From IMG/VR virus record IMGVR_UViG_3300023174_000129, positions 19,221-83,220 of that record: a stretch of 64,000 bases of DNA. The stretch is one strand, 5' to 3'. The translations under genes were made by a program, and so were the position numbers. How positions within the stretch are numbered: position 1 is the first letter of the stretch; the number at the start of each line of letters is the position of its first letter. Under the pieces are notes generated by a model. The model was given only the letters and a program-made list of their open reading frames with translations, was not told where the DNA came from and made no database searches. Below, in pieces: positions 1-64,000 of this stretch. This stretch comes from a virus.

Positions 1-1180
1 GAATAGTAATTTTGGAAATTGATGCATCATTTTCATATTTAAGATACAATTCTTCAAATTTATCATTATCGTAACCAAAATAATCATACAATTCAGGAAC
101 GTCATTTGCCGAAAATAATGTTATATTTTCTTTCTTCACGAATCTTGTATAAAATAATCTACACAATTGTATTGAATGGTCCATTCTTCTAACACGTGCT
201 AATTCATTACCAGCATTGTTTTTCAACACAAGTATATCCATTATTTCTTTATGCCAAAATGGATAGTGTGCTGTTGCTGCACCACCTCTAATACCACCTT
301 GTGAGCATGATTTAACAGATGATTCAAACATTTTCAAAAATGGAATAATACCAGTATGTATTTTTTCACCATTATTTACAGATGCTCCAATTGCTCTTAA
401 ACGAAAATTTAAACCGATACCAGCCCTATTTGAAATATACCTTAATACAGCATGATTAGATGCAGCAATTGAATCTAAATCGTCAGCCACGTCAACTAAA
501 ACACATGATGCAAATTGACGATTTGGTGTTCTAACTCCCGCTAAAATAGGCGTTGGTAATGAAATCTTTTGTAAAGAAAGCATTTCATAACATCTTTTTA
601 CCTTATCTAATTTATCTTCTTTAGTATAATTAGCAAAAAGAGTCATAGCAATTAAAATATACATAAACTGCGGTGTTTCATAATGCTTGCCAGTTTTTCT
701 ATCTTGCACTAAATATTTATCCATCAATTGTTGAATACCTGAATAAGTAAGGTCTTCGTCTCTTTTATGTTTGATGAATTGTTCTATTTTATCCATTTCT
801 CTTTCAGAGTATTTAGTTAAAATACCAGAATCATATACCCCTCTATCAGCATTTTCTTTAATAAAAGTTTTTAATCTTGGAAAAATATTATAAGTATTAA
901 ATACTTCTTTTCTTAAAAGAAAATTAATTAATTTAGAAGCAACATATTGATAATTTGGTGTTTCTTCTGTAATCATGTTTACGGCTGATTGAATTAGAAC
1001 TTTATGAATTTCAATAGCAGTAATACCATCATAAATCTGAAGTTTTGCATTCATAGCAACATCAGATGCAGATACATTACTAATATCATCTGTAGCCCAT
1101 ATCAGAACTTTATTTATTTTTTCATAATCCAAAAGCTCGCGCCTGTTGTCTCTCTTGACAACATAAATTTGTTTTGTCAT
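1..1180 (-). CDS. nrdA: Class Ia ribonucleotide reductase alpha subunit, 5' part (runs off window start)
   Basis: Not in the ORF track. Read manually from the ATG at 1180: MTKQIYVVKRDNRRE (ATP cone), ETPQFMY, SLPTPILAGVRT, QFASCVL, SCSQGGIRGGAAT. The frame stays open to base 1. Confidence 0.95.
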   Translation of the reverse strand, partial: MTKQIYVVKRDNRRELLDYEKINKVLIWATDDISNVSASDVAMNAKLQIYDGITAIEIHKVLIQSAVNMITEETPNYQYVASKLINFLLRKEVFNTYNIFPRLKTFIKENADRGVYDSGILTKYSEREMDKIEQFIKHKRDEDLTYSGIQQLMDKYLVQDRKTGKHYETPQFMYILIAMTLFANYTKEDKLDKVKRCYEMLSLQKISLPTPILAGVRTPNRQFASCVLVDVADDLDSIAASNHAVLRYISNRAGIGLNFRLRAIGASVNNGEKIHTGIIPFLKMFESSVKSCSQGGIRGGAATAHYPFWHKEIMDILVLKNNAGNELARVRRMDHSIQLCRLFYTRFVKKENITLFSANDVPELYDYFGYDNDKFEELYLKYENDASISKITI

Positions 1181-1303
1181 ATTTTATTATATTTTTTTAT
1201 TTCGGAAAATATCCATTAACAACCTTTGCAAAAAATTGTTAATTATATATTGATTATTTTTATATCAAAAAAATCGAATGTTGCTTTTTTTTCAAAAATC
1301 AAA

Positions 1304-2236
1304 TTATAAAAAATCTATATTATTTAATTTATTTAAATTATATTTAAATTTAGTATTATTAAGTATTTTCGTAATTTGTGTTAATTCTAAATTATAAATC
1401 TTTTCATATGAATCAACTATGATCAAATTATCATCAATTTCTATAACTACACCAGTAATTATAATATTTTGATTTATTTCATTATCAAACCAACTAAATT
1501 CAACTTCGGTTCCATTATTTATATTTCTAAATGAAACTTCTGGATTTGTGCTATATTTTCCAATATGTTCTTGTAATTCTTCAATAATTAAATTTCGCCA
1601 TTTATTATCTAATAATTTAAACATATTAAATAAATTATCTGAAAAATATACTGCTAATTCGTTAAAAAGTTCGACATTAGTGAAACTTTCATTCTTTAAA
1701 TGTGTCTTCAATAAGAAATAATAATTATTAAAATCAGATTTTGAAGGTTTTCTTCTATTATTTAAAAAATTTAATTCGGTATTATGCATTAATACCTCAT
1801 ATACTTTTTCTTTAATTCGTTTTTCTTTTATATAGTTCTCATTATCAATTGATTCAAACCAATAAAGTGAGCCTTTATCAACTTCAAAGTTTTCATTAAA
1901 ATATGATGAATTTGCTTCAAATTCATCGTCCATTAAAGGGTCTTCCTTTTTCCCCTTAAATATAGAATCATATTTTAAACTATGTTTTCCTTGTATTTTA
2001 TGTTTAGACATAACAATATCTTCATCTTCAATAACATCAGTTATATCCGAATCTAAATTATCTTCTATTGATAATTCTTCATCTTCTTCAATATTAACAT
2101 CGTCTAAAATATCATCATCAATTTCCAATATTAATTCTATATTGGAATCTTCTAATAATTCGTCCTCAATTTCATTCATTTCTTTATCATTTTCATTTGG
2201 ATCAATAGGATCGACATTATTTAGGTTATTATTCAT
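1304..2236 (-). CDS. Hypothetical protein with very acidic N-terminus
   Basis: 310-aa ORF between the helicase and nrdA; first ~75 aa D/E-rich; AAAC-N18-TATAAA upstream. Confidence 0.8.
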   Translation of the reverse strand: MNNNLNNVDPIDPNENDKEMNEIEDELLEDSNIELILEIDDDILDDVNIEEDEELSIEDNLDSDITDVIEDEDIVMSKHKIQGKHSLKYDSIFKGKKEDPLMDDEFEANSSYFNENFEVDKGSLYWFESIDNENYIKEKRIKEKVYEVLMHNTELNFLNNRRKPSKSDFNNYYFLLKTHLKNESFTNVELFNELAVYFSDNLFNMFKLLDNKWRNLIIEELQEHIGKYSTNPEVSFRNINNGTEVEFSWFDNEINQNIIITGVVIEIDDNLIIVDSYEKIYNLELTQITKILNNTKFKYNLNKLNNIDFL

Positions 2237-2320
2237 TTTAATAAAATAATTTTTTTTAAGGTTTATATTAAATTTAATAGAGGAAGTTTCTAACTATTAT
2301 ATATTAAATTTAATATTTAA

Positions 2321-3661
2321 TTAAGCATCTATAAATTGATCATTTTCCAGATTTAAGAATATAGGATTCAAATTAATTTTAATTTGTGATTTTAAAAAAT
2401 CACCATCTCTTTGTTTCAACATTTTCAATCTATAAAGATTTTGCCTTTTCATTTCTTCATTTCGTATAATTGCGAAGAAAGTATCCGCCGTTTCTGGTAT
2501 TGCTTTACTTTCTGGCACACTTTCCAAAGATATATTTGTTGCATTCCATGCTTCTTTAGCAACTTGTAATGCACTAATAACAGGAACTTTCCATTTTGAT
2601 CCAAGTGCTCTCATACCTTCTGCTAATAATTTACCTTTTGTGTAGAGTGTATCACCATTACCGTTTGATTTTGGCGGAACCATTAAAGTTAAATAATCAA
2701 CAATAACTAAATCAATTTTAATTCCTTTTCTATCTTTTAATTTTTGTAAAAAATTATCAAAATCATTTACATTAGCAGTTCCAGCCGCCCAAAATTTAGT
2801 ATAAATTTTGCCAATTTTCTTTTCAAAAAGATCAGTACCACCACCAGAAGATTTTTTTAATCCTTCAATTTTCTTTCTCATAAATTCCGTATCTAATGAT
2901 ATTGTATCATAATCATTAACAGGAATCTTTAATCTCATAGCACCAACCCTTTTTAATACTTTTCTTTCAGACATCTCTAATGTGATATACAATACATTAT
3001 ATCCTTGATTTGCCGAAGCAACTGCTAAATTCTGCATCCATAATGATTTACCAGAATTTGTTTCACCCATTAGCATATTTAATGTTCCTATATCCCATCC
3101 ACCACCTAACATATGATCAAGCGTTGAAAATCCTGATTTTATTTTAAATTTGGATGAATCTTGAACATGTGCCTCAACATCATCAAAATCAGAACCCATA
3201 TCATCGCCATCGTTAATAAAATTAACAGAAGACATATTATCCACTATTTCTTTTATTTTTTGAGCTGTTTCATATGTAGTTTCAAAATCATTAATAGTAT
3301 CTAAATTTCTTGTTTCTTCAACAATATCAACTGTACCCGCTTTTAAACGATTCGATAAAATCCAAGCATTAAATCTTGGTATAATAAAATTAACTTCATC
3401 ATATTCTCCTAAATCAACCGTAAGCATACTTTTAAGCATATCACGAGTGATTAATCCATCTTTATCATCAAGATTAACCATTTCTAATATTTGTTTTGGA
3501 GATGGAAGTTCAATATCACTGTCAGTTAGCATATATTTTCTAATGACGGTGTAAACAAATTGAATCTCATTATTCTTGAAGAAAAATGGTTCAATTAAGT
3601 GGAAAAATTTTTTATTTTGCAGTATATAGCCAAAAAATATCTTTTCAATGCCGATTGTCAT
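2321..3661 (-). CDS. Replicative DnaB-like helicase (T4 gp41-like)
   Basis: SGFSTLDHMLGGG, Walker A GETNSGKS, YITLEMSE, Walker B VIVDYL, SALQ, KQRDG motifs. Confidence 0.93.
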   Translation of the reverse strand: MTIGIEKIFFGYILQNKKFFHLIEPFFFKNNEIQFVYTVIRKYMLTDSDIELPSPKQILEMVNLDDKDGLITRDMLKSMLTVDLGEYDEVNFIIPRFNAWILSNRLKAGTVDIVEETRNLDTINDFETTYETAQKIKEIVDNMSSVNFINDGDDMGSDFDDVEAHVQDSSKFKIKSGFSTLDHMLGGGWDIGTLNMLMGETNSGKSLWMQNLAVASANQGYNVLYITLEMSERKVLKRVGAMRLKIPVNDYDTISLDTEFMRKKIEGLKKSSGGGTDLFEKKIGKIYTKFWAAGTANVNDFDNFLQKLKDRKGIKIDLVIVDYLTLMVPPKSNGNGDTLYTKGKLLAEGMRALGSKWKVPVISALQVAKEAWNATNISLESVPESKAIPETADTFFAIIRNEEMKRQNLYRLKMLKQRDGDFLKSQIKINLNPIFLNLENDQFIDA

Positions 3662-3713
3662 AAATTAATATAAATAATTTTAATAGTTATTATATTACTT
3701 CATGATTTTTAGT

Positions 3714-4301
3714 TTATTTCGAAAACTCATTTATCGTCATGACCTTTGAGGCTTGTGATATATTTTTATTATTAACAATGTCTTTGTCTTTCAAATATGT
3801 AGTAATAACTTCTAAATCAGATAAACCAACTTTATTTTTCTCTACAAAAGATAATACGGAATCTAATGAGTTGGCTAATTTTAATATGGATTTGAAACAA
3901 TTTGATAAGTTTTTAACTATATTATTTCCAACACCATTTAATTTAAGTTCCTCTAAAATAGATTTAATTTCTTTTTCAAAATCTTCTTTCTTAAATTTAT
4001 TATCAATTAAAAATTTACTATTATTTAATTGAGACGCTGAAAATCCAGCCACACACAACAAAGTAATTATTTCTTCGTTTGCTTCAATATTAAGATTTGA
4101 ATTTTTAACTAATTCTTCCGTAATTTTTTCTAAAATACCTAATTTATCTTCATTATTTGTAATAAAGATTTTATGTATTTTTAATTTATCTAAATAAGTA
4201 TTTTTTGGTAATGAAAATTTATTCTTTTCCAAAACCGTATCTAATAAATATGATATAAAATTAGTAGCTAATTCAATTTGTCTATAATTTAAAAGTCTCA
4301 T
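3714..4301 (-). CDS. Hypothetical protein
   Basis: 195-aa ORF with TAATATATA immediately upstream. Confidence 0.7.
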   Translation of the reverse strand: MRLLNYRQIELATNFISYLLDTVLEKNKFSLPKNTYLDKLKIHKIFITNNEDKLGILEKITEELVKNSNLNIEANEEIITLLCVAGFSASQLNNSKFLIDNKFKKEDFEKEIKSILEELKLNGVGNNIVKNLSNCFKSILKLANSLDSVLSFVEKNKVGLSDLEVITTYLKDKDIVNNKNISQASKVMTINEFSK

Positions 4302-4330
4302 TAATTATATATTAAATTAATATATAATAA

Positions 4331-5005
4331 ATGAAAACTTTTATAGAATTTATAAACGAATCTTTATCACATCTTCGAAATTTTTTAATAAAAAATTTCG
4401 AAGATGAGGAATATTACTTCAGAAGTGGAACTCTTTATTTAAGAATAAACAGATTTAATTATGAAAAAATTTTAAATATAATTAAAACTATTGAAAAAAC
4501 ATATAAATATTTTTTATCTGGCTACCATACAGGACATTATGAAAATGATGGAGAAGATGTAGATTTTAACGAATTTAGGCGAGATATCAATAAGATAGTT
4601 AAAAATTTAATAAAAGAAACAGAGTTAGAAGATTCGAATGATGAATTAATAACACTACATTTTGAACCTTATTATGGTGATAAGATTTATGATATACCTG
4701 ATATATTATATCATGTTACAGATGAATATAATATTCATAATATTAAATCGAAAGGTTTAATACCAAGGAATACTAACAAAATATCTTATCATCCAAAAAG
4801 AATTTATCTTTTAAAAGATAAAAAAGATGCAGATATGCTAATACAAAATGTAAATTTTGATGTTGATTTTCCAGTAATATTAACAATTGATGTTAGTAAA
4901 ATAAAATCAAATTTAAATTTTTATTCCGATGTAAATTATCCAAATGGTTTATTTATAGATCAAAGAATTAGCCCAAAATATATAATTAATTATGAAGAAT
5001 ATTAA
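4331..5005 (+). CDS. ADP-ribosyltransferase-fold protein (KptA/Tpt1-like C-terminal domain) with CTS-like leader
   Basis: N-terminus MKTFIEFINE; C-terminal LYHVT..NI.NIKSKGLIP...RIYL...ILTID pattern typical of the KptA/ART NAD-binding fold. Confidence 0.65.
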   Translation: MKTFIEFINESLSHLRNFLIKNFEDEEYYFRSGTLYLRINRFNYEKILNIIKTIEKTYKYFLSGYHTGHYENDGEDVDFNEFRRDINKIVKNLIKETELEDSNDELITLHFEPYYGDKIYDIPDILYHVTDEYNIHNIKSKGLIPRNTNKISYHPKRIYLLKDKKDADMLIQNVNFDVDFPVILTIDVSKIKSNLNFYSDVNYPNGLFIDQRISPKYIINYEEY

Positions 5006-5034
5006 AAAACCTGTTAAAAATAACAGGTTTTATT

Positions 5035-6702
5035 TTATTTAGAATTTATATTAATTATCGATTCTAAAAACCACGAAGGAAAATAATGACTAGAATTTCG
5101 CAAAACATCTCCAAAACAAGAATCAATTATTATCGTATCGGCATAATCTGTATGCGAACGAACCGAACGACCAGACATTTGAATTAAATCAGCAACCGTT
5201 TTATATGTATAATACTCTGGATATATTTTTTGTCTCATTTTATTTTTCTGCGATGCCAAAGAAGGATAAGGTATTTTTGATATTACCTGAAATCTACTTC
5301 TATCATGATCAAAACTAACACCAGTAGAAACAGAAGGACTAACTAAAATGGTTGGCTTTTCAGATTCAAAATGCATTTTTATAATTTCCTCTTTATTTGA
5401 CGAACTATGAAATAATAATCGTTTATCTTTAACCGAATCTTCTATCCATTTTGCTAACTCAAATGAATTAGTATGTATAATACCTTTTACATCGGAATAT
5501 TTCTTTAATAATTTCTTGAAAAATGGTATATAATTCTTAAAAGTATCCTCTTTTTTAGTATATGACATTTTACCGAGTGGCATATAATAAACCTTTCTAT
5601 TCTCCATAGGAAATGGCGATGGTGCTGAATAATAAACCGATCTATCAATATCAATTCCATTAAGTGTAGAAAATATATTTTTATCTAAAATTGTTCCAGA
5701 CATTAAAATTACCATATCATAATTGTCCCAAACATATTTTTTCAAATAATCTTTTGCCCATATTGGTTCCAATGATAATTCATTTATTTTGCTTTTTTCA
5801 TTATATTGTGATTCAACGACCCAATTTGTAGGATTTTCGTCATATTCCTTTATAAAAACATCTATTTTTGTTGAATACTGTCGCAAATCTGTCACTAACT
5901 GCATGAATTTAATATCTTCTGATTCTATATCAAGAACAGAATTAATTTTCATATCTCTCATATCTTTTTTACCAGAATAAGATGTGCCACGACCAGACGA
6001 TAAAGCTGCTTCAATTTCAGCCATAGTTTCTTGTATCTGAATCAAAAAATACCTTAAAAAATCAATATAAGTTTCTATATTTACTACATTTTTTAATTCT
6101 TTAATAATTTCTACCTCATTAAAAAAATGAAACTTCTTTATTATTGTTTCTGTTATCTTAATAGAAATAAAATCTGACATTACATCATCCATTAAATGGC
6201 ATTCATCAACAATTAACAATCTTGAATCTCTATCTTTTAACATAGAATGCCCATAAATAGCATTAATTAAATAAAGATGGAAATTAGTTAAACTAACCTC
6301 GGAAAACATATATTGTTTTTTAGCAAAATCATGAGGACAAAATTCACATTTAGTTTTATTTAACCTATTAAATTCTTTACCTTTTTCGCAAGAACATGCA
6401 TATTGCACACAATTATAATTATCTTTACCTCTTAAAGATTTAATCTCATCATAAGTGGTTTCATATTGATCTTGAAGTATTTTACCAGCAGTAATTATAT
6501 CAACCTTTGCACCAGGCAAAACATGTGTTGTTATATAATCAGACACCATAACAGCAAAATGCGATTTTCCAATTCCAACCGCCATATTAAATAAGAAAAA
6601 CTTATTATCAGGCTTTTTATCTATAACCTTTTTAAGATATTCAAGAGCTTTGTTCTGCTCAATTCTGGGCGTATATTTAATTAAATCTTTTTTTATTGAC
6701 AT
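5035..6702 (-). CDS. DinG/Rad3-like SF2 helicase
   Basis: AVGIGKS, LQDQY, LRGKDNY plus Cys cluster, DECH, MSGT, KIPYP, QMSGRSVRS motifs. Confidence 0.9.
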   Translation of the reverse strand: MSIKKDLIKYTPRIEQNKALEYLKKVIDKKPDNKFFLFNMAVGIGKSHFAVMVSDYITTHVLPGAKVDIITAGKILQDQYETTYDEIKSLRGKDNYNCVQYACSCEKGKEFNRLNKTKCEFCPHDFAKKQYMFSEVSLTNFHLYLINAIYGHSMLKDRDSRLLIVDECHLMDDVMSDFISIKITETIIKKFHFFNEVEIIKELKNVVNIETYIDFLRYFLIQIQETMAEIEAALSSGRGTSYSGKKDMRDMKINSVLDIESEDIKFMQLVTDLRQYSTKIDVFIKEYDENPTNWVVESQYNEKSKINELSLEPIWAKDYLKKYVWDNYDMVILMSGTILDKNIFSTLNGIDIDRSVYYSAPSPFPMENRKVYYMPLGKMSYTKKEDTFKNYIPFFKKLLKKYSDVKGIIHTNSFELAKWIEDSVKDKRLLFHSSSNKEEIIKMHFESEKPTILVSPSVSTGVSFDHDRSRFQVISKIPYPSLASQKNKMRQKIYPEYYTYKTVADLIQMSGRSVRSHTDYADTIIIDSCFGDVLRNSSHYFPSWFLESIININSK

Positions 6703-6881
6703 ACTATTTATAGTATTAAAAAATTAGAATGTTTTTTCTCATTTATTAAGCAATATCAAACTTATCCGGGTTGAAAATATTATAATGTGATTCCTTAAAT
6801 ATATTTTCCTGTATGATATAATGCATAAGCAAATTTACAAAAAATAATTCAATTTACAAAATATCATTTAATATATAATAA

Positions 6882-7682
6882 ATGAAATATATTAAACTTT
6901 TTGAAAATTATAATAAAGATAGAAGTGGAATCACATTCACGGATGAAGTTACTAATGCTTATTCTGGACAAGTTAATTGCACAAGCACAATCTCAAAAAA
7001 TGGTAAATTTATTGGATATGTTGATTATGTTTTATATGATAATGAATTAACAGTTAGTTATATTTCAATAGATGAAAATGAAAGAAGATTAGGTTATGCT
7101 TCGCTATTAATGAATCATATAAGAAAAATAAATCCAAAATATACATATAAACCTTCATATACAACAGATTTAGGAAATCAATTCAAAGAAAAAGATTATA
7201 TGATATATTATCATGGTGGCGATTTAGATAAAAATTTCAAATATCATAAAAAAGGAAGATATGAATATGGCGTTGGTTTATATGCAACAGAAAGATTAGA
7301 TACAGCTATGTTATATAAAAAAGGTGGTGGTAGAAAAATATATCAATTAATAGTCGAAAAAGGTAATGATATAAATGATGTTAAATTTGATACAGATAAA
7401 TGCATTGAATTTATCAAATATTATGCTAAAGCCGATAAAAAGAAAGAATTAATAGAAATAATAAATAAAAAAAGCCAAGAAAATAAAATTCCAGGCTATT
7501 TCTTTCAAAATATGATTTTAAATCACGAAGCCATAACAGCTACCAAAACAATACTTTTAAGGAACTTTTTAGTTAAAAATGGTGCAGATTATGAAATACA
7601 CGATAAAACATTTGGATTCCATGAAAAAATGATTGTAATATTTAATATGGATAAAATTGCAAAAACTATTCAAATTAGATAA
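6882..7682 (+). CDS. GNAT plus ART-like two-domain protein with CTS-like leader
   Basis: Leader MKYIKLFE; acetyl-CoA motif RRLGYAS; second domain YYHGG...YGVGLYAT...A..Y resembling ART domains of polyvalent proteins. Confidence 0.6.
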   Translation: MKYIKLFENYNKDRSGITFTDEVTNAYSGQVNCTSTISKNGKFIGYVDYVLYDNELTVSYISIDENERRLGYASLLMNHIRKINPKYTYKPSYTTDLGNQFKEKDYMIYYHGGDLDKNFKYHKKGRYEYGVGLYATERLDTAMLYKKGGGRKIYQLIVEKGNDINDVKFDTDKCIEFIKYYAKADKKKELIEIINKKSQENKIPGYFFQNMILNHEAITATKTILLRNFLVKNGADYEIHDKTFGFHEKMIVIFNMDKIAKTIQIR

Positions 7683-8665
7683 TTAATATAGTTAACTTCA
7701 TTAGTTCCTTCAATTATTTCACCAATTTCATAAGCATTAATTCCATATTCTATTGAATCTGATATTATCGCATTTGCATGCATTTCATCAACAACTAAAA
7801 CCATGCCAACACCACAATTAAATGTTCTTAACATCTCAACATCATTTAAATTAGCTGCTTCTTTAATTAATTTAAATACTGGTAATATATCAATTTTATC
7901 TAAATAGATATTTGCATCTACATTATTTAATATTCTATTTAAATTTTCTTTAATACCACCACCTGTTATATGAGCCATTCCATTTATATTATATTTTAAT
8001 AATTCTTTTACTAAATTATAATAACAAGTATGTGGTTTCAATATCGCTTCTAAAAAATTATCATCATTTATAATAGGTATTAATTTTCTAATTAATGAAT
8101 AACCATTTGTATGCGGACCATTTGATGCTAAAGCAATTATTTTATTACCAATTTTAATATTAGAACCATCAATTATTTTATCTCTTTCAATAATTCCTAT
8201 AATACTTGATGTTAAGATATAGTTTCCCGAAGATAACACACCTGGTTGCTCAGATGTTTCACCACCAATTAAATTACATCCTTGTGCTTTACAAGCATCT
8301 GACATACCTTTAACTAATCTTTTAATAATATCTGGTTGTAATTCACCACATATTATAGCATCTTGAACAACTAAAGGTGTAGCTCCCATAACGATAATAT
8401 CATTAATTAAATGGTTAATCATATCATAACAGATAGATTCAACTTTATTATTATCAATTGCTAATTTTTGTTTTGAACCAGGTTCTTCTGTTTTCATAAC
8501 AAGAATTGGATCTTTGTAATTATTTAACCCTAAATCAATTAAAGATGCAAAGGCACCTACTTTATTCAAAACTTTTTTATTATCAGTATCTAATATAGAT
8601 TTCATTTCAGTTTTAACACTATTCGCTTTATCTATATTTACACCCGAATCTTTGTATGTAATCAT
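7670..8665 (-). CDS. purM: Phosphoribosylformylglycinamidine cyclo-ligase (AIR synthetase)
   Basis: YKDSGVNI, LIGGETSEQPG, SNGPHTNGYSLIRK, AHITGGG, RTFNCGVGMV. Confidence 0.95.
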   Translation of the reverse strand: MITYKDSGVNIDKANSVKTEMKSILDTDNKKVLNKVGAFASLIDLGLNNYKDPILVMKTEEPGSKQKLAIDNNKVESICYDMINHLINDIIVMGATPLVVQDAIICGELQPDIIKRLVKGMSDACKAQGCNLIGGETSEQPGVLSSGNYILTSSIIGIIERDKIIDGSNIKIGNKIIALASNGPHTNGYSLIRKLIPIINDDNFLEAILKPHTCYYNLVKELLKYNINGMAHITGGGIKENLNRILNNVDANIYLDKIDILPVFKLIKEAANLNDVEMLRTFNCGVGMVLVVDEMHANAIISDSIEYGINAYEIGEIIEGTNEVNYINYLI

Positions 8666-8667
8666 AT

Positions 8668-9093
8668 TTAATTTTCTTTTAACATCATAACAGGATTACC
8701 ACCAGACATTCCTATTATTTCAAAACCATATCCCTCATACCACTTAACTAAATCAAATTTATTGTCTGCCAATAAATCAGCTATTAATATAATAGATTTA
8801 GCTTCTGACGCAGCATCAAGGAATGTTTCCATAGCTTCATTACCATATCCTCTATTTCTATAATCTGATTCAACATTTATATTTTTTAATATAGCAACTG
8901 GAAATTCGATTAAATTTTCATCAATATTTAATTTAACTCTTTCAAGATAAAGCCAATTATCTAAATATTCTTTTTTAAAATGTATAATACCATGCACCTC
9001 GCCGATATATTCGTCTTCAGAAATAGGTATATCAATAACTATTGATTCTTCATTTGATTCTTCATAAGATTCAAAATATTTTAAATACTTCAT
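8668..9093 (-). CDS. GNAT acetyltransferase with CTS-like leader
   Basis: Leader MKYLKYFE; YRNRGYG and WYEGYGF motifs. Confidence 0.8.
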   Translation of the reverse strand: MKYLKYFESYEESNEESIVIDIPISEDEYIGEVHGIIHFKKEYLDNWLYLERVKLNIDENLIEFPVAILKNINVESDYRNRGYGNEAMETFLDAASEAKSIILIADLLADNKFDLVKWYEGYGFEIIGMSGGNPVMMLKEN

Positions 9094-9122
9094 GTAATTA
9101 TATATTTATATAATAAATAGGA

Positions 9123-10103
9123 TTAATCTATTTTTTTCTTCTCCCAAAAAATTGGATATTCTTTTTTTCTTAAAGTAATACTTTCTCCTATAATATTTTC
9201 TATAATTACCGTCTGTTTATTTCTCTTCAAAAGTTTATAATCTAAATAAATATCACCTTCTTTAATTTTAAAAGAATTATTTAATACCTTATCTTTTTCT
9301 TCTTTAAATTTAAAAATATATTTTTTTGGAGTTTTTACTATACCTCTACAAGTTTTGCCAATTAAAGATTCGGAAATATTTAATTCAATAGATGCTTCTT
9401 TTATTGAATTAAATTCTTTTATAAACTCACCATCTATTGAAAATTGTAAAACTTTTTTACTATTAAATTCTGCACTCTTTTTGGACATAGCCGTTTGAAC
9501 AACAGCTGCATTTCTTTTATCCTTTATCTTTTGTATAGTTTCCAAATCGTGTTTTCTACCAAACATAGGATGTTTTAGTCCAGAAACTCTTATTGATTGT
9601 TCCTCTTTAACTTTTTCTGTATGGGGTTTACCAAACATAGGATTGTTTTCTCCTTTATTTATTTCTTTTAATTTTTCTTTTGTTTCTTCGGTATGTGCGT
9701 TATGTAGATTTTGAGATTTTTTAGTTTTTGAAATTTTCAATTTAGTTTCTTTGGAGTGTGGAGAAGTTAATCTTCCATCACCACCATCAGTTAAATTAGT
9801 CAAAGGACCTTTATTCAAATCTCTTCTTCCGATTTTTGAAATTAATTGTTTTTCTATTTCTAGTGCTTCTAAATTTTCTAAATTTTCGAATAATTTAAAT
9901 CTTATAACATTACCACCTTTTTCTTTTATTGACTTTATTTTACTGCTTTTAAAAACACCTTTAGTGCACATAGAGTTTATTATTCTATCATCACTTCCTT
10001 TTCCTATATAAAAAGGTTCATAATCAAATTCTAAATCTTCATAAATAAACTTACCAGATTTAGTATCATCTAAAAATACATAAATATAATATTTCTTTCT
10101 CAT
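9123..10103 (-). CDS. GIY-YIG (LEM-3-like) homing endonuclease with NUMOD3/NUMOD1 repeats
   Basis: YYIYVF...FYIGKG, LTNLTDGGDG, HSKETKLKIS, NPMFGKPH, EFNSIKEAS. Confidence 0.88.
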   Translation of the reverse strand: MRKKYYIYVFLDDTKSGKFIYEDLEFDYEPFYIGKGSDDRIINSMCTKGVFKSSKIKSIKEKGGNVIRFKLFENLENLEALEIEKQLISKIGRRDLNKGPLTNLTDGGDGRLTSPHSKETKLKISKTKKSQNLHNAHTEETKEKLKEINKGENNPMFGKPHTEKVKEEQSIRVSGLKHPMFGRKHDLETIQKIKDKRNAAVVQTAMSKKSAEFNSKKVLQFSIDGEFIKEFNSIKEASIELNISESLIGKTCRGIVKTPKKYIFKFKEEKDKVLNNSFKIKEGDIYLDYKLLKRNKQTVIIENIIGESITLRKKEYPIFWEKKKID

Positions 10104-10131
10104 AAAATATATATTAAAAGACTTTGCTTCC

Positions 10132-11661
10132 CTATATCATATTTTCAATTTCTTCTTCTAAATTTTTTATTTTATCTTGTAATTTCTTATACTCCTCTTT
10201 TTTTGACATCATTACTTTTTTTGCCTTCTTCCTATCCGCATAAACATCTTCAAGCATTCTCAAAGTAGGAGAACGATGTTTTTTGAAAACAACACCATTC
10301 ACACACACCACATGTTTAGATAAATCAATAACTGTGCCATTAGTGCACACATTTTTATATTCGGGATTTTGAAGTCCAACAAAATTTTCAGGAGCAATAT
10401 AGAATTCCAACTGAGTTGTTGGATAAAGCGAAGCGAAGTCATAACAAACAACCCATTGTTGCATACCAGTCACCGGGTCTTTAACCCATCCACCAGCAAG
10501 TCCAGCTTCACCGTCATCAAAAGATGCTCTATCTTCATTTTTAAATAGAACGATATTTTCCATATCTCTAAATCTATCTCTTAGAACGCCTTCTGTTATT
10601 GCTAATGATGCTAACGCTCCTTTAGCCTGATTAATTACATCTTTAATTTGTATTTTAGATAATGAAGAAACCGCAAATATTATTGATGCGTAATTTTTAG
10701 ATTCATGTATCTTTTGAACCAACACAGAGTCAACTGTGTTGTAATACATGAATTTCTCAAAATCTTCTTCATATAATTTTGATAAACTGCCAGTATATTT
10801 AATCTTATTAACACCTACTAATTTACTTGATACATAATCCAAAGAAGACGATTCTTTTACCTTAATAGAAGTATCACATATTTCATATAACTGCATATAA
10901 TCAAATACCAACCTATGTGCTGGCAATTCATATTTAGTCATAAAAATATGATTTAATCTTTTAGTAGGTGAGGAAATATTTGGATCAATTGTTAGTTGTT
11001 CACCATTAACAATTTTATTAATTTTTCTGGCACGATTTACTAAATACATCCAGTCATAACCAATAAAATTCCAACCTGTAATGCAAGTCATTTTAGGTAT
11101 CATATCATAAAAAAATGATCTGAGCATATCAAATTCATCATCATATTTAATATACTTGAATTTATATTGACTATTATATTTTTCAAAATATTCATTTGTG
11201 CCATCAATAATTCTTTTTTGCATATCTTGTGGCATTTCTTTTAAACCCATTAGAATTATTTTATCAGCATATACCACAGATATAGAAAGTATTTGACCAT
11301 TTGGATCCTCAGGTTGAGAATAACCACCTGTAATCGGGTCAAGATCAGTTTCTATATCGACAAAATATATTTCAGGTTCATTATATTCAAATATTTCTTG
11401 CTTTTCTGATTCTGGCAAAGCATCTAAAAACTCATAAATAGCGTATCGATCAGGATAACCTGCAGGCACTCTTTTAACAGGTTTGCCTTCCCATGAAGTA
11501 AATAAAGGATGTTTTTCAGGATCAGACGAATCACAGTTTTGATATTTCATTGGATTTGCCCAATCGTAATATTTTAATTTTATTTTACCAGTTTTATCAA
11601 CAAATGATAAAATTAACTTTTTTGTGTGACTTAAATATTGTGAATCTATTAACATAGACAT
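10132..11661 (-). CDS. Family B DNA polymerase, N-terminal part (exonuclease plus motif A) of an apparently split enzyme
   Basis: Exo I DIETD, Exo II GWNFIGYD, Exo III YNTVD, motif A YDFASLYP. Ends in the fingers helix without the KxxxNSxYG and YxDTDS motifs. Confidence 0.9.
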   Translation of the reverse strand: MSMLIDSQYLSHTKKLILSFVDKTGKIKLKYYDWANPMKYQNCDSSDPEKHPLFTSWEGKPVKRVPAGYPDRYAIYEFLDALPESEKQEIFEYNEPEIYFVDIETDLDPITGGYSQPEDPNGQILSISVVYADKIILMGLKEMPQDMQKRIIDGTNEYFEKYNSQYKFKYIKYDDEFDMLRSFFYDMIPKMTCITGWNFIGYDWMYLVNRARKINKIVNGEQLTIDPNISSPTKRLNHIFMTKYELPAHRLVFDYMQLYEICDTSIKVKESSSLDYVSSKLVGVNKIKYTGSLSKLYEEDFEKFMYYNTVDSVLVQKIHESKNYASIIFAVSSLSKIQIKDVINQAKGALASLAITEGVLRDRFRDMENIVLFKNEDRASFDDGEAGLAGGWVKDPVTGMQQWVVCYDFASLYPTTQLEFYIAPENFVGLQNPEYKNVCTNGTVIDLSKHVVCVNGVVFKKHRSPTLRMLEDVYADRKKAKKVMMSKKEEYKKLQDKIKNLEEEIENMI

Positions 11662-11719
11662 GTATATTCATGAAAAAAATTAAAGTTTAATAAAAAAAAA
11701 GATTGAAAAATCAATCTCC

Positions 11720-12298
11720 TTAATTTGTTATTTCTTCCATATGATTTATATTTGCCCTTAACAAGGTAGATGGAAATACTTTTTTATTTTCATAAAAATC
11801 CTCATATGCCATCCTCATTTTTTGAGCACACATCTTATACGGAACATATCCCGTTCCAGTTCCAAGACCTGGTATTACACAAGAAGCATTTTCTGAATAT
11901 CTTTTAACCCCTAAAAATATAGCTTTTGCTGAAAGATATACATTTGGTGTGCCATTTAAATATAATGGGACTCTCATAGTTGGCGCTAATAGTATTTTTG
12001 GGTATTGTGTAAAATCAGTATCTATTAAACAAGATTGTCCAACTAATATTTCACCATCATATTCTTCTTGTATTCTTCTTTGGAACTCTTCTTGAATATG
12101 CCATCCCATTCTATTACTATAAGCCAATTCAATACCACCATTCATAAACCCAAAAGAGTTTGCTGGTGAGGCAACAATATCGGCTGATTTATCAAATATA
12201 TCACCATGATAGAATTCAAAATTAGCATAATTTTTAAATTCTTCATACCATGCATCAACCATTTCTTTATTCCTATCGATTAATATAAATTTATTCAT
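11720..12298 (-). CDS. Macrodomain (ADP-ribose processing) protein
   Basis: GDIF, SPANSFGFMNGG, APTMRVP, PGLGTGTG. Confidence 0.9.
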   Translation of the reverse strand: MNKFILIDRNKEMVDAWYEEFKNYANFEFYHGDIFDKSADIVASPANSFGFMNGGIELAYSNRMGWHIQEEFQRRIQEEYDGEILVGQSCLIDTDFTQYPKILLAPTMRVPLYLNGTPNVYLSAKAIFLGVKRYSENASCVIPGLGTGTGYVPYKMCAQKMRMAYEDFYENKKVFPSTLLRANINHMEEITN

Positions 12299-12327
12299 AT
12301 AGTGTATATTAATAAATTAGAATTAGT

Positions 12328-12846
12328 TTAATAAAACTTATCAACGAATAATTTACAATATTTTTTAAAAATTTTATTATCAACATCATGATCAATATCC
12401 TCACTTAAAATATCAATTCCTTTTAAAGTTTTCTTTATCAAATTATTATCAACAGATTTATCTTTTTCACCTATTAAAACTAATTTCTTTTTATATGTAG
12501 ATTTATCTTTAACATCGTTAGGTATTTTTTGTAATTTAATATCTTTTTTATCAAAAGAAGGCATAAGTAATAATGCTGGTATTTGTTTAAAATTTGACAG
12601 TTCATTAGCCATATATCCGCCAACAGAATGTCCTATAACACCATCAATATTAATTTTAGAAATAATATCCCAAACATCATCTTTTCTATAATCAACAAAA
12701 ATAGACACATAATCAAATCCTAAATCATTAACAATTTTTTTATATTGCTTTTTAATTTGATTTTTATTATGTTTTTGTGCATCTAAACCATGTATATACA
12801 ATATTGTTTTTTGCTTAAAGTTATTATATTCTATTAGATATTCCAT
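12328..12846 (-). CDS. Alpha/beta hydrolase (YqiA-like) with CTS-like leader
   Basis: YIHGL, nucleophile GHSVGG, D and H (DHD) at expected positions; leader MEYLIEYNNF. Confidence 0.75.
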   Translation of the reverse strand: MEYLIEYNNFKQKTILYIHGLDAQKHNKNQIKKQYKKIVNDLGFDYVSIFVDYRKDDVWDIISKINIDGVIGHSVGGYMANELSNFKQIPALLLMPSFDKKDIKLQKIPNDVKDKSTYKKKLVLIGEKDKSVDNNLIKKTLKGIDILSEDIDHDVDNKIFKKYCKLFVDKFY

Positions 12847-12863
12847 ATTAGTATATATAAAGA

Positions 12864-13661
12864 TTATATATAACTTTTCTCTAATAATTTAAAATTTTTA
12901 GAAATGCCTTTATATAAAATACCTTCAACAGATACTCTTTTTGGACCCTTTAAATTATTTTCCACATTATATTTTTCTACATACTCTGATAATTCTTTTA
13001 TTGTTTCAAATATTAAAATTGAATCTCCAAATTGTATTGTATAAATTTTTGAATTAGGATTTCCTTTACCCGAATTATTTTCGGACATTTTTTGTTTAGA
13101 TTTTTGTGTATGCTTTCGTCCAGGTCTTCCCTTTAATTTTTCTTTAATTTTATTTTTTACTTCTTCGGTTCGTGGAACTCCTTTTCCATAACCAATATGA
13201 CCTATAAGCCCTTTACTTACTTTAGATTTGAAATCATCTGTCTTCAGATAATCTTGAAATTCTTTATTATTCTTTAAAGAAATAGATGTTTTTATCTTTG
13301 ATTCTTCTCTATGTTTATAACCACTTTGCCCTTCACCACCATCAGATAAATTCGTTAAAGTTCCACCGTTTTCTTCTCTACCTATTAATTTAATTAACTT
13401 TATTTCTTCTGTTAATGCTTGTTCTTCTGTTAAAGAAGTTTTAATTATTTTATAGATAGGTTCGAAACCTTCGTTCAAAATTAATTTTAGTTTATTATGA
13501 AAATATGTTTTGCTCTTTTTACAAAGATATAAATGTCGTTTAACTCTATCCTTTATTCCTTTACCAACATATATTGGCTCATAATCAAATGTTATATCTT
13601 CAAAAACAAAGTTGCCAATTTTTCTTGGGTCTAAATAAATATAAATGTAATAATCTTTCAT
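12864..13661 (-). CDS. GIY-YIG (LEM-3-like) homing endonuclease
   Basis: YYIYIYLDPR, YVGKG, LTNLSDGGEG, NUMOD3 repeats. Start moved to the ATG at 13661, downstream of TAATATATA; the longer ORF crosses a terminator. Confidence 0.88.
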   Translation of the reverse strand: MKDYYIYIYLDPRKIGNFVFEDITFDYEPIYVGKGIKDRVKRHLYLCKKSKTYFHNKLKLILNEGFEPIYKIIKTSLTEEQALTEEIKLIKLIGREENGGTLTNLSDGGEGQSGYKHREESKIKTSISLKNNKEFQDYLKTDDFKSKVSKGLIGHIGYGKGVPRTEEVKNKIKEKLKGRPGRKHTQKSKQKMSENNSGKGNPNSKIYTIQFGDSILIFETIKELSEYVEKYNVENNLKGPKRVSVEGILYKGISKNFKLLEKSYI

Positions 13662-13708
13662 AAGTATATATATTAAATTATATCCTGCCTGATTTAGAAG
13701 TAAAGCAT

Positions 13709-13740
13709 AAAATAAAAGAGCCAATTGGCTCTTTTATTTT
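13709..13740. terminator. Intrinsic terminator (32-bp perfect palindrome)
   Basis: AAAATAAAAGAGCCAATTGGCTCTTTTATTTT directly after the stop of 13740..14570. Confidence 0.8.
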
Positions 13741-14570
13741 TAAACTAATTCTAATTCTTCTTGCTTTAATAGTTCATATGCTCTACTTAACCTAGTCATT
13801 CCTATTCCTCCGCCTGAACGCTCAAAGAAATTATATGTAAGGAAATCTTCTAATTCTTTTTCAACTCTTTCTTTTCCGAATAATTGGAATAATTTTGCTG
13901 CATATTCACCATCCATTATTGTATAGAACATTTCCCTCATTTCTTCTGGATTACAAGACCTTTCGGCGGAACCAATAGTTTCTTGTCCGTATAAGATAAC
14001 ATCTATTTTATTAAATATACTGTCACCTTTATATCGCATGTTCCAAAACGGACTTGTCCTGCGTGGAAACTCTTGTAAAGAGATACATTTTCCAAGTTCG
14101 TTTTTCATTCTTGTCTCATGTTCATCTTCTAAAATTTGAACACCGCCATATTCTTCACATATTTCGTCATACTTGACTTCAACTGGTGAACCAAAACCAA
14201 GATAATTTAGTAATTGGTTTTCAAGTTTTTTTAATTCTTCAAATCCGCCTTTAAGTTCAAATTCAAACATAGGAAATATTTTTGCATGTCGTCCTGAAAT
14301 TGGATTTTTCTCATCTCTATAAGATGTAGTTAAACAGAAACAACCTGGCCATTCTGGGTTTTTTAATAGTTCTTCTTCAAGATCCATTTGTCCTGTTTGT
14401 TTAAGTGGCCATACCTGTCCGTCTAATTGGAAAGTCATGACTGAATGTGGATTTTCACATGCTGCAAGGATAGAAGTTCTTGATTGAGTTGGAACTTCGA
14501 TGAAACCTTTTTCCAAGAAAAAGCTTCTCATTTTTTGAACGAGTTCATTGTAAATTTTTGTGTTTGTCAT
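13740..14570 (-). CDS. Class IIb aaRS-like catalytic domain only (AsnRS2/asparagine synthetase or EpmA-like paralogue)
   Basis: RSFF.EKGFIEVPT, motif 2 SYRDE..RH..FPMFEFE, ETIGSAER, motif 3 GGGIGMTRL; no OB-fold anticodon domain (276 aa). Confidence 0.85.
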   Translation of the reverse strand: MTNTKIYNELVQKMRSFFLEKGFIEVPTQSRTSILAACENPHSVMTFQLDGQVWPLKQTGQMDLEEELLKNPEWPGCFCLTTSYRDEKNPISGRHAKIFPMFEFELKGGFEELKKLENQLLNYLGFGSPVEVKYDEICEEYGGVQILEDEHETRMKNELGKCISLQEFPRRTSPFWNMRYKGDSIFNKIDVILYGQETIGSAERSCNPEEMREMFYTIMDGEYAAKLFQLFGKERVEKELEDFLTYNFFERSGGGIGMTRLSRAYELLKQEELELV

Positions 14571-14684
14571 AAGGGATTTTTTTTTTGAGGCATTTTTTGA
14601 TGCCCCAAATATAGATATGATTATTTAATCTTTTTATATATTACTTTTTAAAAATAAAGTTTAGATATTTTTAATATATAATTA

Positions 14685-15122
14685 ATGAAGTATATTAAAT
14701 ATTTTGAAAATTATTCTGCAATAGTTATTGGTGATAAAATAATAACACGAAATGACTTAAATAAAATTTTAAAAGGATATATAACTTGTGCCTTGTGGAC
14801 AGATGAAGAAGAACTTAAAACTCAAAATGCACAAATTGATGTAGATATTGAAAATGTAGATTATAATTCCTTAATAGCATCATATAATGATATTAAAAAA
14901 TTTATTGAGTTAGCTGGTTCTGATAATATAAATTATGCAATTGAAGCTAATGGTTTAGAAAGATTAGGGCATGATATATGGCTAACCAGAAATGGACATG
15001 GTGCTGGTTTTTTTGATCACAATTATGACGAAGATGTTGAGAAAAAACTAATCGAATCAGGCAAAAGTTTAGGTAGTAAGCATATATACATAAATGATGA
15101 AAATAAAATAGATTTTGAATGA
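14685..15122 (+). CDS. Hypothetical phage protein with CTS-like leader
   Basis: Leader MKYIKYFE; GHDIWLTRNGHGAGFFD motif; TAATATATA upstream. Confidence 0.8.
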   Translation: MKYIKYFENYSAIVIGDKIITRNDLNKILKGYITCALWTDEEELKTQNAQIDVDIENVDYNSLIASYNDIKKFIELAGSDNINYAIEANGLERLGHDIWLTRNGHGAGFFDHNYDEDVEKKLIESGKSLGSKHIYINDENKIDFE

Positions 15123-16975
15123 AATTATTAAAAAAATACTTTGATTTTATAAATGAATCATTTGATTTAAATTCTTTCTTAAAAAAAGAAAACATTCCTG
15201 ATATAATTAAGGAAAAATCTATTGAATATATCGATGATTGGTATAAAGATATTAAAAATCCAAGAAATGATGTAAGTCGTGATAAATTAATTTTATGGTT
15301 TGCTCGTAATATTAGGAATAAAATATATGAAGATTGGAAAATAATTTATAATGCTAAATTCAAACAAGAAGATATAAACAACTCACCAATTTTAGATATT
15401 ATCTATTATTTAACAGGACGCAAAATTACAGATGAAAATAAAAATAAAGTTTTAAGTGATGTTAATAAAGATATTAATACAATACTTAAACATAATTACA
15501 CTCAATTAAATACTATCAGAGATTATATTTTTTCAAATGTTAGAAATGAAAATATTTGGAAAATAAATTATAATTCAACATTTAAAGAAATGTATGAAAT
15601 ATCAGATGATTGGCATAAACAATTAAAAGCATCTGGATCAGTTACAGAAGAACATGGTTATAAATTAATTCAATATCCTGATGGATTTTATTGGATAGAT
15701 TTAGAAACTAACAATTGTGATGTAGAAGCTGAAGCAATGGGACATTGTGGTAGAAGTTCTGCTGATACATTAATATCTTTAAGACAAAGGAAAAAAGATG
15801 GTAGTGTTGAACCATTTGTAACTATAGCTATTGACTATAATGGTGCTATACAAACTGATGAAAATGGAGAATTTAACATCAAAAATGTTAAACCAGATGA
15901 ACTTTACACAAAAATATATCAATGCAAAGGTAAAAATAATAAAAAACCTATTGCTAAGTATTATCCATATATAGTTGATTTATACTTAAAATATAAAATT
16001 GGAACAAAAATGGGTAATGAATATATGGAAAGTGAAGATTTTCATATTAGCGATGTTGAAGACGAAAAATTAATTGAAAGAATTATAAAGGAATATCCAA
16101 TATTACTTGAAAATTATCTATTATTATCAAATAAAAAAATTGGAAAATTAATTGTTGATAAAGGATTATATAATGTGAACACTCATTTAGTAAGTAATTT
16201 ATATTTTTTAATGCTAAATGATATAATAACAAAAGAAGATTTTGTTAAACAATATCCAAAAGATTTCGTTTTAAAAGATGATGTTATTTATTTATATTTT
16301 AGGAAAGATAATGATAAGTGGAAAGATATAACGATACAAAATTTAGATTTTATGTATTCCACAAACAATAATAATGGTAGAAATTATTCAAGTAGAGATA
16401 TAATAAATAGTTTGCACGAATATTATTATAGCGGTAATAATATTAAATTTCGTGATTTATATTTAAATTATATAACAGATGATGCAAAAGCTGCTATAAT
16501 AAATAAAATAGAAGAAATTAAAAACACATTATCGGAGGAAGAACAAGAAGAATTTGATGAATATGATTCTTGGGAAGATAAGGTAAAAAATATTGATGCT
16601 TTATATTATATTAAAATTGCAATTACTGATGCGTATTCTACGGCCCAAGATTCTGCAGATGAAAATGAACAATATAAAGAATGTTTAAAACCATTATTAA
16701 ATTTTTTTAATATGGATAAATTAATTTATCATGATGAAGGATTATTATTTGAAATCAATCCTGCTTGGTTATTAAGATATGATAAATATAATTCAGATTA
16801 TAATTTTTTATCCAATAAAATATTAAAAAGTTGGTTTAGTGAAGAAGGAGATAATTATGAAATTGAACCAGAAGATGAATTATTAAAAATTAATATACCT
16901 TATTATGGATGGAATGGTGATATAGACGAAAAATATCTCGAAGAAGTAATAATTGATAGACTTGAAGATATATAA
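15119..16975 (+). CDS. Large hypothetical protein with CTS-like leader and PcfJ-like E..MGHC motif
   Basis: 618 aa; MKLLKKYFDFINE; EAEAMGHCG followed by QCKGKNNKKP. Confidence 0.7.
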   Translation: MKLLKKYFDFINESFDLNSFLKKENIPDIIKEKSIEYIDDWYKDIKNPRNDVSRDKLILWFARNIRNKIYEDWKIIYNAKFKQEDINNSPILDIIYYLTGRKITDENKNKVLSDVNKDINTILKHNYTQLNTIRDYIFSNVRNENIWKINYNSTFKEMYEISDDWHKQLKASGSVTEEHGYKLIQYPDGFYWIDLETNNCDVEAEAMGHCGRSSADTLISLRQRKKDGSVEPFVTIAIDYNGAIQTDENGEFNIKNVKPDELYTKIYQCKGKNNKKPIAKYYPYIVDLYLKYKIGTKMGNEYMESEDFHISDVEDEKLIERIIKEYPILLENYLLLSNKKIGKLIVDKGLYNVNTHLVSNLYFLMLNDIITKEDFVKQYPKDFVLKDDVIYLYFRKDNDKWKDITIQNLDFMYSTNNNNGRNYSSRDIINSLHEYYYSGNNIKFRDLYLNYITDDAKAAIINKIEEIKNTLSEEEQEEFDEYDSWEDKVKNIDALYYIKIAITDAYSTAQDSADENEQYKECLKPLLNFFNMDKLIYHDEGLLFEINPAWLLRYDKYNSDYNFLSNKILKSWFSEEGDNYEIEPEDELLKINIPYYGWNGDIDEKYLEEVIIDRLEDI

Positions 16976-16998
16976 AAAAAAGCGGATTAAATCCGCTT

Positions 16999-17571
16999 TT
17001 AAAATTCTATATCATAATATTCTATTTGTTCATCATTTCTTCGATTCGTTAAAACTAATTCCGATCTTCTAATTAATTCATATTCATAATGTCTTCCTAT
17101 TTTAAATAGTTTCCTAATAAAAGGTATATCATCTGAATCATAATTAATTCTATCTTCGTCAACCATTAAACAAAGACATTTAGTATCATCTTCAGCATTA
17201 TAATTCGTTACAACAGGTTCATCATTTTCATAATCAATATGACCTGCTCCTTTTTTTGCATAACATATAAATGTTGTTTCTAATTCTTCCTCTGTTGGTG
17301 TGTGAGTTATATTTACCACATCACCTGGTTCAATTTTTGTTTCTTCTGATAAATAAACTCGAATCCAAAAATAAACTTTTTGTTTATCTATTTTTAAATT
17401 AATTTTATCATAATCAGAATGTTCAAAATCAATTACATCTAAATCTAATTGCTTTACCTGTTGAACTAAATAATCATAATTTGTTTCCATATTTGTATTT
17501 GTTGTATATTTATTTTTTAATTGATTCCTTGGACTAAACCACATATCATCATAATTTGTTATAGTATTCAT
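16999..17571 (-). CDS. Hypothetical protein
   Basis: 190-aa ORF ending at a bidirectional terminator (about 16977-17000). Confidence 0.75.
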   Translation of the reverse strand: MNTITNYDDMWFSPRNQLKNKYTTNTNMETNYDYLVQQVKQLDLDVIDFEHSDYDKINLKIDKQKVYFWIRVYLSEETKIEPGDVVNITHTPTEEELETTFICYAKKGAGHIDYENDEPVVTNYNAEDDTKCLCLMVDEDRINYDSDDIPFIRKLFKIGRHYEYELIRRSELVLTNRRNDEQIEYYDIEF

Positions 17572-17648
17572 AAAATTTAATTATTTTTAATTATTTTTAA
17601 TTATATATCAAATAAGGAGGTTCTCCTTATAAAATTAATATATACTTC

Positions 17649-18335
17649 ATGAAAATTTCCGAAATTAATACATTATTCAAAGAGATATTTGATGAAGAAG
17701 AAGGGTTGGTTAAAACAATAGATACAGTTTATGAAAAATCTAAAGATGAAGATTTTTTAAAACTTGTTATATCAATACATGATTTACAAGTTCAGGATAC
17801 TTTAATTATACACACAAAGTTTATATTTAAAACTAATTTAGAAAAAACAGATTTAGTATCCAATTCTTTTATTTATCTGTATGATATAAATTGCATTTAT
17901 CATTCGGTTGAATTTAAAGATAGTTTTGATTTAGAGAAAAAACTTAAAAAAATAATAAATTCAAATAAATTTGGAAAAGATATACAAACTCTTTCTGAAT
18001 TTATTGATACACCTGGTTTATTATTATCGCATTATTTTAGAGAAAATAATATAGAAAATTTTAGCATTGGAAGTGTAAATTACAACCCTAAATTTAAAAC
18101 ACGACCATGTGAAGAAACTACATTTGATTTTGATATAAATGTTGTAAATGATAATAATGATTACAATTTTAATTTAACCATCTCAAAAGAAAAAGATATT
18201 TATGATAAAATCTTTTATAGATTTATTTTTTCATTATTAGATACTACAAAAACAATTGATATAGACAAATTAACTAATATTCATTTTTTAATAGGACACC
18301 AAATAGTAGATATGTTAAATGCTATTTTAAAATAA
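17649..18335 (+). CDS. Hypothetical protein
   Basis: 228-aa ORF with TAATATATA 4 nt upstream. Confidence 0.75.
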   Translation: MKISEINTLFKEIFDEEEGLVKTIDTVYEKSKDEDFLKLVISIHDLQVQDTLIIHTKFIFKTNLEKTDLVSNSFIYLYDINCIYHSVEFKDSFDLEKKLKKIINSNKFGKDIQTLSEFIDTPGLLLSHYFRENNIENFSIGSVNYNPKFKTRPCEETTFDFDINVVNDNNDYNFNLTISKEKDIYDKIFYRFIFSLLDTTKTIDIDKLTNIHFLIGHQIVDMLNAILK

Positions 18336-18347
18336 AATATATACATT

Positions 18348-18833
18348 ATGGAAAAAACAAACACACCTCAATACAAAACTCAATATGTAAATCATTTTAG
18401 AGATTTTGATGCAAAAAAAGAAAAAGAAGGATTGAAAAAAGTTAAAAGATCATTTCCTAAAAATGAAGATGATATATACGAACTTCCAAATAATAATAAA
18501 CCACATTTTAACAATGTAACTAAAACAATGCAATTTTTATCTAAAGATGAAATAAAAGATAAAATTGAAGCAATTGAAGATATGGAAGATAAAAAAGAAT
18601 CTAAAATATTTAATTGGACTAAATTTAATGAAATGCACAGCGATGCTTCAAATGCATTTAAACAAGCCGATTATTGCGAAGGATGTGGTGCGGATATAAG
18701 TGAAGATGAAGAAAATTGCACATGTGACCGTAATTTTGATGATGAATTTGATGAAAGAGAAGAACATTTTCCAACACCAGATGATGCGAGATTTCCATAT
18801 GATAATGAATCAGATTTTGATATTACAAACTAA
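18348..18833 (+). CDS. Hypothetical protein with Cys-rich acidic C-terminus
   Basis: 161 aa; CEGC and CTC; internal KIFNWTKFNE leader-like segment. Confidence 0.7.
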   Translation: MEKTNTPQYKTQYVNHFRDFDAKKEKEGLKKVKRSFPKNEDDIYELPNNNKPHFNNVTKTMQFLSKDEIKDKIEAIEDMEDKKESKIFNWTKFNEMHSDASNAFKQADYCEGCGADISEDEENCTCDRNFDDEFDEREEHFPTPDDARFPYDNESDFDITN

Positions 18834-18867
18834 AATAAAAAACCTCTCAAATGAGAGGTTTTTTATT

Positions 18868-19434
18868 TTAGTTGAAAAATATCCTAGCACTTATTACATC
18901 GCAACAATGACAAAAAGCACTTAATGGTGTCATTACTCTTTTATCTTTTCTATAATCTTCGCCTTCACCATGAATATATTTCAATGCTAATTTATGTTCA
19001 TCAGTTAATTTTATATTAAATTTATTAATTAAATTTTCTCTTATGTCATCATCTGAATCAGTTTCATATTCATAAATTTCTTCCTCTATCATACCATTTT
19101 CGTCTATAACACCTGTTTTAACTAAAACTGGTGTATATTTAATTGGTTTCTCAATATCATGTAAAAATAACACCAAAATAGCATCTGATAAACTAAAATC
19201 TAATTTTCCCTTTAATGATAAATATTTAAACATTTTAGAAGAATAATCTAAAATATCTGATATATGTTTATAATAACCACCTTCATATGCCTGATGATTA
19301 GAAACTGAACCAGGAGCATCAGGATATTTTTCTATAAAATAATCTAATAAATTAAGACATTTAAAATTATTATCATCGTCTATATTAAGAAGATGTGAAA
19401 TAATGTTGTTAATTTCTGGTTTAAGAGCAAGCAT
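18868..19434 (-). CDS. HD-domain phosphohydrolase
   Basis: HQAYEGGYYKH, LFLHDIEK, IHGE, CDVISAR. Confidence 0.85.
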   Translation of the reverse strand: MLALKPEINNIISHLLNIDDDNNFKCLNLLDYFIEKYPDAPGSVSNHQAYEGGYYKHISDILDYSSKMFKYLSLKGKLDFSLSDAILVLFLHDIEKPIKYTPVLVKTGVIDENGMIEEEIYEYETDSDDDIRENLINKFNIKLTDEHKLALKYIHGEGEDYRKDKRVMTPLSAFCHCCDVISARIFFN

Positions 19435-19458
19435 ATTTTTTTAATTTTGAATTATATA

Positions 19459-19743
19459 TTAATTAAAATTTTTTGTTTCAGTCATAAATTTAAAAAAAGT
19501 TTCAAATTTAATAGCAGTAAAATCAATAGCAGTAAGATTTATCGGTATAATTACAAAATCAAAAATTGATTTATAACGGTCATCTTTTTTTGATTTCATA
19601 AAAGAATAAATTAAATAATTCATGGCATAGATTGCATAGTCGCTATCATCAATAATTGCTTTTTTATCCGAAAAATTAATTATTTCAAAATTTTTATTTT
19701 TATATTCAGAAATTACATCTTTATACATTTGTTTTATATTCAT
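19459..19743 (-). CDS. Hypothetical protein
   Basis: 94-aa ORF overlapping the stop of the methylase (coupled). Confidence 0.6.
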   Translation of the reverse strand: MNIKQMYKDVISEYKNKNFEIINFSDKKAIIDDSDYAIYAMNYLIYSFMKSKKDDRYKSIFDFVIIPINLTAIDFTAIKFETFFKFMTETKNFN

Positions 19744-21101
19744 CTAAAATCTATTAATTTTTTATCTTCATCATTAAGATTAAACCATTCAGCAATACTA
19801 TCATTATTCCACATTCTATCAAATGGAACTAATGGAATCCATTTAATTGTTTCAGAACTAACATCTTGACTTACTTTTCGAACCGATAATAAATAATTAG
19901 CAAAATTGGTTTTTAAATAACTCATTATTGATTCTGCTTCTTCTTCCGTATCTGCTATAAAAGAAATATATGTATCATTATAAAATTCACCTGGTTTTGA
20001 TATAAAAATATTGCCAAACCCACTACCAGCTTGTCCATTTGCTCTTGGCGTTAAAACCCTCCATTTAGTAGAATCTTGATTTTTTAAAGATGTTTTATCA
20101 ATCCATTTAATAAATCCTCTTTTTTGTGATACAAAACATTTAACATAATTACTATTTATTTGTGTATCTTCTAATCGAATATCATTAGTATCAATTTTAT
20201 ATAGTGATCTTGGATTAAAAATAGTCTGAATACTTTCCTTATTTAATATTTTTGTTAAAAATTGTAGCGATTCTGTTTTTGAAACAATAACATCTAAATT
20301 AGTTAAATCAATATCAACACCATTGAATAAACAATTGCCATTATAAGCCATAACATACCGAAAATAAGAAACACCACCAGAAATTCTAACATTATTTCCA
20401 AATACTTCTCTTTCATTTTGAAAATGTTTTATATATGATATTTTTTTTGATTGCATCATTTTCTTTCTAAATGCATCAAGTCCTTTACCACCAGCAAACC
20501 ATCTTGATGGTGTAATGAATGATAAAACACCATTAGTATTTAATAATTTAATAGATTCTTCTATAAATAAATTGTAAATAGGTTTAGCAGATGCTTTAGC
20601 ACCACTATCCTTAATTTGATAAGGAGGATTGCCAATTACTCTATCAATTTTATCTATTTTCCATACATTTTTTAAATGCAATCTAAATCCTTTATCTAAA
20701 TAAGAACCTGTAAAATAATTTAATTTATATTCTGATTTTTGATCAACAAAATATAGGTATGAAAACATATTCATCGGTTGAATCTCACACACATATATCA
20801 TATTTTCAACTATCCATTTATATCTTACCACTTCATCTTGGAATCCTTCAATATCTTTTAAACCAATTAAAAGTTTTTTAATTAAAGTTAAAGTATAATT
20901 TCCAATACCATTGGCTGGGTCAAGCCATTTAAGATTTGGATTTTTAAAATCTTCTTCTAAAAAACAATTATCTAATTCTTCTTCAATTAACCAAATAGGA
21001 GTAAATACTTCTGCATATTTTATTTTAGATGCTTCATCAATATCTAAATATGGTGTTGCCATATGTTGTAAAATTGCATCTATACGATTATAAATTGTCA
21101 T
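19740..21101 (-). CDS. Eco57I-like N6-adenine DNA methyltransferase
   Basis: EVFTP, LDPANGIGNY, IGNPPYQ, ITPSRWFAGGKGL. Confidence 0.9.
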   Translation of the reverse strand: MTIYNRIDAILQHMATPYLDIDEASKIKYAEVFTPIWLIEEELDNCFLEEDFKNPNLKWLDPANGIGNYTLTLIKKLLIGLKDIEGFQDEVVRYKWIVENMIYVCEIQPMNMFSYLYFVDQKSEYKLNYFTGSYLDKGFRLHLKNVWKIDKIDRVIGNPPYQIKDSGAKASAKPIYNLFIEESIKLLNTNGVLSFITPSRWFAGGKGLDAFRKKMMQSKKISYIKHFQNEREVFGNNVRISGGVSYFRYVMAYNGNCLFNGVDIDLTNLDVIVSKTESLQFLTKILNKESIQTIFNPRSLYKIDTNDIRLEDTQINSNYVKCFVSQKRGFIKWIDKTSLKNQDSTKWRVLTPRANGQAGSGFGNIFISKPGEFYNDTYISFIADTEEEAESIMSYLKTNFANYLLSVRKVSQDVSSETIKWIPLVPFDRMWNNDSIAEWFNLNDEDKKLIDFR

Positions 21102-21642
21102 ATTTAATAATTGCTTTTGTTAATCTTGGTTCGGCAAGGCCTGTTCCGAATACCCATTCTATATTTTTATATGTTCTTGTTCCGTATGAACCTAATTCAA
21201 TTCCTGATAAACTTTCTATATCATATAATTCATCTGCTAATTCAATAGTTCTTGTTTCAATAAACTCTTCAAAAAATAGTTTAGCACATTTTATCATCTT
21301 ATTTAAACCATTTATATTTGGTTCCAAAGTATCTATTAATTCAACTTTCATAAAATAATTTGAATGTAAATCATCAACTATTTCATCACGAAAACAAGGT
21401 GTTATACCACAATATTTACCAATAGGTAATTTATTATCTTTTATCATTTGTAAAAATGATTGTTCACCGGATGCTACTAATGCTTTATCGTATATAAAAA
21501 AATCCTTTTTATCTAAAGGTTTTGTTATAATAGTTGTTGTTTTATCAACTGTCCAATCTAAATCAATATACTTATATCCATTTGCATTGTAATAAGTAAT
21601 TGCTGACATTAATCTTTGCCAATTTATTTTACCTTCTTCCAT
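21088..21642 (-). CDS. Minimal class II aaRS-like catalytic domain protein
   Basis: LVASGEQSF, motif 2 PCFRDE, FMKVEL, ELGSYG, motif 3 GTGLAEPRL; only 184 aa. Confidence 0.75.
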   Translation of the reverse strand: MEEGKINWQRLMSAITYYNANGYKYIDLDWTVDKTTTIITKPLDKKDFFIYDKALVASGEQSFLQMIKDNKLPIGKYCGITPCFRDEIVDDLHSNYFMKVELIDTLEPNINGLNKMIKCAKLFFEEFIETRTIELADELYDIESLSGIELGSYGTRTYKNIEWVFGTGLAEPRLTKAIIKYDNL

Positions 21643-21877
21643 TTTTAAATGCTCTTTTGGTTATATCTGAAAATGTTTTTAAATCTTCCATATTTATATT
21701 TTGATTTATGCAATATTCTTCAATTGCGCCATATAAATCAGATAATTCAACCATTATTAATATTTTTGATTTTTGTCCTTCAGCATCTTTTAATTCATCT
21801 AATTCTTCTTGAATTTTAGAAATTGTTCCAAGTTTACCCTTCTGTATATCCGATATATGATAACCTATGATACTCAT
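21629..21877 (-). CDS. MazG/HisE-like all-alpha NTP pyrophosphohydrolase
   Basis: KIQEELDEL...VELSDL acidic motif pattern. Confidence 0.65.
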   Translation of the reverse strand: MSIIGYHISDIQKGKLGTISKIQEELDELKDAEGQKSKILIMVELSDLYGAIEEYCINQNINMEDLKTFSDITKRAFKNGRR

Positions 21878-22314
21878 ATATTAAAGTTAATTTTATCAAT
21901 TCTTTTTTGATGTCTTCCGCCTTCAAATTCAGTTTCTAAAAAAACTTCAACTATATTTAAAGCTTCTTCTGTTGTTATAAACCTTGCTGGTAAGCATAAA
22001 ACATTTGCATCATTATGTTGTTTTGCTAAAATAGCTATCTCGGCTTTCCAACACAAAGCGGCTCTTACTCCTCGCCATTTATTTGCTGTCATACAAATAC
22101 CATTTCCAGTTCCGCATATTAAAATTGATAAATCAGTTTCACCTGATGTTAATGATTCCATAACTCTATGTGCATAATCTGGGTAATCAACAGATTCTCC
22201 TGTATCTGTTCCAAAATTAATTACTCCATATCCTTGTTCAGTTAACATATTAACTATTGCTGTTTTTAATTCTGGTCCAGCATGATCGTTTCCAATTGAG
22301 ATTTTTAGCGACAT
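21874..22314 (-). CDS. rpiB: Ribose-5-phosphate isomerase B
   Basis: GNDHAG, DYPDYA, CGTGNG, HNDANVL, FEGGRHQKRIDKI. Confidence 0.95.
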   Translation of the reverse strand: MSLKISIGNDHAGPELKTAIVNMLTEQGYGVINFGTDTGESVDYPDYAHRVMESLTSGETDLSILICGTGNGICMTANKWRGVRAALCWKAEIAILAKQHNDANVLCLPARFITTEEALNIVEVFLETEFEGGRHQKRIDKINFNI

Positions 22315-22319
22315 TTTTA

Positions 22320-23264
22320 TTAATTTAATTTTTCTCCTGTTTCTGGATTATAGTTTAAAATAAGTAATTCTTTACCTTTTGCTTGCTCACCTTTATCAGA
22401 TGCATTATTTCCACCATGTGCTGAACTTCTAAATACTTCTTTTTCAAACCACATATATTTATCTTTTGGTAATAATTCCTCTAATAATGGGAAATAATAA
22501 TATGATAAAGACCATCTTGCTTTAGATTTCTTAATTAATTCTAACAATCTTCTATGTGAAGCGGGTCCAAAAACACCATCAGAATCAGCACCATACCAAA
22601 ATAATCTTTTAGCATCATCTTCGCCATTTTCATCTGGTCTAAAATATGGTGGATCTAAATAAATATAAGTATCTTCTGCATCATATTTTAAAATTAATTC
22701 CTCAAAATCAATATTTAAAAACTCTGTAATCGATTGTAATTTAGCTGTATATGTATTCTTTTTTAATTTTTTAATTAAAGTTTCTAATTTAAGTGTATCT
22801 TTATCTTTTTTATACCCATTAAAACCAGCTCCTCTTGGATAAACCGAATTGTGAGCAGAAGTAATTAAAAATGCATACATAGATGCTCGCTTAAAATCAC
22901 CTATCTCAAAATCCATATTATCTAAAAAATCATTTTTAATATATTCTTTATAAATTGCTTTATAGAATTCCCATTTTTCTAATGGATCTGTTAAATCAGT
23001 TTTTAATTTTATTTCTATAAACTTTTCTAAAATTGGAATAAACTGTTCTGGTTGAGAACAACATTTATATAAATTAACTTGATGTTTATTTTTATCATTA
23101 TAAATAACCGTTTCGAAATTTAAGTTAGGATCATCCATATAAGTTCCCATACTTCCTGAAAAAGGTTCTAAATAAGTTTTAATACCATCTTTTGGTATTT
23201 TTGTGTTTATAAAGTCTTGGAAAGCCTTGCTTGACTTACCACCAAAATAAGAAATGCAACTCAT
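22320..23264 (-). CDS. Dam-family (D12 class) DNA adenine methyltransferase
   Basis: YFGGKS, YLEPFSGS, VIYND, YLDPPY. Confidence 0.9.
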   Translation of the reverse strand: MSCISYFGGKSSKAFQDFINTKIPKDGIKTYLEPFSGSMGTYMDDPNLNFETVIYNDKNKHQVNLYKCCSQPEQFIPILEKFIEIKLKTDLTDPLEKWEFYKAIYKEYIKNDFLDNMDFEIGDFKRASMYAFLITSAHNSVYPRGAGFNGYKKDKDTLKLETLIKKLKKNTYTAKLQSITEFLNIDFEELILKYDAEDTYIYLDPPYFRPDENGEDDAKRLFWYGADSDGVFGPASHRRLLELIKKSKARWSLSYYYFPLLEELLPKDKYMWFEKEVFRSSAHGGNNASDKGEQAKGKELLILNYNPETGEKLN

Positions 23265-23358
23265 TTTTTTCTGTATTTATTTTTATTATAATTATAATTA
23301 TACATGTAATAAAAGTTGTTTTTTAAGAAATAATTTCATATTTTTGTACTAAAAAATA

Positions 23359-23883
23359 ATGCATAATAGAATTGTATTAACAGGTGGGCCAGGAACAGGT
23401 AAGAGTTCCATAATTGATTTACTTTCAGAAAAAGGTTTTAATATTATACCGGAACCAGCAAGAACTTTGATTGAATTTTACAAAAAAAATTCGCCACATT
23501 TACTTCCAAAACTATCTAAAGAAAATAGATTGCTTTTTCAAAAAGCAATAGAAGATATGACTATTCAAAATTTTCATTCTAATATAGAAGGGTTTTTTGA
23601 TAGATCTATATTAGATGAAATTGGATATAGAAATAGGTATGAAATTGAAATAAATAAAGAGTTGGACTATGCCGCTAAAACATATCGTTATAATAAAGTA
23701 TTTATATTTCCATTTTGGAAAGAAATATACAAAACCGATGATGTTAGGCGCGAAACAACAGAAGAAGCAGAATTAATTGGTAAATTTTTACATACTACAT
23801 ATGTTAGTTATGGTTATACACCAATTATAGTGCCAAAATTCACACCAGAAAAAAGACTTGAATTTATCTTAAATAATATATAA
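23359..23883 (+). CDS. NadR/Ttd14-like AAA_28 ATPase
   Basis: IVLTGGPGTGKS, EPAR, FFDRS, W.EIYKTD..R.E; TTG-N20-TATTTTTG promoter upstream. Confidence 0.85.
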   Translation: MHNRIVLTGGPGTGKSSIIDLLSEKGFNIIPEPARTLIEFYKKNSPHLLPKLSKENRLLFQKAIEDMTIQNFHSNIEGFFDRSILDEIGYRNRYEIEINKELDYAAKTYRYNKVFIFPFWKEIYKTDDVRRETTEEAELIGKFLHTTYVSYGYTPIIVPKFTPEKRLEFILNNI

Positions 23884-23911
23884 GTAATAAAAACCATCAA
23901 ATGGTGGTTTT

Positions 23912-24194
23912 TTATTTTAATATAATATCATTTATTATTGATAAATAATCGGGATTTATTATGTAATCAAATTGTTTTGGTTGTCCTTTTGGCGCACCTC
24001 TCATACCAGTTGGTAATAAAATTAAATTATCGTCAAATCCACTATTTCTAAATTTTCTATTTATTTCCATAACAAAATTATCACGATATAATTTTTCTTT
24101 TTTTGGTTCTAACGGTAATTCGATAAATTCACCTAACAAAAATGTTGTAAAATCTTTATTATTAATTTTATTATCGTTTGTCAGAATTAATTTA
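23912..24194 (-). pseudogene. 3' fragment of a gene interrupted by the IS1595 transposon
   Basis: Joins in frame with 28958..29432 when the element and one TSD copy are removed; the ATG of the track ORF lies inside the TIR. Confidence 0.85.
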
Positions 24195-24269
24195 GGCACT
24201 AACATACAACTTTACACCAAATAGATAATTTTGAAAAAAAAACTTTTTCATTTTTTCTTCTATAATAAG

Positions 24270-24410
24270 AAGAGAGGCAGCCTGAACGTGATGTATGTTT
24301 CTGGCATAAAACGATTTCAACCAATATTATTATTTAGGGACGGACTGGCCGGATAACCTAAAATTTCAGTTTTATTTTTTCGTCATCAACGGGTACTGCC
24401 TCGCTTTTTT
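24270..24410 (+). ncRNA. Candidate structured non-coding RNA
   Basis: GC-richer intergenic stretch; GAGGCAG (24274-80) pairs with CTGCCTC (24396-402), extended by CCTG/CGGG and GTGATG/CGTCAT; internal hairpin TTTAGG...CCTAAA; AAAC-N17-TATAAT upstream and a T-run downstream. Confidence 0.55.
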
Positions 24411-24639
24411 ATACCAAAATATCTTTTATTTCAATCTCCAATCCTTTACATACTTCCAAAAGATATACATAAGAAGGATTAAATCCTCCTTTTTCTAATC
24501 TTTGAATTGATTGCCTGTCTTTACCTATTTTATCTGCCACTTCTTGAAGTGATAAACATTTATCGTGCCTAATCTTCCTTATCTTTTCTCCTAATTTAAT
24601 TAGTTCTTCTTTTTGTTCATTATTTATAGGTTGTGGCAT
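24409..24639 (-). CDS. XRE-family HTH regulator
   Basis: LGEKIRKIR..KCLSLQEVADKIG.DRQSIQRLEKG..NPS. Confidence 0.9.
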   Translation of the reverse strand: MPQPINNEQKEELIKLGEKIRKIRHDKCLSLQEVADKIGKDRQSIQRLEKGGFNPSYVYLLEVCKGLEIEIKDILV

Positions 24640-24738
24640 GCGCCAATTTTAGAAGAACTTTAACTTTTCTTTGACATCCGTAAGATTGACAAATCAAAAT
24701 GTTTTGTTTAATTTTGCTAAATTCTGATTATTTTAAAA

Positions 24739-25551
24739 ATGCATAAATACGAAGTTCGGTTTAAATACAACAATAAAAGCGGTGGTTGCACTTCGAAAAC
24801 TGCTGTGATCACATTTCCTAAAAGGGTATATTCTTTTTCCGAAGTATATGGAAATGACGGAAAGGGTAATAATGAAATTTTGACTAAAGCTGTAAATGAA
24901 CTTGGATTAAATCCAGATATGGTTGAAGCTATTTCTGATAGAAACAAACTTGATGGTAGTTGGTATAATTTAAAATATTTAGGAGAAGAAAGTGATATTA
25001 ATAATAGTTCATATAATGATTCTAATCAAAGTACAAACTATAATATTGGTTCTGGAATAGGAAATGCTGCGTCGGGAATAGGCGATGGTATTAGTAGTGT
25101 ATTAGGATCATTAGGCACAGGCGCTAGCAAGGCGATTTCTTATTTAGAAGCTGATAAATTAAAACGAGAAGAAAAAGATAGAGAAATAGAAGAATCTATA
25201 AATGTTCAAAATAATGAAATAATAAATTTTACTTTTAGTAATTCAAAAGAAAGCATAGTAAGAGAAATGAGTAAATTACTATCAATGTATAATTCTACTC
25301 CTTTGTCTAATTATTCAACAAAATCTACAATATATTCAAAAATAAATGAAGGAATTATATTACTTAAAGGGCTTAATGCATCAGTAGAAGTGGAACATTT
25401 TGAAGCAGAACAAAAAAAGATAAAACCTAATAAATTATTTGAAGTTTTTTTCTCTATAAAAAGAGAATATAGATTGGCAATTATTTTTTTGAGTTTTTCC
25501 TTTATTTTTCTAATTATCATAAAAGTTTTAGAGTATATCAGACTGCATTAA
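24739..25551 (+). CDS. Hypothetical protein with C-terminal transmembrane helix (transposon cargo)
   Basis: 270 aa; Gly/Ser-rich middle; hydrophobic LAIIFLSFSFIFLIII; TTG-N20-TAATTTTG promoter upstream. Confidence 0.75.
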   Translation: MHKYEVRFKYNNKSGGCTSKTAVITFPKRVYSFSEVYGNDGKGNNEILTKAVNELGLNPDMVEAISDRNKLDGSWYNLKYLGEESDINNSSYNDSNQSTNYNIGSGIGNAASGIGDGISSVLGSLGTGASKAISYLEADKLKREEKDREIEESINVQNNEIINFTFSNSKESIVREMSKLLSMYNSTPLSNYSTKSTIYSKINEGIILLKGLNASVEVEHFEAEQKKIKPNKLFEVFFSIKREYRLAIIFLSFSFIFLIIIKVLEYIRLH

Positions 25552-25629
25552 ATAAAAAGGTTTTATATCTGAATTATTTTCTGCAACAACTATAAGTTTT
25601 TTGTTTTTTAACTTTCAAAATCAATTTTT

Positions 25630-25764
25630 ATGTCGTATCAATGTCAAAAATGTGGCACCACATCATATAGTGGTCCAAATGGTATTCAACGTAACTGTTC
25701 ATCTGGTGGAAAATGCGTGTGGGTAAAAATTTCAAGATTTGTAAAACACATTTTATCTTGGTAA
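25630..25764 (+). CDS. Small Cys-rich protein, 44 aa (not in ORF track)
   Basis: MSYQCQKCGTTSYSGPNGIQRNCSSGGKCVWVKISRFVKHILSW, followed by a terminator hairpin at about 25765-25798. Confidence 0.55.
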   Translation: MSYQCQKCGTTSYSGPNGIQRNCSSGGKCVWVKISRFVKHILSW

Positions 25765-25838
25765 AAAACAAACCGATATAACTATATCGGTTTGTTTTAA
25801 ATTTTACAACAAAATATAATTTTCATACTATATGTAGT

Positions 25839-26249
25839 ATGAAAATTATTAAAAAACTTTTGTTGAAATTTGCTTTATTTATTCTAAAAATAATTGGTAT
25901 GCCATATTCTATAAATCAAATAGAAAATCTTAAAAAACTATTAGAAACATCACTTTTTAAACATTTAGGAGTTAATTTAAGTGTTAAAACAATTTCATAC
26001 AATCCAGATGATACAAGAAATAGTATTACCAAAATTGTTTTTGAAGTTACATTTTCGGATAATAATAAAATGGAAATTAGTATTGAATTTGATATAGAAA
26101 ATAATTTAGTTAATGTAAGTTATATAAATAGCACAATATACGATATACATTTATTAGCAAGTATATTACAGGCAATATCTCTAAATATAAGAATGTATGA
26201 AAAAGAAATTATCAATTCATTTTTACAACTTATTCCAAAACAAGTTTAA
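25839..26249 (+). CDS. Hypothetical protein (transposon cargo)
   Basis: 136-aa ORF with a phage-type AAC-N-TATA element upstream. Confidence 0.65.
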   Translation: MKIIKKLLLKFALFILKIIGMPYSINQIENLKKLLETSLFKHLGVNLSVKTISYNPDDTRNSITKIVFEVTFSDNNKMEISIEFDIENNLVNVSYINSTIYDIHLLASILQAISLNIRMYEKEIINSFLQLIPKQV

Positions 26250-26275
26250 TAATAATGTGAAGATAAAATACTATC

Positions 26276-26653
26276 TCATTTATAGGTAAATACATCGCCT
26301 GCAATCTTAAACTCTCCTAACATAATTATATCAAGACCGATTATTACATCGCAGTCCGTTCTTGAAACCGGAATAAGTGGTGATTCGACTCCAAAAGGTT
26401 TTATTTTATCTGATAAGAAAATTGCACAGTAATAAATACCAGTTTCTAAAAATTGACTTTGTATATTACCTATTTTTATCTTTTCGCCGGTTAAATCAAG
26501 TTGAAGTTCCTTAACTACTTTTTCCGATATTAAAGTTCTTGAAGAACCAGTGTCCCAAACCGCAACATATTCAATAGCCGAATATGGATTATTTGGTTTA
26601 TATACCCAAACATTGCTTCTTATTTTATCTCCTATTATTTTTTCATTTACCAT
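26276..26653 (-). CDS. Retropepsin-like aspartyl protease (transposon cargo)
   Basis: AVWDTGSSRTLIS and DVIIGLDII motifs. Confidence 0.85.
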   Translation of the reverse strand: MVNEKIIGDKIRSNVWVYKPNNPYSAIEYVAVWDTGSSRTLISEKVVKELQLDLTGEKIKIGNIQSQFLETGIYYCAIFLSDKIKPFGVESPLIPVSRTDCDVIIGLDIIMLGEFKIAGDVFTYK

Positions 26654-26661
26654 TTTAAAAT

Positions 26662-26946
26662 TTATAGATTCTGTATTTCAATATTATCATAATAAATAAT
26701 TTTACTATTTGTTAAAGGTTTAACTATTATCAAACCTTTCTCGGCTGTCTGTGCTATTATTTTTCGATTTTCATTAAGGTTTTCTTCTCTTGTTAGTTCT
26801 TGTTTTGTCAAATCAAGACCTATAATTTGTGCGTTTTTTATTTGCTCTGATGTTAGATTAGAATTGTCAACAATGAAATTTTTATCTATATTATGTTTAT
26901 CTTCGTAAACGGGCGAAAATTGGTTATATGTTATTAAATGTTTCAT
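26662..26946 (-). CDS. Hypothetical protein with CTS-like leader (transposon cargo)
   Basis: MKHLITYNQFSPVYE; TAATATATA 4 nt upstream. Confidence 0.65.
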   Translation of the reverse strand: MKHLITYNQFSPVYEDKHNIDKNFIVDNSNLTSEQIKNAQIIGLDLTKQELTREENLNENRKIIAQTAEKGLIIVKPLTNSKIIYYDNIEIQNL

Positions 26947-27062
26947 ATTCTATATATTATATTTGCAAATAGGATTAGAGTTGTATAAGTGCCTAAACAT
27001 TTTGTGGATAATTTTTTTTTAAAATCCTTGTTTTAGTGTAAAGTTCTTCTTATCTTTACACT

Positions 27063-28070
27063 ATGTTAGAATTAAAGCCATTTAGAAGCATTTTAGATTT
27101 ATTAAGACAATTTCCTGACGAACAAACCTGTATTAATCACCTACAAACATTACGCTGGAACGATAATGTTATTTCTCCATTTGATTCAACCTCCAAAATC
27201 TATAAATGCTCCAATAATAAATATAAGTGTAAAAATACTGGTAAATATTTCAATGTTTTAACTAATACTATTTTTGAAAACACTAAAATACCTTTACAAA
27301 CTTGGTTTCTTGCTATTTACCTTTTCACTACACATAATAAAGGTATTAGTAGCTATACATTAGCAACTGAATTAAATATCACTCAAAAATCAAGTTGGTT
27401 CTTGTTGTCAAGAATTAGATATGCTATGGAACATGATAACTTTCTAACTAATTTTGACGGTTCAATAGAACTTGACGAAACTTATATCGGTGGTAAAAAC
27501 AAAAATAGACACAATGATAAAAAAGTAGAAGGTTCACAAGGTAGAAGCGGTGAAGATAAACAACCTGTTTTTGGAATGTTTAAAGATGAAGTTTCTGAAA
27601 TAGTTTATAGACCAAATAAAAACAATAATGAATTAGCGGTAAAAGAAAAAGTAATTATTAATCCTGCTATTGTAAGAGTAGAAGTAGTTAATAATGTAAA
27701 AAGAGAAACAATTTTACCGATTATTAAAAACAAAGTTGTAGATAATTCAATAGTAGTTACTGATGAATATAGAATATATAATCGTTTAAGTGAAAATTAC
27801 GATCATAAAGTAGTTTATCATAAAATAAGTAATTATGTAACAAATGAAGGTTTCACAACTAATAGATTAGAAGGTTTTTGGAATATATTAAAGAAAGCGT
27901 GGACTACAACTTATATGGGTCGTGTAACAGGCAAACATTTACATAGATATTGTAGAGAAACAGAATATAGATTTAATACAAGACATTTAACTGCTTCCGA
28001 GAAATTCAATTTACTATTAGCCGGAACAGAAAAAAGATTAAGATATGTTGATTTGATAAACAACAAATAA
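27063..28070 (+). CDS. IS1595-family (ISXO2-like) DDE transposase
   Basis: FPDEQTC..HL..LRW, FNVLTNTIFENTKIPL..W, KGISS..LA.EL.ITQKSSW, ELDETYIGGK, VTDEY, TNRLEGFW, EYRFN. Confidence 0.95.
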   Translation: MLELKPFRSILDLLRQFPDEQTCINHLQTLRWNDNVISPFDSTSKIYKCSNNKYKCKNTGKYFNVLTNTIFENTKIPLQTWFLAIYLFTTHNKGISSYTLATELNITQKSSWFLLSRIRYAMEHDNFLTNFDGSIELDETYIGGKNKNRHNDKKVEGSQGRSGEDKQPVFGMFKDEVSEIVYRPNKNNNELAVKEKVIINPAIVRVEVVNNVKRETILPIIKNKVVDNSIVVTDEYRIYNRLSENYDHKVVYHKISNYVTNEGFTTNRLEGFWNILKKAWTTTYMGRVTGKHLHRYCRETEYRFNTRHLTASEKFNLLLAGTEKRLRYVDLINNK

Positions 28071-28092
28071 TATTTTCATACTATAAAATAGT

Positions 28093-28338
28093 ATGAAAAA
28101 AATTAGGTATTTTATTAAAAAACTGCTAATGAATATTGATATTGATTTTTACATAAATACTAATAATAATTGGAACTTATTAAAGAGAGATACTTTATTA
28201 AGTATGCCTAATATTGGTGAAAAAGTAACTTTATTTACCGATAATAAAGAAGAAACATTTATTGTAGTTGATGTTGAACATAAATCTGGTAAAAATAATA
28301 TCGTATTATTAAGAAAATCAAAATCACTAATTCCATAA
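28093..28338 (+). CDS. Hypothetical protein (transposon cargo)
   Basis: 81-aa ORF whose upstream region resembles that of 25839. Confidence 0.6.
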   Translation: MKKIRYFIKKLLMNIDIDFYINTNNNWNLLKRDTLLSMPNIGEKVTLFTDNKEETFIVVDVEHKSGKNNIVLLRKSKSLIP

Positions 28339-28340
28339 AT

Positions 28341-28700
28341 ATGCAACATAATATTAGGCGTAATAAGATTATTTTTGATTTATTAAGTCAACAGAAAAAA
28401 AGATTAGATTGGAATATATCAATCAATGATATGTTTAATAGATATATTTTTGAAAACTTGAATATATCAGATAGTAGGGAGATATTGAGTAAAATTAGTG
28501 GTGATATACAACCAAGTATATTAGATAATGATTCGGTATTACTTGAAACATTAAAGTTGATAGGTTTAATGGAATCTTGTGTTACAAAAGTTGAATTGTT
28601 ATTTCTATTAGAAAGAAGGAAGGAAATTAAGTATGGTAAGCCATTAACAGAATTTGATAAAATATTAAAGGCAATAATGACGGTTTCAAATGTAAAATAA
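28341..28700 (+). CDS. Hypothetical protein (transposon cargo)
   Basis: 119-aa ORF in the same run. Confidence 0.6.
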   Translation: MQHNIRRNKIIFDLLSQQKKRLDWNISINDMFNRYIFENLNISDSREILSKISGDIQPSILDNDSVLLETLKLIGLMESCVTKVELLFLLERRKEIKYGKPLTEFDKILKAIMTVSNVK

Positions 28701-28715
28701 ACAACATTTAAGTAT

Positions 28716-28928
28716 ATGGCAAATAAAGTGATAGAACTTGTGAGTTTTTCATCACCACCACACGCTAAACATATTCTTGTAAAGAAAAGTGATGGTGAAT
28801 TACAAATTCATTTATTAGATAAATTTTATAACAACCAAGGTGGTATTGTATTGTCCGAAGCTAATGCTAAGTTGCTAGTTAAAGAATTAATGGACGAACT
28901 ATATGGTGAGTTCGAAATGCCTAAATAA
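28716..28928 (+). CDS. Hypothetical protein (transposon cargo)
   Basis: 70-aa ORF ending 2 nt before the right TIR. Confidence 0.6.
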   Translation: MANKVIELVSFSSPPHAKHILVKKSDGELQIHLLDKFYNNQGGIVLSEANAKLLVKELMDELYGEFEMPK

Positions 28929-28957
28929 TTTTTGGTGTAAAGTTGTAAGTTAGTGCC

Positions 28958-29432
28958 TTAATTTAATTAAATCTTTTTCTTTTTGACGAAAAAAAGATTC
29001 TTGTTTTCTTTTGGTATTTGAATAAAAATTCAAATAAAATCTCTCAAATCCTCTTTTTGGTCCAATAGCTTTTATATTATCCGTCCCACCATTTGGTTTA
29101 TCAATTATTAAATTACCGATTCCATCAGAATTTACTATCGAATCTTTTTGGAAAATATATTTTCCAAATTTAAAATCATTTAAGACAATAAAAATTCCTT
29201 TCGGAATAGAAATTATATCTTGCATCATTACATCTTTTGCTTTAACTTTTAAAGCAAATTTAGGATCTGTTTTTTTAACTTTTGATAATTTTTTAGCATA
29301 TTTAATATATTCCATATCAAAATCTAAATTTACATCCTTTGGACGAGAAAAATAATTTTTAAAAGTTGCTTCAGAATCATCACCAACTATAAAATCGTCT
29401 TTGTATTCTTCAAATAATTTTAAATATTTCAT
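28958..29432 (-). pseudogene. 5' fragment of the interrupted gene, carrying a CTS-like leader
   Basis: MKYLKLFEEY...KEKDLIKL then reads into the TIR (RH-stop); the reconstructed gene is 249 aa. Confidence 0.85.
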
Positions 29433-29474
29433 ATAGTATATATAAAAAAACCTATCTAAAAAGATAGGTTTTTG

Positions 29475-29831
29475 TGGAGCTGCCCAACAGCGAGATGGGG
29501 TGTTACTAGCTAACTTAAATTACTCTTTCACAAGCTTAGATTATTTTTCTAAATTATCAAAATATTAAGTTTATTTAATACTAAAAACTAAAAAATTAGC
29601 AGGTTATTAAGTAACCACTCTTTAACTTTTGAACAGAGTTACCTGCGGAAATCCTTAGGCGAAAGCCACTTCGTTTACCTTTAAGATGTTGTTTGACATA
29701 GCAAAAATTAAATCTTCGCTAGTTGCAGTTTCGTTTGCATTTATTTTTCGTTGCTTCTTATTAATCGGGTGCAACCACCGATGCTTGCGTCATAACTCAC
29801 TTTACACTAATAGGCTAATCAATTCAGCCCC
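29475..29831 (-). ncRNA. ssrA: tmRNA
   Basis: 5' GGGGCTG pairs with 3' CAGCTCC-A (G3:U70 Ala identity); helix 2 GCAAGC/GCTTGT; PK1-like ATCGG/CCGAT and GTTGC/GCAAC; resume context AAAATAAAT-GCA; tag ends VAFA-stop. Confidence 0.9.
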
Positions 29832-29850
29832 ATAAGTAAGAATTATATTA

Positions 29851-29881
29851 CAAATATACGAAGTAGTTTTGAAATAACAAA
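29851..29881 (-). promoter_or_regulatory. Bacteroidota-type primary sigma promoter for the tmRNA
   Basis: TTTG-N19-TATATTTG on the minus strand. Confidence 0.75.
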
Positions 29882-29916
29882 ATTTTATTCGTATATTTTT
29901 TATTATATATTATAAT

Positions 29917-30165
29917 TTATTTTGTTTTCTTTGGTTTTGATGGCTTTTTTACAGTTTCGGTTTCTTGTGTAGCAATTTGCCACCCATTATTCAAATAGTG
30001 TGTTAAAAAATCATCAACATCTTTTTGAATAATCATACTCTTTTTAGTTACTTTTCCTGTTTTTTCTGTATAAAGTATCCATACAAACCAATCATCATCA
30101 GGTTCAGATGGTTTAAACCAAATTGTATATTTGGATCTTGGTTTAATTAATTTTATTTCTTTCAT
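29917..30165 (-). CDS. Hypothetical protein
   Basis: Likely start MKEIKLIKPRSK at 30165; basic C-terminal tail. Confidence 0.6.
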   Translation of the reverse strand: MKEIKLIKPRSKYTIWFKPSEPDDDWFVWILYTEKTGKVTKKSMIIQKDVDDFLTHYLNNGWQIATQETETVKKPSKPKKTK

Positions 30166-30427
30166 AAGTACAAAATATGACAGGTATTTTTTTATACATC
30201 CACATTTCAAATGTGCATGAAAAATCTGGCATATAATTAATTTGTATATTTTTTAATTCCTCCATTATATTCATAATAGAAAACATTGTTTCACATTTCT
30301 GCAATTCTCTTTCAATAATTATTCGACTAAATTTATCTACATAAATACATAAATTTTCTTGTTCCTTCCGAATAAGGTTTGCTATTTCTTTTATTTCGTC
30401 TAAATCTTGTATTAATTCTATTTCCAT
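30143..30427 (-). CDS. Hypothetical protein
   Basis: 94-aa ORF coupled to the peptidase gene. Confidence 0.6.
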   Translation of the reverse strand: MEIELIQDLDEIKEIANLIRKEQENLCIYVDKFSRIIIERELQKCETMFSIMNIMEELKNIQINYMPDFSCTFEMWMYKKIPVIFCTYERNKIN

Positions 30428-30429
30428 AA

Positions 30430-31812
30430 TTATTCAATTTCTATATTCATTAATATATTACCAGAAGAATCATCCGTTAAGTATATATACGGATTCAAAT
30501 CATATTTTTTAAATAAATTATTTAAATTTGATATATCTTCATAATTTTCCATAAATGGTGATTCTGCTGTCTTTAATTGCATAAAAATTCTATCATTCGA
30601 AGCCTTTAATTTAACATCGTTATAAAATGTTAATCCTTTAAATTCAGTTAACATATCATAATTTCTTTCAACTATTTCAGTATTATATCCAATTTTTCTA
30701 TTTACAACTAAATTTTCCCAATCGATATTAATACATGCTTGACATAATTGTTCTAAAAATGTTATATTAACATATTCTCCAGTTGTATGCTCTTTAAAAT
30801 AACCAACAGAAACATTAGTGCACTCATTTATTACACCAATAAAATTTGCCGAATCTGTAAAAGAACCTGTATCATCTAATTCATAATGTAATCCTTGATT
30901 AATTAATTCTTCACATAAACTATTAGCAAAAGCATCAGAACAAGTCCTTGTTAAACTTTGATGTGTAATAATTGAATGATAATTTCTTCTATCAAAAGAT
31001 ACGCATTTAGTAATGCCTTTTATATGCTCACATTTATCATAATTTTTTGAAACTAATCCAGATCCTATACCACCAACTTCTTCGCCTATAAAGAAATAAT
31101 ATAAACCAGGTATATTATGTGCTATCATATATAACATGACAGCTACTCCTGCTTTATCATCCCCACTTAAAATGGTTTTACCATCAGAACAAAAGAAAGA
31201 CCATTCATCTTTTTGAAATGAAAGTAAATTAACTTTTTCTTGTATTTTGCATGCCGAATCAAAATGAGAGGTAAACATAGTATTACTATCTCCAATTTTT
31301 ATATAATAATTACCATAATCGTCTAATTGTAATGGTAAATCAATAAATTTAAGAATCTCATCTTCTGTTCCATATGGATATGTTTGATAACATAACGATT
31401 TAAATGTATAAGCAACATCTTTTGGATTATAGATAAAATCTGGTTTATCAAAAATTGACATATCAATTGTTTGATACTCCAAAGTTTCATTATTTAATAC
31501 TTTCTGATTATAATCAAAAATAAATATACTAATTTCATTTTCAGTAAATTTAAATTTCGTAAAAAATCTATCCAAAAAATCTCGTATAGCTATTTTTTCA
31601 TAGGCTCTTTTACAATCAAAATAAGCTTTAAAATAAAATTTCGAATCTAAATCAAGCAAGCTAATACCTGTTTCAGTTTCATTCATAAATGAACCTAATA
31701 TAGCATAAGATATATTATCTGATATTTCCATTAATATACCTTCTAATCTTTTTGTATAAGTAAATGTTGTTTTAGATTGATTTTTTTGTTTATATTTTCT
31801 TTTTCGACTCAT
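30430..31812 (-). CDS. M20/M28-family zinc peptidase-like protein
   Basis: TSHFDS, GDDKAGV, GEEVGGIGS, SFDRR, N.SVGY..EH. Start placed at 31812, after TTTG-N20-TATCTTTG. Confidence 0.8.
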   Translation of the reverse strand: MSRKRKYKQKNQSKTTFTYTKRLEGILMEISDNISYAILGSFMNETETGISLLDLDSKFYFKAYFDCKRAYEKIAIRDFLDRFFTKFKFTENEISIFIFDYNQKVLNNETLEYQTIDMSIFDKPDFIYNPKDVAYTFKSLCYQTYPYGTEDEILKFIDLPLQLDDYGNYYIKIGDSNTMFTSHFDSACKIQEKVNLLSFQKDEWSFFCSDGKTILSGDDKAGVAVMLYMIAHNIPGLYYFFIGEEVGGIGSGLVSKNYDKCEHIKGITKCVSFDRRNYHSIITHQSLTRTCSDAFANSLCEELINQGLHYELDDTGSFTDSANFIGVINECTNVSVGYFKEHTTGEYVNITFLEQLCQACINIDWENLVVNRKIGYNTEIVERNYDMLTEFKGLTFYNDVKLKASNDRIFMQLKTAESPFMENYEDISNLNNLFKKYDLNPYIYLTDDSSGNILMNIEIE

Positions 31813-31923
31813 ATAACAAAGATAATGAAAAAAAATTAAACACACAAAACTATTTATTAATAATGTCTTTTATCGAAGATCGGCAACATCATGATATAAT
31901 AATTACTATTTAATATATATACT

Positions 31924-33204
31924 ATGGTTATTTTAAATGATATAAACAATCAGTTATTTTTAGATAACATCTTAGATAAAGAATTTATTGTATATGAAGA
32001 TGTTAAAGGAACTTCAATTTATGTTAAATGGGATGGTGAAGATTTTATAATAAAACCTGATTTAAAAGCTGATCCTATAAATTTTATTGATGATTCAATT
32101 GATACTTATTACGGAAAATCATATTATTATTTAAATAGTTTAGATTATCGTATAAAATCGCTTTTAAATAAAAAATGGTGGTTTAAATTTGAATATTTTC
32201 CAACTGATTTAAATACATATAACAGAAAACCTAAACATAATTTAATACTTTCGTCTATTATTAAAAAAGGCAAAGAAGATTATAATATTGAAGAAATTGA
32301 AGAATATTCTAGATTATTTAATGTTGAATCTTTGCCATTTATATTTAAAGGTAAATTATCAGATAGACAAATTGAGGCTATTAAATACTTCTTAAATACT
32401 TCTGAAGAAGATTTAGATTATGTATTTGGTGAAAAATCATTTTCGTTCTTTTTTTATAAATTATTAAATCCACAATTATTTGGTTCTTTTTTAATGGATA
32501 ATGAGTTTAATGTTAATGTGGATAAAATTGTTTTAAGATCTAATGATGAGCAATTAAATTTTGCTATATTAAATCCTTTATATACCAAAATAAGTAAATC
32601 TAATTTAACAACTTATTTAGAGGAATATTGCCTTATTCTTATTAATTTTGTTAATTTTTCACAAAGTATTAATTTACAAGATATAAAATTAAAAGGTGAA
32701 AAAAGAAATGACATTTATACATATTTGATTTGTAGATTATTTAATATGTATATAGCAGAGGTTGGTGATGATATTTTAAAATGGGATATTATTATTCCGG
32801 AGTTTTTTAATAAAGATAAATTTAGAATTAATAAAGAAATTATTTTAAATAAAATTGCCAAAGAACATTTATTAGAACCTAAATTTGAATATATTTTTAA
32901 ATGTATTTATTTTTCTTTTAAATTCAAATTAAAAGAACCATTTGGTTTGATAACTGATAACATGTTAACTATAATTAATAAATTTATAAATGATATAGGA
33001 ATGTGTATTGATGTATTTTTAAATAAAAAATCTGAATTTGAATTACAAAAACGTGGACTTATTAATGCGTCAGATTTTTTTGATATTAAATATGATAGTG
33101 ATTCTATTGGTACTGTTTATCCTGATATTTATGATGAAATAAAAAGAGGTGGCGAAGAAAAGAAAAAAAAGAAAGAACCTATTTCTAAAACTCCATTAAA
33201 GTAA
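31924..33204 (+). CDS. Hypothetical protein with a degenerate RNA-ligase-like N-terminal domain
   Basis: VYEDVKGTSIYVKWDG, FEYF and LPFIFKGKL resemble Rnl2-type motifs, but EKxDG is altered. Confidence 0.45.
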   Translation: MVILNDINNQLFLDNILDKEFIVYEDVKGTSIYVKWDGEDFIIKPDLKADPINFIDDSIDTYYGKSYYYLNSLDYRIKSLLNKKWWFKFEYFPTDLNTYNRKPKHNLILSSIIKKGKEDYNIEEIEEYSRLFNVESLPFIFKGKLSDRQIEAIKYFLNTSEEDLDYVFGEKSFSFFFYKLLNPQLFGSFLMDNEFNVNVDKIVLRSNDEQLNFAILNPLYTKISKSNLTTYLEEYCLILINFVNFSQSINLQDIKLKGEKRNDIYTYLICRLFNMYIAEVGDDILKWDIIIPEFFNKDKFRINKEIILNKIAKEHLLEPKFEYIFKCIYFSFKFKLKEPFGLITDNMLTIINKFINDIGMCIDVFLNKKSEFELQKRGLINASDFFDIKYDSDSIGTVYPDIYDEIKRGGEEKKKKKEPISKTPLK

Positions 33205-33421
33205 TTTATCTTTTCAATATATTTTTCTAAAATAATAATTCTATAAATGGTGGTATTTTACCACCATTTTTTAATATTTTAAATTCAAAAGTTCAATTAT
33301 ATATTTTTTCTTTTAATAATATAAATTTATTGAGAATTTCATATAAAGACAATATTAATAAGGTATTAGAAAAAAAATTAAACTAAAATAAAATTAGATA
33401 TAAAAATTAAAAATAAAAATT

Positions 33422-34492
33422 ATGAATAAATTTATAAGATATATTGGTTCAAAAGAACCGTTAATTGAGTTTTTACTTGAAAACTTCAATAAGTATGCTG
33501 GAGATTTTAATTCTTTTGGAGATATGTTTGCGGGAACTAATGTAGTGTCAAAATATTTGTTGCCACATGTATCAGACATATCATCATATGATATGTCTTC
33601 ATACTCCGAGATTTTAAATTCTTTTGTTAATCCAAAAATAACAGATGATTTCATATCATATTTATATGAGTTAGATAAATGCCAATTAGTAGAAGGAATT
33701 ATATTTAATGAGTTTTCTGTTAATGGAAAACCAGAAACTATTGATTATAAAAAATTTGAATCGCAGGGCAAAAATTATCGTATGTTTTTTAATGAAAATA
33801 TTGGTAAAAAAATAGATGCCATAAGAGAAAAAATATCATTTGATTTTAATAATAAATTAATTAATGAAGAAATTAAAAATATGTCACTTGCATTATTATT
33901 AAAATTTGCAGATATTAATGCAAATACCACTGGTGTATATGGCGCTTACTTAAAAAAGGAAAATAAAAAGCCAAAAGATTTCATAAACAATGAAATTATA
34001 TCAGAACTTAAAAATATTAAATTTTATGAAAATAAAGTTGTTTCATTTAAAAAAATGAAAATCTCCGATTCTGTTAATGATATATCATACAAAGATATAA
34101 TATATTTTGATCCACCATATACTACCAGAAAATATGAAACTAATTATCATATAATAGATTATATTTCAAATTTGAATTTTTCTATTCAAGATATTAAGTA
34201 TAATACTATTACAGGTCTTCCTTTAAATCAACCTGAAAATCCATTTGGGACAGTTAAAAACACAAGTAAAGCATTCGAAGACATGATTGTAAAAACAATC
34301 GATAAATGTAGGTTTATATTCATAAGTTATAGTACACAAGGACTATTGAATCAATCTGATATTGAAAACATATGTAATAAACATAATTTTACTTTAAATA
34401 CTGAAAAGAAAGAATATAAAAAATATAAATCGCATAATAATGATGTCCAAGGAAATTTGGAAGAATTATTATGGGTAATAAATAAAAAATAA
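33422..34492 (+). CDS. D12-class adenine methyltransferase (M.NlaIII/HpyIM-like)
   Basis: RYIGSK, DMFAGT, ANTTGVYGAYLK, YFDPPY..R.Y..NYH. Confidence 0.88.
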   Translation: MNKFIRYIGSKEPLIEFLLENFNKYAGDFNSFGDMFAGTNVVSKYLLPHVSDISSYDMSSYSEILNSFVNPKITDDFISYLYELDKCQLVEGIIFNEFSVNGKPETIDYKKFESQGKNYRMFFNENIGKKIDAIREKISFDFNNKLINEEIKNMSLALLLKFADINANTTGVYGAYLKKENKKPKDFINNEIISELKNIKFYENKVVSFKKMKISDSVNDISYKDIIYFDPPYTTRKYETNYHIIDYISNLNFSIQDIKYNTITGLPLNQPENPFGTVKNTSKAFEDMIVKTIDKCRFIFISYSTQGLLNQSDIENICNKHNFTLNTEKKEYKKYKSHNNDVQGNLEELLWVINKK

Positions 34493-34495
34493 AAT

Positions 34496-35440
34496 ATGAA
34501 TAAACTATTTGATTGGATAGGAGGTAAAAAATGGCTTGCTTCTAAATTAGAAACTACATGTAGAGAATTATTAATTAATAATTCTAATATTGAATATTAT
34601 GTAGAGCCATTTTGCGGAAGCATGGGTTCCGTTATTGCATCTCTTAAAGTTTTCAAGAAATTTGGTATAAAAAAAATAATATTAAATGATATAAATACTA
34701 ATTTAATAAATGTTTATTTAATGGTAAAAAATAAACCTAATGAATTATTTGAATTGATAAAAGAAATTGAGGAAAAACATGAATCTCTAATACCAGATAG
34801 ATGTTTTGGATTAAATAAAACTAAAGATAAGTTAATTCTTAAAGAATTAATGAAGGACGCTAATGATTATTATATAAATATAAGAATTCAGTATAATAAG
34901 TTAAAAAATTCATCTATAGATGATGATATATTGAAATCTTCGGCACAATTTTTATTTTTAATGTATCGGGCTTTTAATGGTGTTTATAGAGAGAATAAAA
35001 AGGGTGAATTTAATACCCCATATGGATGGACAAATAAAAAAATAAATTTAAATAATAAATATGAAAATATCATAAGCTTTCACAATTTATTTAAAGAAAT
35101 GGATATTATATTTTATAATATGAATTTTAATGAATTTTTGGAGAAATGTGTAAAAATACAAAATAAATGTCTATTTTATTTTGATCCACCTTACTTAAAT
35201 GAAGATCTAAAAGAAAATGATTACAATAAAGACGGGTTTGGTTTAAATGAGCAGAAAATATTATTGGATTATGTTGATAAATTTGATAATATAATTTATA
35301 GTAATCATAATTTAGAATTGTTTAAAACATTTTTCAATAAAGAAAAATATTCTATTGAAGTTGTTAAAAGGAAAAACACCATGAGTTCCGATAACTCTAC
35401 AAGAGTTAATGATGCTGAAGAAATTTTTGTTTATTCATAA
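34496..35440 (+). CDS. Dam/DpnIIA-like adenine methyltransferase
   Basis: WIGGKKWL, YVEPFCGS, LNDIN..LIN.Y, FNGVYRENKKGEFNTPYG, YFDPPY. Confidence 0.9.
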   Translation: MNKLFDWIGGKKWLASKLETTCRELLINNSNIEYYVEPFCGSMGSVIASLKVFKKFGIKKIILNDINTNLINVYLMVKNKPNELFELIKEIEEKHESLIPDRCFGLNKTKDKLILKELMKDANDYYINIRIQYNKLKNSSIDDDILKSSAQFLFLMYRAFNGVYRENKKGEFNTPYGWTNKKINLNNKYENIISFHNLFKEMDIIFYNMNFNEFLEKCVKIQNKCLFYFDPPYLNEDLKENDYNKDGFGLNEQKILLDYVDKFDNIIYSNHNLELFKTFFNKEKYSIEVVKRKNTMSSDNSTRVNDAEEIFVYS

Positions 35441-35459
35441 ACAAAAATTTCTTCAGCAT
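35412..35459. repeat. Perfect inverted repeat with 23-bp arms spanning the methylase stop codon
   Basis: ATGCTGAAGAAATTTTTGTTTAT-TC-ATAAACAAAAATTTCTTCAGCAT. Confidence 0.9.
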
Positions 35460-35482
35460 TTAAAAAGAAAAAAAATAAATTT

Positions 35483-36826
35483 TTGTATATGAATTTATAC
35501 TTACAAGGAGAAGAAGCCCCACACCAATTTAATCATGCAAATGTTATAGAGTGGATTTCTAATCTCAAAAAAACAAATATTAACATTACTGATGCTGGTT
35601 TAATATTTAAACCAATAAATAACATTACTTATAAAATTGAAGGAATTACATCTACTTCGTATAATAATTTTTATTATACTTTATATAACAGTAAAAAAGG
35701 CAGTTTAGTTGATGGATTAATATTTGAGAGTGAAAAAATGCCTTCTCCCGAAGAAGATATACCAATAGCTGCTTTCGAAATAACTAAAAATGATGGTTCG
35801 CAGCAGGGAAATATGTATGACCAGAGATGTGCTAAACAAGTTCCAATAATAGAAAAATATGGTAATATTCCGTATTTATTTTTGATAGCAGCAACAAAAT
35901 TTACAATCGTCGAGACCGAAAATAGCTTCAGACAATCTCATAATTGCTCTATCGCCACTATAATTGCTATAGGAGGTGATGTATGTATCAGTAAAAATGA
36001 TAAAATTGGATATACAAAGTATAATCCTTCTTTTGTTTATGATTCTATTGAAAATATAGAAAAACAAGAAAATAAAAAGAAAAAAAACGGTGGAGTTCCT
36101 TCAAGAGTCAATTTAAAAGATAATAAAGTTTATATACAAGCAAATTTATATAAATTTAATAAAAAAACACAAAAAGAAGAATCACATGATCCAAATATAG
36201 GTTATATATCTGGTAGAGCTTTTCTGATAAGAAAATATGATGATAATATTGAGATATGTATAGTTGAGCATAAAAAAAATTTTTACTACTTTCAAAATAA
36301 AGATAACAAATTCACAAATATTCTCAAATTAGTTGGTGTTACTATTTTATTTGAAAATGGTATAAAATTAAAGATAGAAAGGGAAAATAAATTCAATAAA
36401 ATATATTGGAATTACGCTGAAGGTATAGAAAAAATAGCAACTATTCGTTTAGAACAAATGATAAAAGACAATAAGGATTATGAAGTATTATTTTCTAATC
36501 ACGGAGGCTGTGAAAAATCAGACACATTTATTAATGGAATATCAAGCCAAACGAAACGAACTTCGGGATTGCCTGATTTAGTTTTCTATCAAAAATTACA
36601 AAATAAATTATATGTTATTGAAGGAGAAAAAAGCGAAAATTATAAAAAAGGCATTTTACAAATGAATAAAAAAGAATATGATGAATTTATAGATAGAGAA
36701 TTTTTGACTAAATTGCCACCTAATGTAAAAATTATTAAAAAAATATGCACATATGGTTCATTTAATAATGAAAAAGATGTAATATACAATATTACAAAAG
36801 AAGGCGTAATTAATTCTTTTTTATAG
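35483..36826 (+). CDS. Putative PD-(D/E)xK restriction endonuclease
   Basis: 447 aa, directly after two MTases; DGLIF...FEITK and PDLVF...VIEGEK motifs. Confidence 0.55.
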   Translation: MYMNLYLQGEEAPHQFNHANVIEWISNLKKTNINITDAGLIFKPINNITYKIEGITSTSYNNFYYTLYNSKKGSLVDGLIFESEKMPSPEEDIPIAAFEITKNDGSQQGNMYDQRCAKQVPIIEKYGNIPYLFLIAATKFTIVETENSFRQSHNCSIATIIAIGGDVCISKNDKIGYTKYNPSFVYDSIENIEKQENKKKKNGGVPSRVNLKDNKVYIQANLYKFNKKTQKEESHDPNIGYISGRAFLIRKYDDNIEICIVEHKKNFYYFQNKDNKFTNILKLVGVTILFENGIKLKIERENKFNKIYWNYAEGIEKIATIRLEQMIKDNKDYEVLFSNHGGCEKSDTFINGISSQTKRTSGLPDLVFYQKLQNKLYVIEGEKSENYKKGILQMNKKEYDEFIDREFLTKLPPNVKIIKKICTYGSFNNEKDVIYNITKEGVINSFL

Positions 36827-36890
36827 TGAAAAATAAGCTTATTTTTTTAAACTTTTTTTTCTTTTTTTTTATAAAATAAAAAGAAAAAAA

Positions 36891-37358
36891 ATGAGTAAAT
36901 TTAATAAAACTAATTTTGTAATTGAGATGGCTTTAAATTGGGTTGATGGTCCAACGCTTATAAATGAATTATACAATAATCATAAACATGAAGTCGAAAG
37001 AAAAAAAGATTCATATAAAATGAAAAATGTTACAAAAACAGATACAGAAATAAAACATCAATTAAGTGCGGAATTAACTGCCGTTTTTTCAAATAAAAAA
37101 GATTTTTTTGATTATGACGAAACCCAGAACTATAAAAGATGGAAATTAAATCAAAAAGGTTTAAATTACTATAATCAAAATATAAAACCTAAAATTATAG
37201 CACAACACCTGCAACAGCAAAGTATAACTAAAGTGGTAAATCCACTATTAAATATTTTGAATAGTAATCAGTTGGTAGATTGTATAAATAAAAATTTATC
37301 TAAATTAGACAAAATACAAATAGAAAAATTAAGGGAAATAGTTTCTGAATTCTATTAA
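36891..37358 (+). CDS. Hypothetical protein (possible winged helix)
   Basis: 155-aa ORF with AAAC-N17-TATAAA upstream and a palindromic terminator downstream. Confidence 0.65.
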   Translation: MSKFNKTNFVIEMALNWVDGPTLINELYNNHKHEVERKKDSYKMKNVTKTDTEIKHQLSAELTAVFSNKKDFFDYDETQNYKRWKLNQKGLNYYNQNIKPKIIAQHLQQQSITKVVNPLLNILNSNQLVDCINKNLSKLDKIQIEKLREIVSEFY

Positions 37359-37396
37359 ATAGAAAACAGGAAGTTTAAACTTCCTGTTTTCTATTT
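37357..37396. terminator. Intrinsic terminator (40-bp perfect palindrome)
   Basis: AAATAGAAAACAGGAAGTTTAAACTTCCTGTTTTCTATTT. Confidence 0.75.
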
Positions 37397-37564
37397 TTAA
37401 AAGACTAAAAAAGATTTGATTAATACAAAATGGATTATCTATGAAATAGATACTGATAAAACTAACATATCTTTATATAAAGACCCAAATTATATTAATG
37501 GATATTATACAACTGATAACATATCGCCTAATTCTATAAAAATAGTTTCAAAAGAAAATTAATT

Positions 37565-38704
37565 ATGCACAAAATAAACAATTTAGGTCAAGTTTTTACT
37601 CCAGAACATATTGTATCAAAAATGATTGGTTTGATTCAAAATGACAATTCTATTTTAGAACCATCGTGTGGAGATGGTATATTTCTTAAATATTTAACAA
37701 ATAAGAATATAACTGCAATTGAATTTGATGCACAACATTGCCCTATTAATGCATTAAACATAGATTTTTTTGATTATGATATTAATAATAAATTTGATAC
37801 TATAATTGGCAATCCACCTTATATAGCTGGTAAAAATATAATTAATTCAACATTATCTAAAATTAATAGTGATTTAATCACTCATGGCAAATCTAATTTA
37901 TATCTTTATTTTATAGAAAAATGCATTAATCATTTGACAGAAAATGGTGAATTAATATTTATTACACCAAGGGAGTTTATTAAAACTACATCTTCAATAA
38001 AATTAAATAATTATATCTATGAAAATGGAACAATAACAGATTGGTATGAGTATGGCGATGAAATTGTATTTGAAGGATATTCTCCATCAGTTGTTATTTG
38101 GAGATTTCAAAAGAATAATTTTAGTCGAAAAACTAATACTAATTTAGGTGAAAAGATTTTCACAAATTCAAATGGGCAATTACTATTTTTAGATAGTAAA
38201 ATAACTGGAACTAAATTAGGTAGTTTATTTGCTATAAAAGTTGGAGCTGTTAGTGGTTCGGATAAATTATTTGAGAGTAATGATGGAAATATGGAGTTTG
38301 TTTGTTCTTATACAAATAAGACTGGAAATTTGAAAAAAATGTTTTATAACATTAAAAATGATTATATTTTTTCAATAAAAGACGAATTAATGAAACGGCG
38401 AATAAAAATTTTTACCGAAGATAATTGGTGGACTTGGGGAAGAGATTTTTACAAATCAGATAGAAAAAGAATATATGTTAATGCTAAAACAAGAAATGAT
38501 AAACCGTTTTTTATACATGATTGTAAAAATTATGATGGTTCTATATTAGCATTAATACCATTGACAGATGAAATTGAAAATAATATAGAATTTTATTTAG
38601 AAAAATTAAATTCTTGTGATTGGGAAACTTTAGGATTTAAAGTTGGTGGTAGATATATTTTTAATCAAAAAAGTTTGGAAAATATAATTTTAGATTTAAT
38701 ATAA
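37565..38704 (+). CDS. N6-adenine DNA methyltransferase (gamma class)
   Basis: GQVFTP, LEPSCGDG, IGNPPY, NLYLYFIEK. Confidence 0.9.
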   Translation: MHKINNLGQVFTPEHIVSKMIGLIQNDNSILEPSCGDGIFLKYLTNKNITAIEFDAQHCPINALNIDFFDYDINNKFDTIIGNPPYIAGKNIINSTLSKINSDLITHGKSNLYLYFIEKCINHLTENGELIFITPREFIKTTSSIKLNNYIYENGTITDWYEYGDEIVFEGYSPSVVIWRFQKNNFSRKTNTNLGEKIFTNSNGQLLFLDSKITGTKLGSLFAIKVGAVSGSDKLFESNDGNMEFVCSYTNKTGNLKKMFYNIKNDYIFSIKDELMKRRIKIFTEDNWWTWGRDFYKSDRKRIYVNAKTRNDKPFFIHDCKNYDGSILALIPLTDEIENNIEFYLEKLNSCDWETLGFKVGGRYIFNQKSLENIILDLI

Positions 38705-40114
38705 ATAATCTTTCAAATTTTTACTTGTTATCGTTAAAAATACATCATTAGAATCCTTTTTATCAGTTAAAGTTTTATTATTTAATTCTAAATAATTTAT
38801 AAATTCTTTTGATTTTATAACTTCTATAAATTCATCAAATTTATCTTCTTTTACGTCAACTAAAATACCAGATAAATTCAATATATCTTCATTTATATCT
38901 ATAAAATATATACCTTTTGATTTTAAGAAAGTTAATGGTAATAAAATTCTTTTACCATTAACTTCTTTTAATAAACCCTGTTTTCTACCATAAGCATACC
39001 ATTCATTATATTTATCAGCTTTACCTGCATCTCTTTTTAATAGTTCTTCTTTTATTGATAAAAAATAATTATAAGTATTTGGATAATTTAATTTTAATCT
39101 TTCTTGATTTATTATTTCTGAATTCTCATAAGGATATATAATCCAACTATAATCATCAGATGATTTAGATTTTGTAGCTTTAATAACTTTTTTACATATC
39201 TCTTTTTCTATTTTAAAACCATTTTTATAACAAAATTTTTCATCATAAGAATCAATTTTATAAAGATTGTCTTTTAATGTGGCTATACCAACGCTACAAT
39301 AATTTATTAAATCATATAATTTATTTGTGCCTATATTTAATTCTTCAAATATCCATTTATCATCAGATAAATATGTTTTATCTTTTGTAATATTATTATA
39401 TTCTAAATTATCTGTAATATTACCACAAGTTAAAATGCAAGTATAAGTTGATATTGTTTCCCATACTTTTTTTAAACCAAAATCATATAACCAATTAATT
39501 CTTGGTTTTAAAAGATGTCTTAAAAATTTACCTGATTTAGATTTTATAAAAGAATTTGGAATAATAAATCCTATTTGTTGTGCTGATTTTAATGCCTTTT
39601 CAATAAAAGCAAAATATAAATCTACATTACCTAATTTAACAGAATCTAATTCTAATTTTAATAAATTTAAATAATTTTTATCTAAATTTTGTATTCTTAC
39701 ATAAGGAGGATTTCCAAAAATTATATCATATTGATTGTTCTGTAAAAGAAAATCACCACAAATTATATTTTTTGGATCAATAGTTATAGAATATTCATCA
39801 AAGTAAATATCTAATAATATTCTAAATTCGGCAATAAAAGTTTCGTTTATATCATAACACCATAAATTATTTTCAACAAATAAAGCAAGTGATTCTGGTG
39901 TTTCTCCATTTTTTCTAAAATATTCTAATAAACAAAATATAAAAATACCTTTACCAACACTTGGTTCGCATATTTTTTGATTGATTTTTGGCTGTAATCT
40001 ATTAATAATTTTGTCGCATATTTCTTTATTTGTAAAAACAACGCCTTCTTTTTTTATTAGATCCTTATTTTTATCATCGAAATAACAACTTCTATTTAAT
40101 ATATCTTGTATCAT
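38696..40114 (-). CDS. Eco57I/TaqI-like N6-adenine DNA methyltransferase
   Basis: GVVFT, CEPSVGKG, FGNPPYVR, DLYFAFIE, WYAYGRKQGL. Start at 40114, after TTTG-N18-TATATTTG. Confidence 0.9.
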   Translation of the reverse strand: MIQDILNRSCYFDDKNKDLIKKEGVVFTNKEICDKIINRLQPKINQKICEPSVGKGIFIFCLLEYFRKNGETPESLALFVENNLWCYDINETFIAEFRILLDIYFDEYSITIDPKNIICGDFLLQNNQYDIIFGNPPYVRIQNLDKNYLNLLKLELDSVKLGNVDLYFAFIEKALKSAQQIGFIIPNSFIKSKSGKFLRHLLKPRINWLYDFGLKKVWETISTYTCILTCGNITDNLEYNNITKDKTYLSDDKWIFEELNIGTNKLYDLINYCSVGIATLKDNLYKIDSYDEKFCYKNGFKIEKEICKKVIKATKSKSSDDYSWIIYPYENSEIINQERLKLNYPNTYNYFLSIKEELLKRDAGKADKYNEWYAYGRKQGLLKEVNGKRILLPLTFLKSKGIYFIDINEDILNLSGILVDVKEDKFDEFIEVIKSKEFINYLELNNKTLTDKKDSNDVFLTITSKNLKDYLY

Positions 40115-40392
40115 GTAATACAAATATACAAAAATAAACTTAAAAACAAAAAAACAAACAATAATATAAATTATTATGATATGTTTTTTGGTGAAATGCT
40201 CACTGTAGATAAAAAACTTTTTGATTAGATAAACGGTAAAAATGGCTATACTCTAAATTAAATAATAAGTTAAAATAATATTAGATAATAAGAATAATTC
40301 AAGAGGTGAGGATGCGGCAGAAATTTTAGTTTCATCAATCGTTTAAATGTAAACAAATAATGGAACATACCATATAAATTAAAAAAGTTTAT

Positions 40393-40629
40393 ATGGCTAA
40401 AAATTTATTTGAGAAAGCAAGAGAAGAAGCATTGTATAAAACATGTGAGGGTTGTGGTGAAAAAAAATCTATTGATGAATTTAAAAAAACAAACAAATAT
40501 TGTAATAATTGCCCCCATGTCAAGGAAATAAGAGAAAAATATAAAAATAAATATTTAGAAAACAATAATACAGAACCTATTTCAGATATAGAAGATATAG
40601 ATTTAGATGAATTTTTCAAAGATATGTAA
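40393..40629 (+). CDS. Small zinc-finger protein
   Basis: CEGC...CNNC; acidic tail. Confidence 0.6.
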   Translation: MAKNLFEKAREEALYKTCEGCGEKKSIDEFKKTNKYCNNCPHVKEIREKYKNKYLENNNTEPISDIEDIDLDEFFKDM

Positions 40630-40631
40630 TA

Positions 40632-41084
40632 ATGGATAGAAATTTTATAGAAGAAGAAATAAGAAATATAATCGATAAATATATCGGTAGATATAATTCT
40701 GATTATGTTAAAACAAATATTAAAAATGATATAACACATTATTTAACAGAATTGATGTCAGAAAATATCATTTCAAATTATGGAGATATTAATATTATAG
40801 GAGATAAAGATTGTATTAAAGTAAATATAACACCAAATATAGTATTCACCGAATATATAATAAAATATATTTATACTGCTGAAACAAATTTTTTCGTAAA
40901 TGGTTATATATATGATATTTATTTTAATAATTTAAGTCCTAAATATATAAAATTAAATGATAAATTAGTAATTGATTTAAATACGAATCTGCATAGAGAA
41001 GTAATAATATCTATGATAGATAAGGAATTCGTTGAATTATCAATTTATAGAAATAATAGAATTGATGAAATATTAAAGGACTAA
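40632..41084 (+). CDS. Hypothetical protein
   Basis: 150 aa; ends RNNRIDEILKD. Confidence 0.65.
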   Translation: MDRNFIEEEIRNIIDKYIGRYNSDYVKTNIKNDITHYLTELMSENIISNYGDINIIGDKDCIKVNITPNIVFTEYIIKYIYTAETNFFVNGYIYDIYFNNLSPKYIKLNDKLVIDLNTNLHREVIISMIDKEFVELSIYRNNRIDEILKD

Positions 41085-41435
41085 TTGGTAATTATTATAA
41101 TCGTCTAATAAACCTTTTAATTCAAATCCTAAACTTTTATAAAGATTGTTGGCAACATCATTAGTTGTTTCAGTATTTAATTCCATAATTTTACAACCTT
41201 TTTGTTTTGCTCTATCAATTGCAGATTTCATTAATTTTTTGCTATAACCTTTTCCTCTAAATTTTTCCAAAACAGCTACAGAAAAAACTGATGCTTTATC
41301 ATCTGATGAAAAACATAAAATTAAGCTACCAACTTGTTTATTATTTTCTCTTATATAAATAAGTTCTGAATCGAGATGTATACTATTTACATCCACAAAA
41401 TAATTATTTTCTGTAATTTGACTAAATTTATTCAT
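41073..41435 (-). CDS. GNAT acetyltransferase with a short leader
   Basis: FRGKGYS, N.VANNLYKSLGF; N-terminus MNKFSQITE. Confidence 0.88.
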   Translation of the reverse strand: MNKFSQITENNYFVDVNSIHLDSELIYIRENNKQVGSLILCFSSDDKASVFSVAVLEKFRGKGYSKKLMKSAIDRAKQKGCKIMELNTETTNDVANNLYKSLGFELKGLLDDYNNYQLVL

Positions 41436-41485
41436 AAATTAAACTTTTTATAAAATATATATTTAATATAAAAACACAATTTTTA

Positions 41486-42694
41486 ATGTTGAAAGATTCT
41501 ATAAAATCTAAATTAGAAACAAAAAAGTATTCGCTACAATTTCTACCAGAATCAATAAAAGATATAACAACTGAAAAATCGGTTTTTTATAATGGTAAAA
41601 AACTTAAACCATCATTTATAATCGATATCATACATAATTTACTTTTAAGATATTATTTTAGAAAAGAAAATGCATTTCCACTTTCGTCAACTATTCTCAA
41701 AGAAAAATATGGTTATTTATATAACTATTATATGGATTATTTAGTTAGTAAAAATATATTACATATAATAAAAGAATATAAAATCGGTAAAAATACACGA
41801 ACATATAAATTTGATGATTCTATTTTAGATGAAACCATTTTAAGATATAAAAATGATAACCAATCTTTATTAAAAAAATATAAAAAAGCTGTTAGTGCTA
41901 TTGATAATAATGATATTTTAAAAAATTCTATTTATCCAGAGATAAAACAAAAATTAGTATCTGATTTATTTACCACTTCAATTGAATTTGATAAAGCATT
42001 ATATTATTTAAATAATACAATTCAAGATAAAGATTCTTACAATAAGAATAAATATTCCGTAGAATCTATACATGACCGACATATATTTTACCATTTTGAT
42101 TGTTATGGAAGATTGCATACTAATTTCACTATTTTAAAATCATTTATAAGAAAAAATTGTCTTTTAATTAAAAATAAACCAACTTGTGAAATAGATATTT
42201 CTAATTCACAACCACTTTTTTTAACTAAAATAATACATGAAGAAGGTATAGGATTATCAAATACACATGAGTTTAAAGTTTTTAGTTATCTTGTAATACA
42301 TGGTAAGTTTTATCAATTTTTAATGGATAATTCAAATATCAAAGATAAAAAAACATGTAAAGAATTAGTTTATGTAACATTATTTGGTAGAAATGGAAAA
42401 TCTATTAACAATCCATTTGCTAAACTTTTTCCAAAAATATATAATTTTCTAATCGATTATAAAAAAACATATGAAGATTACCGTATAGTTTCACATAAAT
42501 TACAAAATTTAGAATCACAATTTATATTTAATAAAGTAATAAAAACTTTGTCAATAATTAATCCTGATATAAATGTAATAACCATACATGATAGTATTAT
42601 AGTTCAGGAACAGCATAAGCAACAAGTGCAATCTTTAATGAATTCTATGTTATTAAATGAGTTTGATTTTATAGATAGGGAATATACATTCTAG
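41486..42694 (+). CDS. Family A polymerase-like palm-domain protein
   Basis: YGRLHT, motif A-like EIDISNSQP, motif B-like CKELVYVTLFG, LQNLES, motif C IHDSIIV. Confidence 0.6.
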   Translation: MLKDSIKSKLETKKYSLQFLPESIKDITTEKSVFYNGKKLKPSFIIDIIHNLLLRYYFRKENAFPLSSTILKEKYGYLYNYYMDYLVSKNILHIIKEYKIGKNTRTYKFDDSILDETILRYKNDNQSLLKKYKKAVSAIDNNDILKNSIYPEIKQKLVSDLFTTSIEFDKALYYLNNTIQDKDSYNKNKYSVESIHDRHIFYHFDCYGRLHTNFTILKSFIRKNCLLIKNKPTCEIDISNSQPLFLTKIIHEEGIGLSNTHEFKVFSYLVIHGKFYQFLMDNSNIKDKKTCKELVYVTLFGRNGKSINNPFAKLFPKIYNFLIDYKKTYEDYRIVSHKLQNLESQFIFNKVIKTLSIINPDINVITIHDSIIVQEQHKQQVQSLMNSMLLNEFDFIDREYTF

Positions 42695-42724
42695 TTATAA
42701 ATAATTATTTTTAATATATAGTGT

Positions 42725-43294
42725 ATGATTAATCTTAATGATATAAACTTATCATATATTATAGCATCACCTGAAATTGAAGGTTTAAGCCAAACTGAAA
42801 ATATACATAGGAACAATACTTTTGTAAATATGTTATATTCTTTGAATTATTCTATTATTCCAATTTGGGGATTTCAAAATGCTATTTATGAAAAATATTA
42901 TATTGCTATTAGTAGCGAATCTAATGATATTTTTGAAAAAGAAACTAGATTAATTATCAATCAATTTTGTTTTAATGAATTAGTAGTTAAATTCAAAGGT
43001 GAATCTTTATTAACAAGAATTTTATGGAATGGTGAAAAATTTCCAATAGAAGTTAAATACTATGATAATAGTATGGATAAAAAAGTATTTATCCATGAAG
43101 GCGTTACATTTACTTTAAATGAGCAGAAAAGATATTACTTTCCTTCAAAAAAAGAACATTTAAAAGAAGGTATGTTAATTGAATATTTCAATAATAATTT
43201 ATGGACACAAAGAAAAATTAATAATTTAGATTTAGAATATGAAAAAATGTATAAATTATTAATGAAATATGAAAAAATAAGAGTTAATTATTAA
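42725..43294 (+). CDS. Hypothetical protein
   Basis: 189-aa ORF with TAATATATA 4 nt upstream. Confidence 0.75.
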   Translation: MINLNDINLSYIIASPEIEGLSQTENIHRNNTFVNMLYSLNYSIIPIWGFQNAIYEKYYIAISSESNDIFEKETRLIINQFCFNELVVKFKGESLLTRILWNGEKFPIEVKYYDNSMDKKVFIHEGVTFTLNEQKRYYFPSKKEHLKEGMLIEYFNNNLWTQRKINNLDLEYEKMYKLLMKYEKIRVNY

Positions 43295-45267
43295 TGAAAT
43301 GGCTTAAATATTTTAAAATAAATGAAGATCAACAAAATCCAAAAGAAATTGCTGATAAATATTATAAAGATATACCAACAGACATATTAAGTAAATTTGT
43401 TGAAGCTGATCCAACTTCTGTTATTAAAGACGGTAAAGTCAAAAAAATTGGTTCTTATGTTAAATTTTTAGCTAAAATTTATAGAAATAAATCTTTATTG
43501 TTAGAAGATTTACCAAGAGCAAAACAATATTTAACAATTTATCATAATAATAAAGCTAATTTAAAGGATAAAGATATATTAAAATTCGATTCATTATCTG
43601 ATTTAGCTAAAGCAGTAAGGCAATATTTAGATATTGAATCTGGTGAATTAACACCATTTTTAAAACAACTACCAGAAAATTCATATAAATTATTATTTGA
43701 AAATAATGATTGGCGAGTATATAAGCCATTAACAGAACAAGCAGCAGCAGTATTAGGAATTGGAACATCGTGGTGCACATCATGGGGAAAATACGCTGTT
43801 GAAAAAGATAAACAATCATTAACAAGCCAGTTTTACAAATACAAAAATAATCTATTAGTATTCGTAAATAATAATATAGATAAACCAGAGTGGCAATTAC
43901 ATTTAGAAACTAAACAATTTAATGATAAATGGGATAAAAACCGATTTAATAATGCATTACCAGAATTATTAGAAAATAATATTGATTTATGTTATGCTAT
44001 ATTTCCATACTTAAAAGATTTAGAAAATTTTGAGAATCTATCTTCAGCAACTAAGTATTTATATTTATATCCAGATACAATTCATAATATAGTTAAAGAA
44101 AAGATATCTTCTACATTACCAATCAATATTTTTAAAAAATTTAGTGTAATGTGGAATATTGAATCCTCAGATGAAGATAAATCACTTAATTTATTACGGC
44201 TATTGAATATATCAAATATAATAAAAGATGAATTTGAAGATGAAGCTTCTGCTTTTGTTGAGTTCTATAAAAAAAGCGATCATATCGAATTTAAATATAA
44301 ATTATTAAAAAAACAATTAAAAAATTATTATGAATTAGAAGGTTATTTAAGATATTGTAATAATCCTATATGGAATGATACTTTTTGGGATATCAGTAAT
44401 ATTAATATTAGTGATATAATAACTGAAAAAGAGTTATTCGGAAAAGGTTTATTTGATGATTTAAAAAATATAAATTTAGAGTGGATAAATACTTATGATA
44501 AATTAAAAGAATATTTGACAGAAGAACAATATAAAAAATTAATTAAAATATTTAATGATAAATATATAGAAGAATATAATTCTCAAATAGAAGATTTAGC
44601 AAAAAGTATTGGTAATAAAGTTACTAATATTATTGAAATGTCAGATAAGGATATACAAATAGATGAGGATATTTTCTTAAACTCATTATTATCACTTTAT
44701 ATTTACAGAAATCAACGAGTAAATGAGCCTGATATTTCATTAGAAGATGTTATAGATTATATTTTTGATGATAATGATATACCAGGTGATCATGATAGTT
44801 TTACAGATACGGTATATCAAGATTTTGAGTTTGATAATACTAAAGTTTTATATGAAACACAAGTATTGGTTTATGATTTAATCGTAGATAGAAAAGATGA
44901 ACTAACAGAATTAAATAAAACGGATGAAGAAAAAGAAGCTGAAAAGCAAGAAGAATTAAGAAAAACAGAAGAATTAAAGCAAAAAATGTTAAAAGAATTT
45001 GATATTGCTTTAACTAATTTAGGATTTAAAGATTGGCATATAGAAACTGATTATTATATTATTGATTTAGATAAAGATAAATTTACTTCAAATCTTGATA
45101 ATACATCTGGCTCTTTTTGGGCAAAAGTTGTATTTAAAAATAATAACAACAAAGTTGAAGAAGGATTTGTAAGTCTACATTATTTAAATACTGTTATAGC
45201 AAAAGAGTTGAATAGAAAAATAATAAATGAATATAATGTTTTTAGACAAAGATTATGGATTAAATGA
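43294..45267 (+). CDS. Large hypothetical protein with CTS-like leader
   Basis: 657 aa; MKWLKYFKINE; G.GTSWCT motif. Confidence 0.75.
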   Translation: MKWLKYFKINEDQQNPKEIADKYYKDIPTDILSKFVEADPTSVIKDGKVKKIGSYVKFLAKIYRNKSLLLEDLPRAKQYLTIYHNNKANLKDKDILKFDSLSDLAKAVRQYLDIESGELTPFLKQLPENSYKLLFENNDWRVYKPLTEQAAAVLGIGTSWCTSWGKYAVEKDKQSLTSQFYKYKNNLLVFVNNNIDKPEWQLHLETKQFNDKWDKNRFNNALPELLENNIDLCYAIFPYLKDLENFENLSSATKYLYLYPDTIHNIVKEKISSTLPINIFKKFSVMWNIESSDEDKSLNLLRLLNISNIIKDEFEDEASAFVEFYKKSDHIEFKYKLLKKQLKNYYELEGYLRYCNNPIWNDTFWDISNINISDIITEKELFGKGLFDDLKNINLEWINTYDKLKEYLTEEQYKKLIKIFNDKYIEEYNSQIEDLAKSIGNKVTNIIEMSDKDIQIDEDIFLNSLLSLYIYRNQRVNEPDISLEDVIDYIFDDNDIPGDHDSFTDTVYQDFEFDNTKVLYETQVLVYDLIVDRKDELTELNKTDEEKEAEKQEELRKTEELKQKMLKEFDIALTNLGFKDWHIETDYYIIDLDKDKFTSNLDNTSGSFWAKVVFKNNNNKVEEGFVSLHYLNTVIAKELNRKIINEYNVFRQRLWIK

Positions 45268-45685
45268 TTACAACATGCCTATTTTACCATATAGGATGAT
45301 GGGTAGTTATGAATATACAGAAACAGATATAATTAATTTAACTGAGGAGAAAATAATTATATTAAATGATATTTTCATCAAAAACAATAAAGAAACATTT
45401 ATTCAAAAGATAATGACTAATGGTAAAACTTATAGAATAGATTATAATGAGAAGAAATTAATTGAAGAACCTGAAACATATGCTGATTATATGAAAGTCG
45501 ATATTTACAAAGTATATAATGAATATGGAAAAGCAATAGTTGATAATTATTTAAATATATATTCATTTAATGATGGTAAATATGGTGCTGATATACATTA
45601 TATGAAACAATCAAAATCTTCAGTTTGTGAAGATTTTGATGGTTTGTTAAAATATTTATATGATTTAAAATTTACTATTTTATGA
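45227..45685 (+). CDS. Hypothetical protein
   Basis: 152-aa ORF; true start uncertain. Confidence 0.55.
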   Translation: MNIMFLDKDYGLNDYNMPILPYRMMGSYEYTETDIINLTEEKIIILNDIFIKNNKETFIQKIMTNGKTYRIDYNEKKLIEEPETYADYMKVDIYKVYNEYGKAIVDNYLNIYSFNDGKYGADIHYMKQSKSSVCEDFDGLLKYLYDLKFTIL

Positions 45686-46444
45686 GTATTTATTTAAATG
45701 ACCTATTTTTGGTAATACTAAATTAATATGATTTTGTAATTGTTGCTTTGATGCATTACTAAAATGATTTAATATTTCCATATTTCTTTGATATAATTTC
45801 ATATCAATTTTAGATTTCTCGTGATAAAAATGATAACATTTATTAGGTAATGTTGTATGAGTTAAAAAGTTTTTAACCATTACATCTAAATAGTTATCTT
45901 CTGCTCCCCAACCTATAAAATCCTCGTTATGTCCGCCTATTTTATAAAATGCTTCTTTTTTCATCATAAAAATACCACCCATCATAGGAACTTTTTGTAT
46001 ATCATCAGCTGCTTCGCCTCTACCGATTCTATTAATCTGTAAAATCGAATTTAAATCCATCATTCCTTCTTGTGGTGTTAAATCAATTACTGAATTATAT
46101 GGATTAACACAATCATAAAAATCTAATGTTTGAACTGCTTGTAAAAACGCTTGTGGGTGCATTATTAAATCAGAATCACCATATATTATGATTGGTGTAT
46201 CACAATATCTTAAAGCAACATTAAATGCCCATGCTTTGTTAAAAGGAAGGTCTGTTTTTAAAAAAATATGTTTTGCCCTTAAATTAAGTTCGGATATTTT
46301 TGATTTTTTATCTTGTTCAACTATAACAACATTTAAGCCTTGAAATGGAGTAAGCCATTCTAAAACTCTTTTAAGATTATGAAGTCGGTCTGGCTTATGT
46401 TGATAAGCAATTACATATGTTATTTTTGGTATATTTTGTAACAT
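45680..46444 (-). CDS. Glycosyltransferase (GT2/GT7-like)
   Basis: VVEQD, FNKAWAFN, DSD (DxD), IGGHNEDFIGWGAED. Confidence 0.88.
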   Translation of the reverse strand: MLQNIPKITYVIAYQHKPDRLHNLKRVLEWLTPFQGLNVVIVEQDKKSKISELNLRAKHIFLKTDLPFNKAWAFNVALRYCDTPIIIYGDSDLIMHPQAFLQAVQTLDFYDCVNPYNSVIDLTPQEGMMDLNSILQINRIGRGEAADDIQKVPMMGGIFMMKKEAFYKIGGHNEDFIGWGAEDNYLDVMVKNFLTHTTLPNKCYHFYHEKSKIDMKLYQRNMEILNHFSNASKQQLQNHINLVLPKIGHLNKYS

Positions 46445-46514
46445 TATTTTTTTATTTTTTATATTATATAAAAATAAAAAGGTTTAAAAAAACCACCATT
46501 TATGGTGGTTAAAA

Positions 46515-46700
46515 TTAACTTTTAATAAGACCCGGATTAGAATATCCTTTTTGTTGTACTATTTCTAATAATTGTTCAGGAGTTAATTGAGTTTTATCCC
46601 AACCTTTTTTCCTTGCATATTCAGATATGAATTTTTCTCTTAACATCGATAAATCTTCTTTTGCGAGATTATTGCTGCTTTTAATTAAATTTTCGTTCAT
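46515..46700 (-). CDS. Small hypothetical protein
   Basis: 61-aa ORF with TAATATATA upstream and a terminator downstream. Confidence 0.65.
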   Translation of the reverse strand: MNENLIKSSNNLAKEDLSMLREKFISEYARKKGWDKTQLTPEQLLEIVQQKGYSNPGLIKS

Positions 46701-46807
46701 ATAACACTTTTTTCTTATATATTAAAATAAAATATATCATTTTGTTTGTATTGTTGCTTCTTTTTATTACTTTCGTAATAGTTTTATAAAATTAAAAAAA
46801 TTTTTAA

Positions 46808-47437
46808 ATGGTAATCGAGTGTAAAGGAAAAATTCTTTTTCAACCAGAAAATAAAACAAAAAAACACGAAAAACAAGATTGGAAAAAAGTAGCCATGATA
46901 ATGCTTGATTGTGATTTAGATAAATATTATGCATGGTTTCTTAGTAATAGATTTAATTTAGAGTTTGTAAAACCTCTAAGAGGAGGTCATGTAACTTTTA
47001 TATCCGAAAGAATTAGTAATGAAAAATTTAATAAACTTGCTAAAAAATATAATGGTCAAGAAATCACTTTTTTCTATGAAATTGAACCTAGAACTAACAT
47101 AAAACATTGGTGGTTAAGAATACATAGTCCAGAAGCAGAAGCAATAAGACAAGAAATCGGTTTAAATAAAGAACCATATTTTGGTTTACACTTAACTATT
47201 GGTTATATGAATGAAAAAAATATGGAACATTCTGAATATATTTTTAATTCTATTAAAAGGTTTAATTTAATTAGTTCGGAGCCAAGAAAAGAATTAGAAA
47301 AGCATAAAATAGTTAAAGCTATTTATACAAAAAATTCTAACACAAAAGCAAAAGAAGAATTTGAGTTTAATGGTAAAATGGTATATTATAAAAATAGTCA
47401 TTATTGTGATAATAAAACAAAATTAAATAATTTATGA
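46808..47437 (+). CDS. 2H phosphoesterase superfamily protein
   Basis: Two HxT motifs (GHVTF, LHLTI) about 68 aa apart. Confidence 0.7.
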   Translation: MVIECKGKILFQPENKTKKHEKQDWKKVAMIMLDCDLDKYYAWFLSNRFNLEFVKPLRGGHVTFISERISNEKFNKLAKKYNGQEITFFYEIEPRTNIKHWWLRIHSPEAEAIRQEIGLNKEPYFGLHLTIGYMNEKNMEHSEYIFNSIKRFNLISSEPRKELEKHKIVKAIYTKNSNTKAKEEFEFNGKMVYYKNSHYCDNKTKLNNL

Positions 47438-47733
47438 TATTAAAAATTAATTTCATTAAAAGAATTAATGGTGATATTGATGTTAGAAAAGTTAGAAAAG
47501 TTAAATTAGAAAGTATTAAACCAAAATTTAATTGGAGTATTCGTAATTTATCATATGTTAAAATATATGATAAATTACATAATCAAAATTATTTGATGGA
47601 TTCTGGTTGGCAAAGAGTTTATTTTTTCAACACAGAAATTACACATAACTATAATAAAATAGAATATGAAGAGTTATTAAAAATAGCTCAACCATTTATT
47701 CGTGATATAAAAATAAAAGAAATTTTAAGTTAA
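47434..47733 (+). CDS. Hypothetical protein
   Basis: 99 aa; ends RDIKIKEILS. Confidence 0.6.
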   Translation: MILKINFIKRINGDIDVRKVRKVKLESIKPKFNWSIRNLSYVKIYDKLHNQNYLMDSGWQRVYFFNTEITHNYNKIEYEELLKIAQPFIRDIKIKEILS

Positions 47734-47734
47734 T

Positions 47735-48502
47735 ATGCCAGAATGGGCCGAAGTTAGAATTAGTGCTGATTATATTAATGCTAATTCAGAAGGAAAAATA
47801 TTTGATAAACTTTTTCATGTTGAAAAAGGTAATATTGCTAAATTAGATTTAGATTATTCTAATTTTACAATTAATGCTGATACTAATGGTAAAGAATTAA
47901 TTTTAAAATTAAATAATCAAATACCTATTTATGTATTTATGGGAATGAGTGGTGGTTGGAAATTTATTCCAACTAATTATTGGAATTCAATTAAATTTAC
48001 TCGTTTAAGATTTGATGAAATAAATGGTAATACTTTATCTTTATATGGTGGATTTTTAGGACCAAAATATTCAATAAATAAACCTTTTAAAGGCTCTAAA
48101 AGAGGACCAGATGTTGTTAAACAACATGAATTATTTAAAGTTAATATATTAAATAATTTAGATAAAAAAGTTTTTAAAAAGCCAATTTATGAAGCATTAT
48201 TAGATCAGGAATATTTTAATGGTATTGGTAATTATTTGCGTTCTACAATACTTTTTTATTTAGATGAAAATCCATTTTTAGATGCTAAAACTTTAATACA
48301 AAATCGACCTGATATATTAGATTTGTGTAAAGAAATTCCATTAAAAGCGTATGAATTAAATGGTGGACAATTAAAAGATTGGAAAAATCCATTTATTTTA
48401 GATTCTACTGAATTTGATGATTGGGTTTTTTATCAAAAAGGAGAATCAATTAAAGATTCAAATAATAGAACATTTTGGTATAATAATAAATGGAAGCAAT
48501 AA
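47735..48502 (+). CDS. Fpg/Nei-family DNA glycosylase without zinc finger
   Basis: N-terminal MPE, GKEL, MGMSG, RGPD, H2TH LLDQEYFNGIGNYLRS. Confidence 0.9.
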   Translation: MPEWAEVRISADYINANSEGKIFDKLFHVEKGNIAKLDLDYSNFTINADTNGKELILKLNNQIPIYVFMGMSGGWKFIPTNYWNSIKFTRLRFDEINGNTLSLYGGFLGPKYSINKPFKGSKRGPDVVKQHELFKVNILNNLDKKVFKKPIYEALLDQEYFNGIGNYLRSTILFYLDENPFLDAKTLIQNRPDILDLCKEIPLKAYELNGGQLKDWKNPFILDSTEFDDWVFYQKGESIKDSNNRTFWYNNKWKQ

Positions 48503-48544
48503 ATTGCTTCCATTTATTTATTCTTATTATTTTTATTATTATAT

Positions 48545-49228
48545 TTAATTAATACTCCAAAGATATACTTCATTACCACCTGTTACTGGCCCAAGAGGTG
48601 CATAATTAACTACAAGTGTATAGTTATTTAAACCACCAGAAAAAGTCGTACCACCTGAAGAAGTCGCAAAACTAGAACCACCTTGTGTTATTGTAGTGCT
48701 AATTGTTGCACCATTATATAGATTTCCAGTATTTGTTGGTGCTGTAAAAATCAATGAACTACCACTGACTGTTCCGGTAAAGTTGGCAGCTGCGCCAGTA
48801 AATGAAAATGTTGTTGTAGCTAAAAATTGAGTTGATGTTGAACCACCTAATGCTGAAACAGCGGTTAAATTGACAATATTTACACCTCTCAAATTCATTG
48901 TTAAATTGGTTGTAGCTGACACAGTACCAGTAAATGTATAAGTTAAAGTTGGTTGTGTATAAGTTGTTGTTGATGAAGTGCCTAATGAACCCAATCTAAC
49001 TTTTATGTTATCATTAGGTAAGTCATCACCTATATTAGGTGTACCAAAAGTAAATAATCCTTGATAAGAATTACTATTTGTAACACTGATGACAATTGAG
49101 TTGGAAAATCCATCTACTGAAAAGGTAGCTGTTGTGGCTGTGCTTCTTAATTTAAAATAAGAAAAATCAAAGCTCAATGTAGGTCCAGCATAAGTTAAAT
49201 TATTAATATTGAAGTAAGGTCTTGACAT
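48545..49228 (-). CDS. Thr/Ser/Gly-rich putative virion (head decoration) protein
   Basis: Beta-rich T/S/G composition; downstream of the capsid gene; late-type promoter. Confidence 0.55.
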   Translation of the reverse strand: MSRPYFNINNLTYAGPTLSFDFSYFKLRSTATTATFSVDGFSNSIVISVTNSNSYQGLFTFGTPNIGDDLPNDNIKVRLGSLGTSSTTTYTQPTLTYTFTGTVSATTNLTMNLRGVNIVNLTAVSALGGSTSTQFLATTTFSFTGAAANFTGTVSGSSLIFTAPTNTGNLYNGATISTTITQGGSSFATSSGGTTFSGGLNNYTLVVNYAPLGPVTGGNEVYLWSIN

Positions 49229-49287
49229 AGTTAATTATTATTTTGTTATAGTATATATATTATTTTAAAAATCAATTTTTTCATATT

Positions 49288-49704
49288 TTATGTTCTAAAA
49301 ATATAATTTCGAACAACTCTATTTACTTGATATAAAGTTCCATAATTTCCTGCATTATAAATACCTGTTATATAAGGATATCCACCATTATTTAATGAAG
49401 AGCCACCAGTGATTCCTACAAATTGTGGAGTATTATTTGGATAATTAGTATAAGGTCCTTTTAAAAAAGAAAAAGTTAAATTATATGTCGTAGATGCCGA
49501 CACACTCATTGCAAATGAATATGTTGCATTTAAATTAAATGATTGTGTATATGAAAGAGTTACACCGGTGTAAAATCCTGAAATGCTAATTAAAGCGTTT
49601 GAACTCGTTGAAACTCCGCATAAAAAATTAGAATAGTTAGCATTTAATGATACAGTTCCACCGGAATAAGTCATTGAATTTATAAGATAAAGTGGTAAAG
49701 ACAT
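49288..49704 (-). CDS. Thr/Ser/Gly-rich putative virion protein
   Basis: N-terminus similar to that of 48545..49228 (P.Y.IN..TY.G.T.S). Confidence 0.55.
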   Translation of the reverse strand: MSLPLYLINSMTYSGGTVSLNANYSNFLCGVSTSSNALISISGFYTGVTLSYTQSFNLNATYSFAMSVSASTTYNLTFSFLKGPYTNYPNNTPQFVGITGGSSLNNGGYPYITGIYNAGNYGTLYQVNRVVRNYIFRT

Positions 49705-49731
49705 ATTTTATTACTTTTTATTATATATTAA

Positions 49732-49781
49732 TTTATTAAACTAAAAAAGTCCTCAATTGAGGACTTTTTTAGTTTAATAAA
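49732..49781. terminator. Capsid-gene terminator (50-bp perfect palindrome)
   Basis: TTTATTAAACTAAAAAAGTCCTCAA/TTGAGGACTTTTTTAGTTTAATAAA. Confidence 0.8.
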
Positions 49782-49791
49782 ACCATATTTA

Positions 49792-51600
49792 TTAGTTAAG
49801 ATATTGTGCGCTATCTTTAACAACAATTGTCATAAATTGTTTTTGTGGATACCAACCAACTTCTGCTACTGCGTAACGGCTTCTTAAAAGCATTCTTGGA
49901 GCAAATGTTGCTTCAGAGATGATGCTGATTGATTGTGCCATTAAATAAGGAACAAAAATGATACCTGGTTGATCTGGGTTATTCTTTCTACCAATAACAA
50001 TTCTATTGTCATCATATTTCATATATGGGTCAACATATATTTGAATATCGCCAATTTGACCTACTGGGTAAAGTTGTCCAGAGCTATTTAATTTAGATTT
50101 AAGAGGGTTAATTGTGTAACCAGCAATATCCATTAAAGAAGCTGCAAGAGCACCATTTGTTACTGCAAATTGAGCAGGACCAACACGACCTTCAGTTGCT
50201 ACATAGTTAGAAGCGTGAACCATTTTAGTGATTAATTTACGTTGAACAGCGTGAGTTGTTTCACCACCAGGACCAGCTTGTACATATGCTGTATCTAAGT
50301 CAAAAATTGTAGCACCTGAAATTGAGTTATAAGCAGTGTTGCCAGAATAAAGAGGAGCAGAAGCTCTATTTAAACCACCCATTTCAAAGATTTTACCTAC
50401 GATTTGTTTAGAAATTGTTTGAGATAATTCATTAACAAGAATTGATTCCATTTTTTGAACGATATCCATACCTGTGTTAGCTTTAATATCTTCAATTTCT
50501 GTTCTTCTTAATGCAGAAGATACTTCAATTGTACCAACAGCGATTGATTTAGAAGAAATTTTTGGACCAATTTGACCTGCATAGATGTTTTCTTCTTGTG
50601 CACGATCCATTGGGTATCTACCACCACCAGTGAAGTTAGAAACATAACCTGGAATATGATCTTCTAAAGCTGAAACTAAAGAAATATTTGCTCCAGTAAA
50701 TGTTTGTCCAAATATTTGTGTAATTTGAGAAAGCATTGAAGCAGTTGCAGTAAATGTATTTCTTGTTGAATCAAATCCCCAAACAGTATTAGCACTTGTT
50801 GTAGAGTTAATATAAGGATAAGATAATGTTTGAGCTGTATTAGATTGTTTAAATGATCTAAACATTGGGAAACCATCAATTCTTGAATATCCTAAAAATT
50901 CAACAAGACCACTTAAGTTTGCGCCTGCAGAAACACTTGAATCAACAGTTGTCCAAAATGTATTAGAAAGTCCTGTAACACCACTATTTGAGAATGTACC
51001 TGGGTTATTGTTTATTTTTGTGAAAATTCTTGCTGGCGTACCATCAACTTTTGTTAAACCACCTATTGATTGAATAATAGAAGCAGCGGATAAAGCTGTT
51101 GAAATAGTTCCATTTATCGTTGTTGTGTTAGTAGTTAATGATAAATCTAATTTAAAGATAGTTGGTCTTTCATCAGAGCTACCCATACTATTTTCATCAT
51201 ATTGGAAATCAATATAAAGTAAGTCCATTTTAGGACCTGGAGTTGGTTTTACAGCAACTAAATCTAAACCAATAGTTTGAGCTGCAATTTTCATAGCAAC
51301 TGGTAATAAGTTTTGACCTAAGTCACCAGAACCTAAAGTTCCACCATTACCAGAATTAGCTACGTTTGTTCCCCAGTTAGTACCAATTGTTGTACCTGGT
51401 AATAATGATGCTTGAGGAGCAGTGATAGTACCTAAACCACCTACGTTTGATACGTTTGCATAAGCATTTTCGTTAATCGCATGGTATTCGGCATATTCTG
51501 ACATCCAGCTGATCTTATCAGCATCTTTAACACCCATGTTCTCCAATACAGGAGTCCATTTGTTAATAGCTTTTTGATTGTCTATACGAATGTGATTCAT
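49792..51600 (-). CDS. Major capsid protein (T4 gp23-like)
   Basis: KWTPVLE, IGLDLVAVKPTPGP, LVNELSQTISKQIV, IYVDPY, GIIFVPY, TFAPRMLLRSRYA. Confidence 0.93.
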   Translation of the reverse strand: MNHIRIDNQKAINKWTPVLENMGVKDADKISWMSEYAEYHAINENAYANVSNVGGLGTITAPQASLLPGTTIGTNWGTNVANSGNGGTLGSGDLGQNLLPVAMKIAAQTIGLDLVAVKPTPGPKMDLLYIDFQYDENSMGSSDERPTIFKLDLSLTTNTTTINGTISTALSAASIIQSIGGLTKVDGTPARIFTKINNNPGTFSNSGVTGLSNTFWTTVDSSVSAGANLSGLVEFLGYSRIDGFPMFRSFKQSNTAQTLSYPYINSTTSANTVWGFDSTRNTFTATASMLSQITQIFGQTFTGANISLVSALEDHIPGYVSNFTGGGRYPMDRAQEENIYAGQIGPKISSKSIAVGTIEVSSALRRTEIEDIKANTGMDIVQKMESILVNELSQTISKQIVGKIFEMGGLNRASAPLYSGNTAYNSISGATIFDLDTAYVQAGPGGETTHAVQRKLITKMVHASNYVATEGRVGPAQFAVTNGALAASLMDIAGYTINPLKSKLNSSGQLYPVGQIGDIQIYVDPYMKYDDNRIVIGRKNNPDQPGIIFVPYLMAQSISIISEATFAPRMLLRSRYAVAEVGWYPQKQFMTIVVKDSAQYLN

Positions 51601-51784
51601 AATTTTTTTTTATTTTTTTTTTATAAAGTATATATAACTCTTAAAAGCCTTATTTTTTAAAGGGTGGCTTTTTTATCGTCCTTTTACCTTATTAGATACA
51701 CATTGCTGTGTTTAATAATATATATCAAACAAATAATCCTCCCTTTTTAAGTAGAGGATTATTTATAGTATAATTAATTTAAAA

Positions 51785-53929
51785 TTAATTTAAACCTTTA
51801 ATTCTTTCTAATATTGAAGTAATATCTTTATCTGAAAGTTTATCTTCTTGAATTAAAGAATCATGATTTACTAATGTTTTAGTAGTTTCATTTTTCTTTA
51901 AATTTCTAGTATACCAGAAATGTTCAATTGCTGATTCAGTAGTTAAATCATAACCTAATTTAGATTGAGATAAAATAGATTTTTTAGCAACTTCATTTAA
52001 AGAATCCCATGAAGATTTTAATGATTCTGGAATTAATCTTACAATTTTTTCTTCCATAGTTTCTGCTTTTACTGTTAAAGCTTCTTGAACTAATCTTAAA
52101 ACATCAGCATTGTTGAAATAAGATTTACCATTAATATGTAATTTAACAGTTTCTTGTTCTTCATTTGTTAAATTGTAATAGTTATCAATTTGAGCTTTAT
52201 TTAAGAATTTTAAGAAATGTAAATCATTCGATTCAACCACTTTTCTTTTCTTAGCCTCAGCAATTAAATTATCAATTTGTAAAGATAATTCTGTATCTGA
52301 TTCGCCAGTAAAAGTAGGTGCTTCCATTTCAGGAGTTTCAACTGTAATAGTTTCAGTTGGAATTTCAGTAGTAACCTCAGCAGCAGGTGTTTCATCTACA
52401 ACTATTGGTGCTTCTTCAGTTGGAATTTCAGTAGTAACTTCTGTTGCATCTACATCTGTTGGATTTGTTTCATCTGCAACTGCAACTTCTGTTTCATCTG
52501 CAATAACATCTTCAATTTCAGCAGCAATTGGTTCTTCTTCTGTAACAATCTCATTTTCAAATCCCCATTCTTCTAAAGTTGGAACAGAATTGTCTGAAGC
52601 ATCTTCGTTTATTTTATTACCATTTAATTTTTCAGCAATCATACCTGAATATGAAATTGCTTTATCAAGATTTTCTGCAATATATTCACCATAAGCAATA
52701 TTATCATCTAAATGTTCAGCAATATATTCAGAATAAGCAATATTTCCTTCAACATGTTCAGCTAAATATTCAGAATAAGCAATAGCATTATCTACATTTT
52801 CTGCAATATATTCACCATAAGCAATAGACTTGTCAAGATTTTCTGCAATATATTCACCATAAGCAATCGCTTTATCAAGATTTTCTGCAATATATTCTTG
52901 ATAACCAATAGATTTATCTAAGTTTTCAGCTAAATATTCCTGATAGCCAATAGATTTATCCAAGTTTTCAGCTAAATATTCCTGATAGCCAATAGATTTA
53001 TCTACATTTTCTGCTAAATATTCAACATAATTTATATTTTTTTCAAGATTTTCAGTTAAATAATCGTTATGAGCGATAAGTTTATCTGCTGTTTCTTTTA
53101 AGCTTTTATTTTCATTAACTACTATTTGCACTGTTTCAGCTAAATAATCTAAGTATTTAACCATTTGTGTATTAGTAGTATTTAGAACTTCATAATATTC
53201 CATAAGTTGTTCTAATTTTTTAGGATCTACATTACCCTTTTTAATAGCCTCGTTTACTGACTTTTTCGTTTTGTCGATTTCTTTAATTAAGAAATCTGAG
53301 TAACTAGATAATTGTTCTTTTGTAACAAAATCATTGTTGTTCATATTAAATATGTCGTTAATTTTTGACTCATCATTCATTTCATAAATTCTGAAATTTG
53401 AGTTATTTGAATAATTTAAAGATTCATTTATTGAATTCATTTTAGCAGAACCAAACCCTGGATCAGCAACAATGTCATAAGTGAATAATTTTTTAAGCGT
53501 AACAGTTCCGTCATTTTCTGTAACACCTGCGGCTCTTGAAGAAACAAAAATAGGGCAATTGTCTTCAACCAATGCTCTAGCTTCTTTACCCCAAAATGTT
53601 GACAAAAGTTGAATTTTACCTTCAATACGATTTGCCTCTTTGTTAAAAACAGCTTCTCTTACTATATGTGAAGCTCTTTGTAACGAAGTATCAAATACAT
53701 CTGGATGATCAAATTCACCATATACACCCATATTAGTTATTCTTTGATTCATTTCTTCCAAGCAAGGTAAAAATTTATTAGCTGTGTATATTCTTTCATT
53801 ACGATTTTTAATATCGAATTCAGTAAATATTCCACCTAACAAATATGATTTTTTACCACCAGAATTAAACACCTCTTCATTCAAACTTAATGGATTATTA
53901 TTGTTTTCAATAATCATTACTGGTTTCAT
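51785..53929 (-). CDS. Prohead protease (gp21-like) fused to a coiled-coil scaffold/core domain
   Basis: NRNERIY, GEFDHP, SH, VSSRAAG, TYDIVADPGF in the first ~170 aa; long repetitive coiled coil follows. Confidence 0.9.
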   Translation of the reverse strand: MKPVMIIENNNNPLSLNEEVFNSGGKKSYLLGGIFTEFDIKNRNERIYTANKFLPCLEEMNQRITNMGVYGEFDHPDVFDTSLQRASHIVREAVFNKEANRIEGKIQLLSTFWGKEARALVEDNCPIFVSSRAAGVTENDGTVTLKKLFTYDIVADPGFGSAKMNSINESLNYSNNSNFRIYEMNDESKINDIFNMNNNDFVTKEQLSSYSDFLIKEIDKTKKSVNEAIKKGNVDPKKLEQLMEYYEVLNTTNTQMVKYLDYLAETVQIVVNENKSLKETADKLIAHNDYLTENLEKNINYVEYLAENVDKSIGYQEYLAENLDKSIGYQEYLAENLDKSIGYQEYIAENLDKAIAYGEYIAENLDKSIAYGEYIAENVDNAIAYSEYLAEHVEGNIAYSEYIAEHLDDNIAYGEYIAENLDKAISYSGMIAEKLNGNKINEDASDNSVPTLEEWGFENEIVTEEEPIAAEIEDVIADETEVAVADETNPTDVDATEVTTEIPTEEAPIVVDETPAAEVTTEIPTETITVETPEMEAPTFTGESDTELSLQIDNLIAEAKKRKVVESNDLHFLKFLNKAQIDNYYNLTNEEQETVKLHINGKSYFNNADVLRLVQEALTVKAETMEEKIVRLIPESLKSSWDSLNEVAKKSILSQSKLGYDLTTESAIEHFWYTRNLKKNETTKTLVNHDSLIQEDKLSDKDITSILERIKGLN
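52631..53029 (-). repeat. 42-bp (14-aa) tandem repeat, about 9.5 copies
   Basis: Unit Y(Q/G/S)EY(L/I)AE(N/H)(L/V)DK(S/A)I(G/A). Confidence 0.92.
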
Positions 53930-54120
53930 GTGTAAATACTTTATTTTTATAGTATATATATCATTACTATTTAACCTCTTTGTATATTGATGGACTTTTT
54001 ATTGAAACGATTTGTGAAAACTCAATAAAATATAGATTTTAGCGGACTATTTATAGTTATTTTTAAACAAAAACAAAGTGTGAAATATTATTTATAATAT
54101 ATAAAAATAAAAATTTAAAA

Positions 54121-54501
54121 ATGATACTTACAAAAGAGGTTACGGTTAAAATAAATGAATCTAATTACGAACATTATGAAGAATGTGGTTATAGTGTAAG
54201 TATAGGTGATACTATTGTTATACCACCTGGATTATTATCAACTGGAAGTCATTATAAAATTCTTTGTAAATGTGATTTCTGTGGAAAAGAAAAAGAAGTT
54301 ATGTATAAAAATTATATTAAATATCACAATAATTGGGGTGAATATAATTGTCGTAAATGTTCCGAACATAAAAGAAGAAGATCTTTAAATGAAAAATATG
54401 GAGTAGATTACCCAATTCAAAATAAAGAAATCAAAGATAAAATACAAACAACTTTAATTGAAAAATATGGAGTAGATAACCCTAAAAAGAAAAAACCTTA
54501 A
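54121..54501 (+). CDS. Zinc-ribbon protein with EKYGVD repeats (homing-endonuclease-associated N-terminal module, no nuclease domain)
   Basis: CDFC, CRKC, two EKYGVD repeats. Confidence 0.6.
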   Translation: MILTKEVTVKINESNYEHYEECGYSVSIGDTIVIPPGLLSTGSHYKILCKCDFCGKEKEVMYKNYIKYHNNWGEYNCRKCSEHKRRRSLNEKYGVDYPIQNKEIKDKIQTTLIEKYGVDNPKKKKP

Positions 54502-54522
54502 CTTAGTTAAGGTTTTTTCTTT

Positions 54523-56268
54523 TTAGAATTCAAATTCAGGAGTTCCGCCCTGTGCTGGCGGTGCTTGTCCGCCCTGTGCCGGTGGAGTTTGTCCTTGTGC
54601 AGGAGGTGCTTGCCCGCCTAACTCTCCACCAATTTGCCCACCTGGTGCTCCACCAAACTCTCCACCAATTTGACCACCTGGTGCTCCACCAAACTCTCCA
54701 CCAATTTGACCGCCTGGTGCGGCGCCTTGTGCTCCTGGTGCGGCACCGGTAGATCTTGATTTAATCCAATAAGCTTGGTTTTCTTCAATTTCTTGTTGAG
54801 ATAATTTTAAAATGTTGTTTACAATAAAATCAATATGAAAATAAGAGGTGCCATCTTCTTTTTTAAGATTTTGAACTTGTGTAGCCGCTTCTATTTTTTT
54901 AGTATATGTTTTAATCCTTTTCCACTCTTCTATCGTTTGATTTGAACTAAATATAATATCTACGCTATTTAAAAATACTTCATCATCTTTTAATTCTGGA
55001 AATTCCATACACATTTGTAAACGTAGTGGTTTTATTATTAATTCTTTGAAGTTTGCCCTTAAACGACCAATAAAATTAGCAAATTTATTTTCCTCAACAT
55101 TTACGTCTGCTGTATCAAGTGTAAATATATTACCACCGCCACCGGCTAAATCAAAACGAGGCATTGGTATTTTTGACGCTCGTTTTAAATTATTTGAAAA
55201 ATATTTTAAAACACCTTCTTCATTCAAATCATTACCTGTTGGAGTAACTAATTCAAATTGTGGAGTTCCCTGATCGCCATCAGGAAACCATAATTGTTTA
55301 TTATATGGTAAATGTTTACTACCATTTATTAATAATGTTCCCAATGAATCATCCCATTCAACATGTTCTGAATAATTAGCTATTAATTGTCCTATTTGTT
55401 CTTCTGCTTTTTGACGAGATAAACCTTTTGTTGGTATTGTAAATTTTTGATAAACTGTAGCATTAATAATATTATACATTATTCTTGTTTGTTCAATAAT
55501 TTTCAATTGATTATATGGTTTAATTAAACCTTCAACATAAGAAGTTTCAGCAAAATCATTTTGTGTCGTATATGAAATTAATAATAATTGAGAATCTAAA
55601 AAAATTCTTCTTAATTGTGGGTCTTCTGGATATTGAATCCATAAATTACCTATAGTAGGCTCATAGGATGGAACTAATGTATCAGGTCTTAATCTATTAA
55701 ATGAAATTATATTTTGTTTTTTATCATCCCAAACAATCTCAAAAGCAATAAATCCATCAATTAAAAAATCTTTCATCAAATTCCAAGCCGTAATAGTGTC
55801 TGAAAAACTATAACGATTATAAATTTTTTCAAAAAATTCTTGATATTTATTTCTTATTTCCGAAGAATAACTATTTGGTAAAGGTTTTGTTGCACAAAAA
55901 TCTTGACCATTAAATATAATAGCCTCATCTGATATTATTGATACATAATCTCTAATTTCATCTTTAATAGAATATTCTCTTAAAATTCTCCTTTTGTCTG
56001 AATAAGATTTATCTAAATATGGAATTGCTTTTTTATTCAAAACTTGTGCTATAGCTCTTTGGCTAAAGAAATCATACATAGAGTTATTTTTCTGTGATAA
56101 AGGATCTTCATTCATAGAAATACCAACTGTATTTCTAATAATCATATCATCATATCTCATTCCAAAATTAGATAAATTTCTTAATAATCTATTAAATATT
56201 CCTTTATTTTCACCAGCCATGGATGATATATTCATATCACCTTGATTTATTGGATTATAACTTGCCAT
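54523..56268 (-). CDS. Portal protein (T4 gp20-like)
   Basis: FLIDGFIAFE, SYVEGLIKPYNQLKIIE, YFSNNLKRASKIPMPRF, EENKFANFIGRLR; position upstream of the protease and capsid genes. Confidence 0.92.
   Translation of the reverse strand: MASYNPINQGDMNISSMAGENKGIFNRLLRNLSNFGMRYDDMIIRNTVGISMNEDPLSQKNNSMYDFFSQRAIAQVLNKKAIPYLDKSYSDKRRILREYSIKDEIRDYVSIISDEAIIFNGQDFCATKPLPNSYSSEIRNKYQEFFEKIYNRYSFSDTITAWNLMKDFLIDGFIAFEIVWDDKKQNIISFNRLRPDTLVPSYEPTIGNLWIQYPEDPQLRRIFLDSQLLLISYTTQNDFAETSYVEGLIKPYNQLKIIEQTRIMYNIINATVYQKFTIPTKGLSRQKAEEQIGQLIANYSEHVEWDDSLGTLLINGSKHLPYNKQLWFPDGDQGTPQFELVTPTGNDLNEEGVLKYFSNNLKRASKIPMPRFDLAGGGGNIFTLDTADVNVEENKFANFIGRLRANFKELIIKPLRLQMCMEFPELKDDEVFLNSVDIIFSSNQTIEEWKRIKTYTKKIEAATQVQNLKKEDGTSYFHIDFIVNNILKLSQQEIEENQAYWIKSRSTGAAPGAQGAAPGGQIGGEFGGAPGGQIGGEFGGAPGGQIGGELGGQAPPAQGQTPPAQGGQAPPAQGGTPEFEF
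54540..54748 (-). repeat. G/P/Q/A repeats in the portal C-terminus
   Basis: APGGQIGGEFGG-type unit x3 (36 bp) and Q(A/T)PPAQG x3. Confidence 0.85.
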
Positions 56269-56514
56269 AAAATTAATTATTTTTAATTATCTTGTATATA
56301 TAAGAAATATTTTCTTTCCTATTTTTTGAAAATACAATTACTGATGTTTTTATATCTCAAAGGTTTTAATTTATTTAAAATAGTTCGTTAATTATCTTTA
56401 CCACCATCTACTGGTTATTTAAACATTTTAGCAATTTCTTTAAGATTTTTATGGTCTTAGTAATTTAACAACATAAGTAGAATTTTATTATATATATTAA
56501 AATTCTACTTACAA

Positions 56515-56924
56515 ATGAATATAATTCAAAACCAATCGATATTTGATTTTAAGTTTACTAAAACAGATAATATATAAAAACTTAAAGAATTATATAGTAA
56601 TATATTTATTACACGATTTGCTATAATAAATAACCAAGATAATAAAATCAGTTGTGAATATGCAGAAATTAAAAATATAGACTCAATAATTCCTAATAAT
56701 ATTTTTTAATTTTAATCCAAGAAAATCTGTCAATAATTTAAAATTTAATGCAATGATGATAGTTCCAACCGGAATAGGAGCTGAAAGGGCTTCCAATTTT
56801 AGCAGCTTTGGAACAAGGTATAGATAATAATTATTTTGAAGCAGCAGGTATTTTAACATCAATTAAAAATGATATAAGTGTAAAATCTTTCGAGAGACCT
56901 ATTTCAGCAACAAAAATTATTTAA
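56515..56924 (+). pseudogene. Deleted remnant of a DUF3326-family gene
   Basis: Fragments MIVPTGIGAE, GLPILAALEQGI and NNYFEAAGIL...SFERP lie side by side, with a frameshift. Confidence 0.6.
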
Positions 56925-57847
56925 TTATTCAATAAATTACATAATTTATATAATACACGAGCGCCTGTTATTGAGTTGATAGTGTCGTCGGTTGAATTAC
57001 CATTACTAACTCCATTTAAATCAAATCCAATAATTTTTTTACCAGATTTTTGTAATAATTTAAATAAATAAAAAATTTGATACATGTCAAATCCACCAGG
57101 AACGGGCGTTCCAGTATCAGGGCATAATTTCGGATCTAATCCATCAATATCAAAACTTATATAAACTTTATATGGTAATGAATTAATTATTTCTTCGCAA
57201 ATTGAATGCCATGAAACATTGTTATATAACATATCTTTTATATCGTTATCAAAAAAAGTAATGATCCTACCTTCGGAATTTTGTATTGTTTCGTATTCGT
57301 ATTTAGAATAATCCCTAATTCCAACCTGAACTAATTTTGTCACTTCTTTTATTTTCAAAACATTATGCATAATTGATGCATGAGAATAAATTAAATTATT
57401 ATAACAATTTCTTAAATCAGCGTGAGAATCGATTTGTAATATACCAAAATTGTGTAATTCAGCAAGAGATTTTATATAACCTAAAATAACACTATGTTCC
57501 CCACCAATTAAACCAACTTTTTTATTTATAATATATTTTTTAGTTTCTTCATACACCCAATTTACCATTTCCTGACATTCTTCGTTTATAATAGATTTGT
57601 CGTCAATCTGTTGTAATTGCAAAGATTTCTGCTTAATATTTTCATTTATAGGAAGCATATAAAATTTATTATCTGATTCTGGAAAATCAATATCAAACAT
57701 ATCTATTTGTGGTGAAGCCTGTAAGATATATTTTGGACCATCTGAAGTTCCTTTACGATAAGAAACCGTTGTTTCCCAAGGAACAGGTATTAAAATAATA
57801 GAGGCATCTTCTGGATTTATGTTTAAATCAAAAATATTATTTGCCAT
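56921..57847 (-). CDS. speB: Agmatinase / ureohydrolase
   Basis: GGEHS, DSHADL, SHAS, QVGIRD, SFDIDGLDP, TGTPVPGG; likely start MANNIFD at 57847. Confidence 0.88.
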   Translation of the reverse strand: MANNIFDLNINPEDASIILIPVPWETTVSYRKGTSDGPKYILQASPQIDMFDIDFPESDNKFYMLPINENIKQKSLQLQQIDDKSIINEECQEMVNWVYEETKKYIINKKVGLIGGEHSVILGYIKSLAELHNFGILQIDSHADLRNCYNNLIYSHASIMHNVLKIKEVTKLVQVGIRDYSKYEYETIQNSEGRIITFFDNDIKDMLYNNVSWHSICEEIINSLPYKVYISFDIDGLDPKLCPDTGTPVPGGFDMYQIFYLFKLLQKSGKKIIGFDLNGVSNGNSTDDTINSITGARVLYKLCNLLNN

Positions 57848-58517
57848 ATTTTTCGTAGCTTTTTCTGATTCTATCAATATGTTTTTCTAATGCATCATAA
57901 TCATTTAAGATTTGTGTTTCGGTGTCATAAAAATCTTTAATATCCGCTAACATCATTTCTTTATGTCTTTGTTCTTTCATTTTTAATTTTGTTTTCCAAA
58001 TATTATATAATTTTATAGGATCATATTTATTTTTAGGAAACCCTGAATATAAAAATTTTGGTATTAAAGAATTGTTTATTTTATGAACAAATTTAATTTG
58101 TTTTAAATTATATTCAACTAATGCATATTCATAGCCATATTGTAGCAATACATTATATACACTTTCATAAGTAGTGTTTAATAATGCATTTGTTTCTAAA
58201 TCTTTTTGTGTGATATACCTATCAAAAATCGTAGTTCTTATTTGTAAAGGTATGAAATTAAAATTTATTGCATAAACTATAATTAAATCATTAAATTTTT
58301 TGAAATCAACCGTGAAAACAGGAGAGTATTGCATCCAATTAGAATCATCTTGATATTGTAAAAAATAAAAAGCTCCTAATTGCATTTGTCCAACATTTAT
58401 ATTTGTGACTTCTTTTGAACTTTTCTGATAAGCATTATAAAAAAACATAGTATTTTCCTTATAGCTTTCGGCTATGTTTTTATATTCTTGTTTAATTATT
58501 TTAATTAAATCTCCCAT
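57837..58517 (-). CDS. DNA end protector protein (T4 gp2-like)
   Basis: G.FYFLQY...SPVF...AINFNFIP..IR pattern; adjacent to the gp4-like gene. Confidence 0.55.
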   Translation of the reverse strand: MGDLIKIIKQEYKNIAESYKENTMFFYNAYQKSSKEVTNINVGQMQLGAFYFLQYQDDSNWMQYSPVFTVDFKKFNDLIIVYAINFNFIPLQIRTTIFDRYITQKDLETNALLNTTYESVYNVLLQYGYEYALVEYNLKQIKFVHKINNSLIPKFLYSGFPKNKYDPIKLYNIWKTKLKMKEQRHKEMMLADIKDFYDTETQILNDYDALEKHIDRIRKSYEKYGK

Positions 58518-58559
58518 AGTAATATATATTTAATATATATCGGAAACTTAATTATTTTT

Positions 58560-59078
58560 ATGTTAAATTCAGCACCTAATAAATCTGGTAAGTATAAACA
58601 AGGTTTATTTATTCCAAAAAATAAACAAAAATGTATTAAATTAAATAATCAAGGAGGTTTATATTATCGTTCAAGTTTAGAACAAAAATTTATGATTTAT
58701 TTAGATAATAATGATAATATATTACAATGGAATACAGAATTAATAAAAATTCCATACATAAAAAATGCTTGGAATAATCAATTATTAGAAATGACTTTAA
58801 CCGAGCATACATATTTTCCAGATTTTTACTATGAAATAAAAAAATCAGATGGTTCAGTTTCAAGAGTTATAGCAGAAATAAAACCCGAACATGAAACAAA
58901 ACCACCCAAATTACAACAAAATCCAACTGCTAAACAAATGAAAAATTTTGAATATTCCTTAAAAGAATATGCAAAAAATTTAGACAAATGGAAATATTGC
59001 ATTGAGTGGTGCAAAATGAAAGGATTTGAATTTATCATAATAACAGATAAACATCTTAATCCTGGTAAAAAAGTTTAA
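58560..59078 (+). CDS. Head completion nuclease (T4 gp4/TnsA-like)
   Basis: YKQGLF.PKN..K, YRSSLE..FM.YLD, YFPDF, EIKP, N..KW. Confidence 0.9.
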   Translation: MLNSAPNKSGKYKQGLFIPKNKQKCIKLNNQGGLYYRSSLEQKFMIYLDNNDNILQWNTELIKIPYIKNAWNNQLLEMTLTEHTYFPDFYYEIKKSDGSVSRVIAEIKPEHETKPPKLQQNPTAKQMKNFEYSLKEYAKNLDKWKYCIEWCKMKGFEFIIITDKHLNPGKKV

Positions 59079-59380
59079 AATAATAACCAAACATATAGAA
59101 TACAACATATAACTGATTCTATTAATTCGTATATTCTATATGTTTTACCTTTAATTAAAGGATAGATAAAATATTTTATTAAACTTAAAATTGTTAAAGT
59201 ATAATATATCCACCCGCCTGCAAATAAACCTATAATTAACCAAATAGGATAAAATATTTTTGTAAAATAAAATAAAGTAGAAAATTTTGGTAAATTAAAA
59301 ATATCTCCTTTGTAGATGTCTTTATTTTTTGTTATATGATAATATTTCATCCATATAAAAAGTAGTGCTAAAAATCTCAT
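59075..59380 (-). CDS. Small membrane protein
   Basis: Several hydrophobic segments in 101 aa. Confidence 0.6.
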   Translation of the reverse strand: MRFLALLFIWMKYYHITKNKDIYKGDIFNLPKFSTLFYFTKIFYPIWLIIGLFAGGWIYYTLTILSLIKYFIYPLIKGKTYRIYELIESVICCILYVWLLF

Positions 59381-59670
59381 AAAATAACTATTTCTTCTAA
59401 TTTTAATAAATTATTCATTTCATGTTCCATTAATCTTAATGAACCATTTTCTATAGAACTATATAAATCATCTTTTATAAGAACTTCTATAATATCACCA
59501 ATTGGACGATCGTATTCATAAGGAACTTCGGTATCTAATTCTCTCTTTTTGTATATTGAATCAATATATTTTTTATGTTGTTCTTTATATTCATGTAAAG
59601 AGCAACCATCTGGTCTGACACCCCATCCTCTTTCGGATTCTTCCCAATATTGTAAAAATACTTTTTTCAT
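59377..59670 (-). CDS. Hypothetical phage protein
   Basis: WEESERGWGVRPDGCSLH; start at 59670, after TTTG-N20-TATTTTTG. Confidence 0.75.
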   Translation of the reverse strand: MKKVFLQYWEESERGWGVRPDGCSLHEYKEQHKKYIDSIYKKRELDTEVPYEYDRPIGDIIEVLIKDDLYSSIENGSLRLMEHEMNNLLKLEEIVIL

Positions 59671-59748
59671 AATTTTATTTTTTTCAAAAATAAGAAAAAA
59701 AATTAAAATTATCAAATTTTTAAAAAATATATAAATAAAAATACAATT

Positions 59749-59916
59749 ATGGCAAAAGCAAGAAAATCAAAACCTTATAAAACAAACCGTTCTAATCAAG
59801 TTAAAAGATTAAAACTTATAATTAAAAATCAAGAATTATTAAAAAAATTGCGTTCTGTTTCGCAATCACCAGAACCAGTATTTACTGACATTCGATTCCT
59901 TACGGGAATAGAGTAA
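59749..59916 (+). CDS. Small basic protein, 55 aa (not in ORF track)
   Basis: MAKARKSKPYKTNRSNQVKRLKL...; AATATATAAATA upstream and a terminator downstream. Confidence 0.55.
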   Translation: MAKARKSKPYKTNRSNQVKRLKLIIKNQELLKKLRSVSQSPEPVFTDIRFLTGIE

Positions 59917-59959
59917 ATTATATAATAAAAATGCACGAAAATTATATTTTCGTGCATTT

Positions 59960-60331
59960 TTAAATCGAATGTAATCCTTGCCCATCATTTGAGCCTTCTA
60001 AACTTATTAATTTAATTTTATGTTCCGCGTCACCTTTCTTTTTATAAAGTTGATTAAAACCTTTGGCGAGCCCTCTTTTAAATATTTCGGTAAAATAAGC
60101 AAAAGCATTACCATCAGATTTTTCTTCATTAAAATTATACCAATTATCAAACATATCTAATAATCCAGATTGATAACAATCCCATTTATCATCGTTTGAC
60201 CAGTAACGCATTTTTTTAATTGTTTTCTTGGCTAATAATTCTAACATTAATTTAGCATCTTTGGTAAGTTTTCCTTGTGCTTTACTTACAACTATTTCAA
60301 CATATAAATCTTTATTATGGAGATAATTCAT
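59960..60331 (-). CDS. Late-transcription sigma factor (T4 gp55-like)
   Basis: YLHNKDL, NFNEEKS..NAFAYFTEI motifs of gp55 homologues; 123 aa. Confidence 0.8.
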   Translation of the reverse strand: MNYLHNKDLYVEIVVSKAQGKLTKDAKLMLELLAKKTIKKMRYWSNDDKWDCYQSGLLDMFDNWYNFNEEKSDGNAFAYFTEIFKRGLAKGFNQLYKKKGDAEHKIKLISLEGSNDGQGLHSI

Positions 60332-60397
60332 TTTAAAATATTTTTTTGGTTTATATAAAATAATTTCAATAAGGTTTCAAATAAAAAAAGCCAATTA

Positions 60398-60679
60398 TTA
60401 AATTAGCTTTTTTATTTTTAATTCTAAATCGCCGTCACCTTTTATTATACGATGCCAAACCATTTTTTCTATAAAAATTTTTTTATCAAATTTTTCTGGT
60501 AATTTATTTTCTCTTTGAAATAACCAATTTGTTTGATGTGTACATTCTATTAATCTATCTTCTAAATCTCTATGCCATGTAAGTTCTTTTGAATCTGTTT
60601 CTGATTTAAATAAGCGAATATTAAATCCATTTTCTATTTTTTCTTCAAATGGATAATCATAGTTATTATTCTTCTTCAT
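60398..60679 (-). CDS. Cupin-like small protein
   Basis: WHRD..DR and WHRIIKG motifs. Confidence 0.6.
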   Translation of the reverse strand: MKKNNNYDYPFEEKIENGFNIRLFKSETDSKELTWHRDLEDRLIECTHQTNWLFQRENKLPEKFDKKIFIEKMVWHRIIKGDGDLELKIKKLI

Positions 60680-61058
60680 AATTTTCTTCTTCGTCAAAAT
60701 TTCCATCTTCTAAACTATAATCTTCTACATCTTCATTATCATCATCTTGCATTATTTCTACCATGTCTAATTCTTCATCATTTTCTAAATCATGATCAGT
60801 TTCAGTATTATTAATTAAAAAATCAAAAACTTGTTCAACATTAACTTTTGCCACTGCAATATGATCTGCTGCCCAATCATGCCCACTGTCAAGAATTTCA
60901 TCTACTTCAGTTTCATCGAGTTTTAATAACTCATCAACTAATCTTTTTATAGTTTTAAGATTTTCGAAAAACATATAATTTTGTTCTTCATGATCAATAT
61001 CCATCATATTGTCATCATTTAGATTTTCATTAAATTGTGAAAAATTTTTTAATTTCAT
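60666..61058 (-). CDS. Acidic hypothetical protein with CTS-like leader
   Basis: MKLKNFSQFNE; GHDWAADHI motif. Confidence 0.7.
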   Translation of the reverse strand: MKLKNFSQFNENLNDDNMMDIDHEEQNYMFFENLKTIKRLVDELLKLDETEVDEILDSGHDWAADHIAVAKVNVEQVFDFLINNTETDHDLENDEELDMVEIMQDDDNEDVEDYSLEDGNFDEEENYEEE

Positions 61059-61076
61059 TTTTAAAAATTATTTTTA

Positions 61077-61655
61077 TTATATATTAATTTTTTTATAACT
61101 AAAGTCATTATATCTTTTATTTGGCATATCTACTTCATATATACTATCTATTTTTATATCTTCGCCATTAAAAATTATATAACAAATATCTCGAATACCA
61201 AGATCAAAAGATTCATCCCAAAATTTCAAAGAGTTGAAATTTTTACTTTTTGCATCTTCTATAAGAGGTAAATAATTATTATCAGTAAGTGTATAAGCAG
61301 GTCCTGGATATAAACCTCTTTCTTTATATCTATTTGAAGCTTCTTTCCCGTATAATTCTTCTATCAAATTGTTTATAAAATAATCTGTACCCATAATATA
61401 AGGACCTCCTTTTCCTATATCTCCTTTAGAATTTGACATTCTACTCGGATTTTCAATAAATTCAAATGGATTTAAATTAACACTAACTTTATATAATAAA
61501 CCACCATGATTAAAAGCATATGTAGTTGCAATATAGTCATTTTCCGAAAAGAACTGATTATCTTTAAATTTTATAAATGGTTTCATAGAATCAGAACCAT
61601 GATACAAAATCTTTTCTTTTAAAATTATTTCATTATATTCCTTTAAATATTTCAT
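61077..61655 (-). CDS. ART-like domain protein with CTS-like leader
   Basis: MKYLKEYNE; LYHGS...FFSEN..IA..YA...LYKV pattern. Confidence 0.6.
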   Translation of the reverse strand: MKYLKEYNEIILKEKILYHGSDSMKPFIKFKDNQFFSENDYIATTYAFNHGGLLYKVSVNLNPFEFIENPSRMSNSKGDIGKGGPYIMGTDYFINNLIEELYGKEASNRYKERGLYPGPAYTLTDNNYLPLIEDAKSKNFNSLKFWDESFDLGIRDICYIIFNGEDIKIDSIYEVDMPNKRYNDFSYKKINI

Positions 61656-61658
61656 TAA

Positions 61659-62828
61659 TTATATATAAAAATAAGTTTTATAATTCTTAGCCTTTAGCCT
61701 ATATCTAATTAATTGTCTATCTATGTCAGTTTTTCTAACTGCTTCTGCAATTGATTCATATGTTATACCGTCAATAGAAATTTTCTTTAATTTTTGTGGT
61801 CCAGTTTCTTTTAATTCAATATCTTTATTTAAATAAAACCAATTAGTATAAGATTTTGAATTTAATCGCCAAGTAATATAATCATGTGTTTTATTTAATT
61901 TGGTGGCAGCTTCTGTTATTGAATTATAAATAACATCATTTATAGAAATTCTTTCTTTTTTAGAATCCTCTTTTATAATATATTTGCCATTTTTAACATT
62001 TAAGATATCATCTGAATATAAATAATTTGGAAAATTATTAGAAATCAATCTAAATCCTATTGTTGTTATTTTAATACCTGTTATTTCGCAGCATTCTTTT
62101 ATAGAATTATACTCAACACCATCAACTATAACTTTTTTTTCTTTTGTCTTTTTTTCGACATCTATAATTTCTTTCTTCTTTCTATTTTTACCAAATATAA
62201 ATTTCAAATCTTGTCCGAAGAAATTATAGAAACCTTCTGCATTTTTTAAAAAATTATCAGCAACTCTTTTTTTGATTAATTTTAGTTCATCTATATAATT
62301 ATGAATTTTACCATCTTTTATTTCCTCTCTAATAAATTGGCATCTTTTTATTAATTCTTCTCGTTTATTATCAAAAAATAATTTTCGTCTTTGGTTAGAT
62401 TCATCCGAAAAAATTGATAAATTCATTTTTGATTTTAACTTTTCTTTATATTCTTTTGCTTTTTCTTCACCAAAAGCTTCTTCATATGTTTTGCCTTTGA
62501 CTAAACTACTATTTGATATTTTTTCTTTGATGATGTCTAAATTGGGATTATTAGATAATGTATCACCTCCATCTCCTCCTTTTGATATATTATAGCCTAT
62601 TTCTATATTTGTAGAATTAAAATTTTCAATCCAATACTTTTCTTTTATAGATAAATCTTCGTAATTATCTGTTTCATCTAAAATTTCTTTCTTGAAATTT
62701 TCTATACCATACTTTTTTATAGCTCTTCTGATCAGTAAGCCGGACCCAAAATAATTTTGATCCGAAGTTGTATCTTTACCTATGTAAATTTTATTGTTAA
62801 TTAAATTTGTAATTTTGTAGATTTGCAT
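61659..62828 (-). CDS. GIY-YIG homing endonuclease with NUMOD1-like repeats
   Basis: IYKITNLINNKIYIG, YFGSG, GYNISKGGDGG, repeated IDG..Y.SI.EA. Confidence 0.9.
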   Translation of the reverse strand: MQIYKITNLINNKIYIGKDTTSDQNYFGSGLLIRRAIKKYGIENFKKEILDETDNYEDLSIKEKYWIENFNSTNIEIGYNISKGGDGGDTLSNNPNLDIIKEKISNSSLVKGKTYEEAFGEEKAKEYKEKLKSKMNLSIFSDESNQRRKLFFDNKREELIKRCQFIREEIKDGKIHNYIDELKLIKKRVADNFLKNAEGFYNFFGQDLKFIFGKNRKKKEIIDVEKKTKEKKVIVDGVEYNSIKECCEITGIKITTIGFRLISNNFPNYLYSDDILNVKNGKYIIKEDSKKERISINDVIYNSITEAATKLNKTHDYITWRLNSKSYTNWFYLNKDIELKETGPQKLKKISIDGITYESIAEAVRKTDIDRQLIRYRLKAKNYKTYFYI

Positions 62829-62892
62829 TTTGTTTATTATAGAACAAATTTTCTATTTGTTACCATTATATATTAAAATACCCGTTGCTTCT

Positions 62893-63489
62893 CTACCAAA
62901 ATCCGGAATAGGAGCCGGAGTATAAATTTTTATACCTGGGTATGCGACACGCCCAATAACCAGCAGTCATTTTATCAGTTTTTTGTGAGCATTTATGTCG
63001 AGCAACAAAAGATTTTCTCGCAGCAGGATTATTTATTTTAGTTGTTAAACCACCTTTAAGATCACCAAAATTAATTTTTTTAATATTTCCTGTTTTAGGA
63101 TTTCTAACATAAACTTGATATTTTTTTGGACCTGAACTTCTTGTTGGATGATTTAATTGGGGATGAGATTTCTTTGATTTTGCTTTTTCATCAAGTGACT
63201 CTAATTCCTCATTAATCGCTTCATCTTCAAATGGAAAATCAAGAGCAACTAATTTACCTTCAAATTCTGCAAATTTGCCAATATCAGTTGTTTCAAATAA
63301 TTCTTTATCTAAATCACTAAATTCAGCATGTCCGTTATCATATAAATTTCTTGACTCTTGTAATAAAGAAAAAAATGAATCAGAACCAGGTCTAAATATA
63401 TTTTCCAAAATAGAAAGTTTGTTATCAATATGATATTGTAAATTTTCACTTACTTTTCCATATGAATTGAAATCTTTTAAATGTATCAT
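62893..63489 (-). CDS. Conserved T4-like phage protein with CTS-like leader
   Basis: MIHLKDFNSY; C-terminal KK..FGD...ARKSF.ARHKC...AGYWAC. Confidence 0.7.
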   Translation of the reverse strand: MIHLKDFNSYGKVSENLQYHIDNKLSILENIFRPGSDSFFSLLQESRNLYDNGHAEFSDLDKELFETTDIGKFAEFEGKLVALDFPFEDEAINEELESLDEKAKSKKSHPQLNHPTRSSGPKKYQVYVRNPKTGNIKKINFGDLKGGLTTKINNPAARKSFVARHKCSQKTDKMTAGYWACRIPRYKNLYSGSYSGFW

Positions 63490-63563
63490 TTCAAATTAAT
63501 TTTTAGGTATATATTAAATTAAAAAGCCCCATATATGGGGCTTTTTATAAAACAAAATTTTAA

Positions 63564-64000
63564 TTATAATTTTACTCTTTCTTTATATTGCAATTCTTTA
63601 ATTGCTTGTAATTCTTCATTTAATATTTTCTTTCTAGCTGTTAAATTAACCATTGCTGTAGAAAGAACCTCTGATTCACCAATATATTTAATAGAAGCTT
63701 CTAATTTTGAAATATTAAAATCTAAATCTTCCAATTTAATTGAAATTTCTCTTTCTTTATCTTCCAATTTTCTTTTAACAATCATTTCTTTATCTAATTT
63801 ATTTTCATAAAAGAAAGTTAAATCGTAATTTAATTCATTTTTAACTTCATTTACTAATTCTAAAGCTGATTCATATTTAAAGAATGAATTACCATATCTT
63901 TCATCACATCTATATAAATAAGTTGCATTTTTATAATTAAATGCGAAACATTCTAAATAAGGATTGATTAAATTATTAACTCTTTTAACAACATCTAATT
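63564..64000 (-). CDS. 3' end of a longer gene (runs off window end)
   Basis: The frame of track ORF 63564..63785 stays open to the window end. Confidence 0.8.
   Translation of the reverse strand, partial: LDVVKRVNNLINPYLECFAFNYKNATYLYRCDERYGNSFFKYESALELVNEVKNELNYDLTFFYENKLDKEMIVKRKLEDKEREISIKLEDLDFNISKLEASIKYIGESEVLSTAMVNLTARKKILNEELQAIKELQYKERVKL

What the first reader, a model, noticed from the sequence alone, without database searches (positions are those of the whole stretch)
24187..28965. Complete IS1595 cargo transposon inserted in a phage gene, with the empty site reconstructable
Seen: 27-bp TIRs (one mismatch) and a perfect 8-bp TSD, TTAATTTA, enclose 4763 bp with a transposase, about nine passenger ORFs and an ncRNA candidate. 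Removing the element fuses ...KEKDLIKL to ILTNDNKINN... in frame, restoring a 249-aa leader-bearing gene. Both halves are still open, suggesting a recent insertion. Known: IS1595 members typically make 8-bp TSDs and some carry passengers.
Basis: seen in the sequence. Interest (0 to 1): 0.8.

Follow-up and report, generated by a model that had tools for sequence, protein, structure and literature searches.

The report
IS1595 cargo transposon splitting a phage gene
A 4.8-kb jumping gene of a known family, carrying nine extra genes, has landed inside a gene of a large freshwater phage, and a related phage still has that gene whole.

Summary
A 4763-bp element (24195-28957) has 27-bp inverted ends with one mismatch and a perfect 8-bp duplication, TTAATTTA. 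It encodes an intact IS1595-family transposase and nine other ORFs, and it splits a 249-aa phage gene.

Seven uninterrupted homologues (232-251 aa) are tiled exactly by the two halves. A syntenic 144-kb phage contig (L077) has the gene whole and no element.

New here:
- The same element, with 5 differences in about 4770 aligned bases, sits on two contigs with different flanks in another lake's run (X2).
- Its closest relatives (75% transposase identity, ends 1-3 mismatches from ours, perfect 8-bp duplications) lie in Bacteroidota chromosomes.
- They share a backbone: an Xre regulator, a 44-aa zinc-ribbon-like ORF, the transposase and a 119-aa protein. So not all "passengers" are free cargo.
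- The 119-aa protein ends in a short tail motif. That motif is found on 44 of 135 ORFs placed just after the transposase in related elements, against 4 of 5959 other ORFs.

The RNA candidate is unsupported. No empty site was seen in the same strain.

This scan has found the same kind before on other DNA (e1-5826558, e1-3106385, e1-4194487). Verdict: a clean new member of the known cargo-carrying ("transporter") IS kind of the IS1595 family.

The parts
24187..24194 (.). Left copy of the 8-bp target-site duplication, TTAATTTA
24195..24221 (+). Left terminal inverted repeat, 27 bp, starting GG. On the minus strand it supplies the in-frame ATG (24205) of the C-terminal gene fragment.
   Evidence: ORF list
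24264..24412 (+). Candidate structured RNA; unsupported. It is absent from the sister elements L078 and L079.
   Evidence: MFE -38 kcal/mol, z -2.4. No Rfam match at E <= 1. Its 21-nt core has 0 exact matches in metagenome and viral contigs. Layout of the sister elements.
24409..24639 (-). 76-aa Xre-type HTH regulator; backbone gene shared with the L078 and L079 elements
   Evidence: Pfam HTH_3, E 2.9e-8. phmmer E 5e-9 and 6.6e-8 to the L078 and L079 ORFs in the same position and orientation.
24739..25551 (+). 270-aa passenger. It has a conserved 85-aa N-terminal domain of unknown function, a Gly-rich and coiled middle, and a hydrophobic C-terminal stretch (the last two by inspection).
   Evidence: No Pfam, PHROG or NCBIfam match. 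N-domain about 79% identical to 236-335-aa hypothetical proteins.
25630..25764 (+). 44-aa Cys-rich (zinc-ribbon-like) ORF; backbone gene
   Evidence: phmmer E 4e-12 (L079) and 1.4e-10 (L078), same position
25765..25798 (.). Inverted repeat after the 44-aa ORF. The two X2 contigs end on either side of it.
25839..26249 (+). 136-aa ORF; weak positional counterpart in L078 and L079. Its start codon lies in a palindrome that recurs at 28065-28100.
   Evidence: phmmer E 0.0017 to L078:5539-5937. Repeat D12. Upstream motif shared with L078 and L079.
26276..26653 (-). 125-aa retropepsin-like aspartyl protease (has the DTG motif); passenger seen only in this element
   Evidence: 424 relatives at E <= 0.001. 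22 of 25 aligned members match PF13650 or PF13975. D34, T35 and G36 are invariant. The profile matches the Ddi1 protease domain in the PDB.
26662..26946 (-). 94-aa ORF upstream of the protease on the same strand; unknown function
27031..27061 (.). Internal copy of the core of the terminal repeat, GTGTAAAG-N10-CTTTACAC, ending 1 nt before the transposase ATG. The first half-site is conserved in L078 and L079.
   Evidence: GTGTAAAGTT occurs 4 times in the window against 0.12 expected. Upstream alignment by eye.
27063..28070 (+). IS1595-family DDE transposase, 335 aa, intact
   Evidence: PF12762, 111.8 bits (cut-off 27). NF033547, 174.3 bits (cut-off 75), model positions 1-215 of 215. All 46 invariant columns of a 16-sequence alignment are kept (the alignment blocks were read in the 13-sequence version).
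28093..28338 (+). 81-aa ORF; weak counterpart directly upstream of the p119 homologue in L079
   Evidence: phmmer E 0.0019
28341..28700 (+). 119-aa conserved accessory protein ending in the tail ...TEFDKILKAIMTVSNVK
   Evidence: E about 1e-45 to L078 and L079, 2e-11 to L081, 6e-9 to L086. 52 proteins at E <= 0.001, none with a Pfam family, every source name 'hypothetical protein' or uninformative. Tail motif enrichment.
28716..28928 (+). 70-aa ORF; unknown function; found only in this element
28931..28957 (-). Right terminal inverted repeat (one mismatch to the left one). It supplies codons R, H and the stop that end the N-terminal gene fragment.
28958..28965 (.). Right copy of the 8-bp target-site duplication
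28950..29432 (-). N-terminal fragment (160 aa) of the interrupted 249-aa phage gene
   Evidence: 65-71% identical to residues 1 to about 158 of seven proteins of 232-251 aa
23912..24205 (-). C-terminal fragment (97 aa) of the interrupted gene
   Evidence: 56% identical to residues 159-251 of P0004, E 1e-31; alignment

Best explanation
This is a complete cargo-carrying insertion sequence ('transporter IS') of the IS1595 family, probably recently active, inserted into a non-essential 249-aa gene of a large Bacteroidota-type freshwater phage.

Shown:
- the ends, the duplication and an intact transposase of the family;
- an intact homologue of the target gene in a syntenic phage that lacks the element;
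- a near-identical copy of the whole element on contigs with other flanks in another lake;
- sister elements with perfect 8-bp duplications in Bacteroidota chromosomes.

Inferred mechanism. The DDE transposase binds the conserved inner part of the 27-bp ends (TTTACACC), cleaves at the terminal GG, and joins the ends to 8-bp staggered cuts in an AT-rich target resembling TAATTTA. Gap repair then yields the duplication. Whether the move is cut-and-paste or copy-and-paste is not known.

The internal copy of the end core in front of the transposase gene is probably a site where the transposase regulates itself. The tail-bearing 119-aa protein is probably a transposition accessory or regulator. Both are inferences.

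The insertion splits the phage gene into a 160-aa fragment, which stops two codons into the right end, and a 97-aa fragment, whose ATG lies in the left end.
For: - Ends and duplication: (0.00 chance matches in 100 shuffles).
- Family: PF12762 E 3.9e-32; NF033547 174.3 bits against a cut-off of 75; catalytic blocks conserved.
- Empty site: 7 intact homologues of 232-251 aa; the halves tile them with no gap at the junction. L077 is collinear with window 33100 to 22326. Its gene is whole at 8001-8750, and nothing in it matches 24195-28957.
- Moves as a unit: run X2 has a 6857-bp contig ending on window 24185-25756 and a 15265-bp contig ending on 25764-28961. They carry 4 + 1 differing letters. 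The rest of each contig is unlike the window, and the window's flanks are nearly absent from X2. Variant proteins on Logan contigs of exactly 6857 and 15265 bp corroborate this.
- Not a misassembly: a 17246-bp contig of X1 spans the whole stretch, and an X3 contig (another study) bridges the right junction 28756-29105 with 0 differences.
- Family context: 25 of 71 viral loci hold end-bounded elements of 2.1-5.5 kb with perfect 8-bp duplications. L078, L079, L081 and L086 do so in bacterial genomes, with ends 1-3 mismatches from ours on the closest ones. L078's flanks are ordinary Bacteroidota chromosomal genes.
Against: - Only one copy lies in the 83-kb record, which is estimated 36% complete.
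- The X2 flanks could not be read, so 'a different site' rests only on their being under 90% like the window. A diverged relative carrying the element at the same site is not excluded.
- The exact end sequence was not found in the viral or JGI metagenome collections.
- Pfam's Zn_Tnp_IS1595 N-terminal domain was not detected at E <= 0.1.
- Transposition itself, and the roles of the internal site and of p119, are untested.
Confidence: 0.92

Rival explanations
1. The present unit arose by fusion of two modules. A small ancestral IS (transposase, p119 and the right end) captured a left module (left end, HTH, zinc-ribbon ORF and p136), and the internal end-like site at 27031-27061 is the scar. This concerns origin only; it is compatible with the element now moving as one unit.
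For: The internal sequence TTTAGTGTAAAGTT resembles the inner part of the right end and is conserved in L078 and L079 ([I2], 44, 71). In many relatives the left end lies only 65-120 bp upstream of the transposase gene.
Against: The site lacks the terminal ...GTGCC tip. The same full layout is shared by three elements at 75% transposase identity, so any fusion is old. The X2 copy carries both parts with 5 differences in all. A regulatory binding site explains the conservation equally well.
Confidence: 0.25
2. The element is a fixed, no longer mobile fossil in this phage lineage. The X2 copy is the same insertion in a diverged relative, passed on vertically or by homologous recombination.
For: Only one copy lies in the record. 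The same junction occurs in runs of other studies (X3). The X2 left match runs 10 nt past the end into the flank (24185-24194).
Against: The element is about 99.9% identical in X2 while the flanks are under 90% alike. Vertical descent does not predict this. The X2 right match stops 4 nt into the duplication (28961), so the flank there is different. The transposase and the ends are intact. Sister elements favour TAATTTA-like targets (TAATTTAA in both L078 and L081), which can explain the partial flank match.
Confidence: 0.1
3. The insertion is an assembly chimera that joins a bacterial transposon to a phage contig.
For: Metagenome assemblies can join sequences at repeats. The element's relatives lie in bacteria.
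Against: A perfect duplication flanks it, and the two gene halves tile intact homologues exactly. Separate assemblies hold it: the 83-kb record, a 17246-bp contig of X1 (which may be the source sample) and a junction-bridging contig in X3 of another study. The element's proteins and the C-terminal gene fragment are on record on a 239272-bp contig, as is the N-terminal fragment. Element GC (about 26%) equals phage GC.
Confidence: 0.01

Closest known systems
Transporter IS (tIS) of the IS1595 family. The source is Siguier, Gagnevin & Chandler 2009, Res Microbiol 160:232, which I saw only as a reference-list entry in PMC12561309. The tIS definition comes from passages of PMC9330008, and the family features from passages of PMC8101967.
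   Same: DDE_Tnp_IS1595 transposase, 8-bp duplication, inverted ends starting GG, one transposase gene, and passenger genes inside the ends.
   Different: It sits in a phage genome. It has a conserved multi-gene backbone (Xre regulator, 44-aa zinc-ribbon ORF, 119-aa tail-bearing protein). The Pfam Zn_Tnp_IS1595 domain was not detected. Its ISfinder subgroup could not be assigned because ISfinder was not available.
Sister elements in Bacteroidota chromosomes: L078 (uncultured Bacteroidetes MAG, 3308 bp, duplication TAATTTAA) and L079 (Flavipsychrobacter stenotrophus, 5443 bp, duplication ATAACCCG).
   Same: 75% transposase identity, ends 1-3 mismatches from ours, the same gene order (HTH(-), zinc-ribbon ORF, p136-like, transposase, p119), and the internal end-like site upstream of the transposase gene.
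   Different: The variable slots hold other genes; in L079, for example, a Laminin_G_3 + Por_Secre_tail protein. They lack the 270-aa protein, the protease pair, the 70-aa ORF and the 187-bp RNA-candidate region. Their hosts are bacterial chromosomes with higher GC than the element.
IS1595-type elements of viral contigs in which a P63C-domain, RhuM or other gene is coupled to the transposase gene
   Same: The end consensus GGyAATkATATAC..TTTACAC, 8-bp AT-rich duplications, passenger genes, and a protein with the C-terminal tail F-D/N-x-x-L-K-x-x-L-x-V/F.
   Different: Transposase identity is only 40-55%. None of our nine passengers has a tblastn match there. In our element the tail-bearing protein is a 119-aa family without a P63C domain, and it is separated from the transposase gene by an 81-aa ORF.
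Eukaryotic Merlin transposons (passages of PMC8101967).
   Same: The same transposase domain, GG termini and 8-9-bp duplications.
   Different: They are eukaryotic, carry no passenger genes and lack the N-terminal zinc finger.

Membership tests
IS1595 family | Transposase with the DDE_Tnp_IS1595 catalytic domain | tested here: met
   PF12762 E 3.9e-32, 111.8 bits (cut-off 27), profile positions 3-153 of 153. NCBIfam NF033547 174.3 bits (cut-off 75), positions 1-215 of 215. The invariant D138, D234, N267 and E270 columns are kept.
IS1595 family | 8-bp target-site duplication | tested here: met
   TTAATTTA on both sides. Perfect 8-bp duplications also flank 25 of 71 viral relatives and 4 bacterial relatives. 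The feature as stated in PMC8101967 was seen in passages only.
IS1595 family | Terminal inverted repeats with terminal 5'-GG | tested here: met
   27 bp with 1 mismatch, starting GGCAC.
IS1595 family | N-terminal zinc-finger domain (Zn_Tnp_IS1595), present in all groups except IS1016 | tested here: inconclusive
   There is no Pfam match at E <= 0.1. A C23-x2-H ... C49-x6-C56 pattern is present; C49 and C56 are invariant and C23 nearly so in 16 relatives.
IS1595 family | Single uninterrupted transposase ORF | tested here: met
   A 335-aa ORF aligns end to end with relatives.
Transporter IS (tIS) | Passenger genes lie between the ends and move with them | tested here: met
   Nine ORFs lie inside the ends. 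In run X2 the whole interior (all but 7 bases between its two contigs) is 99.9% identical while both flanks differ. The X2 flanks themselves were not read.
ISfinder subgroup (ISNwi1, ISNha5 and others) | Placement by transposase phylogeny against ISfinder references | not testable with these tools
   No ISfinder sequences were available. The subgroup named in earlier notes of this scan was not tested.

The most novel reading that the evidence does not exclude
This is a phage-adapted lineage of IS1595 transposons with a fixed multi-gene backbone: an Xre regulator, a zinc-ribbon peptide, a p136-like protein, the transposase and an accessory protein. The accessory protein's short C-terminal tail docks it to the transposase. 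The lineage shuttles between Bacteroidota chromosomes and their very large phages. It uses virions as vehicles, and it hands the phage swappable cargo (here a membrane-anchored protein and a retropepsin-like protease) expressed from element-borne promoters that also work during infection.
Probability: 0.2. Interest if true: 0.65.

Novelty: new member of a known kind. Interest (0 to 1): 0.4.

Why it matters
Insertion sequences are thought to be scarce in phage genomes (recalled, not checked here). In the GenBank phage set only 3 of 50,697 records encode a relative of this transposase.

This case offers a natural before-and-after pair: an intact gene in a syntenic relative and a split gene here. 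It also offers the same 4.8-kb element in a second genomic context in another lake, and sister copies in Bacteroidota chromosomes. Together these give a concrete example of gene traffic by transposition between bacteria and a relative of the huge phages.

The conserved backbone and the tail motif on the protein placed after the transposase are testable leads to how this branch of IS1595 elements is controlled. The element type itself was described in 2009, and this scan has met it several times, so the finding adds to a known picture and does not change it.

Tried and rejected
- Rfam on 23800-29400 at E <= 1 gave 0 matches. ARAGORN found no tRNA or tmRNA in the window.
- The sigma-70 promoter and terminator scan of the element was uninformative: 40 promoter-like sites against 34.7 expected, and 0 terminators.
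- Exact scans for the end sequence gave 0 matches in viral contigs and 0 in JGI metagenome contigs. Scans for the 21-nt core of the RNA candidate gave 0 in metagenome contigs and 0 in viral contigs. So the RNA has no comparative support.
- The whole element against GenBank phages (blastn) gave one 135-bp match inside the transposase gene only.
- The N-half as a query in viral contigs gave no relative. The relatives came from the protein database instead.
- None of the nine passengers has a tblastn match (E <= 1e-3) in the 72 viral loci L006-L077.
- PHROGs, Pfam and NCBIfam gave nothing for seven of the nine passengers.
- The Atlas look-ups for p119 and for the p270 N-domain gave only sub-threshold rows: best 0.87 with 95 shared features, and all query-normalised TM-scores under 0.5. 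They were not used.
- hhalign of the p119 family against the P63C-slot proteins aligned only the 18-residue tail (E 0.042, probability 1.2%). That is too weak alone, so the enrichment count carries the point.
- The strict motif AACAA-N14-19-CTATAW-N3-8-ATG occurs 4 times in the window (3 distinct sites, 2 of them in the element) against 0.22 expected. This is too few to link the element to a class of phage promoters.
- The copy of GTGTAAAGTT at 15900 lies inside an ORF and has no end-like tip next to it. I treated it as chance.
- Read laying: none of the 15 listed joints is the 24194-to-28958 excision joint, and 17 more were not shown. Most listed joints have 20-25-letter sides and were ignored as noise. 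Their small shares are not evidence.
- Paper searches listed no paper on IS1595 cargo elements in phage genomes. I read the listings only, plus passages of three papers. Supplements were not consulted.
Full report
**1. The observation**

Reading 23700-29500 and the repeat search (pair I1) show inverted ends at 24195-24221 and 28931-28957. A script printed them: 27 bp with one mismatch, each flanked by TTAATTTA. With up to three mismatches the end sequence occurs only at these two places in the 64-kb window, and 100 shuffles gave a mean of 0.00 matches. The enclosed length is 4763 bp.

Inside lie a 335-aa ORF (27063-28070, +) and nine further ORFs of 76, 270, 44, 136, 125, 94, 81, 119 and 70 aa.

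The interrupted gene is on the minus strand. The 160-aa N-fragment (28950-29432) ends ...KEKDLIKL and then RH-stop, read from the right end of the element. The 97-aa C-fragment (23912-24205) starts MLVP, read from the left end, then KL from the duplication, then ILTNDNK. Deleting the element and one duplication copy gives 158 + 91 = 249 aa.

**2. The setting**

The window is part of an 83,220-bp IMG/VR virus record rated 36% complete. That record holds one copy of the element. Window ORFs match PHROG families for a DNA helicase, a DNA polymerase, DNA methyltransferases, a head maturation protease and a portal protein.

The portal's best matches in GenBank phages are uncultured phages of 462-735 kb (up to 67.8% identity), followed by the Prevotella Lak phages. 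The element's proteins and the C-terminal gene fragment are also on record on a 239,272-bp contig, as is the N-terminal fragment. GC is about 25% in the flanks and about 26% in the element.

**3. Family**

The 335-aa protein matches Pfam DDE_Tnp_IS1595 (E 3.9e-32, 111.8 bits, cut-off 27). It also matches NCBIfam NF033547 'IS1595 family transposase' (174.3 bits, cut-off 75, model positions 1-215 of 215). In alignments with 12 and then 15 relatives it keeps every invariant column.

Against the 12 viral relatives it carries an extra stretch of about 25 residues between the first two catalytic blocks. By length, the two 75%-identical bacterial relatives seem to share it. I did not inspect their alignment blocks.

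Pfam's N-terminal zinc-finger model was not matched at E <= 0.1, although a conserved Cys/His pattern is present.

PMC8101967 (passages read) states that family members are usually flanked by 8-bp duplications and have one transposase gene. It also states that all groups except IS1016 have the zinc finger, and that the related Merlin elements have terminal GG. PMC9330008 (passages read) defines transporter IS as IS derivatives that carry passenger genes.

**4. The empty site**

A search with the N-fragment found seven proteins of 232-251 aa at 65-71% identity covering 98-99% of it (8 hits of 49 candidates, one being the query itself). The C-fragment aligns to residues 159-251 of one of them at 56% identity, E 1e-31. 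In a joint alignment the two fragments tile the intact proteins and overlap only in the duplicated KL.

One homologue lies on a 143,836-bp viral contig (L077). tblastx shows that contig is collinear with window 33100 to 22326. The two gene halves map 117 bp apart there and 4876 bp apart here, and nothing in L077 matches 24195-28957. A DNA alignment of the in-script virtual empty site to L077 runs through the junction without a gap. L077 reads GATTTAATTAATTTTATT where the window has GATTTAATTAAATTAA followed by TTCTG.

The fragments show no clear decay. The N-half is 68-74% identical to the intact proteins, which are 72% identical to each other on average. The C-half is 44-58% identical, against a mean of 59% and a minimum of 36% among the intact ones.

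**5. Evidence that the unit moves**

Twenty runs were listed for 22000-31000, and four were laid.

- X1, which may be the source sample, has one 17,246-bp contig across the whole stretch.
- X2, another lake and another study, has a 6857-bp contig whose last 1572 bases lie on 24185-25756 with 4 differing letters. It also has a 15,265-bp contig whose last 3198 bases lie on 25764-28961 with 1 differing letter. The other 5.3 kb and 12 kb of these contigs do not lie on the window at 90% likeness.
- In X2 the element has a depth of about 19-36, while the adjoining flank bins (23505-24106 and 28923-29825) mostly have 0.7-6.
- The exact look-up independently lists single-residue variants of the 270-aa and 119-aa proteins on Logan contigs of exactly 6857 and 15,265 bp.
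- X3, a third study, has a 350-bp contig bridging the right junction (28756-29105) with no differences. X7 has small identical pieces of both the element and the flanks.

So the insertion is established in this phage lineage across studies, and the same element also exists elsewhere.

Limits: these are contigs, not reads. None of the 15 listed joints is the excision joint.

**6. Relatives of the element**

In viral contigs, 71 loci encode relatives of the transposase at 39-55% identity. In 25 of the 71, a pair of ends (at most 5 mismatches in 22 bases) with a perfect 8-bp duplication bounds an element of 2134-5467 bp. The ends share GGyAATkATATAC..TTTACAC with ours.

Pfam matches of ten sampled passengers include P63C, two DNA methylases (one fused to an Mrr-like nuclease domain), RhuM and a TRL-like protein. 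A single-linkage BLAST cluster whose representative has P63C covers 20 of the 25 elements. The shared tail described in section 7 may be what links that cluster.

In genome contigs, 388 relatives were found and 80 kept. By my reading of their titles, all but two or three name Bacteroidota.

The two closest, at 75% identity, are L078 (an uncultured Bacteroidetes MAG) and L079 (Flavipsychrobacter stenotrophus). Their ends are 1-3 mismatches from ours.

| Locus | Element length | Duplication | Element GC | Flank GC |
|---|---|---|---|---|
| L078 | 3308 bp | TAATTTAA | 32.5% | 43% |
| L079 | 5443 bp | ATAACCCG | 32.8% | 41% |
| L081 | 3610 bp | TAATTTAA | 27% | 32% |
| L086 | 3045 bp | AAAAATTA | 26% | 38% |

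L078's flanks encode a cyclic-nucleotide-gated channel, an oxidoreductase and a PKD/Por_Secre_tail protein. L079's flanks encode an HpaII-like nuclease piece and a Schlafen-type helicase.

**7. Backbone versus cargo**

Our element shares several genes with L078 and L079, in the same order and orientation:
- the HTH protein (E 5e-9 and 7e-8);
- the 44-aa Cys-rich ORF (E 1e-10 and 4e-12);
- the 119-aa protein (E about 1e-45; also 2e-11 in L081 and 6e-9 in L086, where it directly follows or overlaps the transposase gene);
- weakly, the 136-aa ORF (E 0.0017) and the 81-aa ORF (E 0.0019).

The 270-aa protein, the 125-aa and 94-aa pair, the 70-aa ORF and the 187-bp stretch between the left end and the HTH gene are found only in our element.

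The 125-aa protein is a retropepsin-like aspartyl protease. It has 424 relatives at E <= 0.001, DTG is invariant, 22 of 25 aligned members match PF13650 or PF13975, and the profile matches Ddi1 protease domains in the PDB.

The 270-aa protein shares an 85-aa N-domain of unknown function with hypothetical proteins of 236-335 aa.

The p119 family has 52 members at E <= 0.001. None has a Pfam family, and every source name is 'hypothetical protein' or uninformative.

It occurs in the last 30 residues of 44 of 135 ORFs that start within 60 nt of the transposase stop. It occurs in 4 of 5959 other ORFs of the same 145 loci. By eye, many more of the 135 carry looser variants. p119 ends ...TEFDKILKAIMTVSNVK.

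**8. Internal site**

GTGTAAAGTT, the core of the ends, occurs four times in the window against 0.12 expected: in both ends, at 27036, and at 15900. The copy at 27036 forms GTGTAAAG-N10-CTTTACAC, ending one base before the transposase ATG. Its first half, and the surrounding 60 bp, are conserved upstream of the transposase genes of L078 and L079. I read it as a transposase-binding regulatory site. A scar of an old fusion is the alternative.

**9. RNA candidate**

The plus strand of 24255-24418 folds to -38 kcal/mol (z -2.4, 1 of 200 shuffles as good). The minus strand gives z -1.6. There is no Rfam match, no exact match of its core elsewhere and no counterpart in L078 or L079. The X2 copy shows no listed difference in this stretch, so covariation cannot be tested. 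It stays a candidate.

**10. Comparison and verdict**

The element meets the tested defining features of the IS1595 family, apart from the inconclusive zinc finger, and it meets those of a transporter IS. This scan has reported the same kind on other DNA (e1-5826558, e1-3106385, e1-4194487).

Five paper searches listed no paper on such elements in phages. Only 3 of 50,697 GenBank phage records encode a relative of the transposase.

I rate it a clean, well-documented new member of a known kind. It brings three modest additions: evidence of recent mobility in nature, sister copies in host-type chromosomes, and a conserved backbone with a tail-bearing accessory protein.

Noticed in passing
window 29472-29831 (-): Full-length match to the Rfam tmRNA model (positions 1-374 of 374, E 8.9e-12), but at 33.3 bits it is below the gathering score of 47. 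ARAGORN reports no tmRNA. The stretch is conserved in L077 and lies just upstream of the interrupted gene.
   Followed up: partly
window, 9 ORF starts (4331, 6882, 9093, 12846, 14685, 15119, 29432, 43294, 61655): A shared N-terminal motif like MKY(L/I)K(L/Y)FE occurs on 9 of 91 ORFs, against 0 of 350 internal Met sites. The first ORF of the bacterial sister element L078 (4348-4584) also starts MKYLKKFETF.
   Followed up: partly
window 25812-25845 and 28065-28100: Two copies of a palindrome, TTTTCATACTAT..ATAGTATGAAAA, overlap the start codons of the 136-aa and 81-aa ORFs (D12). A related upstream motif, ACAACAAA-N13/14-CTATAAT-N4-ATG, precedes the counterpart genes in L078 and L079.
   Followed up: partly
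L077 9315-10089: The syntenic phage has about 770 bp between the ATPase-like gene and the methyltransferase gene. The window has only 74 bp there (23264-23338).
   Followed up: no
window 54523-56268 (-): The portal protein is 66-68% identical to those of uncultured phages of 635-642 kb (LR756502.1, LR745206.1) and 29% identical to the Prevotella Lak phages. The window's phage therefore belongs with the huge Bacteroidota-type phages.
   Followed up: no
L079 9481-10101 (-): A 206-aa ORF 170 bp from the right end of the Flavipsychrobacter element matches only profile positions 202-328 of 359 of the HpaII restriction endonuclease model. It may be a truncated defence gene.
   Followed up: no
L006-L076: Elements related to ours in viral contigs carry DNA methyltransferases (N6/N4 with an Mrr-like domain; C5), RhuM and TRL-like genes as passengers.
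   Followed up: partly
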